Positions 1 through 64,000 of a stretch of DNA of 64,000 bases are shown here, in pieces. The notes below the pieces were generated by a model. The model saw nothing but the letters and a program-made list of their open reading frames with translations, was not told the origin of the DNA and searched no databases. The translations under genes were made by a program, and so were the position numbers. The DNA comes from an uncultured Spirochaetales bacterium (GTDB lineage Bacteria > UBP6 > UBA1177 > JAKLFG01). The DNA lies in NCBI GenBank assembly GCA_964412895.1, contig CAYPQK010000001.1:5041-69040 (forward strand). The letters run 5' to 3'. Positions within the stretch are counted from its first letter, which is position 1. Every line of letters starts with the position of its first letter.

Positions 1-459
1 CTCGAGATGGAGGTCGACGAGGCGGTCGAGCTCTTCCAGCCCTTCCCGGCGATACGGCGCAAACTGGAACTGCTTCATCAGATCGGGCTGGGCTACATCA
101 CGCTCGGCCAGCCGGCCCACACGCTGTCGGGCGGCGAGGCGCAGCGCATCAAGTTATCGAAAGAACTGGCAAAAAAGAAGGCCGACCGGACGCTCTACAT
201 ACTCGACGAACCGACGACCGGGCTCCATTTTGATGACATCAAGAAACTCATCGCGATACTCGACCGGCTCGTCAGCCACGGCGCCTCGGTGCTGGTCATA
301 GAGCACAACCCCGACATCGTTAAGTGCGCCGACCATATCATCGACATCGGCCCGCTCGGCGGCAACAAAGGGGGCGAGATAGTCGCCGTCGGCACCCCCG
401 AAGAGGTGGCGAAGAACAAACGGTCGCTCACGGGTAAGATGCTGAAAGATATCCTGTAA
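1..459 (+). CDS. uvrA: Excinuclease ABC subunit A (UvrA), C-terminal fragment; 5' end lies outside the window
   Basis: C-terminal ABC signature [15 protein letters not shown] and Walker [16 protein letters not shown] are typical of UvrA ATPase domain II. The reading frame is open from base 1. Confidence 0.88.
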
Positions 460-475
460 TGATAGGAGGTCCCTC

Positions 476-1168
476 ATGAAACGGCAAGACGCGCTGTTCA
501 TCGCCGGAGTGGCGGTGTTCTTCTCCCCGTTCTTCTTCTCCGACGCGGTGCTCGAGGGCTACAAGGCCTTCAATCTCGAACACGGCATCATCATGGGTGC
601 GATAAAGTTCGGCATCCTCGCGACGCTCGGCGAGGTGATCGGCCTGCGCATCCGGACCGGCAACTACAACGCTCCCGGCTTCGGCATCCTGCCGCGCACC
701 GTAGTGTGGGGGGGACTCGGCATGGCCATCGCCTATGCCTTCATGGTCTTCCCGGCGGGAAGCATCAAGTTCCTCGGCTACATGGGGCTTGCGGTCAACG
801 CCGACACGCTGAAGGGGGCGATCACCGGGCTTCAGTTCGTGACCGCCTTCACTATCAGCGTCGGGATGAACCTCATCTTCGCGCCGTGGATGATGACGCT
901 GCACAAGATCACCGATGAACACATCGCCCGGACCGGCGGTACCATCGCCGGTTTCCTGAGTCCCATCGCGTTCGGCGATATCCTGTCGAAGATAAACTGG
1001 CAGGTGATGTGGGGCTTCGTGTTCAAGAAGACCATACCGCTGTTCTGGATACCGGCCCACACGATAACCTTCCTGCTGCCGGAACAGTACCGCATACTCT
1101 TCGCGGCGGTGTTGGGCGTGGTGCTCGGTGTGTTCCTTGCTATCGCCAGTCTGATGGGAAAAAAGTAG
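476..1168 (+). CDS. Hypothetical multi-pass integral membrane protein
   Basis: 230 aa ORF with several hydrophobic helices. A weak AGGAGG-like RBS (gataggaggtccctcATG) lies upstream. No family recognised. Confidence 0.55.
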   Translation: MKRQDALFIAGVAVFFSPFFFSDAVLEGYKAFNLEHGIIMGAIKFGILATLGEVIGLRIRTGNYNAPGFGILPRTVVWGGLGMAIAYAFMVFPAGSIKFLGYMGLAVNADTLKGAITGLQFVTAFTISVGMNLIFAPWMMTLHKITDEHIARTGGTIAGFLSPIAFGDILSKINWQVMWGFVFKKTIPLFWIPAHTITFLLPEQYRILFAAVLGVVLGVFLAIASLMGKK

Positions 1169-1174
1169 GGAGGA

Positions 1175-2872
1175 TCACTCCCAAGGCTTATTCATCTGCA
1201 TCAGTTCGATGGTGCCGACCAGCGCGGTACCCTTAAGGTCCTCGATGCCGCCGATGAGGTACATCTTGCCGCCGGCGCCCACGGTGCGGTGCAGAAGCCG
1301 TTTGACCTTGAAGTAGTCATAAGACTGGTGGACATTGAAATCCATAGAGTCAAGGCTCACATGTTCGAGGAAGTTGTTCGCCTCGACCGCCGCCTGCGTG
1401 ATGTCGGAATTGCTGGTGCCGCCGATGACGGTGAAATAGCCGTCGGCCGCGTTGAGGACGATATCGTGAAGCCAAGTGCCCCAGAAGAGCGGTCCTTCAC
1501 TCTGCGCCGAGAGCGCGACGCCGAATTTGTAGCTCTTGCCGTTCATCGAGAAACCGCCGGCGCCGTTGGGCAATTCCAGTCCGCTCGCCGCAACGATGAC
1601 ATCGTCGTTCGGATCATTCGGGTCGCCAAGATAGGAAGAGATGGCGCCTAAGAAAAGATTGGGGGCGGTGCCGCCGGTCCATTCGTCATAACTGCTGGAG
1701 GAGACGAGATAGGCGAACTTCGTATCGGAGGATTTGTGGCCGCCGAGAATGAGCACCTTGTCGGTGCCCGCCGCCGCCATCATCGGAGCGACCAGCGGTT
1801 TATCGGTGTAATATTCATTTATCACGACGGTGACCGTGTCGGCGACCGATATCTCAATGCCGTAGATGGAAGAGACCGCCGCGCCTTCCTTCACGCCGCC
1901 GGCCATGAATATCGTGCCGGCGCCGGTCGTTTCGTCGGAACGGACATAAGCGTAGCTCTGGAACGGGAAGAATTTGTCGTCGGTCAGATCGATGAACTCG
2001 ACCGCGCTGTTATCGGTGGTAACGACATCGCCGTTCTTGTCGCGGGGCCGTTCGTTCACCTTCGGAAGGTCGACCGTGTAAAGCTCGACGCCGTTGGCGG
2101 GGCTGGTGAATGTCAGCGGCATCTGGGGATAGTCGGTGACCTCCATCTTCTTGTTCTCCAACACGGTGATGCCGCCGGTGAAGATGATGCGGCCGTCGGG
2201 CAGCAGAGCCGCTATATGAAATGCGCGGAAATTCTTCATGCTGGCTATCTGGTCGATAGTGCCGCTCTCGGGGTCGATCAGTTCGACCGAGTCGGTCGCC
2301 TGCCAATTGCCGTTGGACAATCCGGAAAAACCGCCGGCCACGAGGATGCGTCCGTCGGGGAGTTCGGTCACGGTGTGGCCGAAACGCGGGACTAGGAGCG
2401 GGGTCGGGAAGCAGCCCAAACCTGAAACCGGGTAGAGAACGACCGAAACGACCGTCTCTTTCCCTTTGGCGAAATCGATGCCGCGGGCTTCGCCGCGCCA
2501 TTTCGGAGAGCTGATATTGCCCACTTCAAAACCGGAGAACACGACGCGGGCGTTCGAGATGGTCGGGATGCCCTTGACGGTGACCTCTTCCGAAAGATCG
2601 GAGGCGGTCAGCGAAACGGCGTTCTTGTTGTTCACTTTGACGATGGTGCCGTCCTCTTTGTAGAACTGAATGGCGAGCGATCCGAGCCGTTCGGCGATGT
2701 TGCCGCCGTCGATGTAGTCGCCGGCACCGTCGACATTACATTCGCCGGCAAGAAGTTTAAGCCCGATACGCGGTTCGTCGGAGGCCACCGGATCGGTCGT
2801 CTCGTCACCACCGCAGGAAAGAACGGCCATCGCCATGACCGCAAAAAGAGTGAGGAAAAACCCCTTCATCAT
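1175..2872 (-). CDS. Kelch/galactose-oxidase-like beta-propeller lipoprotein
   Basis: The true start is MMKGFFLTLFAVMAMAVLSCGG (signal peptide plus lipobox Cys), preceded by GGAGAAAG. Repeated 'LPDGRILVAGG / LPDGRIIFTGG' Kelch-like blades follow. The track ORF 1175..3643 carries a spurious GC-rich N-terminal extension. Confidence 0.7.
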   Translation of the reverse strand: MMKGFFLTLFAVMAMAVLSCGGDETTDPVASDEPRIGLKLLAGECNVDGAGDYIDGGNIAERLGSLAIQFYKEDGTIVKVNNKNAVSLTASDLSEEVTVKGIPTISNARVVFSGFEVGNISSPKWRGEARGIDFAKGKETVVSVVLYPVSGLGCFPTPLLVPRFGHTVTELPDGRILVAGGFSGLSNGNWQATDSVELIDPESGTIDQIASMKNFRAFHIAALLPDGRIIFTGGITVLENKKMEVTDYPQMPLTFTSPANGVELYTVDLPKVNERPRDKNGDVVTTDNSAVEFIDLTDDKFFPFQSYAYVRSDETTGAGTIFMAGGVKEGAAVSSIYGIEISVADTVTVVINEYYTDKPLVAPMMAAAGTDKVLILGGHKSSDTKFAYLVSSSSYDEWTGGTAPNLFLGAISSYLGDPNDPNDDVIVAASGLELPNGAGGFSMNGKSYKFGVALSAQSEGPLFWGTWLHDIVLNAADGYFTVIGGTSNSDITQAAVEANNFLEHVSLDSMDFNVHQSYDYFKVKRLLHRTVGAGGKMYLIGGIEDLKGTALVGTIELMQMNKPWE

Positions 2873-2988
2873 TATCTTTCTCCCCAAGAAAAATAGTCGA
2901 GTTTCAATTCTCGTCCGTTCATAATCGGTGTCATAATACCCGCAAGAAGGAAAAATGCAATAATTTAGGGGAGCGCGCGAAGCGGCCG

Positions 2989-3618
2989 TTATTCGGGTGC
3001 CGGATCGAGGAAGCGGAACCGGCGGTCGTCGCCCGCGAAGAACGGTCCGAGCGGCAGGCGCGAGAAGGCGGTGTCGACCATATCTTCGGCCAGCGTCGTG
3101 TACTGGGTGAACAGCGCGTTGACGGTCGCGTCGACCACCATCTTGAGCAGACTGTCGGATTGGGCTCCCGATCCTTTGGCCCGGGTCACGCTCGTCTCCC
3201 ACAGCAGGGCGCCGCTCTTCACATCGACCAGCCGGAAGGTGGCGGCGACCGTCACCGTCGAGGCGACCACCAGATATTTCGTGCTCCAGTCGGTGAGGGT
3301 CACCATCAACAGCGTGTCGGCGTGCAGCATCTCGCCCAGATCCTTGACCGAGTAGGCGTTCATCTGGCCCCCTTCGCGCACATTCTTCACCTCGGCGAGC
3401 ATCTCCAGCACCAGCAGCGGCGGGACCACATAATAATCCTTGTCCTCGAGCGCCCGGACGATCATCGGGTAGACCAGCTTCGGTGCCTCGATGTCGATGG
3501 TCTCGTTGTAGAGCGGGAGGATCGCGATGCTCTTCGGATAATGGGCGCGATGGGCGGTACTGCGGCATGAGACGGCGAGAAAGAGGATCGCGACGATGAA
3601 AAGCAGGATCCTTTTCAT
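2989..3618 (-). CDS. Lipoprotein, DUF799-like (GNA1162 family, tentative)
   Basis: Signal peptide with lipobox LAVSC. About 210 aa with motif IAILPLYNET..DIEAP. Its stop overlaps the upstream gene start by 4 bp (translational coupling). Confidence 0.55.
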   Translation of the reverse strand: MKRILLFIVAILFLAVSCRSTAHRAHYPKSIAILPLYNETIDIEAPKLVYPMIVRALEDKDYYVVPPLLVLEMLAEVKNVREGGQMNAYSVKDLGEMLHADTLLMVTLTDWSTKYLVVASTVTVAATFRLVDVKSGALLWETSVTRAKGSGAQSDSLLKMVVDATVNALFTQYTTLAEDMVDTAFSRLPLGPFFAGDDRRFRFLDPAPE

Positions 3619-3962
3619 TGGACACCTCCCGCCGCCGGTTCATTCAGTTCGAACCGTTCGCGGATGAAGGCGAGGTAATCCTTAACCAGCGGGTCCTTGT
3701 AGAGCGCATATTCCTGTTCGAGCAGGGCGACCCCCTCTTCGACGCGTCCCTGTTTGATGAGGGTGACGCCCATCGAGGCATAGGTCCCCGGCAGGATATA
3801 GCCGGTGTCGAGCGACTTCTGGAAGAACTCCTGCGCCTCGTCGGGGGAGTCGAAGTAGTAGTACTTCACCCCCTTCGCGTAATAGTGCGAGGCATACTTT
3901 TGCGGTGCGCCGCATGCCGCGACGAGGCATACCGCGCAGAAAAGAAAGATCAGTCGGGCCAT
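3615..3962 (-). CDS. Small lipoprotein, DUF4810-like (tentative)
   Basis: 115 aa with lipobox LVAACG and Tyr/Gly-rich helical repeats. It is typically paired with DUF799 lipoproteins. Confidence 0.5.
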   Translation of the reverse strand: MARLIFLFCAVCLVAACGAPQKYASHYYAKGVKYYYFDSPDEAQEFFQKSLDTGYILPGTYASMGVTLIKQGRVEEGVALLEQEYALYKDPLVKDYLAFIRERFELNEPAAGGVQ

Positions 3963-4453
3963 GTTATGATACTCCTGCGTGTCATGTCGAAGATCTCTAT
4001 TTTTGTCACCGCGCCTTTGTTCAGCGAGATGAGCGCATAGGTCTGTTTTCCGTTGATGCCGGCGCGACCCAGAGAACCGGGATTGAGGTAAAGGACGCCC
4101 TCTTTTTCGCAGACGAGCGGTTCATGGGTGTGGCCGAAGATGACCACGCGCGGCCGGTAGGCGGCGAGTTCCGCGGCGTTCGATGCCATGATGCGGTGCG
4201 GCGCGGTGAGGTTGTGGACCAGAAAGAAGCGGACGCCGTCGATGTCGGCCCGGATGGTCTCGGGGAGATCGCGCAGGGTCGCGTCGGTGTTGCCGCGGAC
4301 CGCGTGAACGGTGTCGAAACAGTGGAGAAAGGTAAGCGTCCGATCATCGCCGATGTCGCCGGCGTGAAGCACCGTGTCGGCCGGGATATCGCAGATCCAG
4401 TCGGGGAGCGTCCCGTGCGTATCCGAAATGACAAGCACCCTTTTCATAGACAA
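3950..4453 (-). CDS. Metallophosphoesterase, YfcE/MJ0936 family
   Basis: Calcineurin-like motifs VISDTHG, HAGD, RGNTD and GHTHEP are present. Confidence 0.85.
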   Translation of the reverse strand: MSMKRVLVISDTHGTLPDWICDIPADTVLHAGDIGDDRTLTFLHCFDTVHAVRGNTDATLRDLPETIRADIDGVRFFLVHNLTAPHRIMASNAAELAAYRPRVVIFGHTHEPLVCEKEGVLYLNPGSLGRAGINGKQTYALISLNKGAVTKIEIFDMTRRSIITWPD

Positions 4454-4539
4454 AAACCTCCCGCAGCGACGCGACTATAACACGCGGCGGCGCACAAGTC
4501 AAACCGACCGGAAAGGTTATGGGGGAGGCGAAGGAGGGG

Positions 4540-6291
4540 TCAGTCTTCGGCTGATACCGCGGGCGCTTCCTTCTCTTTTTCCATCATGTCGAGGAAGGCT
4601 TTGCCGGTCTCGGGACAGAACTGTTTGCCGAGATTCTCGCGGATTATCTGGAGCGCGTCCTCCCGCTGAAGCGCCTTGCGGTACGGGCGGTCGGAGGTGA
4701 TGGCATCGTAGGTATCGGCGATGGCGATGATGCGCGCGCCCAGCGGTATCTTATCGCCCTTTATCATCGAGGGATAGCCGCGGCCGTCCCACCGTTCGTG
4801 GTGGAAGAGGATGAGCGGCACGATGGTCTCGAGCAGTTTCAGCGGCCGCAGTATCTCGGCGCCGATGATGGCGTGTTCCTGTATCTTCGCGTACTCTTCG
4901 TCCGAGAGGCGTCCCGGCTTGAGCAGGATGTCGTCGCGCACGCCGATCTTGCCCACATCGTGGAGGTTGGCGCCGATCTCAAGGTCGTTAAGGGCGTACG
5001 ACGACAGGCCGAGGAATTTGCCCAGCCGCGCCGAGTAGTCGCTCACCCGCTGGGTATGGCCTTTGGTGTACTGGTCGCGCGCCTCGAGCGCCGTGATGAG
5101 CGACTTTATCGTCGAGAGCATATACTCATATTCTTTCTGGTAGATGTTGTACTTCTCAAGCAGTAGCTGCTCGACGACGATGATGAGCTTCTCGACATCG
5201 AACGGCTTGATGAAATAGCGCGAGATACCGAGTTTCTCTCCCCGCTTGATGTCGCTACGCTTGTCGCGTGTGCTCATCATGATCAGCGAGGTCTCCTTGA
5301 GATCGGGATTTTCGCGTACCTGTTTAGCCAGATCGTAGCCGTTGAGATTGGGCATCTCGATGTCGGTGATGATGATGTCGGGCCGTTCGCGCACCGCCAG
5401 CGCGTAGGCCTCCCGGCCGTCGGCGGCGTGAATGACATTCAGGCTGTTCTTGAGGAGGGCGTGGCTGATGATCTCGCTCGACACCTTGCTGTCGTCGACC
5501 AGCAGGATCTTATTGCGCCGCTTGCGGTCGAGCACCGAGAAATATTCGTCGATCTTGTGGTTGAGTTCGTCGGTGGTGGTCGGCTTGGTCAGGTAGTCGT
5601 CGGCGCCGATGTCGAAGGCGGTGTCGATATCGACCGGCTTTTTCTTGTTCGACAGAATGATGACCGGGATGTACCGCCCCCGGTTGTTCTCCTTGATCTT
5701 TTTGCAGAGCTGGAGGCCGTCCATTCCCGGCATTTCGATGTCGGTGATGACGAGGTTGGGCAGGTGCTCCTGATAGAGCTCCCACGCCTCGTTCCCGTCG
5801 GCGGCGATATAAACCGCCACCCCTTCGCGGTCGGCAAGCGTGCGGCGGAAAAAGTGACGCATGACGGCGCTGTCGTCGGCGAAGAGGATGGAGCGGTGCC
5901 CCTCGATGGCCTCGCTGACCGGCTTGTCGGGAGAATGGGAGGCGATGAGCTTCTCGAACTTCCGGGTGAAGTCGTGTTTGTCGTAGAAGAAGATGTCCTC
6001 TCCCTTTTTTCCCATGCGGGAAAGGCGCTCGACGGTATCGCGGTCGTCCTTCAGGAAAAAAACGATGATGGGAGCCGCAGTAAGGGCGCGGACCTGCGAC
6101 ACCAACTCTTCGACCGGCATATTATAATATTGATGCTGAAGCAGTACCAGGTCGGGCTTGAACTGCACCACATGCTTCTCGATGGTCTCCTTGTGCGGGA
6201 CGATGAACAAATAATCGAGTCCCTGCGCCAGATAAAATTTATTCAAGAATATCTTGAGTAGATTGAGGTCGATGATGTTTAAAATCTTCAC
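4540..6291 (-). CDS. Response regulator with degenerate N-terminal REC-like domain, two REC domains and a C-terminal HD-GYP phosphodiesterase domain
   Basis: Two canonical receiver domains (ILFADDS..., ILLVDDS... with DIEMP motifs). HD-GYP signature HDVGK...HHERWDGRGYP is present. Confidence 0.85.
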   Translation of the reverse strand: MKILNIIDLNLLKIFLNKFYLAQGLDYLFIVPHKETIEKHVVQFKPDLVLLQHQYYNMPVEELVSQVRALTAAPIIVFFLKDDRDTVERLSRMGKKGEDIFFYDKHDFTRKFEKLIASHSPDKPVSEAIEGHRSILFADDSAVMRHFFRRTLADREGVAVYIAADGNEAWELYQEHLPNLVITDIEMPGMDGLQLCKKIKENNRGRYIPVIILSNKKKPVDIDTAFDIGADDYLTKPTTTDELNHKIDEYFSVLDRKRRNKILLVDDSKVSSEIISHALLKNSLNVIHAADGREAYALAVRERPDIIITDIEMPNLNGYDLAKQVRENPDLKETSLIMMSTRDKRSDIKRGEKLGISRYFIKPFDVEKLIIVVEQLLLEKYNIYQKEYEYMLSTIKSLITALEARDQYTKGHTQRVSDYSARLGKFLGLSSYALNDLEIGANLHDVGKIGVRDDILLKPGRLSDEEYAKIQEHAIIGAEILRPLKLLETIVPLILFHHERWDGRGYPSMIKGDKIPLGARIIAIADTYDAITSDRPYRKALQREDALQIIRENLGKQFCPETGKAFLDMMEKEKEAPAVSAED

Positions 6292-6494
6292 CCGGGGGTC
6301 CTCGCTCGATAACGGTGACAGTATAGCAAAAAAATGTCTTCGCGCAAGAAGAAATATCGGTTCCCGGCAAGTTTTTTCCGTTCGACAAGCACACCATCAT
6401 CAAAAAGTAATCGTATCATATTTCTTTGTAGAGACGGCACTTTACAAACGATGTGGTTTGAATACAATCAACGCGTCACCGGATCGATACGGAG

Positions 6495-8507
6495 GTGCCG
6501 ATGAGACGGACGGAAAAATATTTCCTTTTTGAATGCATCATGGCGCTTGCGTTCTTGGCGGGCGCCTGTTCCGGCGAAAAAGCGGACAAGGAAGGCGATA
6601 TCGCCGACGCCGATGCGAGTGATGCGCTGGTGACGCCCGACGCCGACGAGAAGGTGCTGCCGGAACAGGAAAAGGACGAAAAGGACATAAGCGACATAAA
6701 GGACGAAATGGTTGATGAAGACGGCGCCGTCTTTGATGATGTCCTCGCCGAAGGCGACCCTGAGCCTGTCGAAGGGGATGAGTCCACTGAGGCTACAGTG
6801 TCCGACACGGACGAACTGTTCTTCGACGAAGATCAGACCGATCAGTCTGATCCGACCGATCAGTCCGACGAAATTATCCCCGACGCCGATGAGCCGGTCG
6901 ACGATACGCCGGTCGACGATGACGACACCGTTATCCCCGATGTCGATGTCGACGATTGGGCGCTCCTTGACAACGACGGCGACGGCATCGCCAACGAACT
7001 GGAGGGCGATGGCGACTTTGACGGCGACGGTACCCCCAACTGGCTCGACACCGATTCGGATAACGACGGGATACTCGACAGTGTGGAAAAAGGCTCCGGC
7101 ATGACGCCGGTCGATTCGGACGGCGACGGCTACGCCGATGTGGTCGACAACGACTCCGACAACGACGGACTTTCGGACGCCACCGAAAACACCATCGGCA
7201 CCGATCCGACCGACGACGACAGCGACGACGACGGCATCACCGACCTTGCCGAACATGCCTACGGATCAAATCCGCTCGATCCGCTCGATGTCATCCCGCC
7301 CGAAGATTTCTATGTCATTTTGCCGTGGGATGCGACGGCCGATGAGGTGCGCTACCTCGACTTCCACACCGACATCGTCAAGGCCGACATCCTGTTCCTC
7401 GTCGATCTCTCCGGCTCGATGGGGGAAGAGATAACGAACCTCAAGACCGGCATCACCGATGTCATCATCGACGGCGTTGCGGCGCAGATAAATGACGCCG
7501 CCTTCGGGCTGGCCACCTTCGACGATTTTCGTGGCATCAACAACAACGCCACCTATCCGAGTTTCGACGACCACATCCACCAGATAAAACAACCGGTCAC
7601 CACCGCGCAGGCCGATATCGAGGCGGCGGTGGCGGCGCTCGGCTATCTCTCCAACGGTGGACAGGAACCGCAGATAGAGTCGCTCTACCAGTCGGCGACC
7701 GGTGAAGGGTTCGACGGCAAATTCGACTACCTCTATAATAATCCCCCCAACCATTACCCCGACACCTTCTATCCGCACATTGCCTCTGCCGCCTGTTCGG
7801 GCGAAGAGGGGAGCATCGGCGGCGCCTGCTTCCGTGAACTGGCGATGCCGATCTTCATCATGATGTCGGACGAGGCCTTCACCTCGTGGATATTCAACAC
7901 CGACTATTTCGTGTGGGACGCCGATCCGCAGTACGATCAGCCGCACACCCGCGATCAGGCGATCGCCGCGATGAATGCGGTGAACGCAAAGTTCATCGGC
8001 ATCAATTCGTTCGTCTCGGCCGGGTGGAATGTTTCGCCCGAGGTTGATTTCAAGGCGGTCGGCACCGGCACCGGTTCGGTCGATGCGCTGGGGAATCCGT
8101 TCTACTACGATGTCGGCGGCGACGGGTCGGCCTTCTCGACGCAGATAGTCGACGCGATACTGGAGCTGACGCACAATGTGAAGCTCGATGTCGCGACGCA
8201 GAACGAATCGGTCGCCAACCCGCAGAGCATCGACACGACGCAGTTCATCACCTCGGTGGTGCCCCATCTGCCGCTGCCGGGGAACGGCTACGACACCAAG
8301 GACCTCGTCTCGTTCTACGGCGTCAAGCCGGGGACGCTCATCACCTTCGCGGTGACCTTCCGCAACGATATCTTCGAACCGCAGGACATGGAGGCGACGC
8401 TCTTCACGGCGTGGATACATGTCATCGGCGAGGGGACGCTCCTCGACTCGCGACAGGTGTTCATCATCGTACCGGGCATTATTCCGCAGGGCTCCGGCGG
8501 GGAATAG
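6495..8507 (+). CDS. Secreted lipoprotein with acidic linker, thrombospondin type-3-like Ca-binding repeats and a von Willebrand factor A (vWA) domain
   Basis: RBS GGAGG. Signal plus lipobox LAGAC. DxDxDGxxDxxD repeats ([34 protein letters not shown]...). vWA MIDAS-like motif [11 protein letters not shown]. Confidence 0.75.
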
Positions 8508-8576
8508 GCCCCGCTTCGTAGTCGTTCAGATAAAATTTTTAGCGGTCTGCACTACACGCCGGAAGATGTTTTGGCG

Positions 8577-8607
8577 AAAAAAAACCCCTCCCGTTGCCGG
8601 GAGGGGG
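8577..8607 (-). terminator. Rho-independent terminator downstream of the HU gene
   Basis: On the minus strand: CCCCTCCCGGCAACGGGAGGGG hairpin followed by TTTTTTTT. Confidence 0.6.
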
Positions 8608-8633
8608 CGAAAACGGCTTCGAGGAACTGACGA

Positions 8634-8951
8634 TTACAGTTCTTTCTTGAAGCTCGGGGTGGGACGGAAGCCGACGGTCTTGGAGGCCTTGATCTTGATC
8701 TCCTTGCCGGTCTGCGGGTTGCGGCCCATGCGCGCCTTGCGGTTCGACACCTTGAAGGTACCGATGCCGTTAAGGTTGAGCTTGTTCTCGGCCGAGATGG
8801 TGTCCTTCATGATCTGAACGAACACATCATACACCTTCTTGGTCTGCTCATTGGTCAGGTTCACATGCTTGGCAAGGCCGTCTTTCATGACCTTAAGGAA
8901 AGCAGTCTTCGTCTTCGCGACCATCGTCATCTTCTTCGCCATGATTTTCAC
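8634..8951 (-). CDS. HU/IHF family nucleoid-associated DNA-binding protein
   Basis: GIGTFKVSNRKARMGRNPQTGKEIKIKASK arm motif. GGGGAG RBS 8 nt upstream of the ATG at 8951. An AT-rich promoter region lies upstream. Confidence 0.85.
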   Translation of the reverse strand: MKIMAKKMTMVAKTKTAFLKVMKDGLAKHVNLTNEQTKKVYDVFVQIMKDTISAENKLNLNGIGTFKVSNRKARMGRNPQTGKEIKIKASKTVGFRPTPSFKKEL

Positions 8952-9237
8952 TCCCCAGTGAAAAGTTACTAAACAACACAGCCATTATTAATAAAGGAAA
9001 AAGCAAAGTCAACAAAAAAATGCAAAAAAAGTGAAAAAAGTTCTTTAATGTAGGGCGGTTCCCCGATTCGTATATTTTTTTGTAAGAAAAAACCTGCTAA
9101 AAATCGGCATAATTTGCCATTCGAAACCTTTTATCCGATTGTTTTCAGTAAGTTGTCAATAGCATTGTTTTGGGGAGGCCAAACTACCGGCCTTTCCAAG
9201 AGTGAAACATTGACCGCAGGGCTGATTTACGCCCTAT

Positions 9238-11442
9238 TCAGGGTGTCGGAGTGCTAAAAAGCCACGAAAGACCGCTTTTGGTCAGCACACGGTAGTGTCT
9301 TCCCTGATTCTCGATGTGGGCGACACCCTCATGGGAACAGCCCGCGGGGCAGGTGCCGCCAGCGATGCTTTTGAGGGTGCAGACGCGCGAGATGAAGAGC
9401 GGCGGGTTGAAGGCAGGACCCGTTCCGAGCAGAGGCAGAGGATAGTTGCTGTCGTCGAGAGGCCGTCCCTCCTCTATCCAGCGGTACCCGAAGAGGATCC
9501 GGTCGCCGAGAAAGTCCTGACAGAACGGTATGGTGTAGCAGTTGGCGACATAACAGAATATGTCGAGGAAAAAGAAAACATCAGTCCGGACCGCTATTTC
9601 ACGGCAGAGAGGGAGGTGGCCGATGTTGTTGATTCCCAGTACTACCGGGCCATCGACGGTATCGAGAAAAGAGGTCAGCGTGGCAAAGTATCTCTCTTCA
9701 TCAGCTACGAACGGCATGAGCGGGATGACGGTCGCACCGTCGCTGAAAAAGTTGGCGCGGTCGTGCAGTGCGGAGATGTCCGCGAAAGGCAGTTCTTTCG
9801 TAAGGTTACCGTTTATTGTATGCTTTGGCGAAAACCGGGTCCGGTCAGCGGCAAAAGAGAGCAGAGTATCGAACTTTTTTGGAGAAATATTACGCGGCAT
9901 AGGGGCGGTCGCGACCCTCTCCGCCATGTTCCGCGTCTCTTCTTTCAGGGAACTGTCGAGCGTCTGGAAAAAGGCGTTCTTAAGCCGTTTGAGGCGTGAC
10001 GGCGGAACGAATATCCGTTCCGGTAGTGCGGGATCGTTCTCCCGTTTAAAAGTGACTGTAGCGGGGATAAAACACGATTCTCCCGATTCGAAAACAAGCG
10101 GCTCGAAAATAGCGGCGAGGTCATCGCCATGGGCGGGAGAAATATCAACAGGTTCAATATGTTGTACGCAAACAGGACCTAATTCGGCCGAAATGGTGAG
10201 TTCTTTTGCCCCGGCGCGGACCGTCACCGCGATGGGCCGTTTCCACGGACGGTAACTGCCGGGAACGATCACCTTGAGATCGAGCGAACGCGAACTGACG
10301 AGGAATATCTGCGTACCGACGGCGGGCGACACCTCGGCGGCGATGGCGACTGTCTCTCCGGCGCGGGCGGTACGCCGCGGCCTTCCGGCGGCGTCGAATA
10401 GTTCACGCAGAGAGAAAACGACCGGTTCGCGGCCATCTCGCGTGAAGAACTGCAGGCCGTCGCGCAGGCCGATGGAGTGGGCGATGGTGAGGGTACAGCG
10501 ACCGTTGCCGCTCCCCGTTACGGTGCCGAGGAGGAGTCCGCGGTGTCCCGGGAAGAGGGTGTCGGTGAGCGGCGATCCGTTATTAAGAAGATGTCCTTTG
10601 CTCGGCGAGCGCGAGAAGATGATGCGGGCGGCGGTGCGCGCTTCGTCCGCCGGCGTACCATCGAGAATGGCGCGGTAGAGCCGCGCGGTGTGGTAGACAT
10701 ACTCGGGCGATTTCATCCGTCCTTCGATCTTGAGGCCGTCGATGCCGAGGTCGCGGAGGCGCCGGACATCGTCGTCGAGCGCGAGGTCGCGGCAGGAGAA
10801 CCAGTGACCGGCACGGTGGTCGTGCGAGAAATAGCTGCGGCAGATCTGGGCGCAGGCGCCACGGTTGCCGGAACGGCCGAGCGTGAGGCCCGAAGCGAGA
10901 CACTGTCCCGAGACGCTGTAGCAGAGGGCGCCGTGGATGAATACCTCGAGTTCGATGTCGGGATGGGCGGCGCGGATGCGGGCTATCGTGTCGAGGTCGA
11001 GTTCGCGGGCAAGGATGACGCGGCGGAAGCCCGCCTCCTTGAGAGCCGCGCCGCCGCTACTGGTATGGGCCGCAAGCTGGGTGGAGGCGTGGAGTGGCAG
11101 CGACGGAAAATATTTGCGGACGATGCGGGCGACGCCAAGGTCCTGCACGATGAGGCCGTCTATCTGCAAAAGGTCGAGAAGCGCGAGGGTGTCGACGAGT
11201 TCCGGCAGTTCGTCGTTGGTGACGAGCGTATTGACGGCAGCATAGAGTTTCTTCCCCTGCTGGGCGGCCATCGTTTTAAGGCGGCGCAAAGAATCGGTAT
11301 CGAAGTTGGCGGCGGCCTGCCGCGCCGAAAAGCGCGAAAGTCCGAAGTAGACGGCATCGGCGCCTCCCGCGAAGGCGTAGTGGGCGGCGGCAAACGAACC
11401 GGCGGGGCTCAGCAATTCCGGGCGGAACGGGGTATCGCTCAT
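9238..11442 (-). CDS. U32 family peptidase (long form with C-terminal DUF3656-like extension)
   Basis: N-terminal ELLSPAGS...GADAVYFG and the E(x)FxHGALC motif of peptidase U32. Confidence 0.85.
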   Translation of the reverse strand: MSDTPFRPELLSPAGSFAAAHYAFAGGADAVYFGLSRFSARQAAANFDTDSLRRLKTMAAQQGKKLYAAVNTLVTNDELPELVDTLALLDLLQIDGLIVQDLGVARIVRKYFPSLPLHASTQLAAHTSSGGAALKEAGFRRVILARELDLDTIARIRAAHPDIELEVFIHGALCYSVSGQCLASGLTLGRSGNRGACAQICRSYFSHDHRAGHWFSCRDLALDDDVRRLRDLGIDGLKIEGRMKSPEYVYHTARLYRAILDGTPADEARTAARIIFSRSPSKGHLLNNGSPLTDTLFPGHRGLLLGTVTGSGNGRCTLTIAHSIGLRDGLQFFTRDGREPVVFSLRELFDAAGRPRRTARAGETVAIAAEVSPAVGTQIFLVSSRSLDLKVIVPGSYRPWKRPIAVTVRAGAKELTISAELGPVCVQHIEPVDISPAHGDDLAAIFEPLVFESGESCFIPATVTFKRENDPALPERIFVPPSRLKRLKNAFFQTLDSSLKEETRNMAERVATAPMPRNISPKKFDTLLSFAADRTRFSPKHTINGNLTKELPFADISALHDRANFFSDGATVIPLMPFVADEERYFATLTSFLDTVDGPVVLGINNIGHLPLCREIAVRTDVFFFLDIFCYVANCYTIPFCQDFLGDRILFGYRWIEEGRPLDDSNYPLPLLGTGPAFNPPLFISRVCTLKSIAGGTCPAGCSHEGVAHIENQGRHYRVLTKSGLSWLFSTPTP

Positions 11443-13313
11443 AGGTCGGACGAGCAGCCCTCAAGGAAGGCCGCGGTGCGCTCGTGATAGGTGATGCGGT
11501 TCTTCTTTTTGCGGAAGCCGTGTCCCTCGTCGTCGAAGATGAGCATCTCGGGCTTGTTCCCGGCGGCGGTGAGTTTTTCGGCGAGGATGTAGGCGTCGCT
11601 CACCGGGACACGCGGGTCGTTGGCGCCGTGGGCGATGAAGAGCTTCCCCTTGATGCGGTCGGCCATGGTGGTGGGGCTGATCGAACGGAGGAACGCTTCG
11701 TCCTCGAGAGGCCCGTATTCGACCTCGCGCAAAGCCTTGCGGTACGACTTGGTGTTCTTGAGGAAGTTGATGAAGTCGACCACTCCCACGGTGTCGACGC
11801 CGCCGCGGAACCGGTCGGGGAACTGCGCCATCGAGGCGACTGTCATGAAGCCGCCGTAACTGCCGCCCATCGCGATGAAGCGGTCGGAGCGCGACAGTCC
11901 GGCGCGGACGAGATCGTCGAGCACCGCGCCGGCATCCTTCACCGAATCCATCCGCAGTTTGTAATTGTCCAGTTCGGTGAAGCGGCGGCCGTAGCCGGTC
12001 GAGCCGCGGACATTGGGGGCGGCGACGGCAAACCCTTTTTTAAGGTAGTATTGGAAGACGGCGTTGAAGCCGGGGACGAACTGTCCTTCGGGACCGCCGT
12101 GGAAATAGACGATGGTGCGGTAGGGGGGTGTCCCCGTTTTCGGGGTGAAGAGGAAGTAGGGGATCTCGAGGCGGTCGAACGAGGCCGTTGTGCGCAGTAC
12201 GGGGGCGGTGAAGGCGGCCACATCGATGCCGCGCGTGTCGGTGAGGCCGAATTCCTCGGGGGCGCCGCCGTCCAGCCGCAGCACGACGGGCCGCGGTATG
12301 GCGTCGGGCCGCGACAGGGTGTAGACGAGCCGCCCGTCCGTAAGGTCGCCCAGCGAGAGCACCCCGGCGCCGGTGGGGAGCACCGTCGTGACGCCGGCGC
12401 GCCACCGGCGGCAGACCGACCAGCCCGCCTCGTTGGTGCAGAAGACGATACCGGCGCGGTCGCGGCGGTCGACGAGCGCCGTATCGACGCTCCACGGGCC
12501 GGCGTGAAGCACCGTCCGTTTGCCTGCCTTGTCACGCAGTTCAAGGTATTGGGTGTCGCTTCCTTCGTCGGTGATGAGGGCGATGCGGCCGTCGTTCAGA
12601 AAGCCGACCGGCTGATAGTAGCGGTCGTCCATCGTCCCCTTGAGTTTGCGCGCGGTGCCGTTCTCGAACAGGTACGGGACGGTGGCGGTACTGCTCTGCA
12701 CCGTGTGGAAGAGGATCTGGTCGGCGCTCTTCGCGTCGTCGATGACCTGCATCCCCGTTTTGTCGGACAGAAGGCGCTTTTTGCCGGTCGCGATATCGTA
12801 GAGGTAGATATAGAAATCGCGGCGGCTTACCTCGTTGGCGGTGTAGAGGAACCGTTCTTCGTCGAGCCAGAGAACATTTCCGAAACGGACCTCGGGATCG
12901 GCGAGCAGCGGCGTTATCTTCCCGTCGGCGAACGACAGCAGGTAGATGCCGTACTGTTCATTGCCGCCGGGCGCCATGAGGAACAGGAGCCGCGTCCCGC
13001 CGGGACTGACCGTGTAGCCGTCGACCGAATCGGCGCCGCCGGTAAGTTGCCGCCGTTCGCCGCCGTTATCAAGATAAAGCTGTTTGACCTCGCCGGGACC
13101 GCGCGACAGGAAAAGTTTGCGGCCGTCGGGGAATACATGCCCCGCTGCCGAATCGACGATCTCGAGATAGTCGCGCACCCGGTCTCCCGGCACCGTTGCG
13201 GTGTCGGCGTCGACTACGGCCGGCGCGGCGCGCGAACAGGATAGAAGGAAAATAAGGAGAAAAAGACCGCCCGCGAAGAGGCGGATATAACTAGAATTCT
13301 TCGAACTGATCAT
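11439..13313 (-). CDS. S9 family serine peptidase (prolyl oligopeptidase/DPP-like) with N-terminal beta-propeller and lipoprotein signal
   Basis: Catalytic GGSYGG nucleophile motif and a C-terminal alpha/beta hydrolase with DPRV...HGF. Stop overlaps the U32 start by 4 bp. Confidence 0.85.
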
Positions 13314-14718
13314 CGTCGAAAAAGCCGTTCTCGCGCGTTTTCTGCTCGCCGGCGACGGCGGTGGGACTCCGTTTAGGCGTCGCGGCGGGGGCCGGCGGGA
13401 TGAGCGGCCGCGCGGGAAGAGCGGAAGGAGGTTGGAGGGCGGGAGCGGCCGTCAGGGTCGCCGGCGGTTCGAACCGCATGAAGGCGGCGTTCGGGTCCGA
13501 GACGCGGAACTTCTCGAGCTCTCCGGCCAGCTGGCGCGATATATTGGCCATATCCTCGGCCGAGCTCGCGAGCTCCTCGACCAGCGACGCGTTGCGCTGG
13601 GTCACTTCGTCCATCTGCATGATGGCCGAATTTATCTGATGGATGCCCGATGCCTGTTCCTTGGACCGTTTCTCGATGTCCTGTATGGAAAGGCTCGCTT
13701 CCTGTATGCGGCTCACGAGCTGGAGAAGGACCTTTGTGGTCTTGGTCGAGAGTTCGGTGGCGTTACGGATGTTCTCCTCGTTCTTCTCGACCAGTTCCTT
13801 GATCTCGGTAGCGGCGTCGGCGCTGCGGGCGGCCAGACTGCGCACTTCACTGGCGACCACCGCGAAGCCCTTTCCCTCTTCGCCGGCGCGCGCCGCTTCG
13901 ACCGCGGCGTTGAGCGCGAGCAGATTGGTCTGGAACGCGATATCGTTCACGACATTCACGATCTCCTGTATCTTATCGCCCGATTCCTTGACGGTGGTGA
14001 CGGCGGTCGCCATCTCGGCGAGCATCCGCGAACCGTTCTCGGCGTCGGTGGTGGTGCGGCGCATCTTGGTGGCCGCTTCGGCCGACAGGCTCGCTGCCTC
14101 CTGGATGGAGGCCGTTATCTCTTCGACCGACGCGGCGGTCTGCTGAAGCGATGAGGCCATCTGCTGGGTCGCAGTCGACAACTGATTGTTGCCCGAGGAG
14201 ACCTCCTGCGCCGAGGTGAGGACCTGCTCGGAGCTGGTCTTGATGGTTTTGAGGATATGCTCGATGTTACTCGCGGTCTTGTTGAAACCGGAGACCAGCG
14301 GGGCGAGATCGGGATCGTTGTGTATCTCGATGCGCTTGGAAAAATCGCCGTTCTTGAGCGATTCGAACACATGGGCCAGTTTCGTGAGCGGGATATAGAG
14401 CACCTTGCGCAGGAAGATAAGGAACAGGAAGGTCAGCAGCAGTTCAAAAAAGAGGGTGAACAGGAATGTGGGGAGGAGTCCGGCCCCTTCCCTCTTATAG
14501 TTGTCGGTGAACGCGCGCGCCTCTTCGGCGGCCCGGACTTTTGCCTGCGCGTCGCCCTTCTCGAGGGTCACCGCTTCGAGATGTTTGATGGCGCGTTCCG
14601 CGGTCCCTTCCGCCTTGGAGACGAGGAACCACTCGGAAGAAAGGAACATGACGAACAGCAGTACGGCAAAGCCGATGATGGCCTTTCGGCTGCTCAACCA
14701 GCGTATAAAGGAGGTCAT
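13291..14718 (-). CDS. Methyl-accepting chemotaxis protein (TM, HAMP, MCP signalling domain)
   Basis: Highly conserved MCP core [31 protein letters not shown]. Probable ATG start at 14718 (MTSFIRWL...). The track start at 14778 is a TTG in a non-coding-looking leader. Confidence 0.8.
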
Positions 14719-14855
14719 GGATCCCCGCGGTACCCGTTGATAACGGGGCGATTGTAACATGCCGCGCCGTTTAATCAACTTTTCTGTGACGCGCCATATT
14801 GACTTGCCGCGTATCGCAGCTACAATGCGCGACGACCAACGAAGCGGAGGAACCG

Positions 14856-15983
14856 ATGAAACGCTCTGTGATGATGTTCGCGGCCGTGGTGACGGCGCTG
14901 TTCCTGACCATGGGATGCGACAACGACAAAAAGGAGACGAACACTACCGATCTCGATTTCGCCTTCTCTGACGACACGGCGGCGCCCGACGGCGATTCGA
15001 TCGTCGCCGATACCGGGGAAACGCCCGATCTGGTGCAGGACGATCTGCTTTCCGACAGCGACACCGTGCCCGATTTCGGTTACAATGTCTTCTTTCAGGT
15101 CATGACCATGTTCACCTTCGGCCAGCCCATGGCGATGTCGTTCGGCGCCATCATGAAGACGGCACGCGAAGAGCTGGATCCCGACCAAGAGACCCATCTG
15201 CCGCTCGATACCTGCGAGTTCAGCACCGGCGGCGAGACGCCGACACCCGAATGCACCTCCGACGACGAGTGTGCGCCGGAGCAGAAGTGTCTAGCCGACA
15301 CCGATAATAACGGCAAGGCGATCGCGGGGACCGAGAGCTGCAAAACGCCCAACCGTGAACCGCTTGACCGCGGTCCGATCATCGTCACCGGCTTTGTCGG
15401 CGGCCCGGTCACCTTCCTGTACGAACCGAACGACAGGGTCTACAAGAAGGACGGGACCGGCGACGGATCGATAGACATCGCGCTGCTCGCGTTCAATCTC
15501 GACTATACCCTTGCCGCCGAAGGACAGGACGACCTCCAGGCCTTCTCGGGGACCGTCTATATGCCGCCGTCGCTCGAACTCACCTATCCCGAACTCAAGC
15601 CCGGCAGCGGTTCGATGCCCTTCCCGGCGGCCGATGTCGATCCGACCAAGGATGTGCTCATTAAATGGTCACAGCCCAATCCGGGCGCCGAGATGGACCT
15701 GACGCTGACCGGCGAAAGCGGATCGGTCGTCTGCCGCGTAACGGACGACGGCGAATTCACCATACCGGTCGCGCTCGTTTCGCAGATAACCTTCGGCACC
15801 GGCTTCAACGCCTTCGCCAACAACATCATCCTTGACCGTAAGTTCTCCGAGAACATGGAAGGGGAGAATGTCACCGCCGGCATGTTCACCGCCGAAGAGA
15901 TGATCACGGTGATGGTCAACGCCGTCACGGCTTCCGATGTCGATGTGATCTCCGATGAGGACGAACTGCTGCCCGATAACTGA
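14856..15983 (+). CDS. Hypothetical secreted lipoprotein with Asp-rich N-terminal linker
   Basis: GGAGGAA RBS. Signal plus lipobox LTMGC. No recognised family. Confidence 0.6.
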
Positions 15984-15989
15984 TCTCGT

Positions 15990-17153
15990 TCAGACGAATT
16001 TTCTGAAGACCGCCTCGTAGCCGTCCACCATCTTTTCCCACGAATAGTTCGCGGTGGTGAACTCTTTTCCCGAACGGCCCAATTCTTTCAGCCGCACCGG
16101 ATCGGCGAGCAGTTCGATGATGCGCCGCGTCCACGCGTCGGCGTCGCCGGGCGGCAGAAGTACGCCGTTCTTCCCGTCCTGCACCGCGTCGGTGATGCCG
16201 TCTATCTCGGCCGCCGCCACCGGCAGGCCGCAGATGGCCGCCTCGAGCGCCGCGAGTCCGAAGCCCTCCATGTCGCCGTCCACCTTTATATTGGGCATGA
16301 CATAGAGATCGGCGCACAGAAGCGTCTGTATGAGGTCCTTGAACGGCAGGCCGCCGAGCCGGTAGGCGCGTCCCGCCATGCCGGGGCGGGCCAGTTCGCG
16401 GCGGAGCGCCGGTTCGTCGGTGGGCATCCCGAAGATGAGGGCGAGCTGGCGTCCGAGGTCGAACGGGAGGAGCCGCAGGAGAAAATTCTTGAACCCCATC
16501 GTCGCCGACGAGGGACCGATATGGAGGCAGACCACCTCGGGGTCGAGCCGGGGGAGCACTTCGCGGACGAACCAGTTGAACCCCTTGCGCGGCACCGGGC
16601 GGCCGAGCATCACGAGCAGTTTTTTGTGCGACAGGTCGACGCCGAGCCGTCGCCCGATGACGGCGCGGTAGTTGGGGACCGCCGGCAGATCACCGAGCGT
16701 CGTATCCACGCCGTTGGGGACCACCGTCACCTTCGCCGGGTCGAAGCCGCGGTCGGTGCAGGCCTTCGCGGTGGCCGAACTGACGGCGATGACGCCGTCG
16801 TAGGCGGCGAAGCGCGGGATGATCCGCTTCTGGAACCAACCGGCCGGCATCACCACATCGAGCCCGTGAAGCGTCACGACGATAGGCAGATCGGTGATCT
16901 CGCGTAGCGGCAGGGAGAAGAAGCCCATCAGTCCGTCGTTGAGGTGGATGATCGATATGCCGGGGTTCTCTGCCAGTATTTTGCGCACCCGCCGTTTGAG
17001 CGTCAGGAAGAATTTCCATTTACCGGCGTCGCCGCCGTGGATGAGAGTGTGGACCTTCACGCGGCGCGACATCCCCCGGATGAGTTCGAAGCTTTGCTTC
17101 TGCATCCCGCCGACCGACGGAGGGTACTTATGAGTGATGAACAGGACTTCCAT
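15990..17153 (-). CDS. Glycosyltransferase family 4 (GT4)
   Basis: N-terminal ITHKYPPSVGGMQ and the C-terminal E-x7-E GT4 motif region (GLAALEAAICGLPV). Confidence 0.8.
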   Translation of the reverse strand: MEVLFITHKYPPSVGGMQKQSFELIRGMSRRVKVHTLIHGGDAGKWKFFLTLKRRVRKILAENPGISIIHLNDGLMGFFSLPLREITDLPIVVTLHGLDVVMPAGWFQKRIIPRFAAYDGVIAVSSATAKACTDRGFDPAKVTVVPNGVDTTLGDLPAVPNYRAVIGRRLGVDLSHKKLLVMLGRPVPRKGFNWFVREVLPRLDPEVVCLHIGPSSATMGFKNFLLRLLPFDLGRQLALIFGMPTDEPALRRELARPGMAGRAYRLGGLPFKDLIQTLLCADLYVMPNIKVDGDMEGFGLAALEAAICGLPVAAAEIDGITDAVQDGKNGVLLPPGDADAWTRRIIELLADPVRLKELGRSGKEFTTANYSWEKMVDGYEAVFRKFV

Positions 17154-18201
17154 AGCTCTCGGCAACGGCGGTGGAGGGATCGAGTTCCTTGCGGCGGCGC
17201 ATCATGAACAGCGAGAAGACGAGCGTGCCCATCCCGAGCCAGAACAGCTGGCGGGTACGGCGCAGTATCGAAACGCTGATCCACAGATCCGCGCCTGGCA
17301 CGCCGACGAGGTCGAGCATGAGGCGGTTGGCGTACTCTTCGATGCCGACCTGCCCCGGCACGAAGGTCCCCATCGCCTTGAAGAGCATGACGCCCACCTC
17401 CATTGCGACGCAGGAAAGGAACGACACCTCGACGCCGAGAAAGGTGAGTATCAGGAAGAATTCGGTCGCGCCGCCCAGCCAGTGAACGAGCGTCAGGCCG
17501 TAGGCGCGGGCGAGATCCTTGCGCCGGTGATGGAAGAAATAGGAGAGGTCGCCGTCGACCTTCTGCAGTTTGCGCTCGATGGCAAGCAGCCCCTTGAACC
17601 ACGGCATGAGCCGCCGCAGGGTCGCCGGGAAGAGGGCAAAGAACGAATGGCCGTTCGAGAGACGGAGAAAGAAGAAGGTCGCTCCCGCAAGCAGTCCCGA
17701 CGCGACGACGGCCATGATCACTTTGCTGCCGGCGAAGTTCAGTTTATCGAGGAAGAGGATCAGTCCGATGCCGATCAGCGTCCCGCTCGAAAGCCAGACG
17801 GTGAGCCGCGCGATGGTGAGCGCCGTGATCGAGCGGCTGTAGGGGACGCCGTGACGCGACAAGACCACCGCCTTCATCGTTTCGCCGGCGAGGAAACTCG
17901 TCGGGTTTATCTGCGCGAGACTTTCGCCCATGAGCCGGATGAAGAAAAGCCGGAAGATGCCGATGTCGGGCCGTTCGATGAAGCAGTACCGCCACGCGGT
18001 GGTGACGATCAGTTGGGCCGTGAGCGTCACGAGGATGATGAAGATGAACTTGTAGCCGATACTGCCGAGCTGCTGGGTGATGCGGCCCAGATCGGAGGCG
18101 CTCACGAACCACCAGATGAGGAAAAAGCCGAGGATGAAGAGCGATATCTTCGCCAGACGGCCGATGATCGCCTTTATTTCGGGTCTATACAGCAATCTCA
18201 T
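17128..18201 (-). CDS. Flippase-like membrane protein (lysylphosphatidylglycerol-synthase TM-region/UPF0104 family)
   Basis: About 8 TM helices. The family commonly accompanies glycosyltransferases. Overlaps both neighbouring GT genes (operon). Confidence 0.6.
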   Translation of the reverse strand: MRLLYRPEIKAIIGRLAKISLFILGFFLIWWFVSASDLGRITQQLGSIGYKFIFIILVTLTAQLIVTTAWRYCFIERPDIGIFRLFFIRLMGESLAQINPTSFLAGETMKAVVLSRHGVPYSRSITALTIARLTVWLSSGTLIGIGLILFLDKLNFAGSKVIMAVVASGLLAGATFFFLRLSNGHSFFALFPATLRRLMPWFKGLLAIERKLQKVDGDLSYFFHHRRKDLARAYGLTLVHWLGGATEFFLILTFLGVEVSFLSCVAMEVGVMLFKAMGTFVPGQVGIEEYANRLMLDLVGVPGADLWISVSILRRTRQLFWLGMGTLVFSLFMMRRRKELDPSTAVAESYGSPVHHS

Positions 18202-19393
18202 GCGCCTTCTCCGAGGGGGTGGCGGGGGTGAAACGGCCAGCGATCCGCTCGTAGGAGGAGAACATATCCTCGCAGAGCATGTCCCACTGCTGGCGGTGGG
18301 CGTATTGGGCGGCGCGGCGCGCCATCACGGCGGCCTTTTTCGGATCGTCGAGGATCCGCGCTATTTTCTGATGGAAATCGTTCGGGTCCTTGGGCGTCGC
18401 GTGGAAACCGGTGACACCGTCCTGCACGATACCCTTCGGCCCGCCCTGCGCCGCGACCACCGGCGTGAGGCCGGAGGCCATCGCCTCGAGGACGACATTG
18501 CCGAAGGTCTCGGTTATCGACGGGAAGATGAAGACATCGCTCGATGCATATACTTTCGCCAGTTCCTTCTTCACCAGTTTGCCGGTGAACACCGCGTCGG
18601 GCATGAGCCGCTCGAGTTCGCGCCGCCGCGGCCCGTCGCCGGTGACGACGAAGCGGACATCGGGATGCGATTCGGTCAGCAGTTCATAGACCCCGGCGAG
18701 CGTCTTCAACTCTTTTTCCCACACCAGACGGCTGACGAACAGCACCCGCCGCGTCCCCGCGCCGCAGAGTTTGTCCATAAAGACCGGGTCGCGGTTGTCG
18801 GGGCTGAACAGCGTCGTATCGATGCCGCGTCCCCAGATGACCATCCGGCGCCGCTCGATACCGCAGTCGAGCAGTTCATCCATGATGCTCTCGGTCGGCA
18901 CATAGACCAGATCGCACTTGTTGTAGAACCAGTTCATGTAGCGCCGGCCGCCGCGGTCGAGGAGGCGGGAAAAGAGCGGCAGGTAGCGGAAATAGTATTC
19001 GATGTAACTGATAAAGTGGGTGTGGTAGGTGGCGAGCACCGGTATCCCCTGCTCCTGACCGTAGGAGAGGGCGTAGTTGCCAAGCGTGAAAGGGGTGGTC
19101 AGGTGGATGATGTCGGGCTGGAATTCGTCGAGCGCGTCGCGGAGCTGGCTGTTGAAGAAGGGTATCGAGATCGGATAGTCGGGGTTGGTCGGGAAGGCGA
19201 TCTTCGGGACGACGACGACCGGGAAGGGGAGTTTGACATTCTCGCTGGGCGGATAGCTCGTGACGAAGAGATATTCGAACCGGTCCTTGGGGATGCGGTC
19301 GATGATCTGGTAGAGGGTGTTGGTGACGCCGTCGAGATGTTCCTTGAGCACTTCGCTGAAAAGCGCTATTTTTATCGGCCGTTTATCGGTCAC
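18185..19393 (-). CDS. Glycosyltransferase family 4 (GT4)
   Basis: GT4 C-terminal domain (FVVTGDGPRRRELE...PSITETFGNVVLEAMASGLTPV). Probable GTG start at 19393 preceded by AAGGAAGGAG. The track's longer N-terminus looks non-coding. Confidence 0.72.
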   Translation of the reverse strand: MTDKRPIKIALFSEVLKEHLDGVTNTLYQIIDRIPKDRFEYLFVTSYPPSENVKLPFPVVVVPKIAFPTNPDYPISIPFFNSQLRDALDEFQPDIIHLTTPFTLGNYALSYGQEQGIPVLATYHTHFISYIEYYFRYLPLFSRLLDRGGRRYMNWFYNKCDLVYVPTESIMDELLDCGIERRRMVIWGRGIDTTLFSPDNRDPVFMDKLCGAGTRRVLFVSRLVWEKELKTLAGVYELLTESHPDVRFVVTGDGPRRRELERLMPDAVFTGKLVKKELAKVYASSDVFIFPSITETFGNVVLEAMASGLTPVVAAQGGPKGIVQDGVTGFHATPKDPNDFHQKIARILDDPKKAAVMARRAAQYAHRQQWDMLCEDMFSSYERIAGRFTPATPSEKAHEIAV

Positions 19394-19665
19394 CGGAACT
19401 CGACTCCTTCCTTTAATTAAAAAAGGCCGCGTGTAGAAGCAAAGGATGTGCCGGAGATAACCCACTGAAATTATGTATAAGTGTCGCGGAGTCGGCGTAA
19501 AGGCCATTTACGCTGACGCCCAGCCGCCGTAAAGAATGTTTACATGAGTGACTGCCGCCTCAAACAGAAAAACGAACAGGAAGTTGAGCCAAAAGTAAAC
19601 AGGAACGGAGAGCGCCCCCGGATACCTTAAGAACAAACCCGCGAAGAGCGCGGCCGTTTTTTTTC

Positions 19666-19693
19666 TTGACAACGGGCACTTCGTCGGTACTAT
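19666..19693 (+). promoter_or_regulatory. Sigma70-like promoter for rplM-rpsI
   Basis: TTGACA, 16 nt spacer, TACTAT, about 40 nt upstream of rplM. Confidence 0.5.
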
Positions 19694-19731
19694 CACTCCG
19701 TTTTTTCGATAACTTGAGATTAGGTTAGACG

Positions 19732-20163
19732 ATGGACATTACACGAAGCTTCAGAAAAGAGGACGCGCAGCACAAATGGTACGAGATCGATGCCACCGGC
19801 AAAACTCTCGGCAGATTGGCTACCCGCGTCGCGATCATCCTTCGCGGAAAGGATAAACCGTACTTCACCCCCCATGTGGACTGCGGCGATTATGTGATCA
19901 TCACCAACGCCGACAAGATAGTGCTTACCGGCGCCAAATGGGATGACAAGATCTACTACAGCTACACCGGCTATCAGGGCGGCATGAAGGCGCGCAACGC
20001 GAAAGAGATGCAAACGCGCCGTCCCGACTTCCTCGTGATGCACGCGATCAAGGGGATGCTGCCGAAGAACAAACTGGGCCGCGCGGTCATCCAGAAACTC
20101 AAGGTTTACACGACCGCCGAACATCCGCACGAGGCGCAGTCGCCCGTGAAACTTGAGATCTAA
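19732..20163 (+). CDS. rplM: 50S ribosomal protein L13
   Basis: Full-length similarity to L13 (WYEIDATGKTLGRLAT...KGMLPKNKLGR). Confidence 0.95.
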   Translation: MDITRSFRKEDAQHKWYEIDATGKTLGRLATRVAIILRGKDKPYFTPHVDCGDYVIITNADKIVLTGAKWDDKIYYSYTGYQGGMKARNAKEMQTRRPDFLVMHAIKGMLPKNKLGRAVIQKLKVYTTAEHPHEAQSPVKLEI

Positions 20164-20180
20164 CGAAAGGAGCATACGGA

Positions 20181-20567
20181 ATGGAACAGTGGTACGCGAC
20201 CGGTAAACGGAAGACGGCTATCGCCCGGGTGTTCCTGCGCCCCGGCAACGGCGAGATGACGGTCAACGGCAAACAGCTTAAAGATCACTTCATGACCGAC
20301 GGCAATGTGATCAAGGTCCACGCCCCCTTCAAGGTGACCGGGACCGAGAATCGCTTCAATGTCCTCGCGACGGTCTCCGGCGGCGGCATTGCGGCGCAGG
20401 CCGAAGCGATGCGTCACGGCATCAGCCGCGCGCTGTGCGATTATAATAAGGAATTGCGGCCCCCGCTCAAGAAAGAGGGCTTCATCCGCCGCGATTCGCG
20501 CATGAAAGAGCGTAAGAAATACGGTCTTAAGAGCGCCCGCGCCCGCTTCCAGTTCAGCAAGCGCTAG
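20181..20567 (+). CDS. rpsI: 30S ribosomal protein S9
   Basis: S9 C-terminal signature RRDSRMKERKKYGLKSARARFQFSKR. Confidence 0.95.
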   Translation: MEQWYATGKRKTAIARVFLRPGNGEMTVNGKQLKDHFMTDGNVIKVHAPFKVTGTENRFNVLATVSGGGIAAQAEAMRHGISRALCDYNKELRPPLKKEGFIRRDSRMKERKKYGLKSARARFQFSKR

Positions 20568-20605
20568 ACCCGGGTCCTTATACCGAGATGTCGATAGTTT
20601 CTTCG

Positions 20606-20650
20606 TCCCCCTCGTCCCTTTGTGCGGCGGGGGGGATTTTTTTCTTTTAG
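20606..20650 (+). terminator. Probable rho-independent terminator after rpsI
   Basis: Imperfect CCCCC...GGGGGGG stem followed by ATTTTTTTCTTTT. Confidence 0.4.
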
Positions 20651-20662
20651 GAGGGACACGCC

Positions 20663-21823
<1,161 letters not shown>

Positions 21824-21847
21824 GTATCCGGGAACGGGAGGTGTCGG

Positions 21848-22579
21848 ATGCGCGGACTGTTCGTGACGGCGACCGACACCGGCGTCGGCAAGACATTTGT
21901 TTCGACGATACTCACCCGCGGCCTCATTTCCCGCAACCTTCCCGCCATTCATTTTAAGCCGGTACAATCGGGTCTCATCACCGTGAATGGTACCGAATAT
22001 CCGGCCGATCTCGCCTTTTCGTGGAGCCTCATCGACCCCGAGGGCGACCTCGCCGCCTACTGCGCAAAACGGTCGCTCTTCGCCTTCCGGACGCCGGTAT
22101 CGCCCGACTTTGCCGCCGAGAAAGAGGGAAAGAGCATCGATCCGGCCGCCATCGTGGCGCGGGCGAACGAGTTGGCGAAGGAGCATCTCCTCATCACCGA
22201 GGGGGCGGGCGGCGTCGCGGTGCCGCTGGCGCCGAACTATCTCATGGCCGATCTCATCGCCGACCTCGGCCAACCGGCGCTCATCGTGGCGCGGCCGGGA
22301 CTCGGGACGCTCAACCATACCTATCTGACGGTCGATCATCTGCGGCGGCGCGGCATCAGTATCGCCGGCATCGTTGTTTCGGGTTATGACGCCGGGGATA
22401 TATCGGCCGAACGGAACCTCCGGATGCTCGTGGAGATGAATGACCTGCCGCTCATCGGCATCCTGCCGCGCATCCTCGGACTCGATACCGAACGGCCCGG
22501 TTGGATCACCCCCGAAGCGGCCGACGCCCTACAGGAACGGTTCGACTGGCGGCGGATACTTGCGGCGGCGGGCGCATGA
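21848..22579 (+). CDS. bioD: ATP-dependent dethiobiotin synthetase
   Basis: N-terminal P-loop FVTATDTGVGKT. Size 243 aa. Adjacent to bioF. Confidence 0.85.
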   Translation: MRGLFVTATDTGVGKTFVSTILTRGLISRNLPAIHFKPVQSGLITVNGTEYPADLAFSWSLIDPEGDLAAYCAKRSLFAFRTPVSPDFAAEKEGKSIDPAAIVARANELAKEHLLITEGAGGVAVPLAPNYLMADLIADLGQPALIVARPGLGTLNHTYLTVDHLRRRGISIAGIVVSGYDAGDISAERNLRMLVEMNDLPLIGILPRILGLDTERPGWITPEAADALQERFDWRRILAAAGA

Positions 22580-23709
22580 ACGACTTCATAAAAAAAGAAC
22601 TTGAAAAGCTGGCGGCGGCGGGACTCACGCGGACCCTGCGCGAGTTCATACCCGCTGGATCGGCCCTGCGCGGCATGCTTAATGGACGGCGGGTTGTCAA
22701 TTTCTCCTCCAATTCCTACCTTGGGCTCGACAGTCATCCGGCGCTCAAAAAGGCGGCGATCGCGGCGCTTGAGAAGTGGCCGGTCGGCGCACCGGCGTCA
22801 CGGCTCATCACCGGTACCGGGCCGTGGGTGAGCGAACTGGAAGAGAAGACCGCCGCGTGGAAAAAACGCGAGGCGGCACTCTATTTCGGGTCGGGCTACG
22901 GTGCCAATGTCGGCATCATCGCGGCGCTCGCCGACCGCGACACCGATCTGTTCCTCGACAAACTCGATCACGCCTCCATCGTCGACGGCGCGGTGCTGTC
23001 GCGGGCGAAACTACAGCGCTACCGTCACAACGATACTCATGACCTTGAACGGCTTCTTTCCCGCTCGACCGCCGCGCGGAAACTGGTGGTCACCGATACG
23101 ATCTTCAGCATGGACGGCGACATTGCGCCGCTCGAAGATATCGTCGCGCTCTGCAAAAAACATGACGCCCTCCTCATCGTTGACGAGGCGCATGCCGGCG
23201 GCGTGTATGGAAAAACCGGCGCCGGAATGATGGAAGAGCGGGGGCTTGCGGGGACGGCGTTCATCGACATGGGGACCTTCTCAAAAGCGCTTGGCGTTTC
23301 GGGTGGTTATGTCGCCGGCGACCGCGCCGTGATAGAGTATCTGGTGAACCGTGCCCGCAGTTTCATCTTTACCACCGCTACCTCGCCGATGGTCTGCGCC
23401 GCGGCGTCGGCCGCGATCGATATCGTCGGGTCGGACGAAGGGGCGCAACTCCGCGAGCGGCTTCAGCACCATATCGCGACGCTCCGCACGGTCATCCCGG
23501 CCGCCACCACGCAGATAGCGCCGCTTATTACCGGCGATATCCCCGCGACGATGGCGCGTTACGAACAATTTCTGGACAGGGGGCTTCTCGCCCTGCCGGT
23601 GCGGCCGCCGACGGTGCCGCCGGGGACCAGCCGCCTGCGCATATCGCTTTCGGCGGGACATACCGACGCAGAGATCTCGCTACTTATCGAGGCATTAAAA
23701 GAAAATTAA
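22576..23709 (+). CDS. bioF: 8-amino-7-oxononanoate synthase (alpha-oxoamine synthase family, PLP-dependent)
   Basis: Start ATG overlaps the bioD stop (ATGA). PLP-lysine region GTFSKALGVSGGY. AONS-like N-terminus. Confidence 0.82.
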   Translation: MNDFIKKELEKLAAAGLTRTLREFIPAGSALRGMLNGRRVVNFSSNSYLGLDSHPALKKAAIAALEKWPVGAPASRLITGTGPWVSELEEKTAAWKKREAALYFGSGYGANVGIIAALADRDTDLFLDKLDHASIVDGAVLSRAKLQRYRHNDTHDLERLLSRSTAARKLVVTDTIFSMDGDIAPLEDIVALCKKHDALLIVDEAHAGGVYGKTGAGMMEERGLAGTAFIDMGTFSKALGVSGGYVAGDRAVIEYLVNRARSFIFTTATSPMVCAAASAAIDIVGSDEGAQLRERLQHHIATLRTVIPAATTQIAPLITGDIPATMARYEQFLDRGLLALPVRPPTVPPGTSRLRISLSAGHTDAEISLLIEALKEN

Positions 23710-23737
23710 AGAGAAAAGCCCGGAATAGGGCGATGGG

Positions 23738-24848
23738 TCAGGTGCACTCGTAGCCGGTCGGACAGGCGCCGAAGTTGTCGGCGTTCTGGCCGTTGTCGTT
23801 GTCGCAACCGGACCAGTCGGTCCAGTGGCAAGTGTTTTCGTCGCAGTAGCGGATGCGGTATTCGGTGCCGGGATCGCAGCCTCCGCCGCCGCTGCCGGTG
23901 CAGTACTGCGCGTTGCTGTCGGTCTCGCACTCTTCCCCTTCGGTATCATCGATATTGCCGTCGCCGCAGTAGGGGGCCATGCCGTCGGCACAGCCGGTGT
24001 TGCAGTGGCCGTAGGTGCCGTCGTTGACCGTGTCGTCGCAGTCCTCGCCCTCTTGGTCGTCGACCGTGCCGTCGCCGCAGTAGGGGCCCATGCCGGAGGC
24101 ACAGCCGGGGTTGCAGTAGCCGTAGGTGCCGTCGTTGACCGTGTCGTCGCAGTCTTCGCCCGCTTCGGTGTCGATATTGCCGTCGCCGCAGATGGGGCCG
24201 GGACCCTGACAGTCGATGGCACAGTAGCCGTAGGTGCCGTTGAGGATGACGCCGTCGTCGCAGTCCTCATAGCCGGTGTCGGTGTTACTGTCGCCGCAGC
24301 GCGGGCCGGGTCCGGTGCAGATGGCGTTGCAATGACCGTAGGTGCCGTTGAGCGTCTCGCCGTCGTCGCACGCTTCGGTCCCGTTGATCGTACCGTCGCC
24401 GCAGAAAGCGATAACGATGTCGTTGTCGGGCGTTATGGTGCCGTCGTCGGTGACGATGCCGTCATCGGTCGGCGTTTCGTCGGTGTCGGTCGTGGCATCG
24501 GGTTCGATCGTGTCGTCGTCGGAGGGGAGGATGTCATCGTCGGTATCGTCGGGCTGGACGATGTCGTCGTCGGGCGTTATGGTGTGGTCGTCGGTCACCG
24601 GCTTGTCCGATTCGACGGGCGGCGTATCCTTGTCGAGGCCGTCGCCGTCGCCGGTATCGTCGGCGTCGGTCGCGGTATCGGTCACGGGGTCGTCGATGAG
24701 CGGATCGTCGATCAGAAGCTCGTCGGAATCGTCGAGCAGGTCGGAGTCGCCCGGCACGGCATCTTTATCGCTCGGGACGATATTGTGGGTGTTCTCACTG
24801 CACGCGAACGCCGCGAAACAAAGCGACACAAGGATGAACCACTTCATG
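23738..24848 (-). CDS. Secreted lipoprotein with acidic linker and tandem Myxococcus-type cysteine-rich repeats
   Basis: GGGGAG RBS. Signal plus lipobox FACS. About 4 repeats of CGDGxxxxxExCDDGxxxNGTYGxCxxxC. Confidence 0.7.
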
Positions 24849-24933
24849 AAATTCTCCCCTATACATACCAATTACCAGTCGAGTATGCATCCGATTCTCC
24901 CTGAAATCAAGTGTTTTTTCTTTGCCGGTCGAT

Positions 24934-24962
24934 TTGACAGATGCCTCGTTTTTTATTAGACT
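24934..24962 (+). promoter_or_regulatory. Sigma70-like promoter for the 25008 gene
   Basis: TTGACA, 17 nt spacer, TAGACT, in the divergent intergenic region. Confidence 0.45.
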
Positions 24963-25007
24963 CACTCCATTCTATGGTTTTTTTACCAAACGAGGGGGAG
25001 AATGATC

Positions 25008-27227
25008 ATGAAGAAGATGTTGTTTGTGTGTCTTTTCGTCGGCTTGATGCCGTGCCTGTTGAGCGCCTTACCGCAGTTGTCTGTCACCAAGAGCGGCAGC
25101 GGCGCCGGCGTGGTGACCGACGATGGCGGAGTCATCGATTGTGGCGACACCTGCTCGTCCGGTTATGCCGCCGATACGGTGGTGACGCTCGCCGCCGCCG
25201 CCGCCACCGGCAGTCATTTCGTCGAATGGACCGGCGCCTGCACCGGTTTCGGCGCCTGCGTGGTGACGATGGACGCGGACAAGACGGTCAATGCGAAGTT
25301 CGACTGCGATAACGGTACCATCAACCCGCTCGATGGTCTCTGCGGACTCAACGGCCGCGGCGATCACTACGAAGAATGCATTGAAGGCGCGTGGGAGGAG
25401 CAGTGCGACGATCCCGATACCTGCACCAGCGGCGCTACCCAGTGCGACGGCAGCAATAACTATAATCTCTGCGAAATGCAGTTGGATACCGGCAACTACG
25501 ACTGGACCGTCGTCTCCTGCACCGACGAACATGACTGTACCGTCGATTCGTGCGACGACACGCTCGGCTGTGTCAACGCTCTTGCCGACACCGACACCGT
25601 CTGCGCTCCGGCCGCCGGGGTGTGCGATGCGGTCGAATACTGTGACGGCACCCATCCCGACTGTGTGTTCGATCTGAAACTGACCATAGAATGCAACGCC
25701 AAGGTCGGCGACTGCGATGTGGCCGAGAATTGCGACGGCATCGAGAACGACTGTCCGATCGACGGGGTCGCCGGCAATACCGTCGTCTGCCGTGACGCCG
25801 ACGGTGATTGCGATGCGGTCGAAAAATGCACCGGCTCGTCGAAATCATGTCCCGGTGACGGCGTGAAGGGTTCCGACATCGTCTGCCGCCCGATAGCCGG
25901 CGTCTGCGATGTGGCCGACAACTGCGACGGGATGAACAAGAGTTGTCCTACCGACGAATTCGCGGCCAACACCGTTCCCTGCCGCACCGCCGACGGAGAA
26001 TGCGATGTCGCCGAGAACTGTCCCGGCAACGCCGCCGCCTGTCCCGTTGACGAATTCGTCGCGATCGACACCCCGTGCGGAAGCGGCGTGGATGTGGTCT
26101 GTAACCGTGCCGACACCTGCGACGGCGAAGGGACCTGTCAGCCCAACTATTCAGACATTGAGACCATCTGCCACGTATCCACCGGCATTTGTGATCCGGC
26201 CGAGACCTGTGACGGCGCCGGGAATTGTCCGGTCGATCTCCTTGCCGGTACCGACACCGTCTGCCGCTCCGCCGTCGATGTGTGCGATGCCGACGAGGTC
26301 TGCGACGGCGCGAATGTCGACTGTCCCGCCGAGGATTACACCGCGGTCAACGGAGACGAGTGTGTCGATGGCTACGATTACACCGACACCGAGACCTGTG
26401 CCGACGGCGTCTGTTCCGGTGCCGAAGTGGTCGGTTCCTGCGCGGCGGCCTACACCGTGACGACGCTCCCCTACACGCTGGAGAGCACCACCATCGGCCG
26501 TCCGAGCCACATCGACACCTATGGCCTCAACTGCCCGCTGTCGAGCGCGCCGCTGGGTGACGCGGTCCTCAATGTTGCGATGGATTCGTCGAAGGATTAC
26601 ACCATCTCCATCACCCGCACCGGCGGCTGGACCGGCTTCATCGCCGTTATCCCGATGTGCACCGAATTCTTCACCAACACCACCTGTCTGAACTCGAACT
26701 CCGCCGCCGATTCGTTCACCTACTCGCCCGCCATCAGCGGGAACGCCACCATCGTCGTTGAATCGAACAGCGCCGAGGGCGACTTCACCCTCACCATCGA
26801 AGAGGTCGAGGTCATCGTCCCCGACGATACGCCGATCACCGACGACGACACCATCCTGACCGACGAGATAGCCACCGACGACATCGTGACCGATGATGTG
26901 GTGACCGACGATATCGTGACCGATGAAATACTGTCCGACGAAGCGGGCGACGATGGCGATTTCCTTCCGGGTGAGTTTGACGAGCCGGTCACCGACGACG
27001 GCACGGTGCAGGACACAGACACGGTCGTCGCCGACAACCAGACCGACACTGACACCGTCGTGACCGACACCAAGCCCGATACCGACACCACGGTCACCGA
27101 CAACGAGACACCGGACGAGGCGAGTGACGCGCTCCTCGGCGATGAAGACAATATCACCACCGACACGACCGGCACCGATACCGACAAACCGGGCGACGAT
27201 GGTTGCGGCTGTAGCGTGGTGTTCTAA
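25008..27227 (+). CDS. Secreted cysteine-rich repeat protein with N-terminal InlB-B-like bacterial repeat domain and C-terminal Asp/Thr-rich tail ending GCGCSVVF
   Basis: GGGGGAG RBS 7 nt before the ATG. Signal peptide. At least 8 repeats of CDxAExCDGxxxxCPxD. Low-complexity TDDxVTDD tail. Confidence 0.7.
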   Translation: MKKMLFVCLFVGLMPCLLSALPQLSVTKSGSGAGVVTDDGGVIDCGDTCSSGYAADTVVTLAAAAATGSHFVEWTGACTGFGACVVTMDADKTVNAKFDCDNGTINPLDGLCGLNGRGDHYEECIEGAWEEQCDDPDTCTSGATQCDGSNNYNLCEMQLDTGNYDWTVVSCTDEHDCTVDSCDDTLGCVNALADTDTVCAPAAGVCDAVEYCDGTHPDCVFDLKLTIECNAKVGDCDVAENCDGIENDCPIDGVAGNTVVCRDADGDCDAVEKCTGSSKSCPGDGVKGSDIVCRPIAGVCDVADNCDGMNKSCPTDEFAANTVPCRTADGECDVAENCPGNAAACPVDEFVAIDTPCGSGVDVVCNRADTCDGEGTCQPNYSDIETICHVSTGICDPAETCDGAGNCPVDLLAGTDTVCRSAVDVCDADEVCDGANVDCPAEDYTAVNGDECVDGYDYTDTETCADGVCSGAEVVGSCAAAYTVTTLPYTLESTTIGRPSHIDTYGLNCPLSSAPLGDAVLNVAMDSSKDYTISITRTGGWTGFIAVIPMCTEFFTNTTCLNSNSAADSFTYSPAISGNATIVVESNSAEGDFTLTIEEVEVIVPDDTPITDDDTILTDEIATDDIVTDDVVTDDIVTDEILSDEAGDDGDFLPGEFDEPVTDDGTVQDTDTVVADNQTDTDTVVTDTKPDTDTTVTDNETPDEASDALLGDEDNITTDTTGTDTDKPGDDGCGCSVVF

Positions 27228-27250
27228 TTATTCCCGGAAGCTCTGCTGAT

Positions 27251-27280
27251 AAAAAAAACGGCCCCTCGGGTGAGGGGCCG
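27251..27280 (-). terminator. Rho-independent terminator of groESL
   Basis: On the minus strand: GGCCCCTCACCCGAGGGGCC hairpin followed by TTTTTTTT. Confidence 0.6.
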
Positions 27281-27306
27281 TAGCATGGACAAAGCCTAAG
27301 TTTTGA

Positions 27307-28962
<1,656 letters not shown>

Positions 28963-28974
28963 TCAACTCCCTTA

Positions 28975-29265
28975 TTATTTAGAAACTATCGCCAGCACAT
29001 CCTCTTCGCGGAGGATAAGGTGCTCTTCGCCTTCGATCTTGATGTCGGTGCCGCCGTACTTGCTGAACAGTATCCGGTCGCCCTTCTTCACTTCCATCTT
29101 CATCCGCTCGCCGCTGTCCAGCATCTTGCCGGGACCGACCGCGACCACTTCACCCTCGACCGGTTTCTCTTTCGCCGTGTCGGGAATGATGATGCCGCCT
29201 TTGGTCATGGTCTCGCTCTCAAGCCGCCGCACGATGATGCGGTCATTCAGGGGTCTCAGTTTCAT
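28975..29265 (-). CDS. groS: Co-chaperonin GroES (10 kDa)
   Basis: Full-length GroES ([29 protein letters not shown]...). Confidence 0.95.
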
Positions 29266-29305
29266 GGTGCCCTCCGTTATAGGTTTGGTGAACTATTTCA
29301 ATAAC

Positions 29306-29332
29306 CTAGCACTCACCACAGGCGACTGCTAA
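29306..29332 (-). promoter_or_regulatory. CIRCE operator (HrcA binding site) in the groES leader
   Basis: On the minus strand TTAGCAgTC-N9-GAGTGCTAg against the consensus TTAGCACTC-N9-GAGTGCTAA. It lies immediately downstream of a promoter. Confidence 0.8.
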
Positions 29333-29340
29333 CGGCGGTA

Positions 29341-29367
29341 GTTATAATCGCGGCCGGGCCGTTGTCA
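29341..29367 (-). promoter_or_regulatory. Sigma70-like promoter of groESL
   Basis: On the minus strand: TTGACA, 16 nt spacer, TATAAC. Confidence 0.6.
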
Positions 29368-29432
29368 AGTTATTTGCCAGCCGTTTTTTTATATGCTAGG
29401 ATGCCTGCGGGCAACCGAAGGAGGGACAACTC

Positions 29433-30299
29433 ATGAAATGGTTCATCGTTATGCTGACGGCGTGCGCTACCTTATCTATAGCAGCGTGCGACGACGGTAC
29501 CACCAATACCGGCACCGACCATGGCGTCGATGCCGACATCCCGCTCTGGGATAACACGGCCGGGGGCGATACGACGACCGACATGGATGCGGCGGTGTCG
29601 GACGATCCGACAGATCAGTCAGATCAAACGATAACTCCCGACGATACCGTCACCGATACTACCGTCACCGACGACACGGTGACCGACAACGACGCCGAGC
29701 AACCCGACATCGACACCGCGCCGGGCTACAAGTACTGCTACCGCGTCTGTCCGTCGGGAGTGGCCGACTGCGTCGTCGCCAACGCGACGGCGATCACCGA
29801 TGGCGATAATTATACCTGCGACAATGGTCTGTGCGTCTACACAGGGTGCAACAATTCGGCCGAGTGCGAAACGACCTACCAGACGACCACCTACGGCTGC
29901 AACACCGATCCGGGCTACGGTACGCCGACCTGCGCACAGAAGTGTTCGACCGCCGGCGACTGTGTGACCCAATACTCCCAGCCCGCCTACGATCTCGACA
30001 ACTACTCCTGCACCGGACAGGGTTTCTGCAAGTATAACGGGTGCAACACCGATCAGGAGTGCATCGACACGATGAGTTCGACCGGCAAGATATACGGCTG
30101 TTTCCTGAACGAGGCGATGGGGGCGAAATTCTGCGAGATCCGCTGTTCCTCCTACCTCGACTGCGGCTCAACTTCGACCCCCGCCTACACGCCGGACCGC
30201 TACACCTGCGAAGGAGAACGGTGCATCTATCACGGGTGCCAGACGGCGCAACAGTGCATCGACTCGATGGGCGCCGGTTACGACTGCCGCGAACCGTAA
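29433..30299 (+). CDS. Secreted lipoprotein with Thr/Asp-rich linker and 4 cysteine-rich repeats
   Basis: GGAGGG RBS. Signal plus lipobox IAAC. Repeats of the type C..DC....Y..D.Y.C..G.C.Y.GC....EC. Confidence 0.65.
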   Translation: MKWFIVMLTACATLSIAACDDGTTNTGTDHGVDADIPLWDNTAGGDTTTDMDAAVSDDPTDQSDQTITPDDTVTDTTVTDDTVTDNDAEQPDIDTAPGYKYCYRVCPSGVADCVVANATAITDGDNYTCDNGLCVYTGCNNSAECETTYQTTTYGCNTDPGYGTPTCAQKCSTAGDCVTQYSQPAYDLDNYSCTGQGFCKYNGCNTDQECIDTMSSTGKIYGCFLNEAMGAKFCEIRCSSYLDCGSTSTPAYTPDRYTCEGERCIYHGCQTAQQCIDSMGAGYDCREP

Positions 30300-30474
30300 C
30301 TCTCCTGAAATAAATTCTTCGCCCCGCCGGTTGATGCCTCGTCGGGCGGCTCAGACCGCTCAGTTCATTTCCCTCTTTGCCGCATCAACGGGGGAGCATA
30401 CAAAGGGGCGATGCGGTCTCACCGCAAAGATCAACCCCCCCCAAACAGCCCCGCTCCCCCACCTATTTTTCAAG

Positions 30475-30502
30475 TTGACACTTCGCCGCCGGCGGGTATA
30501 GT
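30475..30502 (+). promoter_or_regulatory. Sigma70-like promoter upstream of the ychF-like gene
   Basis: TTGACA, 16 nt spacer, TATAGT. Confidence 0.45.
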
Positions 30503-30531
30503 TGAGACTCCTTATTTGTAGTGGAGGCACC

Positions 30532-31554
30532 ATGCGCGCGGCGCTCATCGGACATCCGTTCTCGGGAAAAACGACCGTTTTCGAAGCGCTTACCGGCATC
30601 CCGGAGGCGAAGAAAGAGGAAAATATCGGGACGATAAAGGTTCCCGATGCCCGGATCGACCGGCTCGCCGAGATCTACAAACCGAAGAAGAAGACCTACG
30701 CCGAGTTCGTCCTGACCGACTACAATATCGCGGCGTCGAAGGATGCGCTCCTCGCCTCGCAGGTGAAGAACCTCATCCAGAAGGCCGATCTGCTCATCTT
30801 CGTTCTGCGCAACTTCGACTCCATCATGACGGCCGAGCCGAAGGACCCGCTCGCCGAATACCGGAAACTCAAGGACGAACTGCTCCTCACCGACCTCATC
30901 ATCGCCGAGAAGCGGATAGAGCGCGAGGCGAAGGAGAAGAAGAATCCGCCCGAGATGCCGGCGATAAAGAAGCTCCACGCGATACTCGAAAAAAGCGAGT
31001 TCCCGATGCCCGGCACCTTCACCGCCGATGAACTGGCCCACATCTCGAACTACAGTTTTCTGACGCTCAAGAAGCGCATCGCGCTGGTCAACGAGCCGGA
31101 AGGGGGTGCGCCGCTTTCGCCCGAATTCACCGCCGCCATCGCGGCCGACGGAGTGCTCTCGTTCCCCGTCTCGGCGACGCTGGAAAAGGATCTGTCGCAG
31201 ATGGCCGAGGAGGAACAGCTTGAATTCCTCAAAGGGTACGGCCTCACCGAATCGGCGCGTATCCGTTTCATCCGGACCGCCTACGAGACGCTCGGGCTCA
31301 TCTCCTTCCTGACGGCGGGCGAGGACGAGGTGCGGGCGTGGCCTATCCGCAAGGGGCTCCCGGCGGTCGAGGCGGCGGGCAAGATACACAGCGACATCCA
31401 GCGCGGCTTCATCCGCGCCGAGACGATACCCTTCGACGATTTCAACAAGTACGGCTCCGAGGCCGAGTGCAAAAAGGCGGGACACTACCGGCTCGAAGGG
31501 AAGGAGTACATCGTCAAGGACGGCGACATCATCAACTTCCGGTTCAATGTCTAG
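30532..31554 (+). CDS. YchF/Obg-family ribosome-associated ATPase/GTPase (divergent)
   Basis: GGAGG RBS. P-loop GHPFSGKTT. C-terminal TGS-like end GDIINFRFNV. Confidence 0.72.
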   Translation: MRAALIGHPFSGKTTVFEALTGIPEAKKEENIGTIKVPDARIDRLAEIYKPKKKTYAEFVLTDYNIAASKDALLASQVKNLIQKADLLIFVLRNFDSIMTAEPKDPLAEYRKLKDELLLTDLIIAEKRIEREAKEKKNPPEMPAIKKLHAILEKSEFPMPGTFTADELAHISNYSFLTLKKRIALVNEPEGGAPLSPEFTAAIAADGVLSFPVSATLEKDLSQMAEEEQLEFLKGYGLTESARIRFIRTAYETLGLISFLTAGEDEVRAWPIRKGLPAVEAAGKIHSDIQRGFIRAETIPFDDFNKYGSEAECKKAGHYRLEGKEYIVKDGDIINFRFNV

Positions 31555-31563
31555 CCGGGGCGC

Positions 31564-32457
31564 ATGAGTCACGATCACGGCCACGACCATCACGATCACG
31601 ACGAAAGCGGCAATATCGGCGTCGCCTTCTTTCTCAATCTTTCGTTCGCGCTGATAGAAGTTGTCGGCGGCCTGTTTACCAATAGCGTTGCGATACTCTC
31701 CGACGCACTGCACGATGTCGGCGACAGTTTGGCGCTCGCGCTGGCGTGGTATCTGCAGAAGGTGTCGGACAAGGGGCGCGACCGCCGGTTCACCTACGGA
31801 TACCGCCGTTTTTCGCTCCTCGGGGCGCTCATCAACAGCGTCATTCTCATCATGGGATCGCTTTTCATTTTCGCGATGGCGATATCGCGCCTCATCGCTC
31901 CGCAACCTACCATCGCCCTCGGGATGCTGGCGCTGGCGGTGCTCGGGATCGTGGTCAACGGCGCGGCGGTCCTGCGGCTTAGAAAAGGTCATTCGCAGAA
32001 CGCGAAGGTGGTGTCGTTGCATCTGCTGGAGGATGTGCTCGGCTGGGGGGCGGTGCTCGTCGGGGCTCTTATCATTCACTTCACCGGCTGGTTCTGGATA
32101 GATCCGCTCCTGTCGCTCGGTATCGCCGTCTATATTCTTATCAATGCCTACCACAACCTCCGTTCGGCCGCGAAGATACTCCTGCAGGGGATACCAGAGG
32201 GGCTGGATCTTGCGGCCATCGAGGCGCGACTGACGGCGGTCGCCGGGGTCGCCTCGTTCCATGACCTGCATCTGTGGAGTCTCGACGGCGAAACAACGAT
32301 CCTGACGGTCCATCTGGTGCTCGACGGCCCGGTGACGCAGGATGCCGCCTGCCGCATCAAGCGGGAAACGAGCGGCGCGATGGAGGAGCTCGGCATCGGC
32401 CACTGTACCATCGAACTCGAAGGAGCCGACGAATCCTGCGCCCGGTGCTGCCGATGA
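31564..32457 (+). CDS. Cation diffusion facilitator (CDF) family metal efflux transporter
   Basis: His-rich N-terminus HDHGHDHHDHDE. CDF TM signature ILSDALHDVGDS plus C-terminal cytoplasmic domain. Confidence 0.9.
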   Translation: MSHDHGHDHHDHDESGNIGVAFFLNLSFALIEVVGGLFTNSVAILSDALHDVGDSLALALAWYLQKVSDKGRDRRFTYGYRRFSLLGALINSVILIMGSLFIFAMAISRLIAPQPTIALGMLALAVLGIVVNGAAVLRLRKGHSQNAKVVSLHLLEDVLGWGAVLVGALIIHFTGWFWIDPLLSLGIAVYILINAYHNLRSAAKILLQGIPEGLDLAAIEARLTAVAGVASFHDLHLWSLDGETTILTVHLVLDGPVTQDAACRIKRETSGAMEELGIGHCTIELEGADESCARCCR

Positions 32458-32526
32458 AAAATCCCGTTGACTTTGGGACCGATTGTTTATAGCCTTTTTC
32501 CGGTGGGTATTGCGGGAGGGGAGAAA

Positions 32527-34434
32527 ATGCCGAACAAAGGGAAACGGACCGAGGCGCTCGTCCGGTCCAGCGCGCATCAGATGGCCCAGATACTCGACGG
32601 GCTGTACCAGTTCATCGGCCTGCTCGATACCGATGGGACGATCCGTTACCTCAACCGCGCGCCGGTCGAGGCGGCGGGCCTTTCCGAAGAGGAGCTGCTC
32701 GGCATCAAGTTCTGGGATTCGTTCTGGTGGCAGGGCGGCGACCATGAACTGCTGAAGGAGAATGTCGGCCGCGCGGCGGCGGGCGAGCTCATCCGGCGCG
32801 AGACGAAGGTCCTCACCAAACACGGTCCCATCCTCATCGAATTCGGCCTCTACCCCATCCGCGACGACACCGGGAAGGTGGTGCAGATGGTGGCCGAGGG
32901 ACGCGACATCAGCGAGCGGCGGGAGGCGGAGAACGCCCTTCGCGAGAACGAACAGCTCCTGCGGCAGATCATCGATCTGGTGCCGCACTTCATCTTCGCC
33001 AAGAACCGCGACAGCCGCTTTATCCTCGTCAACAAGGCGGTCGCCGACAACTACGGCACCACCGTCGAGGCGCTCACGGGGAAGAGCGATGTCGACTTCG
33101 GCGCTTCTCCGGCGGAGGTGGAGCATTTCCGCGCCGACGATCAGGCGGTCATCGACTCGGGGCTGCCCAAACTGATACCCGAAGAACCGATCACCGACGC
33201 GACCGGGGCGATCCATCTCCTCACGACGGTAAAGATACCGTTCAATTTCTCCGGGATGCCGGCCCTGCTGGGCGTCTCGGTCGACATCACCGAGAAGAAG
33301 AAACTCTGGGAAGAGGCGCAGAAAGGGCAGAAACTCGAATCGCTCGGCGTGCTGGCGGGCGGCATCGCGCACGACTTCAACAATCTGCTCGGCGGGATAT
33401 TCGGTTTCATCGACCTTGCCCGGATGGTGTCGAAGGAGCCGCAGACGGTCCACTATCTTGAAGAGGCGCTGCAGGCGATGGGACGGGCGCGGGGACTGAC
33501 CCGTCAGCTCCTCACTTTCGCCAAGGGGGGCGCCCCGATGCGGCGGACCGGCGCGCTCCAGCCGCTCATCTACGAGACGGCGCGCTTCACCCTCTCCGGT
33601 TCGAATGTCTCGTTCCGCGCCGATCTGCCCGACGATCTGCCGCTGTGCGACCACGATCCCGATCAGATCGGACAGGTGCTCAACAATATCTTTCTCAACG
33701 CCCAGCAGGCGATGCCGGCGGGCGGCGTGATACAGGTCGACGGGGCGGCGATATCGATCGGTCCCGAAGAGCACCCCGCGCTCGCTCCGGGCCGCTATAT
33801 AATGCTTTCGATACGCGATCACGGGGTGGGGATCCCGCCCGAGATACTGCCGCGCATCTTCGACCCGTTCTTCACCACCAAGCAGAAGGGGAGCGGGCTC
33901 GGACTCGCCATCTCTTACTCCATCATGATGCGGCACGGCGGCGTCATACTGGCTGAATCGCATCAGGGAAAAGGGGCGACCTTTCATGTCTATCTGCCCG
34001 CTTCGGAAAGCACGGCCGCGGCGCCGGGCGGCGGCGTCGGGGTGGTCCACCGCGGGACCGGCACGGTGCTGGTCATGGACGACGAGGAGGTCATTCTCAA
34101 GATGCTCGCGCCGATGCTCGAACGGATCGGCTATACGGCGACCTGTGTGAAGGACGGCGCGGCGGCGATCATCGCTTTCAACGAAGCGCGGACGGCGGGA
34201 AGACCTTTCGCGGCGGTACTGCTCGATCTTACCGTACCGGGCGGCATGGGGGGCAGGGAGGCGGTCGGATTACTGCGGGCGATAGACAGCACGGTACCGA
34301 TATTCGTCATCAGCGGTTACGCCGAGGATCCGGTCATGGCCGATCCCCGGAAGTACGGATTCACCGACAGCATCGCGAAACCGTTCACGATGGGAGACCT
34401 CGCGCGGCTGCTGGAGCGGCACCACCACAAGTAG
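32527..34434 (+). CDS. Hybrid sensor histidine kinase (PAS, PAS, HisKA, HATPase_c, REC)
   Basis: GGGAGGGGAG RBS. H-box AHDFNNLL. G-box GSGLGLAISY. C-terminal receiver VLVMDDEE. Confidence 0.85.
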   Translation: MPNKGKRTEALVRSSAHQMAQILDGLYQFIGLLDTDGTIRYLNRAPVEAAGLSEEELLGIKFWDSFWWQGGDHELLKENVGRAAAGELIRRETKVLTKHGPILIEFGLYPIRDDTGKVVQMVAEGRDISERREAENALRENEQLLRQIIDLVPHFIFAKNRDSRFILVNKAVADNYGTTVEALTGKSDVDFGASPAEVEHFRADDQAVIDSGLPKLIPEEPITDATGAIHLLTTVKIPFNFSGMPALLGVSVDITEKKKLWEEAQKGQKLESLGVLAGGIAHDFNNLLGGIFGFIDLARMVSKEPQTVHYLEEALQAMGRARGLTRQLLTFAKGGAPMRRTGALQPLIYETARFTLSGSNVSFRADLPDDLPLCDHDPDQIGQVLNNIFLNAQQAMPAGGVIQVDGAAISIGPEEHPALAPGRYIMLSIRDHGVGIPPEILPRIFDPFFTTKQKGSGLGLAISYSIMMRHGGVILAESHQGKGATFHVYLPASESTAAAPGGGVGVVHRGTGTVLVMDDEEVILKMLAPMLERIGYTATCVKDGAAAIIAFNEARTAGRPFAAVLLDLTVPGGMGGREAVGLLRAIDSTVPIFVISGYAEDPVMADPRKYGFTDSIAKPFTMGDLARLLERHHHK

Positions 34435-34450
34435 CTGAAATTCTTTTCTC

Positions 34451-36052
34451 TTAGCCTTTGACCGGTTCTTTGGGGTTGACCCATTTCCGGAGGATGATCA
34501 TGCCGATGGGCGAGGTGACGGCGAGCGCCGCTATCCAGACCCACACCATCCGGTGGTTCGATACATCGCCCACCGCCTGCACCACCTGTCCCGCCTCGTT
34601 GAGGACCGCCTTGCCGTCGGGACCGATCTTATCCTGCACCGGGACATAATTCGCGAGCAGTTGTCCCGACATGAGGGCGACCAGCGGCTGTGAGATGAAC
34701 TTCGGGAGCATCGACAGGGTCATGTAGCTCGCCTCCTGTCCTTCGGGGGCGATGCGGGCGGTGTATTCCATCAGACGCGGCGACCAGATCGCCTCGCCGA
34801 CGGTGAACAGGCCGACGAATATCGTCAGAGCGATGTAGATGGCCAGCTTCCCCTCGCCGATGGCCGGGTCGAGTCCCAGCCACACCTGCCAGATGAGACG
34901 GCCGAACACCGTGTCGACCAGCGGTATGAAGAACCGTTCGGGAAGCGTCACGAGGAACACGGCGAAGGCCGAGACGAACGAGCCGAAGGTGATCATCAGG
35001 TAGGGACTCCAAGTACGGGTCGCCCACGCGATGAGCGGTACGAAGAAGATGACGATGACCGGGTTGAGCATCCCGTAGACACTGCCCACCTTTGCCCCCT
35101 CGCCCAGCACGCGGATGCCGTATTTGGGGAAGGTGTAGTGGAAGTGGAAGAAGACATAGTTGACCCCGAGCAGTATCGTGAGGAGCAGCATGAATTTCCA
35201 GAAGGCGGGCTGTTTCATGACATCGACAAAGATGCGGTAGGCGTCGGTAAAGGCGTCGCGCACCGTTTTCCCGAGCGCCGGGAGGAAGGCCCCCTCGCTC
35301 TTTTTGGGCGGCGTTATCTCGAGCCGGCCATTGTCGTGCAGGTTGATGCCGTCGCGCAAAAGCGCGATGAATATCATCGCCGGTATCGACATGAAGAAGG
35401 CGACGAGCATGATGAAGCGGTAGGTCGACATGGTGCCCAGCAGCGGGACCACCGTGGTGCCGTATTCGCCCAGAGAGTTGCGGATGTAGTCGAACATCCA
35501 GCCGCCGACGGCGAAGCCGACATTCATCAGGGTATAGAACATCGCGAAGCCCATCGCCGAGGTGTCGGACTTGGTGTAGCGCTTGATGGCGACGGTGATG
35601 ACCGGCGACAGGAAGGCGACCGACACCGCCTGCACCGCGAAACCGAAAAGAATAAGCGTGTAAATATTGGTCGAGACGGCGAAAACCAGACGCGAGGCGA
35701 TGGCGAGCACCGTCCCGATGACGAGCACCCGTTTGACCCCCACCGCGTCGACGAGCGCGCCGACCCCGAACATGAGCACCGTGTAGGAGACATTCCACCC
35801 GCCGACCACCTGACTGGCGGCGATATCGGACATCCCGACATCGCTCGATAAGAAAAGGGTGAGCGTCGAAAGCATCAGCGACCACGCGACGAACTCGGTC
35901 ACCTGCGAAATGGAGACGAACCATATCTCGCGCGGAGAATCCTTAAGCCCCCGGCCGTACTGATAAATGATGAAGACCAAGTACCCGGCGGCGGCGGCCA
36001 GCACCGGATAGAGGAAATAATAGATCCAGCTGATATCGCGTTCGGGGATCAT
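34451..36052 (-). CDS. MFS-type transporter (POT/peptide-transporter-like)
   Basis: 12 or more TM helices. ATG at 36052 with a GGAG RBS. Confidence 0.75.
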   Translation of the reverse strand: MIPERDISWIYYFLYPVLAAAAGYLVFIIYQYGRGLKDSPREIWFVSISQVTEFVAWSLMLSTLTLFLSSDVGMSDIAASQVVGGWNVSYTVLMFGVGALVDAVGVKRVLVIGTVLAIASRLVFAVSTNIYTLILFGFAVQAVSVAFLSPVITVAIKRYTKSDTSAMGFAMFYTLMNVGFAVGGWMFDYIRNSLGEYGTTVVPLLGTMSTYRFIMLVAFFMSIPAMIFIALLRDGINLHDNGRLEITPPKKSEGAFLPALGKTVRDAFTDAYRIFVDVMKQPAFWKFMLLLTILLGVNYVFFHFHYTFPKYGIRVLGEGAKVGSVYGMLNPVIVIFFVPLIAWATRTWSPYLMITFGSFVSAFAVFLVTLPERFFIPLVDTVFGRLIWQVWLGLDPAIGEGKLAIYIALTIFVGLFTVGEAIWSPRLMEYTARIAPEGQEASYMTLSMLPKFISQPLVALMSGQLLANYVPVQDKIGPDGKAVLNEAGQVVQAVGDVSNHRMVWVWIAALAVTSPIGMIILRKWVNPKEPVKG

Positions 36053-36185
36053 GGGACGCTCCGTGAACCGTTGATGTCGCGCGATGCTAGCAGAAACGGC
36101 GGGACGAGTCAATGCGCCCAGATTTTATTTGAAAAACGGGACGCGGCGCATACAATGGGCCCCTGTTCTTGAGGGAGAGAACCGT

Positions 36186-36488
36186 ATGAACGATCATGTC
36201 TACCGGGTCCGTGAAGAGATCGCGTGGCGCAAGATGAAGGACGGGACGGTGACCATCGTTTCGCCGCTCGTCGAAAAGATCATATCCATCAACACGACGG
36301 CGGGGGTCATCTGGGAACTGCTCGACGGAAAGCGGACCGTCGCCGCGGTCATCGACAGCCTGTATGAAAAATTCAAAGGCGAAGAGGGGGTCGACCGGGC
36401 GGTGTTGGAACGCGATACCCATGAGATGTTACGCGACCTTATCGACCGTCAACTTGTCGAACAAATTGTTGACAATTCCGGCGGGTGA
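36186..36488 (+). CDS. PqqD-family protein (RiPP precursor peptide recognition element, RRE)
   Basis: GGGAGAG RBS. About 100 aa with PqqD-like core VSPLVEKIISINTTAGVIWELLDGKRTVAAVIDSL. First gene of a co-directional operon. Confidence 0.72.
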   Translation: MNDHVYRVREEIAWRKMKDGTVTIVSPLVEKIISINTTAGVIWELLDGKRTVAAVIDSLYEKFKGEEGVDRAVLERDTHEMLRDLIDRQLVEQIVDNSGG

Positions 36489-36539
36489 GGTTATCATCCG
36501 CAACCGGTTTCGATAGTGAACCATGAGTGGGAGTATAGC

Positions 36540-39500
36540 ATGAAGCGTATCGTTGTTGCTCTTATCTGGATTATGTTCCTGTCCCTCGTAGTAGGCGGCT
36601 GTTCCACCAAGGATCAGTGTAACGCCGACACCGACTGCAAGACGGGCTACGCCTGCGGTGACGACAAGAAGTGTCACGAGATACAGGTGGCGCTCCTCTT
36701 CCAGGACATCGCCGACGGTCAGACCCTCACGGTCGCCGACGATCTGGACAAGAGCGACGAGGCCATCCAGATCAATGTCACCGTTGCCGCGCAGGCGACG
36801 GCCGGCTCGATAAAGGACGGCACGGCGATCACCCTCGAGGTGAAGAGTTCCGCGGCCGAGACCTCCGACGGCGACACCGTGAACGGCACCGCCGCGACCG
36901 CGACGAAAAGCTATGCCGGGATACTCGTCAACGGCTTCGCCCGTTTTCTCAATATCCCCTTCGCGGAAGGACAGCATACCGTGACCGCCTATCTGACCCT
37001 GAGTCCCGCCATCAAGGTGACGGCGACCCTCACCGCCACCTATGAACAGACCGATACGCTGGTCATGCGCTACTATAAAGGCGGCACCACTCCGACGATG
37101 CTCGAAGGGGCGACGCTCGACGACAACGACGATCTCAACAAAGAGGCGGCGAATTTTCAGGTGAAAATGGAAGCGGTGACCACCGGGTATGCCGACGGGC
37201 AGGTGGTCGAGATATTCATCGAAGGCTACAGCATCACATGGGCGCCGGCCATCATAGAGGACGGCGTGGCGTCGTTCCCGTCGTTCGTCGTGCCGATATG
37301 GGCCGACATCGTGATGCGGGTGAAGGTGGCCGATGTCGAGGATACGCTCGCCTTCAGCGCCGTTTCGGCGGAGTCCTGCGGCTTTGCGCTCGATATCCAG
37401 AACAACGACCGGTTCGGCATGGCCGACGATACGAGTGCCGGACTCAGCGGTCTCCAGAAGATGCTCACCATCAGCGATGTCACCCTCTGCTCTACCGGTT
37501 CCGAGATAGAGATATACATCGACGGCGTGCCGGGCACCGACGAACCTGACGAAACGCTGACTCTCGGCGCGGCGTCGGTCCAGCAGTCGATCACCCTGCC
37601 CGAAAGCGCGAACCAGACCGATACCCGCACCGTCACGGTGGTGATGAAGGATGACGACAGCTCGGCGACCGGCCAGATGACCGTCACCGGTCTGTTCGTC
37701 GACATCACGGCGCCGACACTGAGTGTCACTGCGCCGCTTGATAACACCACCCTTACCCCGGTCGACGACACCAATACTTCGCTGGAAGGGGTCCAGATAG
37801 CGGTCACCGGTTCGGCATCCGACTCGTTGTCGGACGAGGTCACGGTCGAGGTGCGCGACGGCACGACGCTGTTGGGCGATACGACCGGTACCGGCGACTA
37901 CTCCGTGGACGATGTCTCCTTCACCGCGACCAACGAGGCGCTGACGCTCGCGGTCACCGCCCGCGACGCCATCGGCAACGAAACGGTCGTCGAGGTCCCG
38001 CTCAAGGTCTATGTGAACGATCCGGTGATAGCCTTCCAGACCATCTGCGCCCGGACCCCGGTCATGAATATGCAGCTTTCGTCGGCCGACGACGGCGACC
38101 AGCTCGCCGGCGGCGTCCAGTGCGCCGTCATCGTCCGGACCACCGACATCGAATCGGCCTCGACCGAGGTGTCGCTGAATATCAACGATGAAGATCCGAT
38201 AGTCGAAACGATAGGGACCGGCGGCCTCACGCTGTTCGACATGGTCACCCTGCCCGACGGCGAGGATTCGCTCACGGCCCGGGTCATGCATCTGGGGACC
38301 GCATACCAAACCGGGATCACCGTGCAGGTCGATGCGACCCTGCCGGTGGTGACGCTCACGCTCACCCCGACGGTCGACGGCGGGTTCGCGCAGTCGGTCG
38401 ACGCCGACTTCGCCTTCTCGTGCAGCGAAGCCGATTGCGAATACAGCTACCGTATCGACAGCGGAGCTTTGTCGGCCTACGCGACGACCGCCACCGCCGA
38501 ATACACCGCGCTGGCCGAAGGGCTTCATACCTTCGCCGTTCAGGCCCGCGACCCGTTCGGGAATGTCGGCGATCTGACCGTCTTCAACTGGACGATCGAT
38601 CACACGGCGCCCGCCGCCCCGACGGTGACCGGAGTAACGCCGACCAACGATACGACCCCCGAATGGTCGTGGAACACCCCGACCGGCACGGTCGAATTCC
38701 GTTACAGCACCGACCAGACGAACTGGACGACGACCGCCGTCACCGCCTTCACCCCGGCCCCGGCGCTCGCCGAGGGCGACCAGATACTCTATGTGCAGGG
38801 CCGTGACGCCGCCGGCAACTGGTCGGCGAGCGGATCGTTCACCATCACCATAGACACCACCGCCCTTTCCGCCCCGGTCGTGAGCGGCACCACGCCGACC
38901 AACGACACCACCCCCAAATGGTCGTGGGACGCGATAACCGACGCGGTCGAATATCGCTACAGTTACACCGACGGCTCCGGCTGGACGACGACCGCCGACA
39001 ACTTCTTCATTCCGGTCACGGCGCTCACCGCGGGCGACCACACCCTCTTCGTTCAGGCCCGCGACGCGGCGGAGAACTGGTCCGACAGCGGCTGGTTCAC
39101 CATCACCATAGACCTCACCGCTCCCGCCGCCCCGGAGGTGCTCGGCACCACGCCGACCAACGACACCACGCCGAACTGGTCGTGGATACCGGTCGCCGAC
39201 GCGGTCAACTACCGCTACAGCTACGATGAGATGACTTGGACCGAAACCGTCGATACGACCTTCACCCCGACCACGCAGCTCGCCGCGGGGACTTATACCC
39301 TTTTCGTTCAGGCGCAGGATGCCGCCGGCAACTGGTCGCTTTCGGGATCGAAGGAGGTTGTGATCGACCTGTCGACGCCCAATGCGCCGGTGGTTACCGG
39401 CGTAACGCCGACCACCGATACGACGCCGACCTGGTCATGGGGCGCGGTGACCGACGCGGTCGAATACCGCTACAGTTACACCGACGGCTCCGGCTGGGCG

Positions 39501-42500
39501 ACGACGACCGCTCTTTCCTTCACGCCGTCCGCGGCGCTCGCCGAGGGCTTTGTCACGCTCTTTGTGCAGGCCCGCAACGGCGTCGGCACTTGGTCGGGCA
39601 GCGGGCTTTTCACCATCGAGATAGATATCACCGCCCCGGCGGCGCCGACGGTGACCGGCATAACGCCCACCAGCAACACCCAGCCGACTTGGTCGTGGGA
39701 CACCCCGACCGACGCGGTCGAGTTCCGTTACAGCTACGACGAATCTTCGTGGACCGTTACGACGGCCAATTCTTTTACCCCGGGCAGTGCGCTGATCGAC
39801 GACGCCTATACCCTTTATGTCCAAGCCCGCGACGCGGTCGGCAATTGGTCGACGAGCGGATCGTTCGAGATCGTGGTGGACACCGAGGCGCCGGTCGCGC
39901 CGACGGTGACCGGTACCACGCCGACCAACGACACGACGCCAACTTGGTCGTGGAATACCCCGGTCGGCGCGGTCAACTTCCGCTACAGCTACACCGATGG
40001 ATCGGGCTGGACCGAAACAACCGGCACCAGCTACACCGCCGCCCCGGCCCTTACCGCCGGTACCTACACGCTCTATGTGCAGGCCGCCGACGCTACCGGT
40101 AACTGGTCGACGAGCGGCAGTTTCGCCATCACGATAGACACCACCGCGCCGACGCTGGTTATCGGTGCGCCGTCGGCGACCGTTGCGAAGAACGGGACCG
40201 ATGTGACCTATACCGTCACTTACTCCGGCGCCGACACCGTGACGCTGGCGAACGGCAACATCACGCTCAACGCGACCGGCGGCGCCTCGGGCTCCGTCGC
40301 AGTGACCGGCACCGGCACGGTGACCCGCACCGTGACGATATCGAACCTGACCGGGAACGGCACGCTCGGCATCAGCATCGCGGCCGGAACGGCGAGCGAC
40401 ACGGCGGGGAACACCGCCCTCGCGGCCGGTCCGTCGGCCACCTTCACGGTCGATAACACCGCGCCGACCGTGGTCATCGATCCGGTCAATGCCTGCACCC
40501 GCCGGACGACCGGCACGATCTCGTTCACCGTGACCGGCGCGACCACCACCACCTGCCGGTTCGACACCCCCGCCGGGCTCGGCACACCGGGCGCCTGCGG
40601 CGGCTCCTACGGATATACCCTCGTCGATGGCGACGGCACCTATACCCTCACCGTCACGGCGACCGACGATGCCGGCAACAGCGGCTCGGACGATGCCTTC
40701 TTCTCGCTCAACACCACCACGCCGACCGTCCAGTGGTTCCTGCCGGCCAGCGGCACCAGCTACAAGGCCGGTTCTGCGGTGCCGAGTTTCGTCTACCGCA
40801 CCAAGAACCTCGAGGCGGGCGAAATGGTCGAGATCATAGATGCTGACACCGGACTTGCCTTGGCCAGCGGGATCACCGCCGGATCGCTCTGCAACGCGAC
40901 CGAGGATGTCTCGATACCGCTCGATCTGCCCGACAAGTGCGGCACCTACAAACTCTACGCCAAGGTCAACGACGGCGTCGACTCCGTTGATCGCTACACC
41001 GATAATCTTACGGCACTTCCGGCGACCCAGCGTACCTACACCTTCGACCGCGACGAGCCGGTCATCTCCTCCTTCGTGGTGAATAACGACGCCGACAGCA
41101 ACAATGTCCTCATCTCGACCGAGGATGCCGACGGCATCGCGGGCAACGGGATGCAGGCCGATATCACCATCACGGTACAGGACGCCATCGACATCGGCCG
41201 CACCGTGACGCTCCGCAACAAGACGACCGGCAACACCTACACCGCGACGGTCGTGGGCGATAAAACCGCCACCTTCACCGGCATCACGATACCGGAAGGG
41301 ATCAACTCCTTCGGCGCGACGCTGGTCGACTGCGGCGGCAACACCTCCGCCGAGAGCGCGAAGACCATCACCGTCGATACCACCCCGCCGAGCGTCCTGT
41401 TCCAAGGCCCGACCGGCGTGACGCCGGGCCATCCGCTCTGGCTCACCTCGCGCGATGGCACCGTGGTCGGCGACGAACTGATCGGACAGGAGCTGAAGTT
41501 CAAGATAACGGGCGACTGGGATAACGCCACCCCGGTGGTCAAGCATTTCGTGTACGACTATGCCGATGCGCCCGTGGGTGCGGCCCATACCTATACCCTC
41601 GGCGAAATGGACATCGTCGGCACCGAGGTGAGCATCGACCTCGACGGCTCGGACGATCCCGCCGCGCCGCTCGCCTACAACAAACACAAGTTCGAGATCA
41701 CCGTCGAGGACGCGAACGGCAACATCCGCGTCGCCTCGCGCACCTACGAGGGCGACCCCAAGATCCCGAACGCCGTCATTTCCTATCCGACCGACGAACT
41801 GGTACTCGATGTCACAAAAGATGAGGACGCGGTCGCGTCGGGCGTCCAGTTCACGCTGCACCTCGATCTGACCAAGCTCGCCACCCCGACCGGCACCGAC
41901 TCGACCATCGATATCCTCGCGATACCGATAACGGCGCTCGGCGGCACCGAGGATGGTACCCGCAGCCGCAAATCGTGGAACGGTTTCATCGCCGACACCG
42001 ACGGCGCCGCTCAGACCTTCCCGAACGACGGCACCTTCCTGCGGCTCGGTGACGGCTTCTGGCGCCTGACGGTCAAGGTGACCGACGACCACCAGAATGT
42101 CTACGACACCGCTCTCCTGCCGGTCGCTCAACAGATCGATGTCGATGTGGTGACCGATGTTGCCTCTTCGTCGCTCTATCTCAGTAACGATAAACTCATC
42201 AACGGTACCCAGACCGCCCCGACATGGCTCAACAGCAACGACGGCGGTCCCACCTACGATCTGTATGTCGAGACCGATTCCCCGAACGGCACGAACAACG
42301 CCTGCATAAATGTCAACGCCGGAGGCGACATCTGCGCTGATGTGGACGCCGGCCGTGCCGAATTCACCGCGGTGGCGCTCACCACCGGCGGGGTCGAGAA
42401 CACCATCGTGTTGACGGTCAACAACGGCGTTGCGGTCGCGACCGACACCTACTATGTCCGCGCCGACAACACCGATCCGACGCTCGATCCGGCGACCGAT

Positions 42501-44597
42501 GTCAATCCGGAGCCCTATGTCCACGGCGCCGGTATCTGGGAGATCGGCTACGGTTATGACGACGACATCGACCATGACACCACCGCGATACTCGAACTCG
42601 ACGGCGCCTCGGTGAACCGGCTCATCTTCGTCATCGGCAACATCGAGGATGTGGCGGGCTACACGACCCACGGGACCGTCGTCCTGACCCCGGTCGACGC
42701 GATCGGCGGGACCACCACCGTCAATATCGCCGAGGACGGCGCCGACATGATGGCCGAATTCACGAACCTCACCTTCGAGGACAGCGTCATCGGCGGTCAG
42801 ACCGACATCGAGATGCTGGTGACGATAACCGAACAGCCCTCCGGCAACACCTACACCAAAACGATCTTCGTCCATGTCAATCTGGAGAAACCCGAAGGTA
42901 TCACCCCGACCGTGACCACCGATCCGGCCCGCGGCGAATCTTTCGTTCAGTGGAATGCCGTCGTCGGCAACAATTCGGCCTACGCCGGTGCGTTCCAGAA
43001 CCGCGTGTACGAATATCAGGTGAAGTATGAACAGTATGGCGGCGCCTGTTCGCTCGATGACAGCGAAAGTGCGTTCGACACCGGCGTCGCGATCACTCCG
43101 CTGGCCGACTTCTCGGTGGCCGATCCGTCGCTCAACGGCGATGATTTCGTCGCGCCCAAAGCGGCGGGCGAAGCGCAGAACTACATGTTCTACCTAAAGA
43201 AACGGTCGAATATCGCCCTCACCCAGACCGCCGACATCCACCGGAACGGCGATCCCTACTGCTTCGCGGTCCGCGCCAGCGACGGCATCTATGCGCAGGA
43301 CGGCACGATACTTGTGACAAATACCTCGCCCATCTTGTCTACCAATGTTGTGGATAAGGGAGCGATACAGTTGACCTCTAATGAGCTGATAGCAACGGCC
43401 GCGGGTGCCCATTCAACCATGAATATCAAGAATATGGGCGACATCAACGGCGATACCAAGACCGATTTTGTCATTTCCGATTCGGGTCGGCAGAAAGCGT
43501 ATGTGTTCATCAGCAACGCGGTAGGCGCTCCGACAAAACTGGAACTGGTCAATCCGGTGGATGTCGGTATCACCTCTTTCGGGTATCGTCTCGCCCTCGC
43601 CGACCTTAATGGTGATGGATTCACGGATGTTCTGGTAAGCGATGTCGGCACGAAGAGCATCCATATTTATTATGGTATAGCCAATTCGGTCAATACCGCT
43701 CGCGGCGATAAGATCACCTTTGTCGATACCATATCCGACCTTTCTGGTATCGGCGATTTCAATGGCGACGGATGTCATGATCTTGTTGTCGGGCAGGCAT
43801 CGTATGACGATCCGGGGAATGCGGCCCCCGGCGACCAGACGGGGCGGGCTTTCGTGGTTTATGGTGACGACAAAGGCGCCGCGGGAAAGACCTGCATCGG
43901 CGATTATACTACGCAGGTCGGCGTCTCTTATCTCGGTTCAGCCGCCGGCGAACGGTTCGGATACAATGTCCGGAAAATCGGGAACATCAAGAACGAAATG
44001 AATGGCACCGTGCCCTACGGTTGTTTTGTCGGCGGACATTATGACAATGTCAATCCGGCATCCGCCAAGATCACTAAGGCCAAAGTGTTCTATGGTTCCG
44101 CTGCTCCGGTCGGCGGCAATATCACCTCCTATGATGTCACCGTTAACGGTCTTGCTCAACTTCGCACCCTCTTCTTCGGGAAACTCAACGGTGACGATTT
44201 CTCCGATTTCGGCATCATTGACAGCGGTAAGATAAAATTCTTCTACGGGTCGGCCGCCGGTACCGTTTTCCCGGGCGTATGGACCGAAGGGACCAATCAG
44301 ATCACCCGTAGCGACATCATGGATGAAGTGGCGGGCGTCGAAAGCGGCGTGTGGGGATTGGGCAGTTCCGGATATGCCGAAGATATCAACGACGATGGGC
44401 TGACCGATTTCTTCATCAACGGAGAAAAGGATCAGTATATGTATAGCGGGATGGGCACCTTCTTTACGATGCACCCCGCTCTCTATATGGGTCTTCCCAT
44501 AGGGGCAGGCAGTTCACAGTCGACGATCCTTTCCTACGGACTGGTGGTGTGTAACCGCAACACCGATGCCGGTAATTGTATGTTGTATTATCGTTAA
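36540..44597 (+). CDS. Giant (2693 aa) surface adhesin-like lipoprotein with tandem Ig-like repeats and C-terminal FG-GAP/VCBS repeats
   Basis: GGGAG RBS. Signal plus lipobox VGGC. Six tandem repeats of about 85 aa (TPTNDTTPxWSW...YRYSxxDxxxW...). C-terminal GDxNGDGxxD integrin-alpha-like repeats. Confidence 0.85.
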   Translation: MKRIVVALIWIMFLSLVVGGCSTKDQCNADTDCKTGYACGDDKKCHEIQVALLFQDIADGQTLTVADDLDKSDEAIQINVTVAAQATAGSIKDGTAITLEVKSSAAETSDGDTVNGTAATATKSYAGILVNGFARFLNIPFAEGQHTVTAYLTLSPAIKVTATLTATYEQTDTLVMRYYKGGTTPTMLEGATLDDNDDLNKEAANFQVKMEAVTTGYADGQVVEIFIEGYSITWAPAIIEDGVASFPSFVVPIWADIVMRVKVADVEDTLAFSAVSAESCGFALDIQNNDRFGMADDTSAGLSGLQKMLTISDVTLCSTGSEIEIYIDGVPGTDEPDETLTLGAASVQQSITLPESANQTDTRTVTVVMKDDDSSATGQMTVTGLFVDITAPTLSVTAPLDNTTLTPVDDTNTSLEGVQIAVTGSASDSLSDEVTVEVRDGTTLLGDTTGTGDYSVDDVSFTATNEALTLAVTARDAIGNETVVEVPLKVYVNDPVIAFQTICARTPVMNMQLSSADDGDQLAGGVQCAVIVRTTDIESASTEVSLNINDEDPIVETIGTGGLTLFDMVTLPDGEDSLTARVMHLGTAYQTGITVQVDATLPVVTLTLTPTVDGGFAQSVDADFAFSCSEADCEYSYRIDSGALSAYATTATAEYTALAEGLHTFAVQARDPFGNVGDLTVFNWTIDHTAPAAPTVTGVTPTNDTTPEWSWNTPTGTVEFRYSTDQTNWTTTAVTAFTPAPALAEGDQILYVQGRDAAGNWSASGSFTITIDTTALSAPVVSGTTPTNDTTPKWSWDAITDAVEYRYSYTDGSGWTTTADNFFIPVTALTAGDHTLFVQARDAAENWSDSGWFTITIDLTAPAAPEVLGTTPTNDTTPNWSWIPVADAVNYRYSYDEMTWTETVDTTFTPTTQLAAGTYTLFVQAQDAAGNWSLSGSKEVVIDLSTPNAPVVTGVTPTTDTTPTWSWGAVTDAVEYRYSYTDGSGWATTTALSFTPSAALAEGFVTLFVQARNGVGTWSGSGLFTIEIDITAPAAPTVTGITPTSNTQPTWSWDTPTDAVEFRYSYDESSWTVTTANSFTPGSALIDDAYTLYVQARDAVGNWSTSGSFEIVVDTEAPVAPTVTGTTPTNDTTPTWSWNTPVGAVNFRYSYTDGSGWTETTGTSYTAAPALTAGTYTLYVQAADATGNWSTSGSFAITIDTTAPTLVIGAPSATVAKNGTDVTYTVTYSGADTVTLANGNITLNATGGASGSVAVTGTGTVTRTVTISNLTGNGTLGISIAAGTASDTAGNTALAAGPSATFTVDNTAPTVVIDPVNACTRRTTGTISFTVTGATTTTCRFDTPAGLGTPGACGGSYGYTLVDGDGTYTLTVTATDDAGNSGSDDAFFSLNTTTPTVQWFLPASGTSYKAGSAVPSFVYRTKNLEAGEMVEIIDADTGLALASGITAGSLCNATEDVSIPLDLPDKCGTYKLYAKVNDGVDSVDRYTDNLTALPATQRTYTFDRDEPVISSFVVNNDADSNNVLISTEDADGIAGNGMQADITITVQDAIDIGRTVTLRNKTTGNTYTATVVGDKTATFTGITIPEGINSFGATLVDCGGNTSAESAKTITVDTTPPSVLFQGPTGVTPGHPLWLTSRDGTVVGDELIGQELKFKITGDWDNATPVVKHFVYDYADAPVGAAHTYTLGEMDIVGTEVSIDLDGSDDPAAPLAYNKHKFEITVEDANGNIRVASRTYEGDPKIPNAVISYPTDELVLDVTKDEDAVASGVQFTLHLDLTKLATPTGTDSTIDILAIPITALGGTEDGTRSRKSWNGFIADTDGAAQTFPNDGTFLRLGDGFWRLTVKVTDDHQNVYDTALLPVAQQIDVDVVTDVASSSLYLSNDKLINGTQTAPTWLNSNDGGPTYDLYVETDSPNGTNNACINVNAGGDICADVDAGRAEFTAVALTTGGVENTIVLTVNNGVAVATDTYYVRADNTDPTLDPATDVNPEPYVHGAGIWEIGYGYDDDIDHDTTAILELDGASVNRLIFVIGNIEDVAGYTTHGTVVLTPVDAIGGTTTVNIAEDGADMMAEFTNLTFEDSVIGGQTDIEMLVTITEQPSGNTYTKTIFVHVNLEKPEGITPTVTTDPARGESFVQWNAVVGNNSAYAGAFQNRVYEYQVKYEQYGGACSLDDSESAFDTGVAITPLADFSVADPSLNGDDFVAPKAAGEAQNYMFYLKKRSNIALTQTADIHRNGDPYCFAVRASDGIYAQDGTILVTNTSPILSTNVVDKGAIQLTSNELIATAAGAHSTMNIKNMGDINGDTKTDFVISDSGRQKAYVFISNAVGAPTKLELVNPVDVGITSFGYRLALADLNGDGFTDVLVSDVGTKSIHIYYGIANSVNTARGDKITFVDTISDLSGIGDFNGDGCHDLVVGQASYDDPGNAAPGDQTGRAFVVYGDDKGAAGKTCIGDYTTQVGVSYLGSAAGERFGYNVRKIGNIKNEMNGTVPYGCFVGGHYDNVNPASAKITKAKVFYGSAAPVGGNITSYDVTVNGLAQLRTLFFGKLNGDDFSDFGIIDSGKIKFFYGSAAGTVFPGVWTEGTNQITRSDIMDEVAGVESGVWGLGSSGYAEDINDDGLTDFFINGEKDQYMYSGMGTFFTMHPALYMGLPIGAGSSQSTILSYGLVVCNRNTDAGNCMLYYR
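38600..40140 (+). repeat. Six tandem repeats of about 255 bp (85 aa) inside the giant adhesin gene
   Basis: Repeated protein motif APAAPTVTG(V/T)TPTNDTTPxWSW...(E/N)(F/Y)RYS...FTP..AL..G.YTL(F/Y)VQA(R/Q)DA(A/V)GNWS.SGSF.I.ID. Confidence 0.8.
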
Positions 44598-44611
44598 ATC
44601 GGGAGGAACTG

Positions 44612-44740
44612 ATGTATAAGAAGCCTTGCGTCCTGGAAGAAAAGACCATAGAAAAAAGGATCCTTTTCGCCTGCACCCTTGATACGCCGGAAGACGAGTT
44701 CTGCGTAGACAGCATTTCTACCGCCGGCAGTCAAGGCTGA
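44612..44740 (+). CDS. Small ORF (42 aa) encoding a candidate RiPP precursor peptide (not in the ORF track)
   Basis: GGGAGGAA RBS 5 nt upstream of the ATG. Sequence MYKKPCVLEEKTIEKRILFACTLDTPEDEFCVDSISTAGSQG with 3 Cys. Locally lower GC. Sits 15 nt after the giant gene and 19 nt before the peptidase gene. Confidence 0.5.
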   Translation: MYKKPCVLEEKTIEKRILFACTLDTPEDEFCVDSISTAGSQG

Positions 44741-44759
44741 ACGACTCAGCTTTTCTTCT

Positions 44760-45203
44760 ATGAATAATTTTTCCATCGACGAACTCATTGCAACCTTCTC
44801 TACCGATGGCGGTCTCGGCGTGGTGCTGTTCGGCGCACAGAACTCCATGCTGCCTTCCATTCGCCCCGGAGAACTCATCCACATCGCGCCGGTGGATCGC
44901 GACCGTCTGCGTTCCGGCGATGTGGTGGTCTTCCGCACCGGCGAAGTGCTCGTGGCGCACCGGCTCGTCTGGAAACGCGGCTTCGTCGCGCGGACCAAGG
45001 GCGACAACAATCCCTATTGCGACCCAGCCATACCGGTGTTCGACATCGTCGGCGTGGTCGAAGGAAAGAAGTCGCGGTGGGCGTTCTGCTACTATCTCGT
45101 GCGGAACCGGCTTCGCCACTACACGCCCCGTCCGGCGCGACTGCTGTTCTCGGAGTTGAAGAATAAACTGCTCGGCCGGAAACGGTGGATGGAACACCTA
45201 TGA
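44760..45203 (+). CDS. Clan SF (signal-peptidase I / LexA-like S24/S26) serine peptidase-like protein
   Basis: Motifs GAQNSMLPSIRPGELI, GDVVVFRTGEVLVAHRLVWKRG and VARTKGDNNP resemble the Ser-Lys dyad boxes of S24/S26 peptidases. Its 3' end overlaps the rSAM gene. Confidence 0.55.
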   Translation: MNNFSIDELIATFSTDGGLGVVLFGAQNSMLPSIRPGELIHIAPVDRDRLRSGDVVVFRTGEVLVAHRLVWKRGFVARTKGDNNPYCDPAIPVFDIVGVVEGKKSRWAFCYYLVRNRLRHYTPRPARLLFSELKNKLLGRKRWMEHL

Positions 45204-46213
45204 CCATCAAACGCCCCGGCATCCTTTTCGAGGTGGCGGACCGCTGCGATGCGCGGTGTCTGCACTGTTACCAGCCGCGGGAATGCGCTCACCGGCTCAT
45301 GTCGCTCGCCGAGATCGAACGGGTGCTCGACATCCTTGCCGATAACGAATATCTCGATGTCACCTTCAGCGGCTACGAGCCGTTCACCAATCCCGACCTG
45401 TTCAAGATCATCGAGGCGGCCCGCAAGCGCCGGTTCTTCGTCAATCTCAAGACCAACGGTCTCCATCTCACCGCCGACAATGTCGCGCGGCTGAAGGCGC
45501 TCCATATCGGCACGGTCCATGTCTCCCTCTATTCGCCCGACCGCGATGAACACGACCGCGCCGCCGGTGTCCCCGGGGCGTACGACCGTATCATGACCGG
45601 CCTCGACCTTCTGCGTGAGGCAGGCATAAAGGCCATGCTTGCCGCGCCGCTTTTGCATCCGCTCCCCGATCTCGCGCGGCTCACCGCCTTTGCCAAAGAG
45701 CGCGATCTGCAGCTGGTCATCGACTACGGTTTGTTCAGTTCGTTCGACAAACGGCCCGAAGTCGAGGCGGTGAAGCTGACCGAAGCGGAGCTTGAGACGG
45801 CGATCCGTTTTCAGTACGGCATAGAAGGCGACGAGATGAATTTCTATGCGCCGAAGGAGGCTTCGTTCCTTTGCCACTACGGTGATCCTTCCACTTTCCG
45901 CATAGACTGCGCGGGCGGCATTTATGCCTGCGGCAAATGCACCGTGCCGCTCGGCAACCTGCTGACCGACGATTTTGCCGCGTTGGTGCAGAGGGCGGCG
46001 GCGGAACGGCCGCGCATCATCCGCGACCGGGAATGCAACGACTGCGACCTGTTCCCGTACTGTAGCCCCTGTCCCGCCGAAGCGTTATTGGACGGCGGCT
46101 TTCTCTGCGGCTGTTCGGCGGTACGCAAACGGATCGCCCAGATCAAGCGCCGGATCGGCAGCGCAGGAACAAAAAGGACCGGCGATGCCGCGGAGGGTCC
46201 GTGTCAGGTTTGA
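45185..46213 (+). CDS. Radical SAM enzyme with C-terminal SPASM domain (peptide-modifying maturase-like)
   Basis: CxxxCxxC motif in RCDARCLHCY. A C-terminal Cys cluster (CAGGIYACGKC...CNDCDLFPYCSPC) is typical of SPASM/twitch domains. Confidence 0.85.
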   Translation: MDGTPMTIKRPGILFEVADRCDARCLHCYQPRECAHRLMSLAEIERVLDILADNEYLDVTFSGYEPFTNPDLFKIIEAARKRRFFVNLKTNGLHLTADNVARLKALHIGTVHVSLYSPDRDEHDRAAGVPGAYDRIMTGLDLLREAGIKAMLAAPLLHPLPDLARLTAFAKERDLQLVIDYGLFSSFDKRPEVEAVKLTEAELETAIRFQYGIEGDEMNFYAPKEASFLCHYGDPSTFRIDCAGGIYACGKCTVPLGNLLTDDFAALVQRAAAERPRIIRDRECNDCDLFPYCSPCPAEALLDGGFLCGCSAVRKRIAQIKRRIGSAGTKRTGDAAEGPCQV

Positions 46214-46953
46214 AGACCCGCTGTTTTTCGATAGCAGGCTATCTCCTGAATATATCGTATGCCCCCCGGATGATCTTTCCCGCGCCGTTCCGGTTGTTTG
46301 AGACCGCAACACCGAATGAACTTCTTCTTCCTATAACCACCCAAGAACATTCCGATATCAACGACATTCGACGAGTCAACGGCGCATGGCGGATATCACG
46401 GCACCGGCCGTACCTCTATCTGCCCAAAGTGCTGGCCTACGAAGGCTTCGAGCGCGAGGAACTGTTCCTGCTCGTCCATTCCTGCTTTCTTGTTGATCGA
46501 GGGGGATGGAGCCATCTCTTTCTCGCCACTTCGGGGACCGGGAAGAGTACGTTGGCCCGCAAGATGCGCGGCCTCATGACCGGCGGCAACGACGAGACCA
46601 ATGTCCTCTGCCGTCGCGCCGGTATTCTTTACGGTTATTCGACCCCCTTCTACACGATATCGAAGCTCAAGAACGCCGTCATCTCCAATATCTCCGCGCC
46701 GCTCAAACGGGTCTATCTCCTGCGCAAGACCGAAGAGCCGTCGCGTATCGGTGAGCCGGTCGCCGGAGATGTACTGTGGCGCTATCTGGTCGAGGGACAG
46801 GTGAGCACACCGTACAGTAAACGCGAATATTTTTCCGCCTACCACCGCATGGTGAACGACCTCTGCGACTGCCACCCCGTCCATCCTTTCCATCACAACT
46901 TGACCGATCCGCCCGAACGGATCGCGGCGCTCCTCGAAAGCGGCGACCGGTAA
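46201..46953 (+). CDS. HPr kinase/phosphorylase-like (HprK C-terminal domain) P-loop protein
   Basis: P-loop LATSGTGKSTLA in an HprK-like context. GTG start overlapping the rSAM stop. Exact start uncertain (alternative ATG at 46270). Confidence 0.55.
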   Translation: MSGLKTRCFSIAGYLLNISYAPRMIFPAPFRLFETATPNELLLPITTQEHSDINDIRRVNGAWRISRHRPYLYLPKVLAYEGFEREELFLLVHSCFLVDRGGWSHLFLATSGTGKSTLARKMRGLMTGGNDETNVLCRRAGILYGYSTPFYTISKLKNAVISNISAPLKRVYLLRKTEEPSRIGEPVAGDVLWRYLVEGQVSTPYSKREYFSAYHRMVNDLCDCHPVHPFHHNLTDPPERIAALLESGDR

Positions 46954-46973
46954 AACATACTAAAAGAATCGTT

Positions 46974-47031
46974 AGTAGGCCCCGGCCTACTTGTTGTCGA
47001 TAGGCGTCGGCCTACAAGTGTTGCTTTTTTG
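46974..47031 (+). terminator. Probable rho-independent terminator ending the PqqD-to-HprK-like operon
   Basis: Two GC hairpins (GTAGGccccggCCTAC and TAGGCgtcgGCCTA) followed by TTGCTTTTTT. Confidence 0.45.
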
Positions 47032-47132
47032 ATTGCGGAGATTACTTCTTAGAATCATAGAGCTTTTCTATTAAAGATCATCAAGGATGTTTATTTGCAG
47101 AGTATTTTCAAGCTGTTATAACATTTTTTCTG

Positions 47133-47161
47133 TTGACAAAGTTCCCTTACGAGGATATGCT
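47133..47161 (+). promoter_or_regulatory. Sigma70-like promoter upstream of the second small peptide ORF
   Basis: TTGACA, 17 nt spacer, TATGCT. Confidence 0.45.
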
Positions 47162-47202
47162 TGCGCTGTTTTGTTTGTTGAAAAAAGATATTTTTTGAAA
47201 TC

Positions 47203-47352
47203 ATGATGAATTCTCGCGGCTACGAAAAACCGGTTATAATTGAAGAACTCGTACTGGAAAAAGAACTTCTCTTTGCCTGCCTTTTTCATAACCGGAATCA
47301 GTGCGAACCTATCTGCCGCAACCCCGGGCAAAGCGCTGGGGAGCCTTGTTGA
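47203..47352 (+). CDS. Small ORF (49 aa), second candidate precursor peptide paralogous to 44612..44740 (not in the ORF track)
   Basis: MMNSRGYEKPVIIEELVLEKELLFACLFHNRNQCEPICRNPGQSAGEPC. Shares Y-x-K-P-x-[VI]-[LI]-E-E-x-x-[IL]-E-K-x-[IL]-L-F-A-C with the first peptide. 4 Cys. Lies in an AT-rich intergenic region. No clear SD. Confidence 0.42.
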   Translation: MMNSRGYEKPVIIEELVLEKELLFACLFHNRNQCEPICRNPGQSAGEPC

Positions 47353-47441
47353 CACCGTCGAACACCGGTAACCTCCGCTCTTCTTGCTTTTCCGAACCGA
47401 AGAAGATATAAATCACCGGTACTCTTTGGCGTGGCAGGGAA

Positions 47442-48593
47442 ATGAAGAAGAACGCCGGAAATGAAAAAACGACCATACTTATAGTGGAAGACGATCCCGG
47501 ACTATCGAAGCTCATCGACATCTCTCTCAAAGCTCACGGGTGGGGAACGATAGCGGCCTTTTCGGGCGAAGAGGCGTTGGCGATGTCCCGGGACCGGCGG
47601 CCGCGGCTGATCCTCCTTGACTACTCACCCCCCGATATGTCGGGGTCCGACTTCATCGACGCCGCCGAACGGATAGCGTTCCCGTTGCCCCCTTTTATAG
47701 TGGCGACCGGCCGCGGAGACGAACGGATAGCGGTCGAGATGATGAAACGGGGCGCCCGCGACTACATCGTCAAGGATTCTCAGTTCCTCAACACTTTGAG
47801 CATAGCGGTCGAACGGGTATTGGAACAACTGGAAACGGAGCGGCGGCTGAAAGAGACCGAACGACTCCTGCGGGAACACGACGCGGCGCTCATCGCCTCC
47901 CGGGAACAGCTCCAGATATTCGCCGAACGGTTGCTCATCGTACCGGAACAGGAGCGGGCCCGCATCGCCCGCGAGATCCACGACCTGTTGGCGCAGGACC
48001 TGATCCGCCTGAAGATAGATCTGGTCTGGCTGAACGGACAGTTCGCCAAGATGACCCCGCTTCCCGTTCTTCTCAAAGAACGGGTCGTCGAGATGATCCA
48101 GATAGCGGACGGCGCGATCACCTGCGTGCAAAAGATCGCCACCGAACTGCGTCCGGCGGTGCTCGACAGTCTCGGGCTGTGCGCCGCGGTGGAATGGCAG
48201 GCCCGTGAATTTCAGGAACGGACCGGCATTCAGTGTCTGGTGAAAGTGCCGGAAAAAGATCTTCCGGTGGACAGGGATTTCACTATTGCCATTTTTCGTA
48301 TCCTGCAGGAGAGTCTGACCAATGTACGGCGGCACGCCAACGCAACGCGGGTGGATGTCCTGCTACGGCAAAAGGCCGGATATCTGTTCCTCAGGGTACA
48401 GGATAACGGATCCGGCATAACACCGACGGCGCTCCACGATCCGCTTTCCATCGGGCTTACCGGTATGCGGGAGCGGGCGGTGCTTCTCGGTGGTCGGATC
48501 GAGATCACCGGCAAGCCGGGGGCGGGGACGACGGTCGAGGTCCGGTTGCCGCTTTCGAAAATAGGAAAAAAACGGGAGGCGGCTCCGTTATGA
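47442..48593 (+). CDS. Hybrid REC-HisKA_3-HATPase_c sensor kinase (NarL-partner type, no extracytoplasmic sensor)
   Basis: N-terminal receiver ILIVEDDP...LLDYSPPDM. HisKA_3 H-box ERARIAREIHDLLAQ. HATPase G-box. Confidence 0.85.
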   Translation: MKKNAGNEKTTILIVEDDPGLSKLIDISLKAHGWGTIAAFSGEEALAMSRDRRPRLILLDYSPPDMSGSDFIDAAERIAFPLPPFIVATGRGDERIAVEMMKRGARDYIVKDSQFLNTLSIAVERVLEQLETERRLKETERLLREHDAALIASREQLQIFAERLLIVPEQERARIAREIHDLLAQDLIRLKIDLVWLNGQFAKMTPLPVLLKERVVEMIQIADGAITCVQKIATELRPAVLDSLGLCAAVEWQAREFQERTGIQCLVKVPEKDLPVDRDFTIAIFRILQESLTNVRRHANATRVDVLLRQKAGYLFLRVQDNGSGITPTALHDPLSIGLTGMRERAVLLGGRIEITGKPGAGTTVEVRLPLSKIGKKREAAPL

Positions 48594-49213
48594 ATATTCT
48601 GATCGCGGACGATCATGCCATTGTGCGGAAAGGGTTAGCCCAACTTTTGGTCGACGAGTTCCCCGGCGTGTCGATCGGCGAGACCGCCGGCACGCAGGAA
48701 ACGCTGGCCGAGCTGTCGCTCCGGCGGTGGGATGTATTGGTGCTCGACATCTTCATGCCGGGGTCCGGCGGACTCACGGTGCTTGACGAAGTGAAGCGCC
48801 AACAGCCGCGACTGCCGGTGCTGGTCCTGAGCACCGCGCCGGAAGAACAGATGGCGGCCCGGGTCCTGAAAGCGGGGGCGAGCGGCTATCTCAATAAACA
48901 GTGCGCTCCCGAGGAATTGGTCAATGCGGTCAGAAAGATACTCGCTCACGGCCGCTATGTCAGCGTCACGATGGCGGAACGGCTCGCCGCCGATATCGGC
49001 CGGCCCGAACGATCCCTGCAGGAAGAACTCTCCGATAGGGAATACACCGTCCTACGGATGCTCGTGGCGGGCAGATCGATCAAAGATATCGCGGCCGAAC
49101 TGAATATCAGCCCGAAAACGGTGAGTACCTTCCACACCCGGATATGGGGCAAGCTCCGCGTCACCAACGACGCCGACATGGTCCGTTACGCGCTGGATCA
49201 CGGCATCTCCTGA
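48590..49213 (+). CDS. NarL/LuxR-family response regulator (REC plus HTH_LuxR)
   Basis: ILIADDH...VLVLDIFMPG receiver. C-terminal LuxR HTH LSDREYTVLRMLVAGRSIKDIAAELNISPKTVSTF. ATGA overlap with the upstream kinase. Confidence 0.9.
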   Translation: MNILIADDHAIVRKGLAQLLVDEFPGVSIGETAGTQETLAELSLRRWDVLVLDIFMPGSGGLTVLDEVKRQQPRLPVLVLSTAPEEQMAARVLKAGASGYLNKQCAPEELVNAVRKILAHGRYVSVTMAERLAADIGRPERSLQEELSDREYTVLRMLVAGRSIKDIAAELNISPKTVSTFHTRIWGKLRVTNDADMVRYALDHGIS

Positions 49214-49341
49214 CCGTTTCACGCTCTTCGTAAGCGCAATCCTACAAAAGAAAAGGCGTCGTCCTACAGAAAAGCGACCGTGAAAAAGATATTCTGTTCC
49301 CAGTGAGGTGAATGGTCCGGGAATGGAAAATGGAGGTCGTC

Positions 49342-50850
49342 ATGAAAGGAATTGTTGGGCTTGGCGCATGGTTGATGGCGGTTATGTTCGTCTCCTCCTG
49401 TGGGGGCGAGGAGCCGGAGCAGGAGGTTTTCGTTTCGCTTTCCGGCCGCACCGCGACGGCGCTCGCCACGGTAAGCAATATCATAGAGGTCAATCAGAAA
49501 GCGGCCAACTTCGGCATTGCGGTCACCTCGGTGGGCGATGTGAACGGTGACGGTTATGGCGATGTGGCCGTCGGGGCCAATTTTTATGACAACGGGCAGA
49601 TCGACGAGGGGATGCTGTTCATCTATCACGGAACGGCGACCGGGATCAAGACCGCCTATGCCATACGGCTCGAATCGAATCAAAAGGATGCCCGTCTCGG
49701 CTGGTCGGTCGCCTCTGCGGGCGATGTGAACGGCGACGGCTACGGCGATATGATCGTCAGCGCGTACCGGTACGACAGCGGCCAGACCGACGAAGGAGTG
49801 GCGTTCGTATATCACGGTTCTGCGACCGGCATCGGTCCTGTCTACGCCCGACGGCTCGAAGTTGATCAGGCGAACGCCTCTTTCGGCATTTCGGTCGCGG
49901 CGGCGGGCGATGTGAACGGCGACGGCTACGGTGATGTGATCGTCGGTGCCTTCTTGTACGACAACGGACAGAACGACGAAGGGGCCGCCTTCATCTATCA
50001 CGGATCGGCGACCGGCATCGGTGCGCAGTATGCCCGGAGACTGGAAATGGATCAGGCGGGCGCGTGGTTCGGTTATTCGGTCGCGTCGACGGGTGATGTG
50101 AACGGCGACGGGTACGACGATGTGGTCGTCGGCGCTTTTCTGTACAACAACGGACAGAACGACGAAGGGGCCGCGTTCATCTATCATGGTTCGGCGACCG
50201 GCATCGGCACGACTGCGGACCGCAGGATCGAACCGGATCAGGCGGGCGCCTACTTCGGCTATTCGGTCGCGTCGGCGGGCGATGTGAACGGCGACGGCTT
50301 CGACGATGTGGTCGTCGGCGCTTATTTGTACGACCACGGACAGACCGACGAAGGAGCCGCTTTTATGTATCACGGCTCGGCGAATGGCTGCGGTACGGTA
50401 TACGACCGGATGATCGAACCGGATCAGGCGGGAGCGAATTTCGGCGCCGCGGTCGCGTCGGCGGGCGATGTGAACGGTGACGGGTACGGCGATGTGGTCG
50501 TCGGCGCCCGCTCGTATGACGGCAACAAGACCGACGAGGGGGCCGTTTTCATCTATCGCGGCTCGGCTAACGGCCTGAATGTAGCGACGAACCAGATGTT
50601 CGAATCGAATCAGGCGGATGCCTTTTTCGGCCGGTCGGTCGCGTCGGCGGGCGACATGAACGGCGACGGCTACGGCGATGTGCTGGTGGGGGCAAGTCTG
50701 TACGATAACGGCCAATATGACGAAGGCGCCGCGTTCTTCTATCACGGTTCGTCGTCCGGGCTCTGTATAGGCCGTTGCCCGGAAGATAGCGGCACTTCCA
50801 GCGAAACGACAACGGAACTCTCCTCCCCTCCCAAAAATAAGCGGCACTAA
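49342..50850 (+). CDS. FG-GAP repeat (integrin-alpha-like 7-bladed beta-propeller) lipoprotein
   Basis: GGAGG RBS. Signal plus lipobox VSSCG. Seven about 61-aa repeats with GDVNGDGYGDVxVGA...DEGAAFIYHGSATG. Confidence 0.8.
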   Translation: MKGIVGLGAWLMAVMFVSSCGGEEPEQEVFVSLSGRTATALATVSNIIEVNQKAANFGIAVTSVGDVNGDGYGDVAVGANFYDNGQIDEGMLFIYHGTATGIKTAYAIRLESNQKDARLGWSVASAGDVNGDGYGDMIVSAYRYDSGQTDEGVAFVYHGSATGIGPVYARRLEVDQANASFGISVAAAGDVNGDGYGDVIVGAFLYDNGQNDEGAAFIYHGSATGIGAQYARRLEMDQAGAWFGYSVASTGDVNGDGYDDVVVGAFLYNNGQNDEGAAFIYHGSATGIGTTADRRIEPDQAGAYFGYSVASAGDVNGDGFDDVVVGAYLYDHGQTDEGAAFMYHGSANGCGTVYDRMIEPDQAGANFGAAVASAGDVNGDGYGDVVVGARSYDGNKTDEGAVFIYRGSANGLNVATNQMFESNQADAFFGRSVASAGDMNGDGYGDVLVGASLYDNGQYDEGAAFFYHGSSSGLCIGRCPEDSGTSSETTTELSSPPKNKRH

Positions 50851-50862
50851 GAAGAGGTCACG

Positions 50863-51486
50863 GTGAAGATATTGATCGCGGATGATCATGCGGTCGTGCG
50901 GAAAGGATTGGCCCGTCTTCTGGTCGACGAATTTCCCGATGTAACGATAGGCGAAGCCTCCGATTCTCAGGAAACGCTGAACGAGATATCCTTTCAACGG
51001 TGGGACCTGCTGGTGCTCGATCTTTTCATGCCGGGGATCGGCGGATCGGCGGTGCTCGACGAAGTGCGCCGGCTGTATCCGAAAATGCCGGTGCTGATTC
51101 TCAGCACCGCGCCGGAAGAACAGATGGCGGCGCGGATGCTTAAAGCGGGCGCGAACGGCTATCTCAACAAACAGTGCGCTCCCGAAGAGTTGGTGGGCGC
51201 GGTCAGAAAGGTTCTGGCGGGCGGCCGGTATGTCAGTTCCGGCATGGCGGAGCGGTTGGCCGAACAGATGGACCGCACCAGAAAAAGTCCGCAGGAAGAG
51301 CTCTCCGACCGGGAATACACCGTACTACGGGCGTTGGTCGCGGGCAGATCGGTCCGAGACATAGCGCAGGAATTGGGCATCAGCCCCAAAACGGTCAGTA
51401 CTTTTCACACCCGGATCTGGCGCAAACTGGGCGTCCGAAACGATGCCGACATGATCCGCTATGCACTGGGAAAAGGGTGGTCCTGA
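50863..51486 (+). CDS. NarL/LuxR-family response regulator, paralog (about 75% aa identity) of 48590..49213
   Basis: Same architecture and near-identical motif blocks (STAPEEQMAAR, GYLNKQCAPEEL, LSDREYTVLR, ISPKTVSTFHTRIW). Confidence 0.9.
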   Translation: MKILIADDHAVVRKGLARLLVDEFPDVTIGEASDSQETLNEISFQRWDLLVLDLFMPGIGGSAVLDEVRRLYPKMPVLILSTAPEEQMAARMLKAGANGYLNKQCAPEELVGAVRKVLAGGRYVSSGMAERLAEQMDRTRKSPQEELSDREYTVLRALVAGRSVRDIAQELGISPKTVSTFHTRIWRKLGVRNDADMIRYALGKGWS

Positions 51487-51561
51487 TGTACTCACACATA
51501 ATGTTGCAAGTTGTTCTTTGTTTCGTTATAATCCAACGATCTTCAGGGAGGCTCGTTCAGC

Positions 51562-52434
51562 ATGAACCAGCTTAAAATATACACCGCACTGCGGGATGCG
51601 CAGTTCGAGAATCAGGTACATGCGCTCATCCACGCCAACGATCACGAGGCTCATCAGATACATCTCGACGACATCATCAACGATGTGCGGGCCTATGACG
51701 GCCTGTTCATCGTCGAGGAGAGTTATCACGGCATCCTTGAACTGATAGAGTTCCACAATTCCTGTAAATTCAATCTCTTGCCGGTCATCTTCGTGTTCGA
51801 TCCCAAATCGCCTGACAAAGAATGGGTGAACTCTGTTCGCTATCCCTATAAATACTTTGCCGTCGAGCACAAACTGTTGCCGCTCCTGTTCACCCGCATC
51901 GTCGCCCACATGGACGAACTGCGGCGCACCAAATTCAACGAATTCGTCCTTGAGCACCACAAACCGGTGCTGGAACCGTTCTTCAACGAGAAGCTCTCGT
52001 TCCGCGGGGCGTTGGGGCAGGCGCTCGCTCATCTGCTCGACTTCCTGTTCGCCGATAAGGGGTCCATCATGCTCCTCAACGACAAGGGGAATCTCGTCAT
52101 CGAGGCGTCGACCAAACCGCACCTCATCGGGCTGGAGGTGGTGCCCGATCCCAACTCGCCCGCGTGGAGCGTCATGGAAACGAAAAAGCCGTTGTTCGTC
52201 GAGGACATCTCGAAGGATCAGCGTTTCAAGAAGAAAAGCGACGGCTACAGCAAGGATTACTTTCTCATCGTCCCGATATTCTTGAACGGCGAGATCCACG
52301 GCGTGCTCAATCTCACCGACAAGATGGTGTCGCTCTTCTTCGACCGGAGCGACCTCCTGCGTGCCCGGAATTTTCTGCGGCTGTTGGAGCCGATGCTCGC
52401 CCTTCATAGCGGCATAGCGGTAGATATAACCTGA
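51562..52434 (+). CDS. GAF domain protein with degenerate N-terminal receiver-like region
   Basis: C-terminal GAF-like block GSIMLLNDKGNLVIEAS...PLFVEDISKDQRF...HGVLNLTDK. Confidence 0.6.
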   Translation: MNQLKIYTALRDAQFENQVHALIHANDHEAHQIHLDDIINDVRAYDGLFIVEESYHGILELIEFHNSCKFNLLPVIFVFDPKSPDKEWVNSVRYPYKYFAVEHKLLPLLFTRIVAHMDELRRTKFNEFVLEHHKPVLEPFFNEKLSFRGALGQALAHLLDFLFADKGSIMLLNDKGNLVIEASTKPHLIGLEVVPDPNSPAWSVMETKKPLFVEDISKDQRFKKKSDGYSKDYFLIVPIFLNGEIHGVLNLTDKMVSLFFDRSDLLRARNFLRLLEPMLALHSGIAVDIT

Positions 52435-52464
52435 TATCGTGGCCGTCTCTGGGGAGGGGCGTAG

Positions 52465-54144
52465 ATGCCGTCATTTCGCAAATATGTCCGTTATATGCCC
52501 GATCTCGCCGGGATACTTTTCTTTATCGCCGGCGTGGCCGGTACGGCGGACGGCCGATTCCCGTTCTGTTTTCTTATGGCATGGGTGCTTATCGGTCTGC
52601 CGATATTCGCCCGTTTATTGCGCAATATCGAGCAGGGTCGTTTTCTCGATGAATATTTCCTGATAACCATCGCCACCGGCGGTGCGGTCGCCATCGGTAG
52701 GTATCCCGAGGCGGTGCTCGTCATCCTGCTCTACCGGCTGGGCGATCATCTGCTGTCCCGCGCGGTGGACCGGACGCATGCCGCGATCCGGTCGCTCATC
52801 GACCGGCGGCCGGACCGGCCCGATGAGAACGGCGACGATCCCACGAAGGTCGAACCGGAATCGACACCGGCCGATCGGGCGCAAAGTCTGGCGCTGGTAA
52901 CACGGGCGGCGGCGCGGAAAGCCCGCTCGGAGCGGTTCATCACCCGTTTCGCCCGCTGGTATACGCCGGTCATAGTGTTCGCGGCGGTCGTCATGACCTT
53001 TCTGCCGCCGCTCCTGTCGGCCGACATAACGCACGCCCAAAGCGTCTACCGCGCCCTGACCTTTCTGGCGATCGCCTGTCCCAGCGCCCTGCTCGTATCG
53101 ATACCGCTGGGCTGGTACGCCGCCATCGGCACCGCATCGCAGAGGGGAATTCTCATCAAAGGGGCCGATCATCTCGATATCCTGAGCCGCGCCGGCGCCA
53201 TACTCTTCGGTAAGACCGGCACGCTTACCAGAGGACGGTACACGGTCGTCGAGGTCCTTCCGGCGGAAGGGATGCCCAAAGATCGGTTCCTCTACTATGC
53301 GGCGCTGGCCGAATCGCAGGCGGCGCATCCCATCGCCGCCGCCATCCGCGCCGCCTACGGCAAACCGATACCCTACGGCACGGCCTCCGAGATAGCCGAA
53401 ACGCCGGGAAAAGGGGTGAGCGCGCAGGTGGAGGGACAGGAGATACTGGCCGGTACCGCCGGTTTTTTGCGTGAACAGGGGGTGCCCCCGGGTCCCGACG
53501 CCGTTTTCGGGACCACCATCCATGTAGCGCTCAGCCGCTACTACATCGGCCGTCTGGTGGTCGCCGACGAACTGCGCGAAGTGGTCGTCGCGCTGGTCGC
53601 CGCTCTCAAGAAAAAGGGGATCCGATACCTAGCGCTCCTTTCGGGCGACAATGAGAACATGGTGCGTCAAACGGCCCGCGCGGCGGGGATAGCCGAAGCG
53701 TACGGAGCGCTTTCGCCGGCCGCCAAGCTGGAAAAAATGGAACAGATCCTTTCCACGGTCCGCGGACCGGTCGTCTTCATGGGCGACGGTATCGACGACG
53801 CGCCGCTTCTTGCCCGCGCCGATGTCGGTATTTCTCTCTGCGCCGCGCCCGGTACGGTCGCCATCGAGACGGCCGATATCGTACTGAAAGGGGGCGATCC
53901 CACGCTTCTTACCGAAGTTCTGCATCTTGCCCGCCGCGCCCGCGCCATCGTCGGACAGAATCTATTCTTGGCGCTCGCGGTGAAAGGGACGCTTCTTTTT
54001 CTCGCCGCGGTCGGCATCGCGTCGCTCTGGGAAGCGGTCTTCGCCGACACCATCGCGGCGCTTACCACCATTCTCAACGCCTCGCGCCTTATCGCCGGGG
54101 GAACGGCCAAAGAAGAAATAACGAATTCGAGGATAGTGCCATGA
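52465..54144 (+). CDS. Truncated/degenerate P1B-type (heavy-metal) P-type ATPase homolog lacking the actuator domain and the phospho-Asp
   Basis: CPS in TM (IACPSALL). Phosphorylation-site motif reads FGKTGTLT where DKTGTLT is expected. Hinge GDGIDDAP. No TGES actuator domain. Only 559 aa. Confidence 0.7.
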   Translation: MPSFRKYVRYMPDLAGILFFIAGVAGTADGRFPFCFLMAWVLIGLPIFARLLRNIEQGRFLDEYFLITIATGGAVAIGRYPEAVLVILLYRLGDHLLSRAVDRTHAAIRSLIDRRPDRPDENGDDPTKVEPESTPADRAQSLALVTRAAARKARSERFITRFARWYTPVIVFAAVVMTFLPPLLSADITHAQSVYRALTFLAIACPSALLVSIPLGWYAAIGTASQRGILIKGADHLDILSRAGAILFGKTGTLTRGRYTVVEVLPAEGMPKDRFLYYAALAESQAAHPIAAAIRAAYGKPIPYGTASEIAETPGKGVSAQVEGQEILAGTAGFLREQGVPPGPDAVFGTTIHVALSRYYIGRLVVADELREVVVALVAALKKKGIRYLALLSGDNENMVRQTARAAGIAEAYGALSPAAKLEKMEQILSTVRGPVVFMGDGIDDAPLLARADVGISLCAAPGTVAIETADIVLKGGDPTLLTEVLHLARRARAIVGQNLFLALAVKGTLLFLAAVGIASLWEAVFADTIAALTTILNASRLIAGGTAKEEITNSRIVP

Positions 54145-57100
54145 CCGTTGCTTGGGGTCTTGTTTTGAATATCTTTTTCTGGGGCGGACTCGGTATCGTT
54201 GCTTTGATCGCCGGTCTGCGATACCACCGGCGATGGCTCGCCGATTATCGAGAGAAAGACATTAAATATCGCCTTTTGGTTGAAAACGCCAACGACATCG
54301 TCTACTCGTTGACGATGGGAGGCGTTTTTACCTATGTTTCGCCCACATGGACCAAGCTCTTGGGACATACCGTAGACGAAGTGGAAAATCATCCATTCCA
54401 AGGCTTTGTGCACCCCGACGACCTGCCGCTATGTCTGGAAGCGCTTAACAACGCCGTTAAAACGGAAAACAGACCGGTCGGCGTTGAATATCGAGTTCTC
54501 CACAAGGATGGCTCTTGGCGATGGCATATCTCGAATGCCGCGCCGATATACGATGCCGAGGGTACCGTTGTTTCGTATATGGGTATCGCCCGCGATATCA
54601 CCGAAGGCAAGCAGGCCGAGGCGAAACTGCGAGAAAGCGAGCGGCGGATGACCTCAATACTGGAAAACATCTCTCTCCTCAGCATCATGCTTGACCGTGA
54701 GGGGAGGATTACGATGTGTAATGACTTCTTCCTTGACCTGACTGGATGGCGGCGACAGGAGGTATTACACGAGAGTTGGTTCGAAGTGTTCTTGCCAGCC
54801 GATATCCGCGCTACTATCAAGGAATCTGTTTTCCTCAACAATATACATGCGGGAACCGTACCGATCCATTTCGAGAACGAGATCATTACCAAGGCAGGCG
54901 CTCGCCGGTTGATCCGTTGGAACAATATGCTTTTGCGGACGAAAGAAGGCGAGGTGGAAGGGATTGCTTGTATTGGCGAGGACATCACCGACCGTTATCG
55001 TGCCGAAGAAGCCTTGCGGGAAAGCAAGGAACGGTACCGCCTCATCGCCGAAAACACTGCTGATTCAGTCACGGTCCAAGACCTTTCCCTAAAGTTTGAG
55101 TATGTCTCTCCCTCCACGACAAAGATGAAAGGATTTTCCGTTGAAGAGGTTTTGGCTCAAACAATAGAGCAGGTCATGACGCCGGAATCGCTCCAAAAAG
55201 TGTATCGGGCTTTTGAAGAAGAGATGGCGCTGGAACAAAGCGGCACCGCCGACCCCGCCCGAAGCCGGGTTTTGGTGCTCGAAGAATACTGTAAAGACGG
55301 TTCCACGCTCTGGGTAGAGAACACTCTTTCCTTTATCCGGGACGAGAAACAGACTCCGACGGGGATCCTCTCCGTTTCAAGAGATGTTACCGAACGCAAG
55401 CAGGCCGATGAGGCGTTGCGCGAAAGCGAATTCAGGTTCAATCAGTTGGCCGAACAGAGCCGCATTATCGCATGGGAAGTGGATGCGCGTGGTCTCTATA
55501 CCTATGTCAGCCATGTGGCCGAGACCGTTTTTGGCTATACGGCGGACGAACTGGTGGGTCGAAAACACTTTTACGATCTGCACCCTGAAGAAGGCCGCGA
55601 GATGTTCAAGACAGCGGCCTTTGCGGCTTTCGAACGAAAGGAAACTTTCGAGAACCTGATCAATCCCGTACAGGCCAAGGACGGTCATCAAGTGTGGCTT
55701 TCCACCAACGGTATCCCTCTTCTGAACGCAAATGGAACCCTGCGGGGATATCGCGGTTCCGATACCGACATCACCGAGCGTAAGCAAGCCGAGGAGGCTC
55801 TGCAAAAAAACAAAGAAGCCTACAAGACGCTGGCCGAAAATCTTCCCGAACTTATCTATCGAGTGCATCTTCACGAGAAAGGAAGAATGGAGTTTTTCAA
55901 CGATAAAGTGAAAGAATTGACGGGCCGAACCGAGAAGGAACTCAGGAAAGGAGAGATTTGCTCCATAGAACCGAACATACATCCCGAAGATATTTCCCGA
56001 GTCGTCTCGACAGTTAAACGGGCTATAGAAAAAGGTACGGCATTCGAGGTTTCTTACAGGTATATTCATAAAGATGGGAAAACCGTACATTTCTACGAAC
56101 ATGGACAGATAATAAAAGACGCGACCGGAAAACCGCACTATATCGACGGCATCATACAGGACATCACCGACCGCAAACGGGCCGAAGAGGCTTTAAGGAA
56201 AAACGAGGCGCTTCTAAGGACATTGATCGACACGCTTCCCGATCTGGTCTGGCTGAAAGATCCGGAAGGAGTGTATCTGACCTGCAACCGCCGTTTTGAG
56301 GTTTTTTTCGGCGCGAAGGAAGCGGAGATCGTTGGGAAGACCGATTACGATTTTGTGGACAAAGACCTAGCCGATTTTTTCCGGCGACACGATCAGGCGG
56401 CCATGTCCGCCGGGAAGCCGACAAAGAACGAAGAACAGGTCACCTTCCCGAGTGACGGTCACCAAGAGATACTCGAGACGATCAAGACGCCGATCCATGG
56501 AGAAGCGGGAACGCTCATCGGCGTTCTTGGTATCGGCCGCGATATCTCCGAACGCAAAAGAGCCGAAGAGTCTTTGCAGAAGAACGAAGAGAAGTTTCGC
56601 AAGGCCTTTCACCTCATTCCCGAATCGGTGGTTCTTTCCCGCTTGGATGACGGCGTCATGGTCTCGGTCAACGAAGGTTTTCTGAATGGTGTCGGATATT
56701 CCCGCGAAGAGGCCATCGGGAAAAGCGCCGAAGAATTGAGGATATGGAACGATCCGAACGATCGACACCGGATAATCGACATGGTGCGGGGACACGGACT
56801 TGTCGAAAATATAGAAACGACATTCCGCACCAAGAACGGCGATATCCGCTATGCGCTTATATCGGCGACCGCCATCGACATTGACGACATACCCCATCTC
56901 CTCAATATCTCACGCGACATCACTGATCGGAAAAAACTCGAAAATGCATTACGGGAATCGGAACGGTCCCTGCGATCGACGATAGACGGCCTTTCGGCCC
57001 ACATCGCCGTGTTGGATGAGAGCGGCACGATCATTCTGGTGAACAAAGCGTGGCGAAACTTCGCCGAGAAGAACGGCATCCCGGCCGGAAAGGTCTCCGA

Positions 57101-58148
57101 AGGAACGAACTACCTTCAGGTCTGCGACGGCGCCGACGGCAACCATGCGCAGGAGGCAGCTCTCTTCGCTCAGGGGGTCCGCGATGTCCTTGCGGGCAAG
57201 AGCGAGCGGTTCTCGATGGAATATCCCTGCAACAGTCCGCAGAAACCGCGCTGGTTCATCGGCCGCGTGACGCCATTCCCCGGCGAGGGAACGCGCCGCG
57301 TGGTGGTCGCCCACGAGAACAATACCGAACGCAAACTGTTCGCATTGGAGCGCGAGGAACTCATTAAGGCGTTGCAGGACAAGAACGACGAGATGGAAAG
57401 CATGCTCTACGCCAGTTCGCACGATCTGCGGACCCCGCTGGTGAGCATCATGGGCTTCAACAGTCTGATACAGCACGCCATTAAAGAGCTGTCTCTGCTT
57501 CTGGATAAGGAGCGCCCCGCCGCCGATATCTGTGCCGAAGCGCGGCCTATCATCACCGAAAAACTGCCGACCGCCAGTACCTATATTGGCAAAAGCGCCG
57601 AGAAGATGCAGGGACTCGTCGACGGTATCCTGAAACTCTCGCGGCTCGGCCGCGCCACCCACACATCGGAAATGATCGACATGAACGCATTGGTACGGCG
57701 GGTGCTCGCCACGCTCGATTTCCAGAAACAGCAGGCACATGCCGCGGTGAGCGTGGGTGATCTTCCCCCCTGCTGGGGCGATCCGCGCGAACTGGAACAG
57801 GCGTTCACCAATATCATCGACAATGCCGTCAAATACCGCGATCCGGCCCGCCCGCTTACTATTGCCATCACCGGGTCCTTGGCGGGACACTGTTCCCGCT
57901 ACGATATCGTCGATAACGGTATCGGCATGAAACCGGACCACTACGACCAGATATGGGGCCTTTTCTCGCGGCTCGACCCTAACGGGCCGGTACCGGGCGA
58001 AGGTATCGGGCTGGCGATGGTCAAGCGGATCGTCCAGCGCAACCACGGCAAGATATGGGTCGAGAGCGAAAAGGGCGTTGGAAGCAAATTTTATCTCTCG
58101 TTGTCGCGCGAAGGGAAAGAAAGTAATTACGAGAAGGAAAAGGGGTAA
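54141..58148 (+). CDS. Multi-PAS (at least 8 PAS/PAC) sensor histidine kinase
   Basis: Repeated PAS S-box modules separated by coiled LRESE(R/K) linkers. C-terminal HisKA (SHDLRTPL) and HATPase_c. Confidence 0.85.
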   Translation: MTVAWGLVLNIFFWGGLGIVALIAGLRYHRRWLADYREKDIKYRLLVENANDIVYSLTMGGVFTYVSPTWTKLLGHTVDEVENHPFQGFVHPDDLPLCLEALNNAVKTENRPVGVEYRVLHKDGSWRWHISNAAPIYDAEGTVVSYMGIARDITEGKQAEAKLRESERRMTSILENISLLSIMLDREGRITMCNDFFLDLTGWRRQEVLHESWFEVFLPADIRATIKESVFLNNIHAGTVPIHFENEIITKAGARRLIRWNNMLLRTKEGEVEGIACIGEDITDRYRAEEALRESKERYRLIAENTADSVTVQDLSLKFEYVSPSTTKMKGFSVEEVLAQTIEQVMTPESLQKVYRAFEEEMALEQSGTADPARSRVLVLEEYCKDGSTLWVENTLSFIRDEKQTPTGILSVSRDVTERKQADEALRESEFRFNQLAEQSRIIAWEVDARGLYTYVSHVAETVFGYTADELVGRKHFYDLHPEEGREMFKTAAFAAFERKETFENLINPVQAKDGHQVWLSTNGIPLLNANGTLRGYRGSDTDITERKQAEEALQKNKEAYKTLAENLPELIYRVHLHEKGRMEFFNDKVKELTGRTEKELRKGEICSIEPNIHPEDISRVVSTVKRAIEKGTAFEVSYRYIHKDGKTVHFYEHGQIIKDATGKPHYIDGIIQDITDRKRAEEALRKNEALLRTLIDTLPDLVWLKDPEGVYLTCNRRFEVFFGAKEAEIVGKTDYDFVDKDLADFFRRHDQAAMSAGKPTKNEEQVTFPSDGHQEILETIKTPIHGEAGTLIGVLGIGRDISERKRAEESLQKNEEKFRKAFHLIPESVVLSRLDDGVMVSVNEGFLNGVGYSREEAIGKSAEELRIWNDPNDRHRIIDMVRGHGLVENIETTFRTKNGDIRYALISATAIDIDDIPHLLNISRDITDRKKLENALRESERSLRSTIDGLSAHIAVLDESGTIILVNKAWRNFAEKNGIPAGKVSEGTNYLQVCDGADGNHAQEAALFAQGVRDVLAGKSERFSMEYPCNSPQKPRWFIGRVTPFPGEGTRRVVVAHENNTERKLFALEREELIKALQDKNDEMESMLYASSHDLRTPLVSIMGFNSLIQHAIKELSLLLDKERPAADICAEARPIITEKLPTASTYIGKSAEKMQGLVDGILKLSRLGRATHTSEMIDMNALVRRVLATLDFQKQQAHAAVSVGDLPPCWGDPRELEQAFTNIIDNAVKYRDPARPLTIAITGSLAGHCSRYDIVDNGIGMKPDHYDQIWGLFSRLDPNGPVPGEGIGLAMVKRIVQRNHGKIWVESEKGVGSKFYLSLSREGKESNYEKEKG

Positions 58149-58151
58149 ATC

Positions 58152-60260
58152 ATGCTACGAACGGCCGGTACCGGGAAAGATCATCGGTTCATCATCGCAC
58201 TGGTGATAATAGTAACGGCCGGGGCTCTGGTCACCGCATGGATGGTGAAGCGTGCCGACCGTGAACTGCGGATCGAAATGCTTCACGAGGCACTTCTGGT
58301 AGCACCGGCGATCGATCTCGACAGTGTCAAGACGCTTTCCGGCACCGAGGCGGACCTCGTTTCGCCCGAGTACCTCCGCCTGAAAAAACAATTCAGCGCC
58401 GTTCGGTCGGCCGACGAGCATATCCGGTTCATCTATCTACTGGGGCGGACAAATGACGGCGCCGTATTTTTCTTTGTCGATAATGAGCCGGCCGACTCCG
58501 AGGATTATTCGCCTCCCGGTCAGGTCTATGGTGAGGTTTCGGAGAACATCCGTCGCGTGTTCGACACCAAGACGGCGATAATCGAAGGGCCGGTCATCGA
58601 TCGATGGGGAAAGTGGATATCGGCTTTGGTGCCCCTTCCCGATCCGGCCACCGGTGCGATCGGTGCCGTAATGGGAATGGATGTCGACGCCCGCAACTGG
58701 AAATGGAAGGTCGCCGCGCGGGCGGCATTGCCCGTAACGCTGGTGCTGGTACTGGTGCTTCTCATGATACTGGGGCTTGCCAGAGTCCGGGGCGCGGCAA
58801 AACTGCGGGAAAGCGAAAAGAGATATCGTCTCATCGCCGAGAACACCGCCGATTCGATCGCGGTCTTGGATCTTTCCCTGAAAAATATTTATGTCTCACC
58901 TTCTACAACAAAAATGAAAGGAATCCCTGTTGAGGAAATATTGGTTCAAACGGTAGAACAAAGTATGACACCGGAGTCGGTTCAAATAGTGTATCAAGCT
59001 TTTCAAGAAGAGATGGCCTTGGAGCAAAGCGGTACCGCCGATCCCGCGCGCAGTCGTATTCTGGTACTTGAAGAGTACCGTAAGGATGGGTCTACGATTT
59101 GGGTGGAGAACACGCTTTCTTTTATTCGTGACGAGAAACAAAGTCCCACGGGGATCCTTTCCATCTCAAGAGATATTACCGAACGCAAACGGGCCGAAGA
59201 GGAGATCCGTCGGGTAAATGAGCGGCTTTCGATCATGGTAAAACACTTGGAAGCGCAACATGCCCAGAATAAGATCATGACCGAGATGCGCGAATTCCTA
59301 CAGGCCTGTTCCACGGCTGTCGAGATAGGTCCGATCATCGCACGGTCGATGGAAAAGCTGTTCCCCGATTCCGACGGCGCGCTGTTCCTGCTGAGTCCTT
59401 CCCGAACCGACCTTGAATCGATCGCCCGTTGGGGGAACTATCCCGATACGATGGAAGAAAATATTCTTTCCCCCGACGAGTGTTGGGGCCTTCGGCGCGG
59501 CAGTCAGTACATCGTTGAAAAGAGGGGAGGAGGAATCCTCTGTTCCCATGTCAAACAACTGACCAGCGGCACCTATGCCTGCCTGCCGTTCATGGCAAAG
59601 GGTGAAGTGTTGGGACTTCTTCATCTGCGGTCGCATCCGGAACTGGCCGACGGACAGAAACTGAAGGAGGAGCTGAAAGAGGTCTCCTCCGCCCTGATCG
59701 AACTTCTGTCTCTGGCGATATCGAACATCAAACTGCGCGAGATGCTGAGCCTGCAATCCATCAAGGACCCGCTCACGGGGCTCTTCAACCGGCGTTATCT
59801 GGAAGAGTCCTTCCTGCGAGAGGTCGTCCGCGCCCGGCGAAAAAATGGCCCTATCGGCGTCATCATGGTCGATATCGACCACTTCAAGAAGTTCAACGAT
59901 GTATTCGGCCACGCCGCCGGCGATAAGGTGCTGGCCGAGCTCGCCAAGTTCTTCACCACCAGTCTGCGCGGCACCGATATCATGTGCCGTTACGGCGGCG
60001 AGGAGTTCGCACTCATCATGCCGGAAGCGTCGCTTGAGAATTCCTTTATCCGCGCTGAACAGATGGTCGCGCAGGTAAAGAGCCTTCTCATTTCATACAA
60101 CGGGCAAACGCTCGGCCCCATCACCCTGTCGATGGGAGTGGCGGCATATCCGCTGCATGGCGAAAAGTTGGAAGAACTGTTGAGGGCGGCCGATCTGGCG
60201 CTTTACCGGGCGAAGCAAGCGGGCCGCGACCGTGCCCTTTTGGCAGAGATTTCTTCTTGA
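58152..60260 (+). CDS. Membrane sensor diguanylate cyclase (periplasmic domain, TM, PAS, GAF, GGDEF)
   Basis: GGDEF active-site RYGGEEF. A PAS module is near-identical to one in the upstream kinase. Confidence 0.85.
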   Translation: MLRTAGTGKDHRFIIALVIIVTAGALVTAWMVKRADRELRIEMLHEALLVAPAIDLDSVKTLSGTEADLVSPEYLRLKKQFSAVRSADEHIRFIYLLGRTNDGAVFFFVDNEPADSEDYSPPGQVYGEVSENIRRVFDTKTAIIEGPVIDRWGKWISALVPLPDPATGAIGAVMGMDVDARNWKWKVAARAALPVTLVLVLVLLMILGLARVRGAAKLRESEKRYRLIAENTADSIAVLDLSLKNIYVSPSTTKMKGIPVEEILVQTVEQSMTPESVQIVYQAFQEEMALEQSGTADPARSRILVLEEYRKDGSTIWVENTLSFIRDEKQSPTGILSISRDITERKRAEEEIRRVNERLSIMVKHLEAQHAQNKIMTEMREFLQACSTAVEIGPIIARSMEKLFPDSDGALFLLSPSRTDLESIARWGNYPDTMEENILSPDECWGLRRGSQYIVEKRGGGILCSHVKQLTSGTYACLPFMAKGEVLGLLHLRSHPELADGQKLKEELKEVSSALIELLSLAISNIKLREMLSLQSIKDPLTGLFNRRYLEESFLREVVRARRKNGPIGVIMVDIDHFKKFNDVFGHAAGDKVLAELAKFFTTSLRGTDIMCRYGGEEFALIMPEASLENSFIRAEQMVAQVKSLLISYNGQTLGPITLSMGVAAYPLHGEKLEELLRAADLALYRAKQAGRDRALLAEISS

Positions 60261-60334
60261 AAATGGAATCTTTGGGTTGACTTTTTACAAAATTCCGTAA
60301 TAATACGATTGTAATTTTACGAAGGAGCGCTGTC

Positions 60335-61660
60335 ATGAAACGGTTGATAGAATCGCAACTACTTGAATGGAAAAATAGTTCTCCGCGAAAGCCGCTTCTT
60401 GTGCGCGGCGCCCGGCAGGTCGGCAAGACTTACACGGTACGGCAGTTCGGTCGGGAACATTTCAAACAGCTTGCCGCCATCGATCTGGAACGCGATACCG
60501 CCCTGCGCGCCATCTTCGACGGATCGCTTGCCGCCGCCGGCATCGTGACACAGTTGGAGGCATTTACCGGCATTTCCCTTTCGGGCGGCGAGGCGCTCCT
60601 GTTCATCGACGAGATACAGGCGTCTCCCCGCGCGATCATGGCGCTCCGCTACCTGTATGAAGAGCGGCCCGATATCCCGGTCATCGCGGCGGGGTCGGCG
60701 CTTGAATTTGCGCTCGGCGACATCTCTTTCCCGGTGGGACGCGTCATCTTTGCGTGGATGCGGCCGATGACTTTTGCCGAATATCTCATCGCCGCCGGTC
60801 ACGATCCGCTCGCCCGCGCTCTGCCGACACTTGATGCGCCCTATGCCGGCTCTGCGCCGGTACACGACAAGATACTCGGCGAACTCCGGAAGTATCTGCT
60901 CGTCGGCGGTATGCCCGAGGCGGTGCGCCGGTTCCTTGAGGGCGGTTCGTTCGACGCGGCGGGCGCGGTGCATGCCGAACTCGCGGTATCGCTCGCCCAG
61001 TCTTTGGTGAAATACCGCATCCGTACCGATCCCGAAAGCGTGGCGCAGGTGTTCCGCCAGTTGCCGCGCAGTGTCGGGTCGCAGGTGCGTTTTTCCCATC
61101 TCGATCCCGACCGGCGCGTCGAGAAGACCAAGTCGTCGGTACAGGCGTTGGCGCGGGCGCTTCTCTACCATCCGGTCCATAGTGTCGACGCTCACGGCGT
61201 ACCGCTGGGCGGCACCGTCTCCGAAAAACGGTTCAAGCCGCTCTTTCTCGATGTCGGGCTCATGCAGTATCTGCGCGGGATCACCGCCAAAGAGCTCCTC
61301 GCGGCAGCCGATATCGGGGCGCTCCATCAGGGTGCCGTCGCCGAACAGTTCGTCGGGCAGGAACTGCTGGCGGCGGGCGGCACCGAGAACGGCGAGCTTT
61401 ACTACTGGTCGCGGGCCGAGAAACGGGGGAATGCCGAGATCGACTATCTCCTCGTGCGGGACGGCGTGGTCTACCCGATAGAGGTCAAAAGCGGCGCGGC
61501 GGGACGCCTGCGGAGCATGCATCAGTTCCTCGCGGAGCATCCGGCGACACCATTCGGCATCGCCTTCTCGCCGACCGCGCAGGAGAAACGGCAGGAGGGA
61601 CGCATCCTGTTCGTGCCGCTCTACACACAGTTCGGCGCCGCGGGAGTGCCAAAACCATAG
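60335..61660 (+). CDS. AAA-family ATPase (COG1373-like, DUF4143 C-terminal domain)
   Basis: P-loop GARQVGKTY. Walker B LLFIDEIQ. AAGGAG RBS. Confidence 0.8.
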   Translation: MKRLIESQLLEWKNSSPRKPLLVRGARQVGKTYTVRQFGREHFKQLAAIDLERDTALRAIFDGSLAAAGIVTQLEAFTGISLSGGEALLFIDEIQASPRAIMALRYLYEERPDIPVIAAGSALEFALGDISFPVGRVIFAWMRPMTFAEYLIAAGHDPLARALPTLDAPYAGSAPVHDKILGELRKYLLVGGMPEAVRRFLEGGSFDAAGAVHAELAVSLAQSLVKYRIRTDPESVAQVFRQLPRSVGSQVRFSHLDPDRRVEKTKSSVQALARALLYHPVHSVDAHGVPLGGTVSEKRFKPLFLDVGLMQYLRGITAKELLAAADIGALHQGAVAEQFVGQELLAAGGTENGELYYWSRAEKRGNAEIDYLLVRDGVVYPIEVKSGAAGRLRSMHQFLAEHPATPFGIAFSPTAQEKRQEGRILFVPLYTQFGAAGVPKP

Positions 61661-61664
61661 ACTC

Positions 61665-61697
61665 CGTGTAGGCGCAATCCTACACGGATTTCTGCCG
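61665..61697 (+). terminator. Possible terminator hairpin / conserved intergenic motif after the ATPase gene
   Basis: CCGTGTAGG-cgcaat-CCTACACGG hairpin followed by ATTTCTGCC. The core GCGCAATCCTACA also occurs at 49234. Confidence 0.4.
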
Positions 61698-61832
61698 TCG
61701 CCTTCTACCAATGAAAAGGCAGTCATGATATACTCCCTGCCGCTAGGGCGGAGGTTTCTTCTTGCTAATTAGGACCGGTTCGGATATCATTCCGGAGCCA
61801 CGGGCGGTGCAAGCAACGATCTAAGGAGCATC

Positions 61833-64000
61833 ATGACGCGACCGGACGGTATCTTTCAGCGCGTGCCCCCCACGATATGGATACTGTTCACGGCGCTCCT
61901 GCTTTTTTTCGTTATCGGCGGCACCTTCTTCTACCGGTCGCAGGAAGAGCACCTGCGGGCCGATGAAGAACAAAAGCTCTTGGCCATCGCACAACTCAAG
62001 GTCGACGAGATAACGCGTTGGCGGATGGAGCGGCGGGGCGACGCCACGGTCGCCTTGGCGGGGCCCTTTTTCTCCACCGCGGTAAAACAGTGGCTGTCGG
62101 CGCCCGATCCGGCGCTGGCGGCGCAGATCACCGAACGGCTGGAATCGTATCGCCGGGGTTATCGGTATGCTTCAGCGTTCATAGTCGATGCTACGGGGCA
62201 TGTCCGCCTCAGCGCCGGGATACCCGAAGGTCACATCGGTCCCGAAACGAAGCTCTATCTGGAAACCGTACTGCGTGAACGGCGGCCGCTTCTGTCCGAA
62301 TTATATCGCTGTTCCGTTCATCACGCCGCTCATCTCGATGTCATCGCGCCGCTTATTTCCGATACGGCGGAAGGGAGAACGGCGGTCGCCGCGCTGATAC
62401 TGCGGGTCGATCCGGAGGAGTTTCTCTATCCGCTCATCAAACTGTGGCCGGAACAGAGCGACAGCGCTGAAACGCTTCTGGCGCGGCGCGACGGCGACGA
62501 TGCCCTGTTCCTCAACGAACTGCGTCATAAGAAAGGGACCGCGTTGAACCTGCGGATCCCGCTTTCCCGGTTCGATGTCCCCGCGGTGCGTGCGGTGCGC
62601 GGAGAGGAGGGGGTGGTCGAAGGTCTGGACTATCGGGGGGTACCGGTCCTTTCGGCGCTCAAACATATTCCCGGATCATCGTGGTGTCTGATCGCCAAGA
62701 TTGATACCGCCGAGGCCTTTTCCGCATGGCGCTTCCGGGCAAGCGCCATCATAATCGGACTTTTCCTGTTGCTGGGGCTCTCTTTCGCCGGCATCGGGTT
62801 TTATTGGTACCGGCAACAGGGGCATCACTATCGGGCGCTCTATCTGACCGAAACGGCGCGCAAGAAAAGCGAATCCCAATATCGCGCCATTTTCATGAAT
62901 TCGCGGGACGCGCTTATGACCTTGGCGCCGCCGTCGTGGCAATTCTCTTCCGCAAATCCATCTACCATAGAGATGTTCCAGACGAAGGATGAGGCGGAAT
63001 TCATATCGCTTGCTCCGTGGGAACTTTCTCCCGAACGCCAACCGGACGGGCGGCTTTCGGTCGAAAAGGCGAAAGAGATGATAGAGATCGCCGTGCGGAG
63101 GGGGTATCACTTTTTTGAATGGACCCACCGGCGGCTCAAGGGCGAAAATTTCGCCGCCACGGTCCTGCTCACCCGCATGGAGCTTGACGATAAAGTGTCG
63201 CTTCAGGCCACGGTACGCGATATCACCGAATGGAAGCGGCAGGAAGAAATGCTTCGGCAAAGCGAGGAAAAGTTCAACAAAGCGTTCCACGCGAGCCCCG
63301 ATACGCTTATTATCACCCGCGTTTCCGATGGCCGGATCATCGATTCCAATGAAGAATTCTGTCACATGACCGGCTATACCAAGGAAGAGGCGCTTAAAAC
63401 CTCCACCATTGCGCTCGATCTGTGGGCCGACCCCGCGGAACGGGACCGCGTGGTGGCGATACTGCGGGAAAGGGGCAGTGTCCGAGATCACGAAGCATCG
63501 TTCCGCGCCAAGGACGGGCATCTCATCTATTGTCTGTATGCCGGGGAGATCATCCGCCTGCACGGCGAGCCGCATGTCATATCCATCGTCCGCGACATCA
63601 CCGACCGCAAGCGGGCCGAGGCGGCGTTACAGAAAAGTGAGGAGAAATATCGCACTATCGTTGAGAACACGAATGATGCCATCTACATTCACGATCTCAA
63701 GGGGAACATTATCGATGTGAATGAACAAGCATGCAGTATGCTCGGCTACAAAAGGGAAGAACTGGTAGGCGCGAACCTCCAAAAGATCGATACCCAAGAG
63801 ATTTCAAAAGTTATGCCTGAGCAGATACGAAGTCTTTTGATCAAAGGTGCCTCTTATTTTGAAGGAGCACAGGTAAAAAAAGACGGAACAATTATTTTTG
63901 TGGATATCGGCAGTAAGGTCATAAGCCAAGAGGGAAACGGGATCATCGTAGCTTTCGTGAGAAATGTCACCGACCACAAGGTGCTGGAACTGGCGCGCGA
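61833..64000 (+). CDS. Membrane sensor protein (two TM segments flanking a periplasmic domain, then at least 3 PAS domains), 3'-truncated by the window end; missing from the ORF track
   Basis: Manual translation from the ATG at 61833 (AAGGAG upstream) reads open to base 64000. TM helices IWILFTALLLFFVIGG and IIIGLFLLLGLSFAGIGFYW. PAS S-box blocks with RDITEWKR, RDITDRKRAE and VRNVTDHK linkers. Confidence 0.7.
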   Translation, partial: MTRPDGIFQRVPPTIWILFTALLLFFVIGGTFFYRSQEEHLRADEEQKLLAIAQLKVDEITRWRMERRGDATVALAGPFFSTAVKQWLSAPDPALAAQITERLESYRRGYRYASAFIVDATGHVRLSAGIPEGHIGPETKLYLETVLRERRPLLSELYRCSVHHAAHLDVIAPLISDTAEGRTAVAALILRVDPEEFLYPLIKLWPEQSDSAETLLARRDGDDALFLNELRHKKGTALNLRIPLSRFDVPAVRAVRGEEGVVEGLDYRGVPVLSALKHIPGSSWCLIAKIDTAEAFSAWRFRASAIIIGLFLLLGLSFAGIGFYWYRQQGHHYRALYLTETARKKSESQYRAIFMNSRDALMTLAPPSWQFSSANPSTIEMFQTKDEAEFISLAPWELSPERQPDGRLSVEKAKEMIEIAVRRGYHFFEWTHRRLKGENFAATVLLTRMELDDKVSLQATVRDITEWKRQEEMLRQSEEKFNKAFHASPDTLIITRVSDGRIIDSNEEFCHMTGYTKEEALKTSTIALDLWADPAERDRVVAILRERGSVRDHEASFRAKDGHLIYCLYAGEIIRLHGEPHVISIVRDITDRKRAEAALQKSEEKYRTIVENTNDAIYIHDLKGNIIDVNEQACSMLGYKREELVGANLQKIDTQEISKVMPEQIRSLLIKGASYFEGAQVKKDGTIIFVDIGSKVISQEGNGIIVAFVRNVTDHKVLELAR

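What the first reader, a model, noticed from the sequence alone, without database searches (positions are those of the whole stretch)
23738..30299. Cluster of Asp/Thr-rich, cysteine-repeat secreted (lipo)proteins flanking groESL
Three genes (23738-24848, 25008-27227, 29433-30299) encode signal-peptide proteins. Each has poly-acidic low-complexity linkers (TDDxVTDD-type) attached to different Cys-rich repeat types. These types are: Myxococcus-style CGDGx5ExCDDGx3NGTYGxC, a 26-aa CDxAExCDGx4CPxD repeat, and a 4x C..DC...YD.D.YxCxxGxCxYxGC repeat. The 6495 and 14856 lipoproteins carry similar acidic linkers. The 25008 protein ends GCGCSVVF, which is reminiscent of, but not matching, a MYXO-CTERM sorting tag. 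The pattern suggests a lineage-specific family of Ca-binding, disulfide-rich surface proteins.
Basis: partly seen in the sequence, partly recalled or inferred. Interest (0 to 1): 0.5.

Follow-up and report, generated by a model that had tools for sequence, protein, structure and literature searches.

The report
Short cysteine tail on secreted proteins
Three unrelated cysteine-rich surface proteins lie next to groESL by chance, but one ends in an eight-residue cysteine tail shared by at least eight unrelated secreted protein families in the same uncultured bacteria, which looks like an undescribed miniature version of a known surface-anchoring signal.

Summary
Three genes around groESL encode exported proteins with 78-132-aa Asp/Thr-rich linkers and three different Cys-rich repeat types.

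- **A** is a lipoprotein with TIGR02232-type repeats.
- **B** has eight disintegrin-loop modules and a collagen-binding-like domain.
- **C** is a DUF7478 lipoprotein with three repeats, not four.

They are not one family, and the groESL adjacency is not conserved in relatives.

The important result concerns B's terminus, GCGCSVVF. It is a genuine C-terminus. A metagenome scan found 43 distinct carrier proteins in at least eight unrelated families, including a subtilase, a trypsin-like protease, a CAP-domain protein, a phosphoesterase, propeller proteins and adhesins. Nearly all full-length carriers have a signal peptide. All end in an acidic linker followed by K-[PK]-K-D-x-GCGC-[ST]-Φ-Φ-F-COOH, with an estimated 6-10 carriers per assembly.

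The tail shares the GCGC signature of MYXO-CTERM but lacks its transmembrane helix and Arg cluster. It fails TIGR03901, which does detect the Myxococcota-type homologs used as positive controls.

I read it as a new short variant of the Cys-containing C-terminal sorting signals. The likely mechanism is lipidation of the Cys and trimming of the four-residue tail, as in CaaX processing. That mechanism is inferred, not shown.

The parts
23738..24847 (-). Gene A: 369-aa lipoprotein. It has a signal peptide and lipobox Cys16 (24800-24847), an acidic D/T linker at aa 17-148 (24404-24799), five CGDG Cys-rich repeats at aa 149-335 (23843-24403), and a Cys-rich C-terminal end containing CHWTDWSGC (23741-23842).
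   Evidence: TIGR02232 scores 21.9 bits (cutoff 20.8). DUF4215 scores 17.2, below its cutoff of 27. An ortholog at 64% identity is in L001.
24934..24962 (+). Promoter-like site upstream of B (TTGACA-17-TAGACT), in the A/B divergent intergenic region.
   Evidence: This is a consensus match only.
25008..25067 (+). B signal peptide (aa 1-20, MKKMLFVCLFVGLMPCLLSA). It is SPase-I type with no lipobox.
   Evidence: A20 is invariant in the orthologs.
25110..25304 (+). B N-terminal Ig-like InlB B-repeat / Flg_new_2 domain (aa 35-99), part of a confidently predicted beta region at aa 20-170.
   Evidence: Pfam PF18998 scores 33 bits. AF2 pLDDT is 75-92 over aa 20-110.
25602..26360 (+). B: eight tandem four-Cys modules of 30-33 aa (aa 199-451). 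They are homologous to the disintegrin loop / Da subdomain of ADAM and P-III snake-venom metalloproteinases. Five carry the exact Ca2+-site III consensus.
   Evidence: Pfam Disintegrin scores 73.5 bits in 7 stretches; the best stretch matches model positions 48-75 of 75. The repeat profile hits ecarin, catrocollastatin, bothropasin and RVV-X at E 1e-6 to 1e-4.
26385..26819 (+). B: PPC / collagen-binding-domain-like beta-sandwich (aa 460-604).
26820..27176 (+). B: acidic, predicted-disordered D/T/V linker (aa 605-723), partly encoded by imperfect 15/30/33-nt tandem repeats.
   Evidence: (pLDDT about 30).
27177..27227 (+). B: the C-terminal short Cys tag DTDKPGDDGCGCSVVF plus its TAA stop. This is the key feature.
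   Evidence: The tag is conserved in orthologs at 50-66% identity. It is shared by 43 distinct carriers in at least 8 unrelated families. There is no downstream TM helix or Arg cluster. Synonymous codons vary at every position.
27258..27281 (.). GC-rich hairpin between the convergent B and groEL genes. It is a terminator-like site.
27307..29265 (-). groEL (27307-28959) and groES (28975-29265). These are housekeeping genes that are not functionally linked to the flanking genes.
   Evidence: In relatives, groESL has different neighbours.
29433..30299 (+). Gene C: 288-aa lipoprotein. It has a lipobox Cys19 (29433-29489), an acidic linker at aa 20-98 (29490-29726), and three eight-Cys repeats of about 65 aa that form DUF7478 (29727-30296).
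   Evidence: DUF7478 scores 185 bits. The family has 336 clusters, and 93 of 135 relatives have a lipobox.
6501..8507 (+). Lipoprotein with an N-terminal acidic linker and bacterial TSP3 (Ca-binding type) repeats. It has the same tether design as A and C.
14856..15983 (+). Lipoprotein (..LTMG-C) with an N-terminal acidic linker and no Pfam hit. It has the same tether design.

Best explanation
**What the three genes are.** A, B and C are independent, unrelated cell-envelope proteins of an uncultured, probably diderm bacterium (diderm status is inferred from the lipoproteins, MlaDE genes and GroEL affinities, not tested). They share one design rule: a folded, disulfide-rich and partly Ca2+-stabilised binding module is held away from a membrane anchor by a long, acidic, disordered tether.

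**How they are anchored.** In A and C the anchor is the N-terminal lipoprotein Cys. In B the order is mirrored: signal peptide, Ig-like head, eight disintegrin-loop modules, a collagen-binding-like domain, the acidic tether, and finally a C-terminal tag D-T-x-K-[PK]-K-D-x-G-C-G-C-[ST]-Φ-Φ-F-COOH.

**What the tag is.** It is a general sorting signal of this lineage, carried by proteases, a phosphoesterase, a CAP-domain protein, propeller proteins and adhesins.

**Most likely mechanism (inferred).**
1. The protein is exported by Sec.
2. The basic patch and the short hydrophobic tail place the invariant Cys at the membrane surface.
3. A lipid is attached to that Cys.
4. A membrane protease removes the four-residue tail. 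This parallels myxosortase cleavage of MYXO-CTERM and Rce1 cleavage of CaaX.
5. The protein remains lipid-anchored by its C-terminus and is delivered to the cell surface.

**Shown versus inferred.** Shown: the tag exists, is conserved at the protein level, sits at the true C-terminus, is shared by unrelated exported proteins, and has the MYXO-CTERM GCGC signature without the TM helix and Arg cluster. Inferred: lipidation, cleavage, the enzyme involved and surface display.

**Confidence.** About 0.85 that this is a shared C-terminal sorting or recognition signal. About 0.45 for the specific lipidation-and-trimming mechanism. The overall figure of 0.5 reflects both.
For: **The tag is real**
- The terminus is genuine: a TAA stop, a terminator, and no TM helix in any frame. 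The same holds for 43 of 44 carriers, and all three stop codons are used.
- B orthologs at 50-66% identity all end GCGC[ST][VL][VI]F.

**Census**
- The DNA scan gave 97 matches. About 50 are long ORFs with an acidic linker; the others are short chance ORFs.
- There are 43 unique carriers.
- Positions the pattern left free are conserved: F at the terminus in 41 of 43, S/T at -3 in 42 of 43, K at -12 in 29, and P/K at -11 in 36.
- Synonymous codons vary at every tag position.

**Haft's criteria for a sorting signal**
- 26 of 27 full-length carriers have a signal peptide.
- The protein bodies fall into at least 8 unrelated clusters.
- Pfam assigns the representatives to Peptidase_S8, Trypsin, CAP, Metallophos, Rax2/DUF5122 and DUF11.
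- There are an estimated 6-10 carriers per assembly, and tandem arrays occur.

**Link to MYXO-CTERM**
- Homologous disintegrin-repeat proteins of Polyangia carry the full MYXO-CTERM, starting with the same D-G-GCGC.
- GCGC is the MYXO-CTERM signature, and myxosortases are Rce1/CaaX-type proteases that cleave distal to the Cys.

**Other support**
- Variant tails keep exactly one Cys followed by 4 residues: GGGCALVVF and GGCSLTVL.
- The N-terminal lipoprotein linkers and the C-terminal linkers have the same composition, giving the mirror-image design.
Against: - The tag has no TM helix and no basic cytoplasmic tail. There is therefore no obvious way to hold the C-terminus at the inner membrane for lipidation and cleavage, as the MYXO-CTERM model requires.
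- No CPBP-type or other candidate enzyme was found in the window or in about 530 kb of lineage DNA. This is weak evidence, because myxosortases are not encoded next to their substrates.
- TIGR03901 fails on every carrier tested.
- The Cys is at -5, not -4 as in CaaX.
- The 95% terminal Phe and the G at -5 would also fit an OMP beta-signal-like or PDZ-recognised C-terminus.
- No biochemical data exist.
- A profile search for the tag in the protein database returned nothing, so the census rests on a single DNA scan.
Confidence: 0.5

Rival explanations
1. The tail is a docking or recognition peptide and not a lipidation site. A hydrophobic C-terminus ending in Phe would be bound by an outer-membrane partner or BAM through beta-augmentation, like an OMP beta-signal. 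Alternatively it would be bound by the PDZ domain of a periplasmic protease or chaperone. In either case the vicinal Cys-x-Cys would form a disulfide, possibly with the partner.
For: - The terminal residue is F in 41 of 43 carriers.
- Hydrophobic residues occupy -1 and -2, and G is invariant at -5.
- This roughly fits the OMP beta-signal pattern (polar-x-G-x-x-Φ-x-Φ; my own knowledge).
- The tag has no TM helix to hold it in the inner membrane.
- No processing enzyme was found.
Against: - Single-Cys variants keep the spacing 'Cys plus 4 residues'. That points to the Cys itself as the functional residue.
- The signature is identical to the Cys motif of MYXO-CTERM on homologous proteins.
- No conserved partner gene lies next to the carriers.
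- Two carriers also have a lipobox, so they are envelope-anchored proteins in any case.
Confidence: 0.2
2. The three genes form a lineage-specific family of Ca-binding, disulfide-rich surface proteins functionally associated with groESL, and the GCGCSVVF ending is an incidental family feature.
For: - All three proteins have signal peptides, acidic linkers and Cys repeats.
- TIGR02232 hits A.
- The Ca-site III consensus is present in B.
- The A-B pair is conserved in L001.
Against: - The three repeat types are unrelated and fall in three different families.
- Each family is found well beyond this lineage.
- groESL has other neighbours in relatives.
- Other B orthologs sit directly after bioF with no A between them.
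- The tail occurs on at least 8 unrelated families.
Confidence: 0.05
3. The tail is a decayed, non-functional remnant of MYXO-CTERM that lost its TM helix and Arg cluster through truncation. Alternatively it is an assembly, frameshift or readthrough artefact.
For: It shares the GCGC signature with MYXO-CTERM on homologous proteins.
Against: - The last four residues and the upstream K-[PK]-K-D are strongly conserved across 43 carriers from many metagenomes, despite synonymous DNA divergence.
- All three stop codons are used, and no TM helix is encoded downstream in any frame.
- No full tripartite Cys tails were found in about 530 kb of lineage DNA.
Confidence: 0.03

Closest known systems
MYXO-CTERM sorting signal (TIGR03901) with myxosortase MrtX/MrtC/MrtP (Myxococcota)
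   Same: - It sits at the extreme C-terminus.
- It has an invariant Cys within a D/G-GCGC signature and is preceded by a disordered region.
- Its carriers have Sec signal peptides.
- Many unrelated cargo proteins carry it in each genome.
- Homologous disintegrin-repeat proteins carry one tag or the other.
   Different: - The short tag has no transmembrane helix and no Arg-rich cluster. Only four residues, [ST]-Φ-Φ-F, follow the Cys.
- It fails the TIGR03901.2 HMM, while the positive controls pass.
- An extra conserved K-[PK]-K-D lies upstream.
- The host lineage is not recognisably Myxococcota.
- The cognate enzyme is unknown.
Eukaryotic/archaeal CaaX box processed by Rce1 (CPBP family)
   Same: A Cys lies a few residues from the C-terminus and is followed by a short aliphatic tail. 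Myxosortases belong to the same protease family. A basic patch precedes the Cys, as in polybasic CaaX proteins (my own knowledge).
   Different: The Cys is at -5, giving C-x-a-a-F rather than C-a-a-X. The carriers are exported through Sec rather than being cytosolic. Prenylation machinery is neither known nor tested here.
GlyGly-CTERM with rhombosortase (for example V. cholerae VesB)
   Same: The cargo spectrum is similar, including trypsin-like and subtilisin-like secreted proteases, and the end result is C-terminal lipid anchoring on the surface.
   Different: GlyGly-CTERM is tripartite, with a TM helix and a basic tail. It has no Cys and is cleaved by a rhomboid-family enzyme.
TraA of Myxococcus xanthus
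   Same: The overall plan is the same: signal peptide, binding head, Cys-rich repeat stalk, and a Cys-containing C-terminal tag.
   Different: TraA has a PA14 head, TIGR04201 repeats and a full MYXO-CTERM. B has an Ig-like head, disintegrin-loop modules, a CBD-like domain, a 120-aa acidic tether and the short tag.
Disintegrin-like (Da) subdomain of ADAMs and P-III snake-venom metalloproteinases
   Same: The 26-aa core CR.....CD..E.C.G....CP.D matches, and it includes the Ca2+-site III ligand consensus.
   Different: Only the C-terminal third of the domain is present, repeated eight times in tandem. There is no metalloproteinase domain and no Ds or Cys-rich domain. The host is bacterial.
Collagen-binding / PPC domains of clostridial collagenases ColG and ColH
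   Different: Sequence identity is only 10-14%. The Pfam PPC model gives no hit. The ligand is unknown.

Membership tests
MYXO-CTERM (TIGR03901) | Located at the extreme C-terminus of proteins with an N-terminal signal peptide. | tested here: met
   Of 27 full-length carriers, 26 have a signal peptide.
MYXO-CTERM (TIGR03901) | Signature motif with an invariant Cys, often GCGC. | tested here: met
   GCGC is present in B and in 43 carriers. Single-Cys variants also exist.
MYXO-CTERM (TIGR03901) | A hydrophobic transmembrane helix follows the motif. | tested here: not met
   Only 4 residues follow the Cys, and no TM helix is encoded downstream in any frame.
MYXO-CTERM (TIGR03901) | An Arg-rich cluster at the end. 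| tested here: not met
   The tail ends [ST]-Φ-Φ-F-COOH.
MYXO-CTERM (TIGR03901) | Score at or above the 20-bit cutoff of HMM TIGR03901.2. | tested here: not met
   There is no hit at E<=1 for B, P0081 or four other carriers. The controls P0075, P0107, P0065 and P0043 score 20.5-26.9 bits.
MYXO-CTERM (TIGR03901) | A cognate CPBP-family myxosortase is present in the same genome. | not testable with these tools
   Only the window and about 530 kb of related loci were available, and none was found there. Myxosortase genes are not linked to their substrates.
Generic prokaryotic C-terminal sorting signal (Haft criteria) | Shared by many protein pairs that have no other similarity, with several carriers per genome. 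| tested here: met
   There are at least 8 unrelated clusters with diverse Pfam domains, and an estimated 6-10 carriers per assembly.
Generic prokaryotic C-terminal sorting signal (Haft criteria) | Homologs in other lineages lack the tag or carry a different C-terminal signal. | tested here: met
   Disintegrin-repeat homologs in Polyangia carry MYXO-CTERM, and others have unrelated C-termini.
Generic prokaryotic C-terminal sorting signal (Haft criteria) | Tripartite architecture: motif, TM helix, basic cluster. | tested here: not met
CaaX box | Cys exactly four residues from the C-terminus (C-a-a-X) on a cytosolic protein. | tested here: not met
   The Cys is at -5 and the carriers have Sec signal peptides.
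Disintegrin domain (Pfam PF00200) | Whole-protein score above the gathering threshold. | tested here: met
   B scores 73.5 bits against a threshold of 35.1, in 7 stretches.
Disintegrin domain (Pfam PF00200) | A complete domain of about 75 aa, including the N-terminal (Ds, Ca-site II) half. | tested here: not met
   The best stretch matches only model positions 48-75. In the PDB, the repeat profile aligns only to the disintegrin loop.
Disintegrin domain (Pfam PF00200) | Ca2+-site III consensus CD(X)2(E/D)XCXG(X)4C(X)2(D/N). | tested here: met
   B has 5 exact and 7 relaxed copies. Metal binding itself was not tested.
myxo_disulf_rpt (TIGR02232), protein A | HMM score at or above the 20.8-bit cutoff. 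| tested here: met
   A scores 21.9 bits in one stretch, which is marginal. Pfam DUF4215 is below its cutoff, at 17.2 against 27.
DUF7478 (Pfam PF24290), protein C | HMM score at or above the 27-bit cutoff. | tested here: met
   C scores 185.1 bits in 3 stretches.
Bacterial lipoprotein (lipobox), proteins A and C | A signal peptide ending in [LIVMFWSTAG]2-[LIVMFYSTAGCQ]-[AGS]-C, with no charged residue in the preceding six positions. | tested here: met
   This was a pattern match by regex and by eye: A has AAFA-C16 and C has SIAA-C19. No dedicated predictor was available, and acylation was not tested.

The most novel reading that the evidence does not exclude
The tail is the first non-tripartite, CaaX-length sorting signal of the bacterial cell envelope. 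A C-x-Φ-Φ-F-COOH box with an upstream basic patch is lipidated on its Cys at the periplasmic face and trimmed, all without any transmembrane anchor. That would mean Cys-tag sorting (the MYXO-CTERM/myxosortase logic) does not need the TM helix or the Arg cluster. It would also provide a natural bridge between bacterial C-terminal sorting tags and eukaryotic CaaX processing.
Probability: 0.35. Interest if true: 0.8.

Novelty: new variant of a known kind. Interest (0 to 1): 0.6.

Why it matters
All the prokaryotic C-terminal sorting signals covered in the papers read here are tripartite: a motif, a TM helix and a basic tail. These are LPXTG, PEP-CTERM, PGF-CTERM, GlyGly-CTERM, MYXO-CTERM, JDVT-, Synerg- and CGP-CTERM.

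A tag that keeps only the Cys signature plus four residues, yet sits on an estimated 6-10 unrelated exported proteins per assembly, challenges the assumption that the TM helix is needed to present the motif to the sorting machinery.

It offers a minimal natural substrate for two open questions left by the myxosortase work. The first is which enzyme modifies the Cys. The second is what the CPBP protease actually recognises.

There are practical consequences too.
- Current annotation (NCBIfam 20.0, Pfam) misses the tag, so surface-anchored proteases and adhesins of this uncultured lineage are presumably being annotated as ordinary secreted or hypothetical proteins.
- An eight-residue anchor tag could be useful for surface display.

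The rest of the finding is ordinary. The Cys-rich repeat proteins are members of known families, and their position next to groESL is a coincidence.

Tried and rejected
1. **Frameshift, readthrough or truncation as the origin of the short tail.** Rejected: no TM helix or Arg cluster follows in any frame for 43 of 44 carriers, and all three stop codons are used.
2. **A functional link to groESL.** Rejected: L001 has bioD-bioF-A-B without groESL. The groESL neighbours in the two relatives examined (GroEL 80-85% identical) are unrelated genes.
3. **A's CGDG repeat as the disintegrin 'shoulder' (Ca-site II) module.** Not supported: the repeat profile gave only spurious PDB hits to OAA lectin and haemagglutinin, with no Cys aligned.
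4. **Census of the tag by profile search of the 5.8-billion-protein database.** The 42-aa profile gave 1,134 word-sharing candidates, but none scored.
5. **A processing enzyme near the carriers.** A CPBP motif scan of 846 kb found only wrong-frame artefacts. Neighbour-family clustering found only bioF next to B orthologs. Pfam annotation of the rest of the window found no CPBP, Lgt or T2SS gene.
6. **Full-length AlphaFold model of B.** Poor, at mean pLDDT 45.7 with the repeat region near 25. It was not used for fold search.
7. **Sequence searches of the PDB.** Whole B, B's repeat region as a single sequence, and C's Cys region all gave nothing.
8. **Identifying the organism.** Exact look-ups gave no names. 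GroEL relatives are labelled only 'bacterium'.
9. **TraA's repeats as the same family as A's.** They are not: TraA has TIGR04201 and A has TIGR02232.

Full report
**1. What is there**

The region holds three independent genes around groESL.
- A is 23738-24847 (-), 369 aa.
- B is 25008-27227 (+), 739 aa.
- C is 29433-30299 (+), 288 aa.
- groEL (27307-28959, -) and groES (28975-29265, -) lie between B and C.

A and C begin with lipoprotein-type signal peptides (AAFA-C16 and SIAA-C19). B has an SPase-I-type signal peptide ending LLSA20, and that Ala is invariant in the orthologs. Each gene has its own promoter-like site or terminator, and they are not an operon. Each protein has a long acidic linker of 78-132 aa, with D 28-32%, T 15-24% and K+R at most 2%. 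In B the linker is partly encoded by imperfect 15/30/33-nt tandem repeats. The lipoproteins at 6501-8507 and 14856-15983 have the same kind of N-terminal acidic linker.

**2. The three Cys-rich modules are different, known families**

*Protein A.* A has four full and one degenerate CGDG..E.CDDG..NGTYG.C units of 35-37 aa. It just passes NCBIfam TIGR02232 (21.9 bits, cutoff 20.8) and fails Pfam DUF4215 (17.2 against 27).

*Protein B.* B has eight four-Cys modules with a period of 30-33 aa. Pfam calls them Disintegrin (73.5 bits, 7 stretches), but the best stretch covers only model positions 48-75.
- A profile of the eight modules finds the disintegrin loop of P-III snake-venom metalloproteinases in the PDB (ecarin, catrocollastatin, bothropasin, RVV-X; E 1e-6 to 1e-4). 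The consensus CrsavGvCDaaEnCDGagkdCPvDey aligns with [26 protein letters not shown].
- That segment holds Ca2+-binding site III of the ADAM/SVMP Da subdomain, with the consensus CD(X)2(E/D)XCXG(X)4C(X)2(D/N) (Takeda 2016, PMC4885070).
- B has five exact and seven relaxed copies. Only 24 of 20,000 shuffles of the region gave even one relaxed match.
- Ca binding is therefore a reasonable inference for B, but it was not tested.

*Protein C.* C has three, not four, eight-Cys repeats of about 65 aa. These make up Pfam DUF7478 (185 bits).
- The family is small: 336 representatives among 1.84 billion clusters.
- Of 135 relatives with a complete N-terminus, 93 have a lipobox, and about half of those have an acidic linker.
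- No solved structure is detectable by sequence.

**3. The genes are not a functional cluster with groESL**

- In the closest available genome (L001; bioD and bioF proteins are about 90% identical to the window's), the order is bioD-bioF-A(-)-B(+). Another acidic-linker lipoprotein follows B, not groESL.
- In further relatives, B orthologs sit directly after bioF with no A between them.
- In genomes whose GroEL is 80-85% identical, groESL is flanked by MlaDE and gcvTHP in one case, and by STAS, a kinase and a two-component system in another.
- The rest of the window is ordinary chromosome: metK, bioD/F, ychF, a CDF transporter, signalling genes, glycosyltransferases and large adhesins.

**4. 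The organism**

Exact look-ups return no name. GroEL's nearest relatives (75-85% identity) are all labelled only 'bacterium'. The nearest named taxa (about 70-72%) are Geobacter, Geoalkalibacter and 'Deltaproteobacteria'. It is an uncultured lineage of about 58-60% GC, recovered from activated-sludge and other metagenome assemblies.

**5. The C-terminus of B is the interesting part**

*The terminus is genuine.* B ends ...DTDKPGDDGCGCSVVF, followed by TAA and a GC-rich hairpin that faces groEL. None of the three downstream frames encodes a TM helix.

*The tail is conserved.* Seven B orthologs at only 50-66% identity all end D-x-GCGC-[ST]-[VL]-[VI]-F. An unrelated architecture, P0081 (PPC, LTD and disintegrin domains), ends ...DAGCGCTMVM. 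A second, unrelated secreted protein in L001 ends acidic linker-...NGGCSLTVL.

*Census by DNA scan.* I scanned the metagenome contigs for DNA encoding D-x-G-C-G-C-[S/T...]-h-h-h-stop and obtained 97 matches. They split cleanly into two groups.
- About 50 are long ORFs of 120 to more than 1,800 aa, in which D+E is at least 20% of the last 60 residues.
- The others are short chance ORFs with no acidic context.

*Properties of the 43 unique carriers.*
- Positions the pattern left free are strongly conserved: F at the terminus in 41 of 43, V/I/L at -1, L/V/I/M at -2, S/T at -3 in 42 of 43, K at -12 in 29, P/K at -11 in 36, and T at -14 in 26.
- Every tag position shows synonymous codon variation, so the conservation is at the protein level.
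- No TM helix or Arg cluster is encoded after the stop in any frame in 43 of 44 cases. Stop codons are TAA 19, TAG 15 and TGA 10.
- 26 of 27 full-length carriers have a signal peptide.
- With linker and tag removed, the bodies fall into at least eight unrelated BLAST clusters.
- Representatives include a subtilase, a trypsin-family protease, a CAP-domain protein, a metallophosphoesterase, Rax2/DUF5122 propeller proteins, a DUF11 protein and several with no Pfam hit.
- Neighbouring genes reveal variant tails: GDGCGCSVLF, DCCCGCSLVF, DGCSCSVVF and the single-Cys GGGCALVVF. The invariant core is therefore one Cys followed by exactly four residues, [S/T/A]-Φ-Φ-[F/L]-COOH.
- Carriers occur in tandem, with three in a row in L040 and in L021. 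I estimate at least 6-10 per assembly, comparable to the 3-73 MYXO-CTERM proteins per proteome.
- Two carriers have both an N-terminal lipobox and the C-terminal tag.

**6. Relation to known systems**

The GCGC motif is the signature of MYXO-CTERM. That signal is tripartite: a Cys motif, a TM helix and an Arg cluster. It is cleaved distal to the Cys by myxosortase, a CPBP/Rce1-family intramembrane protease, probably after lipidation of the Cys. T2SS-dependent surface display follows (Haft 2023 preprint; Guo, Haft & Wall 2025).

Homologs of B's repeat region from Polyangia do carry the full MYXO-CTERM, starting with the same D-G-GCGC. TIGR03901.2 detects them at 20.5-26.9 bits against a cutoff of 20. 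The same scan finds nothing at E<=1 in B, P0081 or four other short-tag carriers.

The short tag therefore shares the signature, position, cargo type and multiplicity of MYXO-CTERM. It lacks two of the three defining parts and fails the HMM, so I do not file it as MYXO-CTERM. In length it is closer to the CaaX box, the substrate of the same protease superfamily. However, the Cys is at -5 and the carriers are exported. Haft explicitly notes that one protease superfamily acts on long signals such as MYXO-CTERM and on short ones such as CaaX. I found no description of such a short bacterial tag in the searchable literature. No NCBIfam 20.0 or Pfam model touches it.

**7. How it most likely works**

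*Shown.* This is a conserved C-terminal signal shared by unrelated exported proteins. It always follows a disordered acidic tether and a small basic patch.

*Inferred.* The architecture mirrors that of the lineage's N-terminal lipoproteins. Those run lipid-Cys, acidic tether, domain. The tag carriers run domain, acidic tether, Cys tag. The two kinds of linker have the same composition.

The simplest reading is that the tag's Cys becomes a C-terminal lipid anchor. The K-[PK]-K patch and the Φ-Φ-F tail would bring the Cys to the membrane surface. A lipid would then be attached, the four-residue tail would be trimmed by a membrane protease, and the protein would be displayed on the cell surface.

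One further observation, not a test: read backwards from the Cys, the tail (F-V-L-S-C) fits the lipobox core pattern, which suits an inverted topology.

*Weak point.* Without a TM helix, nothing obvious holds the C-terminus at the inner membrane, and no enzyme has been identified.

*Main rival.* The tail could be a docking peptide with a terminal Phe, in the style of an OMP beta-signal or a PDZ ligand, with the Cys residues forming a disulfide. The conservation of 'one Cys plus four residues' in single-Cys variants and the identity with the MYXO-CTERM Cys motif favour the anchor model, but they do not prove it.

**8. Verdict**

- The 'one lineage-specific Ca-binding family flanking groESL' interpretation is only partly right.
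- The gene cluster itself is ordinary.
I rate it a new variant of a known kind, with moderate-to-high interest.

Noticed in passing
window 36516-44597 (+): A giant 2,693-aa lipoprotein (..VVGG-C) with repeated Big_13 / Y_Y_Y Ig-like units of about 100 aa and C-terminal FG-GAP repeats. It is a very large surface adhesin and does not carry the short Cys tag.
   Followed up: partly
window 6501-8507 (+): A lipoprotein with an acidic linker and bacterial thrombospondin type-3 (Ca-binding) repeats, followed by a region of about 400 aa with no Pfam hit. Together with B's disintegrin loops, it adds to a set of 'ECM-like' modules in this genome.
   Followed up: partly
window 23741-23842 (-), A aa 336-369: A's C-terminal end contains CHWTDWSGC, which resembles the W-x-x-W-S-x-C core of thrombospondin type-1 repeats. 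No Pfam TSP_1 hit appears at E<=1, so this is a motif-level resemblance only.
   Followed up: no
window 23949-24199: A 111-nt tandem duplication (2.3 copies, 87% identity) spans two of A's 37-aa CGDG repeats. This suggests recent repeat expansion.
   Followed up: no
window 54141-58148 and 58152-60260 (+): An adjacent multi-PAS histidine kinase and a PAS protein of about 700 aa with a GGDEF-type C-terminus (judged from the sequence, not scanned) share a nearly identical PAS segment of about 125 aa (RYRLIAENTADS...SRD[VI]TERK). This points to a recent domain duplication between neighbouring genes.
   Followed up: no
L040 6028-12270; L021 7024-13587; Ga0302247_1000101 27-49 kb (L007, L082, L091): Short-tag carrier genes occur in tandem arrays of two or three, or clustered within about 20 kb. 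In L040 successive ORFs overlap by a few bases.
   Followed up: partly
L028 5992-8283 (-) and L058 5697-11165 (+): Two carriers have both an N-terminal lipobox (..LAAC, ..LIAC) and the C-terminal Cys tag. They may be anchored at both ends.
   Followed up: no
L001 12076-13581 (+): In the closest relative, the position occupied by groESL in the window holds another lipoprotein (..FFVA-C) with an acidic linker and a body of about 400 aa of unknown function.
   Followed up: no
P0002, P0005 (B orthologs); window B aa 171-199: Some B orthologs replace the Ig-like head with runs of C.D.SCD...GC repeats that hit Pfam Dicty_CTDC (PF00526). The TraA paper says this repeat type resembles TraA's stalk repeats. 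The window's B keeps one such unit.
   Followed up: no
one search hit list (P0045, P0067): Oomycete proteins (Saprolegnia, Thraustotheca), annotated as containing a disintegrin domain, are among the strong hits to B's bacterial repeat array. This hints at an unusual phyletic distribution or horizontal transfer of this repeat.
   Followed up: no

Follow-up and report, generated by a model that had tools for sequence, protein, structure and literature searches.

What do a stand-alone PqqD-family protein, a radical SAM (rSAM) enzyme, a signal peptidase-like protein, an HprK-like P-loop protein and two short Cys-containing peptides make together, and how are they related to the giant adhesin encoded among them? 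We analyzed this locus in a 64,000-nt window of DNA from an uncultured anaerobic-digester bacterium (Spirochaetales); the window is the whole stretch, and all coordinates are positions in it. Six near-contiguous co-directional genes occupy 36186-46953, and the second peptide gene, pepB, lies at 47203-47352 (Table 1). The layout bears out the single tightly packed unit proposed in an earlier note on this DNA, with gaps of 14-51 nt and overlaps of ATGA and 13 nt. The giant gene starts at GTG 36516 or, as is likely, at ATG 36540 (MKRIVV...), 27 or 51 nt behind the PqqD gene; GTG 45185 is an alternative start of the rSAM gene. We suggest, with a probability of about 0.72, that the locus encodes an uncharacterized RRE-dependent radical SAM RiPP-like maturation system, genetically hard-wired to the giant surface adhesin.

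Table 1. Genes and candidate signals of the locus (window coordinates).
Feature	Position	Strand	Remarks
Promoter-like site TTGAAA-16-TACAAT	36129..36156	+	upstream of PqqD gene; consensus match only, 10/12
PqqD-family gene	36186..36488	+	stand-alone, 100 aa
Second promoter-like site TTGACA-17-TATCAT	36469..36497	+	consensus match only, 11/12
Giant surface lipoprotein gene	36516..44597	+	2693 aa from GTG 36516
pepA	44612..44740	+	predicted 42-aa precursor; 14-nt gap after giant gene
Weak hairpin, 8 bp	44733..44753	+	overlaps pepA stop codon; -9.5 kcal/mol, z -1.2
S26-like peptidase gene	44760..45203	+	147 aa; 19-nt gap after pepA
rSAM gene	45200..46213	+	337 aa from ATG; ATGA overlap with peptidase gene
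ScmC-like gene	46201 (GTG)..46953	+	250 aa; 13-nt overlap with rSAM gene
Terminator-like hairpin and T-run	46974..47031	+	closes the six-gene unit; -24.6 kcal/mol, z only -1.6
Promoter-like site TTGACA-17-TATGCT	47133..47161	+	ahead of pepB
pepB	47203..47352	+	predicted second precursor, 49 aa

The PqqD assignment made earlier was supported by Pfam (PF05402, 46.5 bits; GA 23.4). The best NCBIfam match of this protein was PqqD (42.8, cut-off 46), and the GeoRSP, ScmD and lasso PqqD models were all far below cut-off. The PqqD gene is also located upstream of the giant gene in L001/L014, L015 and L016; the group-2 loci all end inside the giant gene, so that their PqqD side lies beyond the visible sequence. 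We consider this protein the putative RiPP recognition element (RRE), binding a YxKP leader. The rSAM enzyme matched PF04055 with 82.8 bits, above the Pfam threshold, and its CX3CX2C motif (C16/C20/C23) is conserved. C-terminal Cys residues C225, C244, C279, C282, C288 and C291 (and C304) are conserved as well, and the SPASM-type seven-Cys pattern C-x18-C...C-x2-C-x5-C-x2-C...C is kept down to 28% identity. Of the claimed rSAM-SPASM identity, the rSAM domain and the Cys pattern were thus found, but the SPASM model PF13186 was not matched by the window protein even at E<=10; the homologue P0011 carries it. Among solved structures, PqqE and SkfB come closest. Every NCBIfam equivalog was far below its cut-off, the best being the ACGX rSAM (76 against 400).

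Each of the two peptides has a predicted leader and core, the leader being of a lasso/PqqA-like kind. PepA consists of the YxKP leader MYKKPCVLEEKTIEKRILFAC and the acidic two-Cys core TLDTPEDEFCVDSISTAGSQG; pepB has a leader as in pepA, MMNSRGYEKPVIIEELVLEKELLFAC, and the four-Cys core LFHNRNQCEPICRNPGQSAGEPC. The common leader motif is Y-x-[K/R]-P-x-[IV]-[IVL]-x-E...LLF, then -x-C. The alignment of 16 non-identical peptides from 11 loci, all with a Cys-containing core, showed Y7, P10 and E15 to be invariant and K9 to be present in at least 90%; the leader is conserved and the Cys cores are variable across these 16 peptides. Orthologues of pepA were found in 10 loci (about 11 for pepA and pepB together), and those of pepB in L001/L014/L031, L015/L033, L016/L032 and L005/L017/L034. 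Differences at the third codon position amounted to 0.55-0.62, against 0.18-0.28 at the first and second. Judging by the conservation in about 11 loci and this third-position substitution bias, pepA and pepB are real coding genes, in agreement with the two Cys-containing leader peptides noticed before. The strong ribosome-binding site claimed for the 42-aa peptide is GGGAGG, 6 nt upstream of pepA, and a Shine-Dalgarno sequence precedes every pepA of the orthologue set; pepB has no clear one. Neither peptide matched a Pfam or NCBIfam family. A Ser is conserved in the group-1 tails (TA-S-EG in pepA, GQ-S-xG in pepB) and is a candidate phospho-acceptor.

The peptidase was just short of two cut-offs, TIGR02228 in NCBIfam (48.1 against 51.85) and Peptidase_S24 (22.1 against 23.3). 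Its best PDB sequence matches were SEC11A and SEC11C, and alignment with them puts S29, H67, D82 and D88, invariant in 20 homologues, on the catalytic motifs (SM-x-P, (A/V)HR, KGDNN). The fold search with the AF2 model (pLDDT 72) retrieved LexA, SEC11A, SipA and SpsB, and no TM segment was detected (KD(19) maximum 1.19). By these motifs, the protein is a soluble clan SF peptidase of the Sec11/archaeal S26B type. The clan was correctly named in the earlier note; the Ser/Lys dyad (S24/S26A) is ruled out by the Ser29/His67/Asp82 of the S26B type. The catalytic motifs, the invariant Ser/His/Asp and the clan SF fold are those of Sec11, SipW and archaeal type I signal peptidases (MEROPS S26B), but the enzyme has no membrane anchor, is only 147 aa long, belongs to a RiPP-like operon and scores below TIGR02228. 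S26 signal peptidases follow a rule of small residues at -1/-3, from which the putative leader/core junction (F-A/T/N/K-C) departs. The enzyme is presumably cytoplasmic, acting on a leader that is not a signal peptide.

We propose that this S26B-like protein is the putative leader peptidase, a role supported by domain fusions: the domain is fused to NTP_transf_5 in P0051, P0097, P0137 and L008, and to an ABC exporter in L035, where PqqD and an HprK_rel_B-like gene immediately precede it. The exporter fusion mirrors the logic of PCATs, which carry a C39 domain. The NTP_transf_5 fusions parallel the lasso B2-nucleotidyltransferase fusions (PMC8498205). A paralogous S26-like gene without rSAM or peptide was found in L013/L021. 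A review from 2023 on the proteases that process RiPP leaders contains no mention of S24, S26 or signal peptidases (PMC10885120).

The P-loop protein gave a weak NCBIfam match to TIGR04249 ScmC (E 5.5e-4, 19.4 bits, cut-off 125), and PF27840 ScmC is precomputed for P0032, which is identical to it, and for homologues. H93, S111-G-x-G-K-S116 and N130-D-E are invariant, and the N-terminal extension is conserved in homologues. PF07475 (Hpr_kinase_C) was not matched by the window protein; homologues matched Hpr_kinase_C (L011, 2.2e-4), HprK_rel_A (L008, 3.7e-4) and HprK_rel_B (L037, 1.1e-4) weakly. In hhalign, the protein aligned with that of L035 at 96% probability and E 2e-9; the L035 protein matches HprK_rel_B, HprK_rel_A and hpr-ser. 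The AF2 model was unusable (pLDDT 36). We place the HprK-like protein of the earlier note in the ScmC family, with a probable remote relation to HprK, and regard it as a putative peptide kinase.

The family is rare (8 loci among 185,579 species genomes, all MAGs). Neighborhood comparison detected the proposed rSAM-peptidase-kinase-peptide module across loci with rSAMs 32-85% identical. The gene order is S26-rSAM-ScmC in the window, L001, L015, L016 and L005, rSAM-S26-ScmC-NTP_transf_5 in L004, ScmC-rSAM-S26 in L009 and L019, ScmC-rSAM-MTase-S26(-NTP_transf_5) in L011 and L037, and ScmC-PqqD-rSAM-peptide-[S26::NTP_transf_5] in L008. The cluster has no conserved transporter, a divergent MFS gene being present in the closest relative only. 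There is no curated family for the system, no NCBIfam equivalog reaches its cut-off and we found no paper describing it, in line with the unnamed RiPP class suspected earlier; the gene combination matches no named peptide natural-product class. Judged by gene content and conservation, this is a genuine, uncharacterized RRE-dependent radical SAM RiPP-like system.

From the gene content, domain identities, catalytic and cluster motifs, peptide conservation and coding status, and synteny observed here, we infer the biochemical steps, crosslink type, kinase activity, cleavage site and export bioinformatically. PepA and pepB would be translated as leader-core precursors, and the PqqD protein would bind their common N-terminal leader motif and present the core to the rSAM/SPASM enzyme, which would put radical-mediated crosslinks into the Cys-containing core. 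As in sacti-/ranthipeptides and QhpC, these would most likely be thioethers joining Cys to Asp, Glu or other residues. The ScmC/HprK-like protein may add tailoring, our best guess being phosphorylation of the conserved Ser/Thr near the C-terminus, modeled on HprK homologues acting on lasso peptides. In relatives, NTP_transf_5 nucleotidyltransferase and/or PrmA-like methyltransferase could tailor the product further. The soluble Sec11-like S26B peptidase would cut off the leader in the cytoplasm. Precedents are known for both parts of this scheme: lasso precursors are phosphorylated by HprK homologues, after which nucleotidyltransferases can glycosylate the phosphate (PMC8498205), and in QhpC/D/E an rSAM enzyme introduces Cys-to-Asp/Glu crosslinks into a small subunit that bears a leader, before a dedicated serine protease acts (PMC7876137).

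The locus has the generic features of RRE-dependent rSAM/SPASM RiPP systems, that is, predicted precursor genes beside the maturase, a PqqD-like RRE, and CX3CX2C and SPASM-type Cys motifs. YxxP is the recognition motif of lasso B1, and Y7 and P10 are invariant in 16/16 peptides here. The lasso pathways (paeninodin, pseudomycoidin) have in common with it Y-x-x-P-x-[LIV] near the leader N-terminus, a stand-alone PqqD-type (B1-like) RRE, a tailoring protein homologous to HprK (here a probable remote relative) and, in relatives here, NTP_transf_5-type nucleotidyltransferases, which in some cases are fused with the leader protease (PMC8498205). However, none of the six genes encodes the B2 transglutaminase-like cysteine protease or the Asn-synthetase-like cyclase, whose roles would be taken by the S26B-like serine peptidase and the rSAM/SPASM enzyme; the penultimate leader position has no Thr, and with the lasso PqqD models, whose cut-offs are 70-80, the score is only 21 bits (21.4 against 80). 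The PqqD-family, ScmC-type P-loop and rSAM/SPASM trio is found in SynChlorMet (Haft; ScmC/ScmD/ScmE/ScmF) and GeoRSP, whose NCBIfam models are among the family-specific matches. Both are rejected by score, SynChlorMet (TIGR04248-04251) with ScmC 19.4 against 125, ScmD 23.5 against 100, and ScmE 50.4 and ScmF 50.7 against 400, and GeoRSP (TIGR04302/04303) with PqqD 27.5 against 100 and rSAM 68.4 against 400; our system also differs by one rSAM instead of two, the S26B-like peptidase, identified precursors and the adhesin linkage. PQQ biosynthesis, which would call for PqqD and PqqE equivalogs, a PqqA with the E-x3-Y motif and PqqB/PqqC, is rejected as well (PqqD as above, PqqE 61 against 381, no PqqB/PqqC in the cluster, peptides matching no family).

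Sactipeptide and ranthipeptide (SCIFF) systems have the rSAM/SPASM maturase, Cys-containing cores and RRE-dependent leader recognition (predicted here) in common with the locus, but their RRE is fused, their leader proteases are M16, C39 or others and not S26, and the precursors here match no known family. Among their maturases (AlbA, SkfB, StsB, SCIFF maturase), StsB scored 54.9 against 625, and the others were far below cut-off or outside the best 25 matches of the window rSAM. QhpC/QhpD/QhpE is similar in having a small polypeptide with a leader and many Cys and Asp/Glu residues, in cytoplasmic rSAM/SPASM crosslinking (proposed here), and in the dedicated serine protease removing the leader from a peptide that is a subunit of a larger exported same-operon protein (also proposed here) (PMC7876137). 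QhpE is subtilisin-like and not S26B-like, and the locus has no CTQ or flavoprotein step, ABC exporter or dehydrogenase subunits; the partner would be the adhesin. We regard the Qhp analogy as functional, not homologous.

The giant lipoprotein has Big_13 and Y_Y_Y Ig-like repeats and a C-terminal FG-GAP propeller (Pfam), with the lipobox LVVGG-C and KD(19) of 2.49 at the signal peptide. The adhesin inside the operon, listed in the earlier note as part of an unrecognized combination, is present and is no oddity: pepA follows a giant Big_13/FG-GAP lipoprotein gene by 1-20 nt in 10/10 loci with that side visible (nine relatives and the window). The giant homologues preceding the peptide gene are 27-74% identical, and the order is kept even at 27% adhesin identity and with the enzyme genes reshuffled, so that the adhesin is the most constant neighbor of the precursor gene. 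This constancy speaks against an ordinary sacti-/ranthipeptide-type bacteriocin cluster beside a functionally unconnected adhesin, with a secreted antimicrobial product. Cys-rich cores with rSAM/SPASM enzymes are typical of thioether bacteriocins, and the enzymatic module has no giant gene beside it in L035 or in L008, in the latter adjoining a C25 peptidase. We nevertheless find this explanation improbable, because the PqqD gene upstream of the giant gene leaves the adhesin bracketed by system genes, immunity and exporter genes are not conserved, and the rSAM is far below the sactipeptide maturase cut-offs.

The tail of the giant protein, ...YGLVVC-x8-C-MLYYR, is conserved in the alignment across 9 loci, and its general form (..YGxVxC-x6-9-C-x3-5-end) resembles the peptide cores (..LLFxC-x6-11-C-tail). 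The enzymes could then mature the adhesin itself, for instance by crosslinking or processing this C-terminal Cys-x8-Cys tail, the peptides being decoys, regulators or tail remnants; exported proteins can be modified at full length, prior to secretion, by SPASM enzymes such as anSME. We consider this very unlikely, since a leader motif of the YxKP or RRE type is missing from the giant protein, which has a lipoprotein signal for Sec export, while the peptides carry the conserved leader under coding constraint and the L008 module appears to accompany a peptide without any giant protein.

Returning to a peptide system hard-wired to the adhesin, we infer a functional tie between the two, and instead of a free antibiotic the mature product may be a small partner or subunit of the FG-GAP adhesin, or its ligand. 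Across deep divergence, the precursor invariably follows an integrin-like adhesin of 2,000-2,700 aa, which suggests that a modified peptide works with a surface protein. A more specific and tentative extension, which we think possible but rather unlikely in full, is that pepA, instead of being a free natural product, would be an rSAM-crosslinked, possibly phosphorylated miniprotein serving the integrin-like FG-GAP propeller as a dedicated subunit, plug or ligand, a QhpC-style 'RiPP as protein subunit' for cell adhesion. In the same reading, the soluble enzyme of Sec11-like type would stand for an unrecognized wider class of cytoplasmic RiPP leader peptidases, stand-alone, NTP_transf_5-fused, or ABC-exporter-fused in place of the PCAT C39 domain.

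A new RiPP family would have a leader code of its own, and the enzymes known to remove leaders would gain a soluble serine peptidase of the Sec11/S26B type. The lasso-type kit (YxxP leader, PqqD, putative HprK-like kinase, nucleotidyltransferase) appears joined here to radical SAM chemistry, an indication that modules move between RiPP classes. If confirmed, the adhesin link would broaden the known uses of RiPP machinery. The system is compact (few genes and a 42-aa peptide) and amenable to heterologous expression.

The near-consensus promoter claimed for pepB is present, and in L001 its -35 element is identical and its -10 element is TATACT. In the window, the genes immediately downstream of pepB encode a HisKA_3 kinase and LuxR-type regulators, with another FG-GAP protein behind them, and rSAM-modified signaling peptides such as streptide exist; pepA and pepB might thus be modified quorum-sensing-like signals controlling adhesin expression via these two-component genes. 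This is very unlikely in our view, as the kinase is a REC-HisKA_3-HATPase protein without a membrane or extracellular sensor domain, the two-component genes, among the relatives, accompany the cluster only in the closest one (L001/L014) and not in L015, L016, L005, L004 and group 2, and in three relatives (L015/L033, L016/L032, L005/L017/L034) the operon itself contains pepB, placed between rSAM and ScmC.

Upstream of the PqqD gene, the promoter-like site is a candidate operon promoter, and the second one is located within the 3' end of the PqqD gene, immediately ahead of the giant gene. The hairpin at the pepA stop codon, not beyond chance by its z score, is a possible attenuator setting the precursor-to-enzyme ratio. 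The terminator proposed in the earlier note is plausible: hairpin and T-run are present, although statistically not exceptional, and the stem is retained in L001 with one G-U change.

The ORF map of the window confirmed the tightly packed co-directional row of six genes (36186-46953) claimed in the earlier note, all on the + strand and nearly without gaps, and followed by a second peptide gene, pepB. All functional statements on these genes being drawn from sequence, we suggest that the system works like an RRE-dependent radical SAM (rSAM) RiPP pathway. It shares the recognition and tailoring kit of the kinase- and nucleotidyltransferase-bearing lasso clusters but has neither the B2 nor the C enzyme of lasso pathways, and has the PqqD, ScmC and rSAM core in common with Haft's SynChlorMet and GeoRSP cassettes. 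Its proteins fail the membership thresholds of lasso, SynChlorMet and GeoRSP, their NCBI annotation goes no further than 'radical SAM protein', 'S24/S26 family peptidase' or 'hypothetical protein', and the literature on SynChlorMet, HPr kinase/radical SAM/PqqD and S26-type RiPP proteases gave no published description, in agreement with the claim of no named RiPP class.

Features of the candidate operon and the pepB region in the window
Feature	Position	Strand	Remark
Promoter-like site	36129-36156		5' of PqqD gene
PqqD gene	36186-36488	+	First gene of the row
Promoter-like site	36469-36497		Within PqqD 3' end, 5' of giant gene
Giant protein gene	36516 (GTG) or 36540 (ATG) to 44597	+	Gap to PqqD 27 or 51 nt
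pepA	44612-44740	+	14 nt after giant gene; GGGAGG Shine-Dalgarno
S26-like peptidase gene	44760-45203	+	19 nt after pepA
rSAM gene	45200-46213	+	ATGA overlap with peptidase gene
ScmC-like gene	46201-46953	+	13-nt overlap with rSAM gene
Hairpin and T-run	~46975-47031		3' of ScmC-like gene; -24.6 kcal/mol
Promoter-like TTGACA-17-TATGCT	47133-47161		5' of pepB
pepB	47203-47352	+	Preceded by promoter-like site

For the promoter claimed ahead of pepB, a promoter-like site was found, and it is retained in L001, an 85%-related locus. The hairpin with T-run, proposed as a terminator at 46974-47031, is also present and kept in L001, but its z-score is just -1.6. The whole non-coding region 46954-47202, spanning the hairpin and the -35/-10 elements, is ~86% identical to L001 11758-12007, conserved to the same degree as coding sequence, and may hold a regulator binding site. 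Rfam families and tRNAs were not detected within the window.

The system is rare. A 5.8-billion-protein index yielded only 11 rSAM and 20 peptidase relatives. Across 185,579 species genomes, eight related loci were detected, each in a MAG carrying the label 'bacterium' or 'uncultured Spirochaetales'; the other hits were ordinary archaeal signal peptidases. All examples are MAGs from anaerobic digesters or sludge. Peptide genes were found across the relatives, and the S26, rSAM, ScmC and peptide genes are retained together while their order varies.

Gene orders of the related loci (group 2 orders begin inside the giant gene, where contigs or loci end, the PqqD side lying outside view)
Loci	rSAM identity to window	Gene order
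Group 1 (window, L001/L014, L015, L016, L005/L017)	73-100%	PqqD-giant-pepA-S26-rSAM-(pepB)-ScmC
L004	55%	giant-pepA-rSAM-S26-ScmC-NTP_transf_5
Group 2a (L009/L018, L019, L010)	~32%	giant-pep-ScmC-rSAM-S26
Group 2b (L011/L012, L020, L037)	~32-35%	giant-pep-ScmC-rSAM-PrmA-like MTase-S26(-NTP_transf_5)
L008	29%	ScmC-PqqD-rSAM/SPASM-peptide-[S26 fused to NTP_transf_5]; without giant gene

Three group 1 loci carry pepB between the rSAM and ScmC genes; in the window and L001 it stands downstream and has a promoter-like site of its own. Accessory genes differ among relatives: L005 4091-7603 encodes a PilZ protein, a second radical SAM enzyme and a 674-aa spermine-synthase-like protein, a PrmA/PRMT-like methyltransferase gene stands between the rSAM and S26 genes at L011 8851-10011 and L037 6791-7936, and NTP_transf_5 stands alone in L004 and L037 (L037 8494-9480).

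When the window and every fetched locus were scanned for the motif in six frames, two peptide types emerged. The pepA type reads MYKKPCVLEEKTIEKRILFAC-TLDTPEDEFC-VDSISTAGSQG, with two core Cys spaced 6-11 residues in a frequently acidic core; the pepB type reads ..YEKPVIIEELVLEKELLFAC-LFHNRNQCEPICRNPGQSAGEPC, with ~4 core Cys. Alignment of 16 distinct peptides showed invariant Y7, P10, E15 and one Cys, with K9 in at least 90%. This leader resembles lasso leaders in their YxxPxL motif and PqqA in its WxKP start. The claim of two Cys-containing leader peptides held: orthologues are conserved, nucleotide differences among the group-1 orthologues were 0.55-0.62 for the third codon position versus 0.18-0.28 for the first and second, and a GGAG-type Shine-Dalgarno precedes every pepA. 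On these sequence data, pepA and pepB are real genes. That pepA extends the giant gene by readthrough or frameshifting was rejected, because the gap occurs in all three phases and each peptide gene has its own Shine-Dalgarno. Pfam and NCBIfam have no matching family for either peptide, and the metagenome search with a 6-sequence alignment (the 16-sequence one was too variable) returned four loci, all close relatives, and no precursor family beyond them.

The claimed stand-alone PqqD-family protein was verified above the Pfam PF05402 threshold (46.5 bits), and the rSAM passed PF04055 (82.8 bits). Besides CX3CX2C, the rSAM carries seven more Cys (C225, C244, C279-x2-C282-x5-C288-x2-C291, C304) in a SPASM-type pattern kept among homologues to 28% identity. 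Pfam SPASM did not match the C-terminus of the window protein even at E<=10, although homologue P0011 has it on record; the SPASM assignment draws on motifs and remote homology. PqqE and SkfB are the closest solved structures, and the best NCBIfam equivalog scored 76 against a cut-off of 400.

The 250-aa P-loop protein is a ScmC-family member (PF27840 is recorded for the identical P0032; TIGR04249, E 5.5e-4), with an N-terminal extension conserved among homologues. The HprK-like kinase of the earlier note was recovered only indirectly: the window protein has no Pfam Hpr_kinase_C match at E<=10, but its homologues weakly match Hpr_kinase_C, hpr-ser, HprK_rel_A and HprK_rel_B, and the ScmC-family profile matches a protein with HprK_rel_B, HprK_rel_A and hpr-ser at 96% probability (E 2e-9, 144 columns). 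By motifs and remote homology, the HprK relationship appears remote but consistent. PDB sequence and profile searches returned generic Walker-A matches only, and an AF2 model from a 10-sequence alignment was unusable (pLDDT 36.5).

The 147-aa peptidase is of clan SF, as claimed, and of the S26B type with invariant S29, H67, D82 and D88 in 20 homologues rather than a Ser/Lys dyad. Its best family is the archaeal-type signal peptidase I (48.1 bits, cut-off 51.85), the top PDB sequences, human SEC11A and SEC11C, align with it across the SM-x-P, HR and KGDNN motifs, and its AF2 model (pLDDT 72) matches LexA, SEC11A, SipA and SpsB. Since a hydrophobic segment is absent (KD maximum 1.19), the prediction is for a soluble, cytoplasmic enzyme, in contrast to signal peptidases. 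Searched exhaustively with HMMER, 1.84 billion representatives contained 2 matches at E<=1e-30; the number rose to 519 at E<=1e-10 and to 15,649 at E<=1e-3. The best 150 include several S26-like::NTP_transf_5 fusions (P0051, P0097, P0137), P0096 with an NTP_transf_5 domain, and P0077, an S26-like domain fused to a full ABC exporter. In L008, the fusion to NTP_transf_5 lies at 3652-4965. The exporter fusion (L035 1860-4121) is encoded directly 3' of the genes for a PqqD and an HprK_rel_B-like protein, and is built like a peptidase-containing ABC transporter in which S26 takes the place of C39. In lasso clusters, the B2 leader protease is fused to the same type of nucleotidyltransferase (PMC8498205). 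Both fusion types are independent evidence for S26B-like domains as leader peptidases in PqqD/HprK-type RiPP pathways, and suggest a wider, unnamed leader peptidase family.

S24, S26 and signal peptidases go unmentioned in a review of RiPP leader proteases from 2023 (PMC10885120). The 'signal peptidase' of sactipeptide papers proved to be generic wording (RumPc is an M16 metallopeptidase). The plasmid collection yielded no peptidase homologues. A 202-aa S26-like paralogue (57% identity; L013 3750-4358 / L021 8116-8439, same MAG as L005) neighbours unknown proteins, a Zn-ribbon protein and an SBBP beta-propeller protein, with no rSAM, ScmC or YxKP peptide nearby.

In the proposed pathway, PqqD would bind the YxKP leader and the rSAM/SPASM enzyme would crosslink the core. 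By analogy to sacti-/ranthipeptides and to QhpC as crosslinked by QhpD, our best guess for the linkage is a thioether from Cys to Asp, Glu or another residue. A Ser or Thr close to the C-terminus is probably phosphorylated by the ScmC/HprK-like protein, considering the conserved Ser of group-1 tails (TA-S-EG and GQ-S-xG) and the phosphorylation of lasso precursors by HprK homologues (PMC8498205). The S26B-like enzyme would cleave off the leader.

The giant protein is a lipoprotein (LVVGG-C lipobox) with Big_13 and Y_Y_Y repeats and a C-terminal FG-GAP region. A plain bacteriocin cluster, coincidentally adjacent to the adhesin gene, was considered; the peptide gene begins 1-20 nt past the giant stop codon in every locus with the upstream side present, an adjacency kept down to 27% giant identity. 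In group 2a, the giant (~60%) and the peptidase (~59%) are far better conserved than rSAM (32%) and ScmC (34%). The extreme C-terminus of the giant is conserved as ..LSYG-V-x-C-x6-9-C-x-YY (window 44520-44597; L001, L004, L005, L009, L011, L015, L016, L019, L037), loosely like the peptide cores (..LLF-x-C-x6-11-C..), and to our knowledge fits no known sorting signal. We also considered that the enzymes mature the adhesin itself; as an RRE substrate the giant was ruled out, the YxKP motif being absent. The fixed position of the peptide gene and the loose likeness of the adhesin tail to the peptide cores suggest that the peptide product works with the adhesin. QhpC, crosslinked by QhpD, sets a precedent: a peptide with rSAM-made crosslinks that is a subunit of a larger exported protein (PMC7876137).

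Directly 3' of pepB, 47442-51486 (+) encodes a REC-HisKA_3-HATPase hybrid kinase, a LuxR-type response regulator, a 512-aa FG-GAP protein with seven repeats and a second LuxR-type regulator, a set that adjoins the cluster in L001/L014, the closest relative, and in no other. A signalling peptide acting via this kinase and the LuxR regulators was considered, but these regulators are cytoplasmic and conserved in the closest relative only.

On the other side, a divergent MFS transporter gene (34451-36112, -), seen beside the cluster in no relative other than L001/L014, is 96-97% identical to its counterpart there, the cluster proteins being well below it (72-88%). Farther upstream, 25002-27227 (+) encodes a 741-aa protein that matches an InlB B-repeat-like domain and the Disintegrin domain (PF00200, E 2.5e-20). 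Disintegrin is an integrin-binding module typical of eukaryotes, and integrin-alpha-like FG-GAP proteins are encoded in this part of the genome as well.

Follow-up and report, generated by a model that had tools for sequence, protein, structure and literature searches.

RiPP clusters are usually read as a precursor gene together with enzymes, a transporter and immunity genes, and their products as free antibiotics, signals or cofactors. In the window analysed here, a single stretch of DNA of 64,000 nucleotides, the gene for a giant surface lipoprotein lies between a gene for a PqqD-family peptide chaperone and the precursor and radical SAM (rSAM) genes of a RiPP-type cassette. Is this giant a passenger, or does it belong to the system that surrounds it? 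An initial annotation of the DNA, made from the sequence alone, had left the choice between cargo, partner and nested insertion. The reading toward which we lean, with some reserve, is that the giant is no passenger but one of the core structural genes in an uncharacterised cassette of the RiPP type, and that the matured peptide acts together with it; its most likely role, by inference, is that of the peptide's surface partner. The pairing of such a giant with a RiPP-type cassette is previously undescribed, and neither NCBIfam nor the searchable literature yielded anything similar.

The giant gene and its architecture

The reading frame is open without interruption from a GTG at 36516 to position 44597 on the plus strand (a single ORF of 2693 aa counted from this first GTG), and an uninterrupted frame of 2693 codons in DNA of 60% GC cannot have arisen by chance. 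The ATG at 36540, which has GGGAG 8-12 nt 5' of the start codon, gives a gene at 36540..44597 (plus strand) with a product of 2685 aa, and the NCBI gene call (P0144) is the identical 2685-aa protein. The initial annotation had joined the length counted from the GTG (2693 aa) to the coordinate of the ATG, a minor slip; its observation of the giant gene as real is confirmed. Compared with two orthologues, the gene has a dN/dS of ~0.25 along its full length, with the repeats counted in, and of 0.13-0.19 in the propeller region; orthologues are full-length and collinear with the window gene at 74-76% identity, and the giant genes span 5.8-8.1 kb. We conclude that the ORF is a genuine gene, maintained by selection, for a giant cell-surface lipoprotein. 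The whole protein had no match among PDB sequences.

The N-terminal region (36540..36674, plus strand) consists of a signal peptide and lipobox followed by a Cys-rich motif. It begins with MKRIVVALIWIMFLSLVVGG before the lipobox cysteine, that is, MKR, 15 hydrophobic residues and VGG before Cys21, and its Kyte-Doolittle hydrophobicity reaches a maximum of 2.49 at residue 4. The lipobox pattern (PROSITE-PS51257-type) is present in the window and in four other complete orthologues (L001, L004, L013 and L023), which bears out the lipoprotein signal proposed earlier, and the Cys-rich motif (C-x5-C-x5-C-x5-C-x5-C) is kept in all five complete orthologues tested. Judged by this pattern, the giant is predicted to be a bacterial lipoprotein of the Lgt/LspA substrate class.

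Between this anchor and the C-terminal domain runs a stalk of ~2,200 residues that is Ig-like wherever Pfam annotates it. The six tandem Ig-like repeats seen at first can be delimited as diverged units of 85/86 aa (Big_13 / Y_Y_Y type) at 38616..40151 on the plus strand (aa 693-1204), and a degenerate seventh copy lies at 38409-38615 on the same strand (aa 624-692). Pfam Big_13 matches six stretches of the giant (116 bits against a cut-off of 27, E=1e-33) and Y_Y_Y reaches 88 bits against a cut-off of 26.6 (E=3e-25). Among themselves the window repeats are 53-70% identical in amino acids and 61-76% identical in DNA, and the longest exact word common to the copies is 30 nt. Copy number is 2, 3, 5, 6 or 7 across relatives, and one otherwise identical gene pair differs by exactly one repeat unit, the duplicated copies being 98.4% identical, so the suggestion that such repeats are prone to recombination holds for the relatives.

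Repeats of this kind invite the explanation that the arrangement is an artefact, with the assembly chimeric across them, or a recent accident, in which a mobile or recently acquired insertion interrupted an operon of PqqD, peptide and rSAM genes. The related assembly pair with its one near-identical extra unit could be read in this way, as could the GC content of the gene (0.65 inside the giant, ~0.59 outside) and the distant cassettes in which PqqD adjoins the rSAM gene. However, window repeats as diverged in DNA as these make repeat collapse unlikely, and the higher GC fits the Thr/Ala/Pro/Gly-rich repeats. The orthologues are collinear over their full length, five assemblies of one of them agree at every one of 8,040 nt, and an independent Logan assembly recovers the 3' end of the window giant, the gene of precursor peptide A1 and the peptidase gene with 0 mismatches. 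The same architecture recurs in 13 lineages, and no transposase or repeat boundaries were seen. We regard an artefact or recent insertion as extremely improbable and this explanation as largely refuted.

The C-terminal part (43407..44594, plus strand) is, on the evidence of Pfam, AlphaFold and Foldseek, a predicted integrin-alpha-like FG-GAP beta-propeller with calcium loops, which ends in a C-x8-C tail. Two Pfam models match at aa 2301-2366 (FG-GAP, E=2.5e-8; FG-GAP_3, E=3.5e-7), and canonical D-x-N-x-D-x-x-x-D calcium loops lie at aa 2301, 2355, 2406 and 2615, together with one variant loop, in agreement with the calcium-binding FG-GAP C-terminus of the initial annotation. An AlphaFold model of the C-terminal 499 aa, built on an alignment with one close homologue, has a pLDDT of 59 and a pTM of 0.69; its blades at residues 110-390 are confident, and the last 100 residues are below 50, the tail being poorly modelled because the alignment holds only that one close homologue. 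The best Foldseek match of this low-pLDDT model is the integrin alpha-V propeller (E=1.6e-9, TM ~0.45). The protein ends in ...VVCNRNTDAGNCMLYYR, with Cys2671 and Cys2680 encoded at nt 44550-44579, and the Cys-containing tail noted earlier is thus a C-x8-C pair that is kept in all giant orthologues. The giant family is very rare. A word-index search with the C-terminal domain returned one close partial relative and otherwise generic FG-GAP proteins only, and an exhaustive HMMER search was required to reach remote giants; just five of 1.84 billion representative proteins align to the domain over its full length. The HMMER search yielded two new full-length giants, and when their context was checked both lay in the same cassette.

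The peptide-maturation genes and a putative promoter

The gene 5' of the giant (36186..36488, plus strand) encodes a PqqD-family peptide chaperone (RRE) of 100 aa, which scores 46.5 bits with Pfam PqqD against a cut-off of 23.4 (E=4.8e-12); the NCBIfam PqqD-type models are all below their cut-offs for this protein. A divergent MFS gene at 34451-36112 is found only in the window and L001 types. On the other side of the giant lies the gene for precursor peptide A1 (42 aa, MYKKPCVLEEKTIEKRILFACTLDTPEDEFCVDSISTAGSQG; 44612..44740, plus strand), with GGGAGG 6 nt 5' of its ATG and a homologue 3' of the giant in all 13 lineages. A second precursor, A2 (49 aa, MMNSRGYEKPVIIEELVLEKELLFACLFHNRNQCEPICRNPGQSAGEPC; 47203..47352, plus strand), is kept in the window-type subclade, where its gene stands after ScmC or between rSAM and ScmC. 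The leader common to A1 and A2, Y-x-K-P-x-[IV]-[ILV]-E-E, is kept even in cassettes whose rSAM genes are 25-33% identical, and six precursor peptides compared with NCBIfam at E<=10 belonged to no family there. A fusion of the giant to A1 by read-through or frameshift was considered and rejected: the two genes are offset by +2 in the window, L001 and L004 and share one frame in L005.

Three maturation genes follow A1. The first (44760..45203, plus strand) encodes a probable soluble S26B (SipW/SEC11-type) serine peptidase of 147 aa, the presumed leader peptidase, recognised by its motifs (SM-x-P, AHRLV and KGDNN) and by NCBIfam, where sigpep_I_arch (TIGR02228) gives 48.1 bits (E=1e-12), below its cut-off of 51.85. 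It matches SEC11A/C in PDB at E ~3e-3, and no transmembrane segment was found in it. From these features the enzyme appears to be a soluble relative of signal peptidases and not a canonical one. The second gene (45200..46213, plus strand) encodes a radical SAM / SPASM-type maturase of 337 aa (Pfam Radical_SAM, E=4e-23). Invariant in 12 homologues are C21, C25 and C28 of the CX3CX2C core; seven C-terminal auxiliary-cluster cysteines are likewise invariant (C230, C249, C284-x2-C287-x5-C293-x2-C296 and C310). The Pfam SPASM model has no match to the window enzyme and matches a homologue, P0011, that is 28-29% identical. Only ~10 close homologues of the maturase occur among the 5.8 billion sequences searched, and an exact-sequence search with the protein in two alternative starts found nothing. 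The third gene (46270..46953, plus strand; the ORF extends to a GTG at 46201) encodes a ScmC-like P-loop protein with the Walker A motif SGTGKST, whose orthologues carry precomputed PF27840 matches; against PDB it gave only P-loop and PEP-carboxykinase matches, at E>=1e-3. The locus has the features of an RRE-dependent rSAM/SPASM RiPP cassette, namely an rSAM core, SPASM-type cysteines, PqqD and leader-bearing precursors.

A sigma-70-type promoter-like element, TTGACA-17 nt-TATCAT, with 11/12 consensus positions, lies at 36469..36497 on the plus strand, its -35 hexamer inside the last PqqD codons and its -10 hexamer in the 51-nt gap between PqqD and the giant. The window, L001, L004 and L013 have the two hexamers and the distance between them without change, while the rest of the gap varies, and the divergent L023 has TTGACA-17-TACTAT at the equivalent place. 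Downstream, 14 nt lie between the giant and A1 and 19 nt between A1 and the peptidase gene, and the peptidase and rSAM genes overlap. A conserved putative promoter at this position suggests that the giant probably heads a unit with the peptide and maturation genes. Of the co-transcription proposed in the initial annotation, the part that joins the giant to these genes is therefore probable, and the part in which it would simply ride on the PqqD transcript does not stand, given the conserved putative promoter between the two. A hairpin at 44733-44753, over the A1 stop, was considered as a terminator and dropped; it is not kept in L001, L004, L005 and L013.

Conserved linkage and the role of the giant

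In every one of 13 independent lineages, whose genomic GC ranges from 37 to 62%, a homologous gene for a leader-bearing peptide (Y-x-K-P-x-I-I-E-E...) begins 8-20 nt behind the giant, and ScmC-like and rSAM/SPASM genes come next, usually with an S26-type peptidase. Of the 7 lineages whose contig includes the giant's 5' end, 6 have PqqD immediately before it, which argues against the idea that PqqD belongs to a different unit. The flanks differ between lineages on both sides, and there are at least three internal gene orders. Orthologous giants are found only together with the cassette, each giant type comes with its own peptide and rSAM type, and the pairwise identities of the giant C-terminal domain and of the rSAM protein rise and fall together (36 pairs, r=0.94). 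Compared across subclades, the giant domain has retained 41-49% identity, more than the 30-36% of the maturase. A giant surface-protein gene is the most stably linked partner of the precursor, across very different base compositions. An adjacency that holds in 13/13 despite shuffled flanks and gene order favours the role of partner among those first suggested for the giant; the role of cargo is not favoured, since no exporter is conserved in the cassette among relatives and the giant has its own Sec/lipoprotein signal.

More distant relatives indicate how the pairing may have arisen. Some 30 more distant ScmC-PqqD-rSAM cassettes are without the giant, so its recruitment happened once, at the base of its clade; in giant-less cassettes with 25-33% identical rSAM genes ScmC, PqqD and rSAM are contiguous. 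The notion of a nested insertion is accordingly true only in a deep evolutionary sense, and a recent or accidental event is rejected. Three of the giant-less cassettes (L041, L044 and L052) encode a large secreted protein of another kind just ahead of the precursor-peptidase pair; L025 possibly has a similar one, with no precursor found there, and L027, L028, L031 and L034 have no large secreted protein beside the precursor. A peptidase from one distant cassette weakly matches the SodX model (E=9e-4).

What the data support directly is the gene and its domains, purifying selection on it, a linkage and a promoter motif that are conserved, and the families to which the enzymes belong. From these we infer the rest of a working model, namely transcription as one unit, the chemistry of the cross-link, the place of cleavage, the way in which the peptide is exported and any contact it makes with the giant. 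From the conserved putative promoter at the PqqD/giant junction, a single mRNA would cover the giant, then the precursor at a distance of 14 nt, and then the maturation genes. PqqD would bind the Y-x-K-P-x-I-I-E-E leader in the cytoplasm, where the SPASM enzyme would cross-link the acid-rich C-x6-9-C core, most plausibly by thioether, the P-loop protein could contribute an ATP-dependent step, and the soluble S26 peptidase would cleave after L-F-A to leave a core beginning with Cys. The giant would be exported by Sec, lipidated and displayed, its two-Cys hairpin tail closing the distal calcium-binding propeller, and the matured peptide would join it at the propeller head, where it would most likely serve as ligand or small subunit. 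The maturation proteins all look cytoplasmic and no exporter is conserved, a difficulty for a peptide that would have to reach an extracytoplasmic propeller, and this counts against a partnership. Also counted against it were the ~30 related cassettes without this giant, two low-GC members with no S26 peptidase nearby and one member with no PqqD.

The cysteine tail raises another possibility, that the giant itself is the rSAM substrate, its C-x8-C tail cross-linked or modified in some other way in the cytoplasm before export and the small ORFs being accessory. The two-Cys tail is kept in every orthologue, the unrelated secreted proteins of L041 and L044 also end in C-x7-9-C tails, and anSME, an rSAM/SPASM enzyme, modifies full-length secreted sulfatases (PMC8326336). 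However, the RRE-type leader sits on the small peptides and is kept even in cassettes without the giant, whereas a leader-like motif is missing from the tail; in L052 the homologous secreted protein is without the Cys pair; and a C-terminal disulfide hairpin is ordinary in an exported beta-propeller, in a protein that has 26 Cys in total. We judge it improbable that the giant is the substrate.

Conserved linkage alone is also compatible with pure co-regulation. The giant could be an ordinary biofilm or adhesion protein and the RiPP a separate signal or antimicrobial, functionally independent of each other under common c-di-GMP or two-component control. Genes for c-di-GMP or signalling do occur in all genomic contexts (GAF, a P-type-ATPase-like gene, histidine kinase and GGDEF in the window, L001, L015 and L023; PilZ in L004, L006, L008 and L022), a link to quorum sensing is on record for ranthipeptides of the SCIFF type (PMC8326336), the peptide has no exporter or docking feature that would tie it to the giant, and related cassettes without the giant exist. 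Yet independence does not predict that the peptide gene stays within 8-20 nt of the giant's stop in all lineages while other genes shuffle, that orthologous giants occur only with the cassette, or that each giant type is paired with its own peptide and rSAM type. We see a real but limited chance that the two are merely co-regulated, and continue to favour a giant that acts together with the matured peptide.

If the linkage is functional, this would be a RiPP at work within a machine on the cell surface, and the cassette would provide a testable handle on the giant FG-GAP lipoproteins of uncultured sludge and digester bacteria, which currently have no assigned function. By GroEL, the named genera nearest to the host are Geobacter, Geoalkalibacter and Geothermobacter, with no more than 70-72% identity, and unclassified bacterial MAGs come closer, at 77-85%. 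A genome-mining pipeline that ends a cluster at any large, seemingly 'unrelated' ORF would here split PqqD from its operon.

Comparison with known systems

The best-scoring named relatives of the window PqqD, rSAM and ScmC-like proteins are the SynChlorMet (SCM) and GeoRSP systems (NCBIfam TIGR04248-04251, TIGR04302/04303), which have in common with the window a PqqD-family chaperone and an rSAM/SPASM enzyme and, for SCM, the ScmC protein. The window proteins score far below the curated cut-offs of both, for SCM (ScmC 19.4 against 125, ScmD 23.5 against 100, ScmE 50.4 against 400 and ScmF 50.7 against 400) as for GeoRSP (rSAM 68.4 against 400 and PqqD 27.5 against 100). The window has one rSAM gene where SCM has two, and to our knowledge neither definition includes a giant lipoprotein or an S26 peptidase. 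The searchable literature gave no paper on SynChlorMet or on ScmC with radical SAM, and none joining a radical SAM RiPP with FG-GAP, only an unrelated ruminococcin C paper.

Individual parts of the cassette have counterparts elsewhere. Like SipW (tapA-sipW-tasA) and SodX (NiSOD), the window peptidase is a small S26-family enzyme encoded beside its presumed substrate, and SodX is a soluble peptidase that removes an N-terminal leader; the window enzyme differs in falling below every curated cut-off and in having no membrane anchor, and its site, L-F-A before C, is a prediction. In known thioether RiPP clusters one finds transporters and immunity genes, and no surface-protein gene of 8 kb. The window precursors resemble those of sactipeptides and ranthipeptides/SCIFF in being short, with an N-terminal leader and a Cys-containing, Asp/Glu/Thr-rich core, and the maturation genes resemble those of thioether RiPPs in their rSAM enzyme with auxiliary-cluster Cys and their RRE/PqqD recognition (PMC8326336), the chemistry of the window peptide being a prediction. 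Unlike those of thioether RiPPs, the window precursors match no curated family.

The giant itself recalls the LapA, SiiE and RTX adhesins and integrin alpha in its long Ig-like array, variable repeat number and calcium motifs, with c-di-GMP genes nearby and a distal head of the ligand-binding kind, so that an adhesive role may be proposed by analogy. Unlike these adhesins, it has no RTX or type-I secretion signal and is anchored by an N-terminal lipobox; it has no HemolysinCabind match, there are no T1SS genes among the neighbours scanned, and it does not fall within the RTX or type-I-secreted class. Unlike integrin alpha, it comes with no beta-like partner.

The quinohemoprotein amine dehydrogenase (qhp) system offers a parallel for a peptide that serves a protein. 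There, the rSAM/SPASM enzyme QhpD introduces cross-links into the QhpC peptide while it is still in the cytoplasm, the protease QhpE trims it, and the product goes on to serve as one subunit of a complex in the periplasm (PMC7876137; PMC8326336). The window cassette has no sequence-level membership in this system. It differs from qhp, which has an ABC exporter (QhpF), a flavoprotein (QhpG) and a subtilisin-type protease; the large subunits QhpA/B are enzymes of ~37-60 kDa, in contrast to the 2,685-aa lipoprotein, and the window has no haem/quinone signature but a separate PqqD, a ScmC-like P-loop protein and an S26 peptidase. By analogy with QhpC, the cross-linked peptide might be an obligatory small subunit or ligand of the propeller at the tip of a 2,700-residue stalk, completing or arming a surface adhesin or receptor, a specific form of partnership that we put forward tentatively and consider doubtful as it stands. 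If it were true, the recurrence of a large secreted protein, a precursor and an S26 peptidase would mark a general and unrecognised class of protein-partnered RiPPs. What the two systems have in common is a gene for a small, leader-bearing, Cys/Asp/Glu-rich peptide beside genes for large extracytoplasmic proteins, and an rSAM/SPASM enzyme with a dedicated serine protease; in qhp, the peptide so made functions only within the large complex (PMC7876137).

The giant gene and its repeats

The plus-strand frame at window positions 36516-44597 is unbroken: from its first GTG it runs for 2693 codons, and from the ATG at 36540, which has GGGAG ahead of it, it encodes 2685 aa, exactly the protein (P0144) that NCBI calls on the 86,971-nt source contig. 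The initial annotation was right about a single large ORF; its 2693 aa and its position 36540 belong to two different start codons, a trivial slip. Its other claims for this protein, a lipoprotein signal, six tandem Ig-like repeats, a calcium-binding FG-GAP C-terminus and a Cys-containing tail, are all borne out. A PROSITE-type lipobox pattern fits the N-terminus (MKRIVVALIWIMFLSLVVGG/C), and fits four further complete orthologues as well; six units of 85 or 86 aa (aa 693-1204, nt 38616-40151, plus strand), preceded by a degenerate seventh copy, match Pfam Big_13 (E=1e-33, six stretches) and Y_Y_Y; the final ~400 residues match Pfam FG-GAP and FG-GAP_3, with four canonical D-x-N-x-D-x-x-x-D calcium loops and one variant; and the protein ends ...VVCNRNTDAGNCMLYYR, its C-x8-C tail kept in all orthologues found. 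The last 499 aa were modelled with AlphaFold at modest quality (pLDDT 59, pTM 0.69), confident over residues 110-390 and poor over the final 100, and the top structural matches of the model are integrin alpha-V propellers (E=1.6e-9). The giant is predicted to be exported as a lipoprotein, with a stalk that bears a putative propeller head.

That this gene is an assembly artefact or a recent insertion is essentially excluded. The six repeats are only 61-76% identical in DNA, the longest word common to copies is 30 nt, and Tandem Repeats Finder reports just 2.4 copies at 76%. Orthologous giants from other samples are collinear with it from end to end and 74-76% identical, and five separate assemblies of one orthologue agree at every one of its 8,040 nt. 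Window positions 43641-45205, a stretch that holds the 3' end of the giant together with the peptide and peptidase genes, recur with 0 mismatches in a Logan assembly of another run. Against two orthologues, giant dN/dS is ~0.25 overall (0.23-0.37 in the repeats, 0.13-0.19 in the propeller); purifying selection acts on the whole frame.

The expectation that such repeats are recombination-prone holds for relatives, but the window's own array looks stable. In the copy-number comparison suggested in the initial annotation, run here on relatives with a profile of the window's repeat, there are 2 to 7 units wherever the repeat is present: 6 (+1 degenerate) in the window and, among the loci of relatives (L-handles), 7 in L001, 5 (+1) in L004, 3 (+1) in L023, 3 in L022 and 2 in L013. 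The low-GC loci L099 and L100 hold degenerate traces at most, with other Ig-like units instead. Exactly one 85-aa unit distinguishes the L013 giant from the otherwise 100% identical L022 giant, and the duplicated copies in L022 share 98.4% DNA identity; either this unit was duplicated very recently or one assembly has collapsed a copy.

The maturation cassette and its transcription

The giant lies, as annotated initially, between an RRE gene and peptide-maturation genes. Upstream is a 100-aa PqqD-family protein (36186-36488; Pfam E=5e-12). Downstream are the 42-aa precursor ORF A1 (MYKKPCVLEEKTIEKRILFACTLDTPEDEFCVDSISTAGSQG, 44612-44740), which has a good ribosome-binding site and starts 14 nt past the giant stop; a 147-aa S24/S26-like peptidase (44760-45203), which shares its Ser, His and GDNN motifs with S26B (SipW/SEC11) enzymes and lacks a transmembrane segment; a radical SAM (rSAM) protein (45200-46213) with CX3CX2C and seven invariant C-terminal Cys in a SPASM-like arrangement; and a ScmC-like protein, ending at 46953, with a Walker A loop and PDB matches only to P-loop and PEP-carboxykinase proteins. 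None of these four proteins (PqqD, rSAM/SPASM, P-loop protein and soluble S26 peptidase) has membrane segments. A second precursor-like ORF, A2 (MMNSRGYEKPVIIEELVLEKELLFACLFHNRNQCEPICRNPGQSAGEPC, 47203-47352, plus strand), has the leader motif of A1 but a core with four Cys; it is conserved within the window-type subclade, where it follows ScmC or lies between that gene and rSAM, and a promoter-like TTGACA-17-TATGCT lies near it at 47133-47161. In NCBIfam, SCM, GeoRSP, ACGX, PqqE and other named relatives all fall far under their cut-offs, and the cassette is RiPP-type, of an undescribed family. An E/x-P-C C-terminal motif is common to the rSAM enzyme, which ends ...AAEGPCQV (46190-46213; EPCHF in relatives), and the A2 precursors, which end ...GEPC, GQPC or PWPCV (window 47338-47352).

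The initial annotation had the giant probably co-transcribed with its neighbors on both sides. Downstream, gaps of 14 nt and 19 nt, followed by overlaps, argue for the peptide and enzyme genes lying on the giant's mRNA. Upstream, this reading needs revision. The top promoter-scan hit, TTGACA-17 nt-TATCAT at 36469-36497 (11/12 positions), has its predicted -35 box inside the last PqqD codons and its -10 box inside the 51-nt gap before the giant; both hexamers and their spacing are invariant in four orthologues while the rest of the gap varies, and a divergent member has TTGACA-17-TACTAT at the same junction. Given this conserved promoter-like element, the giant probably heads its own transcription unit.

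Linkage of the giant to the cassette in relatives

The rSAM protein has only ~10 close homologues among 5.8 billion sequences searched, and wherever their contigs reach upstream, a giant ORF ends just ahead of a homologous peptide gene. Three wider searches added members: GTDB species genomes were scanned with the giant C-terminal domain and metagenomes with an rSAM alignment, and 1.84 billion representative proteins were searched exhaustively by HMMER. Such giants are extremely rare, as only five of these proteins align across the whole giant C-terminal domain; both new full-length giants (proteins P0285 and P0371) sit in the same cassette type when their context is checked. The family now spans 13 distinct lineages (the window, L001, L004, L005, L007, L008, L013/L022, L015, L016, L020, L023, L099 and L100), with giants of 1,900-2,700 aa, locus GC of 37-62% and varying flanking genes. 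The giant and peptide are followed by peptidase, rSAM and ScmC, by ScmC, rSAM and peptidase, or by ScmC and rSAM, and in 13/13 lineages the peptide gene starts 8-20 nt past the giant stop. PqqD adjoins the giant upstream in six of the seven lineages with the 5' end available (the exception is L099). Pairwise identities of the giant C-terminal domain and the rSAM are strongly correlated (r=0.94, 36 non-independent pairs), and between subclades the giant domain is more conserved (41-49%) than the maturase (30-36%). L015 is a divergent member, from a MAG labelled Spirochaetales. For the host GroEL, the nearest named relatives are Geobacter-like Desulfuromonadales, only 70-72% identical.

Relatives with PqqD directly adjoining the rSAM gene and without a giant do exist, but they lie outside the giant's clade. 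In 31 more distant cassettes, each with an rSAM (22-39% identity, mostly 25-33%) and PqqD and/or ScmC, the giant's domain was not found, and most of these cassettes have ScmC, PqqD and rSAM side by side. On this distribution, the giant was recruited once and then kept, and the nested insertion proposed initially is true only in an ancient sense. Locus L020 (3-8794) has a divergent giant with its own peptide (MTVPYATPKIISE...), ScmC' and rSAM', and also holds a window-like peptidase (81% identity), rSAM (84%), ScmC (77%) and A2; these two maturase pairs with one giant suggest modular exchange between cassette types.

Three giant-less cassettes carry an unrelated secreted protein of 600-830 aa directly upstream of the precursor and peptidase (L041 494-2800; L044 1560-4241; L052 11116-13102). 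This family has an N-terminal G-x-P-T-D-W-S-H-x-H-L-I-F-S motif, a C-x7-9-C-AVQASQ tail in two of the three, and no match in Pfam or NCBIfam; the adjacent precursors read ...PYxKPxF..E..FETxALACGK...C...S, and an S26-like peptidase follows. In L025 the gene before the peptidase encodes a PQQ_2/CBM96 protein and no precursor was found; other cassettes have no such secreted protein between genes. The pairing of secreted protein and precursor recurs, and is not universal.

In the window (51562-60260, plus strand) and L001, a block encoding a 290-aa GAF protein, a P-type-ATPase-like membrane protein (short, 559 aa, ~4 hydrophobic segments), a PAS histidine kinase and a GGDEF cyclase comes after the cassette. 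It also follows the L015 cassette (7368-13081) at 40-55% identity; in L023 (12235-16012) the ATPase-like and GGDEF genes are in place, the kinase match lies at another place, on the other strand, and the search for GAF gave no match. The L004, L006, L008 and L022 contexts have PilZ, a second rSAM gene and an unknown 675-680-aa protein instead. Genes of both contexts may be part of the system. A rival explanation of the linkage, co-regulation alone inside a c-di-GMP/biofilm locus, draws on the GGDEF or PilZ genes present in the window, L001, L015, L023 and L004-type contexts; we consider it possible but rather unlikely.

Propeller proteins are unusually common in the window: besides the FG-GAP proteins it encodes an 822-aa protein that has Kelch-type beta-propeller motifs (1175-3643, minus strand). 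One of the latter, a 512-aa lipoprotein (49312-50850, plus strand; lipobox VSSC) with seven FG-GAP repeats, is flanked by two LuxR-type response regulators and a receiver-HisKA_3 kinase and is 82-86% conserved in L001 and L020; its likeness to the giant propeller is only at a generic FG-GAP level (E ~1e-15 to 1e-17). A 741-aa secreted protein (25002-27227, plus strand) has a ~32-aa Cys-rich repeat matching Pfam Disintegrin (E=2.5e-20), an InlB B-repeat and an acidic Thr/Asp-rich tail ending ...GCGCSVVF. Its position, 10 kb from integrin-like propellers, is curious for a "disintegrin-like" protein; the match may come simply from the CxxDxDC motif, also present at the giant N-terminus.

A possible partnership of peptide and giant

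The gene joined closely to the giant's 3' end encodes a leader-bearing, Cys-containing precursor. PqqD would bind its Y-x-K-P-x-I-I-E-E leader, and the SPASM enzyme would form a cross-link in the acid-rich C-x6-9-C core, a thioether being the commonest outcome for such enzymes (PMC8326336). The peptidase would then cleave at an AXA-like site to leave a core with an N-terminal Cys; candidate sites are L-F-A/C in the window, A-L-A/C in distant cassettes and S-Q-G/C in the L015 type. The giant's own Cys-containing tail could instead be the real rSAM substrate, but it is the small peptides that carry the leader motif, also in cassettes without a giant, and this possibility is therefore disfavored. 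The matured small peptide more likely than not acts together with the giant; a bolder and less likely reading is that the RiPP is a subunit or ligand of this surface protein. The main weakness of a peptide-to-surface model is that the cassette has no conserved exporter across lineages. An MFS transporter gene divergent from PqqD (34451-36112, minus strand) is kept in the L001 type and not in L004, L013 or L023, so it is no conserved exporter of the system.

Each part of the system is of an already-known kind; the pairing of a giant FG-GAP lipoprotein with an rSAM/SPASM-PqqD-ScmC cassette is absent from NCBIfam and was not found in the searchable literature. The closest working precedent for such a partnership is quinohemoprotein amine dehydrogenase, in which a peptide that an rSAM enzyme cross-links and a protease trims ends up as one subunit of a periplasmic complex (PMC7876137).

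Follow-up and report, generated by a model that had tools for sequence, protein, structure and literature searches.

In the window, by which we mean the whole 64,000-nt stretch of DNA analysed here, we found that a 42-codon open reading frame between a giant adhesin gene and a peptidase gene (ORF A) is a protein-coding gene under purifying selection. A and a second small gene, B, are probably two paralogous precursor substrates of the enzyme cassette that lies between them, which encodes an S26-family peptidase, a radical SAM enzyme and a P-loop protein distantly related to ScmC (Table 1). The preliminary description of this DNA had read A as a RiPP precursor, and that reading is supported by a leader/core pattern, by the in-cluster paralogue and by a precursor subtype that tracks the subtype of the radical SAM and ScmC-like proteins. 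The downstream genes, which it gave as a peptidase and an rSAM/SPASM gene, are as stated: judging by their Pfam and NCBIfam matches, they encode an S24/S26 peptidase and a radical SAM enzyme.

Table 1. Coordinates of the features at the locus (positions in the window)
Feature	Position	Strand	Remark
Giant surface adhesin, 2693 aa as listed	36516..44597	+	From the ORF list; ends in TAA
Shine-Dalgarno GGAGG of A	44602..44606	+	5 nt 5' of the ATG
Probable precursor peptide A, 42 aa	44612..44740	+	Putative leader ~1-20/21; putative core ~21-42 with C21 and C31
S26-family (SipW/archaeal signal-peptidase-I-like) peptidase, 147 aa	44760..45203	+	Candidate leader peptidase
Radical SAM enzyme with SPASM-type C-terminal 7-Cys domain, 337 aa	45200..46213	+	Pfam Radical_SAM 4e-23
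P-loop protein distantly related to ScmC/HprK-related kinases, 250 aa	46201..46953	+	Walker A SGTGKST
Terminator-like hairpin followed by a U-run, 3' of the ScmC-like gene	46962..47030	+	-24.6 kcal/mol, z = -2.84
Promoter-like TTGACA-17-TATGCT, 5' of B	47133..47161	+	Consensus scan, 10/12
Probable precursor peptide B, 49 aa, MMNSRGYEKPVIIEELVLEKELLFACLFHNRNQCEPICRNPGQSAGEPC	47203..47352	+	Paralogue of A: same leader, different core
Hybrid histidine kinase	47442-48593	+	Context only
LuxR-type response regulator	48590-49213	+	Context only

ORF A starts with the ATG at 44612, stops with the TGA at 44738-44740 and translates to MYKKPCVLEEKTIEKRILFACTLDTPEDEFCVDSISTAGSQG. In the NCBI- and Logan-derived part of the protein collection this exact sequence has already been called as a protein, and a B-type orthologue carries the NCBI name 'hypothetical protein'. 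An alternative start, TTG at 44576, can be set aside, because the longer frame overlaps the stop codon of the adhesin gene, is unconserved in its added part and lies 5' of the Shine-Dalgarno sequence. The ribosome-binding site had been described as standing 5 nt from the start, which is right for the GGAGG core but not for the longer GGGAGGAA (44601-44608), from which only 3 nt (CTG) separate the ATG. Likewise, the intergenic gap does measure 162 nt, with the giant ORF ending at 44597 and the next start at 44760, but ORF A occupies 129 nt of it rather than filling it, and ends 19 nt upstream of the peptidase-rSAM-ScmC genes. All three reported Cys residues (C6, C21 and C31) are present, with conservation in homologues only for C21 and C31. 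The GC content of the ORF is indeed lower than that of its surroundings, at 0.50 compared with 0.60-0.62 in the peptidase, radical SAM and adhesin genes and 0.595 in the window overall.

A homology search with the 42-aa peptide alone returned only itself, its word index being too coarse for short peptides, and an alignment query with the peptides recovered only those already known from the loci. Orthologues of the radical SAM enzyme at 55-85% identity were traced to their contigs, and scans of genomes and metagenomes added nine loci, mostly duplicates. All related loci with sufficient flanking sequence have a homologous small ORF beside the homologous peptidase/rSAM genes; A-type orthologues found between the giant protein and the cassette include MYIKPMIVEERIIEKKLLFACYMSDEGCELEGGTLNTASEGL, MYIKPRVVEEKIIERRVLFACTLNDELCEMEGELLTKGSEG, (M)KYIKPQIIEEKIIESRLLFTCYLNDELCDAEGGMYNTASEGQ and MKYERPRIIDESNIDKRLVFACSLEPFGDGCDGCGSTSGSAECA. 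Homologues in distant loci share 26-56% amino-acid identity with the peptides. When we compared seven A-type and seven B-type sequences by codon, the differences at positions 1, 2 and 3 numbered 213, 241 and 469 for A, with about twice as many at the third position as at either of the others, and 349, 284 and 566 for B. This is the codon-periodicity check that the preliminary description had called for, and it places the conservation in frame. In all pairs pN is well below pS (0.04 and 0.52, respectively, between loci L007 and L008), GGAG(G) precedes the A-type start in 11 of 11 distinct loci, and an Rfam search of 44300-47600 matched no family. It is on account of the in-frame conservation, the codon-position signal, the conserved GGAG(G) and the lack of an Rfam match that we call A a coding gene. 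The two outcomes named earlier as speaking against a gene, namely no homologous small ORF beside such enzymes and a frame-shifted conservation pattern, were not what we found.

The same results bear on whether A might instead be a chance open frame in the intergenic spacer, or a non-coding regulatory element. The ORF is short, and a weak hairpin overlaps its stop codon; shuffling of the gap produced a complete ORF of 42 codons or more in 1.6% of trials, and one that also had a GGAGG in place in 0.1%. The shuffling estimate is suggestive, not decisive; conservation decides. The in-frame pattern, the third-position excess and the low pN relative to pS effectively refute a chance or regulatory origin, to which we give a negligible probability, and the conserved Shine-Dalgarno sequence, the distant homologues and the empty Rfam result also speak against it. 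The hairpin, also considered and rejected as an attenuator, is not significant (z = -1.2), and its downstream flank varies among loci on inspection.

The peptides A and B share their N-terminal half, Y-x-K-P-x-h-h-E-E...L-L-F-A-C, and it is the motif singled out in the preliminary description, Y-K-P...EE..EK..LFAC, that is conserved. Four residues (Y2, P5, E10 and C21) do not vary across A, B and a third subtype, and C31 is invariant in a 15-sequence alignment and nearly so in a second alignment. Pairwise identity averages 0.55 over Y2..C21 and 0.28 beyond C21; between A and B it is about 0.52-0.55 in the leader compared with 11-17% in the Cys-containing C-terminal halves. Such a shared N-terminal segment, joined to divergent Cys-containing C-terminal segments, points to the leader/core architecture of RiPP precursors. 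Most A-type cores have C-x-x-x-D after the invariant Cys, where the A of the window has C-x2-D instead, and B-type cores have no acidic residue after the first Cys, the corresponding residue being N or Q. Both types keep a Ser/Thr close to the C-terminus (T-A-S-E-G in A and G-Q-S-x-G in B). The residue preceding the invariant Cys varies among members (A, T, N, K, G or E), so there is no clean S26 cleavage motif. Searched against NCBIfam, even at E <= 10, and against Pfam, the peptides matched no relevant model.

Precursor B had been overlooked in the preliminary description and was located by a motif scan, between the ScmC-like gene and the histidine kinase gene. Every related locus of sufficient length has a B-type gene, which follows the ScmC gene or lies between the rSAM and ScmC genes. 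With a peptide HMM applied to six-frame translations, exactly two copies (A and B) were detected in the window, and every match in 25 loci lay next to the cassette and on the rSAM strand. The 249-nt spacer 5' of B is AT-rich (GC 0.33-0.40), with a mean column identity of 88% among the window and its closest loci, L002 and L018, compared with a pS of 0.47-0.69 in the B gene itself. Both of these loci keep the terminator-like hairpin; in the promoter-like site the -35 element is invariant across the three, and the -10 element nearly so (TAT(G/A)CT). Because of the conserved spacer, the hairpin and the promoter-like site, B probably has its own regulated transcript. Genes for a histidine kinase and a response regulator trail the cassette in L002 and L018 and are absent from that position in L005 and L008.

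The radical SAM enzyme begins directly at its cluster motif CxxxCxxC (C16x3C20x2C23), which is invariant in 10 sequences, as is the 7-Cys SPASM pattern C225..G239x4C244..C279x2C282x5C288x2C291..C305. A GTG start at 45185 was discarded, as an exact look-up gave nothing and the called protein begins at ATG 45200. The Pfam SPASM model gave no match, and in the AlphaFold2 model the barrel is confident and the SPASM region poor, so that the SPASM call rests on the Cys pattern. The best solved relatives in a PDB profile search were SkfB (5e-12), PqqE (second-best) and CteB, and alignments to SkfB and CteB begin past their RRE domains; Foldseek with the AlphaFold2 model returned MoaA, CteB, SuiB, SkfB, anSME and PqqE, and CteB, SuiB and SkfB were among its highest-ranking matches. 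The highest NCBIfam radical SAM score was 76 bits relative to cut-offs of 350-650, and the chemistry is therefore not transferable from any characterised family. No RRE or PqqD-like domain was identified in any cassette protein with Pfam or NCBIfam, and the window has no room for a separate PqqD gene. A hidden RRE may reside in the N-terminal 90 residues of the ScmC-like protein, and an RRE is not used by every RiPP class.

The peptidase matches TIGR02228 (sigpep_I_arch) at 1.1e-12, with a score of 48.1 just below the cut-off of 51.85, and Pfam Peptidase_S24 weakly at 1.3e-4. Its homologues match both TIGR02228 and the SipW models (NF046067) in eight of eight cases, and the catalytic signature is invariant (S29 in SMxP, H67 in HRL and G81-D82-N83). 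We detected no transmembrane segment (maximum 19-residue Kyte-Doolittle mean 1.19), which makes it a soluble S26-type peptidase. It thus has the same Ser, His and GDN boxes as SipW and archaeal signal peptidase I, but is without their membrane anchor, and its gene is part of a peptide-modification cassette. Another comparison is with the soluble S26 protease responsible for Ni-SOD maturation, whose model is matched by two of the eight homologues.

For the third cassette protein, the Walker A motif, which includes Lys115, is invariant among homologues. All nine ScmC-like proteins weakly match both TIGR04249 (ScmC; best 7e-6) and TIGR04352 (HprK-related kinase A; best 1.5e-5), four of the nine match PEPCK_ATP, and PF27840 (ScmC) is recorded on orthologues. 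With 19.4 bits for the window protein and a TIGR04249 cut-off of 125, these proteins are best regarded as distant relatives of ScmC and not as equivalogs. When the ScmC alignment was used for a PDB profile search, all matches were to generic P-loop proteins, and a single-sequence AlphaFold2 model was unusable (pLDDT 32). In locus L011 an NTP_transf_5 gene directly follows the ScmC gene.

The adhesin likely starts at ATG 36540, giving MKRIVVALIWIMFLSLVVGGC, a lipoprotein-type signal; its C-terminus (...LSYGLVVCNRNTDAGNCMLYYR) is conserved, and its orthologues have Big_13/FG-GAP Pfam matches. Wherever a locus includes enough sequence, a homologous giant protein adjoins the cassette, with identities as low as 28%. 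Those of L025 and L021 are 61% identical over part and 28% over the full length to the window adhesin, respectively, and the adhesin of L025 lies downstream of the cassette, not upstream. When the peptide profile was run against 1.84 billion representative proteins, only about ten real peptide clusters (at 50% identity) were found, three of them new and more distant (MKERYVPPAIISEKKLELKVLYAGCALQDEFTDPCQENIGAS, MDYTKPQIIEEKIMTGTLLYACCQLINDTCEHDSAASGYGLC and MHYEKPTIKEEVVIRRELVFECALDPDDPFGDPGCGSSPSSPGS). The contigs of these distant peptides carry ScmC-like and rSAM/SPASM genes, usually an S26 peptidase gene, plus a giant protein gene. Contigs with such loci occur in anaerobic-digester and activated-sludge samples. 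The rSAM and ScmC proteins form three congruent clades with only 31-35% identity between them, each with its own precursor subtype; in L018 there are two ScmC-rSAM pairs along with two subtypes of precursor. Since this gene set recurs at distant loci and across clades, the conserved unit is a precursor, a ScmC-like protein, an rSAM/SPASM enzyme and a giant adhesin, to which most loci add the S26 peptidase.

The pathway that we infer for this unit, from the peptide as the radical SAM substrate through the type of cross-link, the part of the ScmC-like protein and the cleavage site to a biological role, would run as follows. The conserved N-terminal half, Y-x-K-P-x-h-h-E-E-x-x-h-E-x-x-h-L-F-x, ending at Cys21, would serve as the recognition (leader) segment, and the rSAM/SPASM enzyme would modify the variable, Cys-containing C-terminal half. 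The likeliest chemistry would be the formation of one or more thioethers from the conserved Cys to side chains of nearby Asp/Glu/Asn residues or to carbons of the backbone. The nearest rSAM relatives, and the conserved Cys with Asp or Glu nearby, lead us to cross-links of the ranthipeptide and sactipeptide kind as a tentative best guess, with less than even confidence; PapB forms Cys-X3-Asp/Glu thioethers (PMC9413430). The ScmC/HprK-like protein might carry out an ATP-dependent step, for example phosphorylation of the conserved C-terminal Ser/Thr, or might bind or scaffold the leader. HPr-kinase homologues phosphorylate a Ser of lasso precursors, and sometimes a nucleotidyltransferase then glycosylates the phosphate (PMC8498205). 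The soluble S26 peptidase would then remove the leader. There is no exporter gene in the cassette, which counts against a textbook RiPP pathway, as does the missing RRE/PqqD. Given the strict linkage to the adhesin, the enzymes may have another or an additional substrate. A speculative proposal, on which we place clearly less than even confidence, is that the modified peptides act as functional partners of the giant adhesin (a cross-linked small subunit, a ligand or a signal that controls or completes it) and not as free antibiotics.

The adhesin linkage also allows a different reading, in which A is a small protein accessory to the adhesin (a chaperone, anchor or regulator) and the enzymes act elsewhere, for instance on the conserved C-terminal motif C-x8-C-x-L-Y-Y of the adhesin. 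Every locus has the adhesin alongside, including where its identity falls to 28% and the gene order is rearranged, and the conserved C-terminus of the adhesin has two Cys after hydrophobic residues, loosely like L-L-F-A-C...C of the peptides; SipW-type peptidases, moreover, usually process dedicated secreted proteins. We nevertheless consider an accessory role unlikely. B, which has the same leader, does not lie beside the adhesin and in several loci is found between the rSAM and ScmC genes, and a peptidase without a membrane segment would not have the usual access to a Sec-exported lipoprotein. Precursors, unlike chaperones, typically join a conserved N-terminal half to a C-terminal half that contains Cys and is hypervariable, and the tracking of enzyme subtype by precursor subtype argues in the same direction. 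A further possibility is that A is the precursor of a small redox cofactor or of an enzyme-bound cross-linked subunit, comparable to PqqA, mycofactocin or QhpC, and not of a bioactive peptide that is secreted. The absence of an exporter or immunity gene from the cassette, the presence of PqqE among the nearest solved relatives of the radical SAM enzyme and the start of PqqA, W-x-K-P, which the leader Y-x-K-P-x-h-h-E appears to resemble, would all fit a cofactor. However, the score for the PqqE model is 61 bits, compared with a cut-off of 381, the cores have neither a conserved Glu-x3-Tyr nor a C-terminal Val-Tyr, hypervariable cores are unusual for cofactor precursors, and no dependent dehydrogenase is encoded nearby, which together make this possibility unlikely.

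Read as precursors for the adjoining cassette, the peptides can be compared with several known systems, and the cassette appears to work like an rSAM/SPASM RiPP pathway while belonging to no curated class. As in PapA/PapB (freyrasin), CteA/CteB (thermocellin-SCIFF) and SkfA/SkfB, a short precursor with a conserved leader and a Cys-containing core is encoded beside a SPASM/twitch radical SAM enzyme. The C-x3-D of many A-type cores is similar to the Cys-X3-Asp/Glu sites of PapB (PMC9413430), but the A of the window and the B-type cores do not have it. Unlike the enzymes of ranthipeptides and sactipeptides, the radical SAM enzyme here has no N-terminal RRE; the peptides have only 2-4 conserved Cys, the partners are an HprK/ScmC-like protein and an S26 peptidase instead of PqqD, an ABC transporter and a C39 protease, and the cassette is linked to a giant adhesin. 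None of the NCBIfam models for sactipeptides, ranthipeptides, SCIFF, StsB or CbpB reaches its cut-off with either the enzyme or the peptides. PqqA/PqqE(/PqqD) similarly places a small peptide gene next to a SPASM radical SAM gene, but apart from the low PqqE score there is no PqqD, PqqB or PqqC here and no conserved Glu/Tyr pair (E-x3-Y) in the core.

SynChlorMet (Scm; TIGR04249-04251) is the only curated system that pairs a ScmC-type protein with rSAM/SPASM enzymes (ScmE and ScmF). In our cassette the ScmE and ScmF models score about 50 bits compared with 400, there is one radical SAM enzyme and not two, no PqqD homologue is present and an S26 peptidase is. To our knowledge, and according to the TIGRFAMs description, no precursor has been identified for the Scm cassette, whereas precursors are evident here. 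The HPr-kinase-like kinases of lasso clusters (paeninodin and pseudomycoidin) are likewise P-loop proteins encoded next to a precursor, of the HprK lineage to which the ScmC-like protein appears distantly related, but the HprK homology here is weak (best E 1.5e-5) and the cassette has neither a lasso cyclase gene nor B1/B2 genes; phosphorylation by the ScmC-like protein is a hypothesis by analogy. A literature search on SynChlorMet, ScmC and HprK with radical SAM and RiPP returned nothing relevant, and the libraries covered contain no description of this peptide family.

These results define a rare, well-supported gene family together with a cassette whose two proposed substrates and three enzymes lend themselves to testing. 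We know of no family that unites an RRE-less SPASM radical SAM enzyme with a ScmC/HprK-lineage P-loop protein and an S26 peptidase that has no membrane segment, and none of the families matched here has this combination. The cassette could reveal what role a ScmC-type protein has in peptide maturation and what its substrates look like. Because the linkage to the giant adhesin is invariable, it suggests that the system serves the cell surface and not antibiosis; such a role, if true, would be unusual for this enzyme class. Should the modified peptides prove to be partners of the adhesin, the locus would represent a radical-SAM peptide system coupled to an adhesin, in which a SPASM enzyme without an RRE is combined with an ATP-dependent enzyme of HprK/ScmC type and a cytoplasmic leader peptidase of the S26 family, and it would supply the missing precursor type for ScmC-containing cassettes.

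A second precursor-like ORF, B, lies in the window between the ScmC-like P-loop protein gene of the cassette and a hybrid histidine kinase gene, and we found its coding signature and its conservation in all related loci of sufficient length. No obvious Shine-Dalgarno sequence precedes B in the window. The AT-rich spacer immediately before it has a mean column identity of 88% among the window and the related loci L002 and L018, which is above expectation given that the adjacent B gene has a pS (synonymous difference in codon alignments) of 0.47-0.69. Within this spacer are a terminator-like hairpin with a U-run and a conserved promoter, and the 100 nt separating the two are likewise conserved, possibly as the site of a regulator.

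Features in the window and in related loci
Feature	Location	Strand	Details
741-aa protein	window 25002-27227	+	Pfam Disintegrin domain; divergent InlB B-repeat
Giant adhesin C-terminal motif	window 44520-44597		L-S-Y-G-h-V-h-C-[ND]-[RK]-N-x-x-x-G-[NS]-C-x-L-Y-[YK]-x
AT-rich spacer	window 46954-47202		GC 0.33-0.40
Terminator-like hairpin	window, about 46962-47030		U-run; inside spacer
Promoter	window 47133-47161		TTGACA-17-TATGCT; inside spacer
Precursor-like ORF B	window 47203-47352	+	49 aa; paralogue of precursor A (same leader motif, different 3-Cys core)
Signalling-gene run	window 47442-52434 and 54141-60260		dense; 3' of cassette
FG-GAP repeat protein	window 49312-50850		LuxR-type response regulator on each side (two)
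Duplicated cassette	L018 1722-5763		metagenomic relative
NTP_transf_5 nucleotidyltransferase gene	L011 6507-7487		directly 3' of ScmC-like gene
Sub-lineage with other downstream genes	L005 8099-11639; L006 2379-5890; L008 4091-7603

The C-terminal motif of the giant adhesin adjoining the cassette, with two Cys spaced by eight residues, is kept in all homologues even where overall identity falls as low as 28%, and it is possible that this motif is an alternative substrate or a sorting signal. Elsewhere in the window, the 741-aa protein matches Pfam Disintegrin with a whole-protein E-value of 2.5e-20, no single stretch passing alone. Among bacterial proteins this is out of the ordinary, and an artefact of Cys-rich repeats may account for it.

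Beyond B, the signalling run of the window comprises the hybrid histidine kinase, which has an N-terminal receiver, and the FG-GAP protein with the two regulators that flank it (syntenic in L002). It also includes a protein with a GAF domain, a multi-PAS kinase of 1335 aa and a cyclase of the PAS-GGDEF type. In the sub-lineage of L005, L006 and L008, what follows the cassette is a gene for a protein with a PilZ domain, one for another radical SAM protein, unrelated to that of the cassette (367 aa; Fer4_12 plus Radical_SAM), and one whose ~680-aa product lacks any Pfam match. In the window, a two-component system takes the place of these genes.

The duplicated cassette in L018 has the order adhesin, divergent precursor (MTVPYATPKIISEIAMSQKMIYAGCNIENDWDETDPCFSSPLTS), ScmC2, rSAM2, peptidase, rSAM1, ScmC1 and precursor B, compared with only the second-type set in L025. 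In the most divergent clade-1 locus, L011, the ScmC-like gene and the adjoining NTP_transf_5 gene recall the kinase and nucleotidyltransferase pair of phosphoglycosylated lasso peptides.
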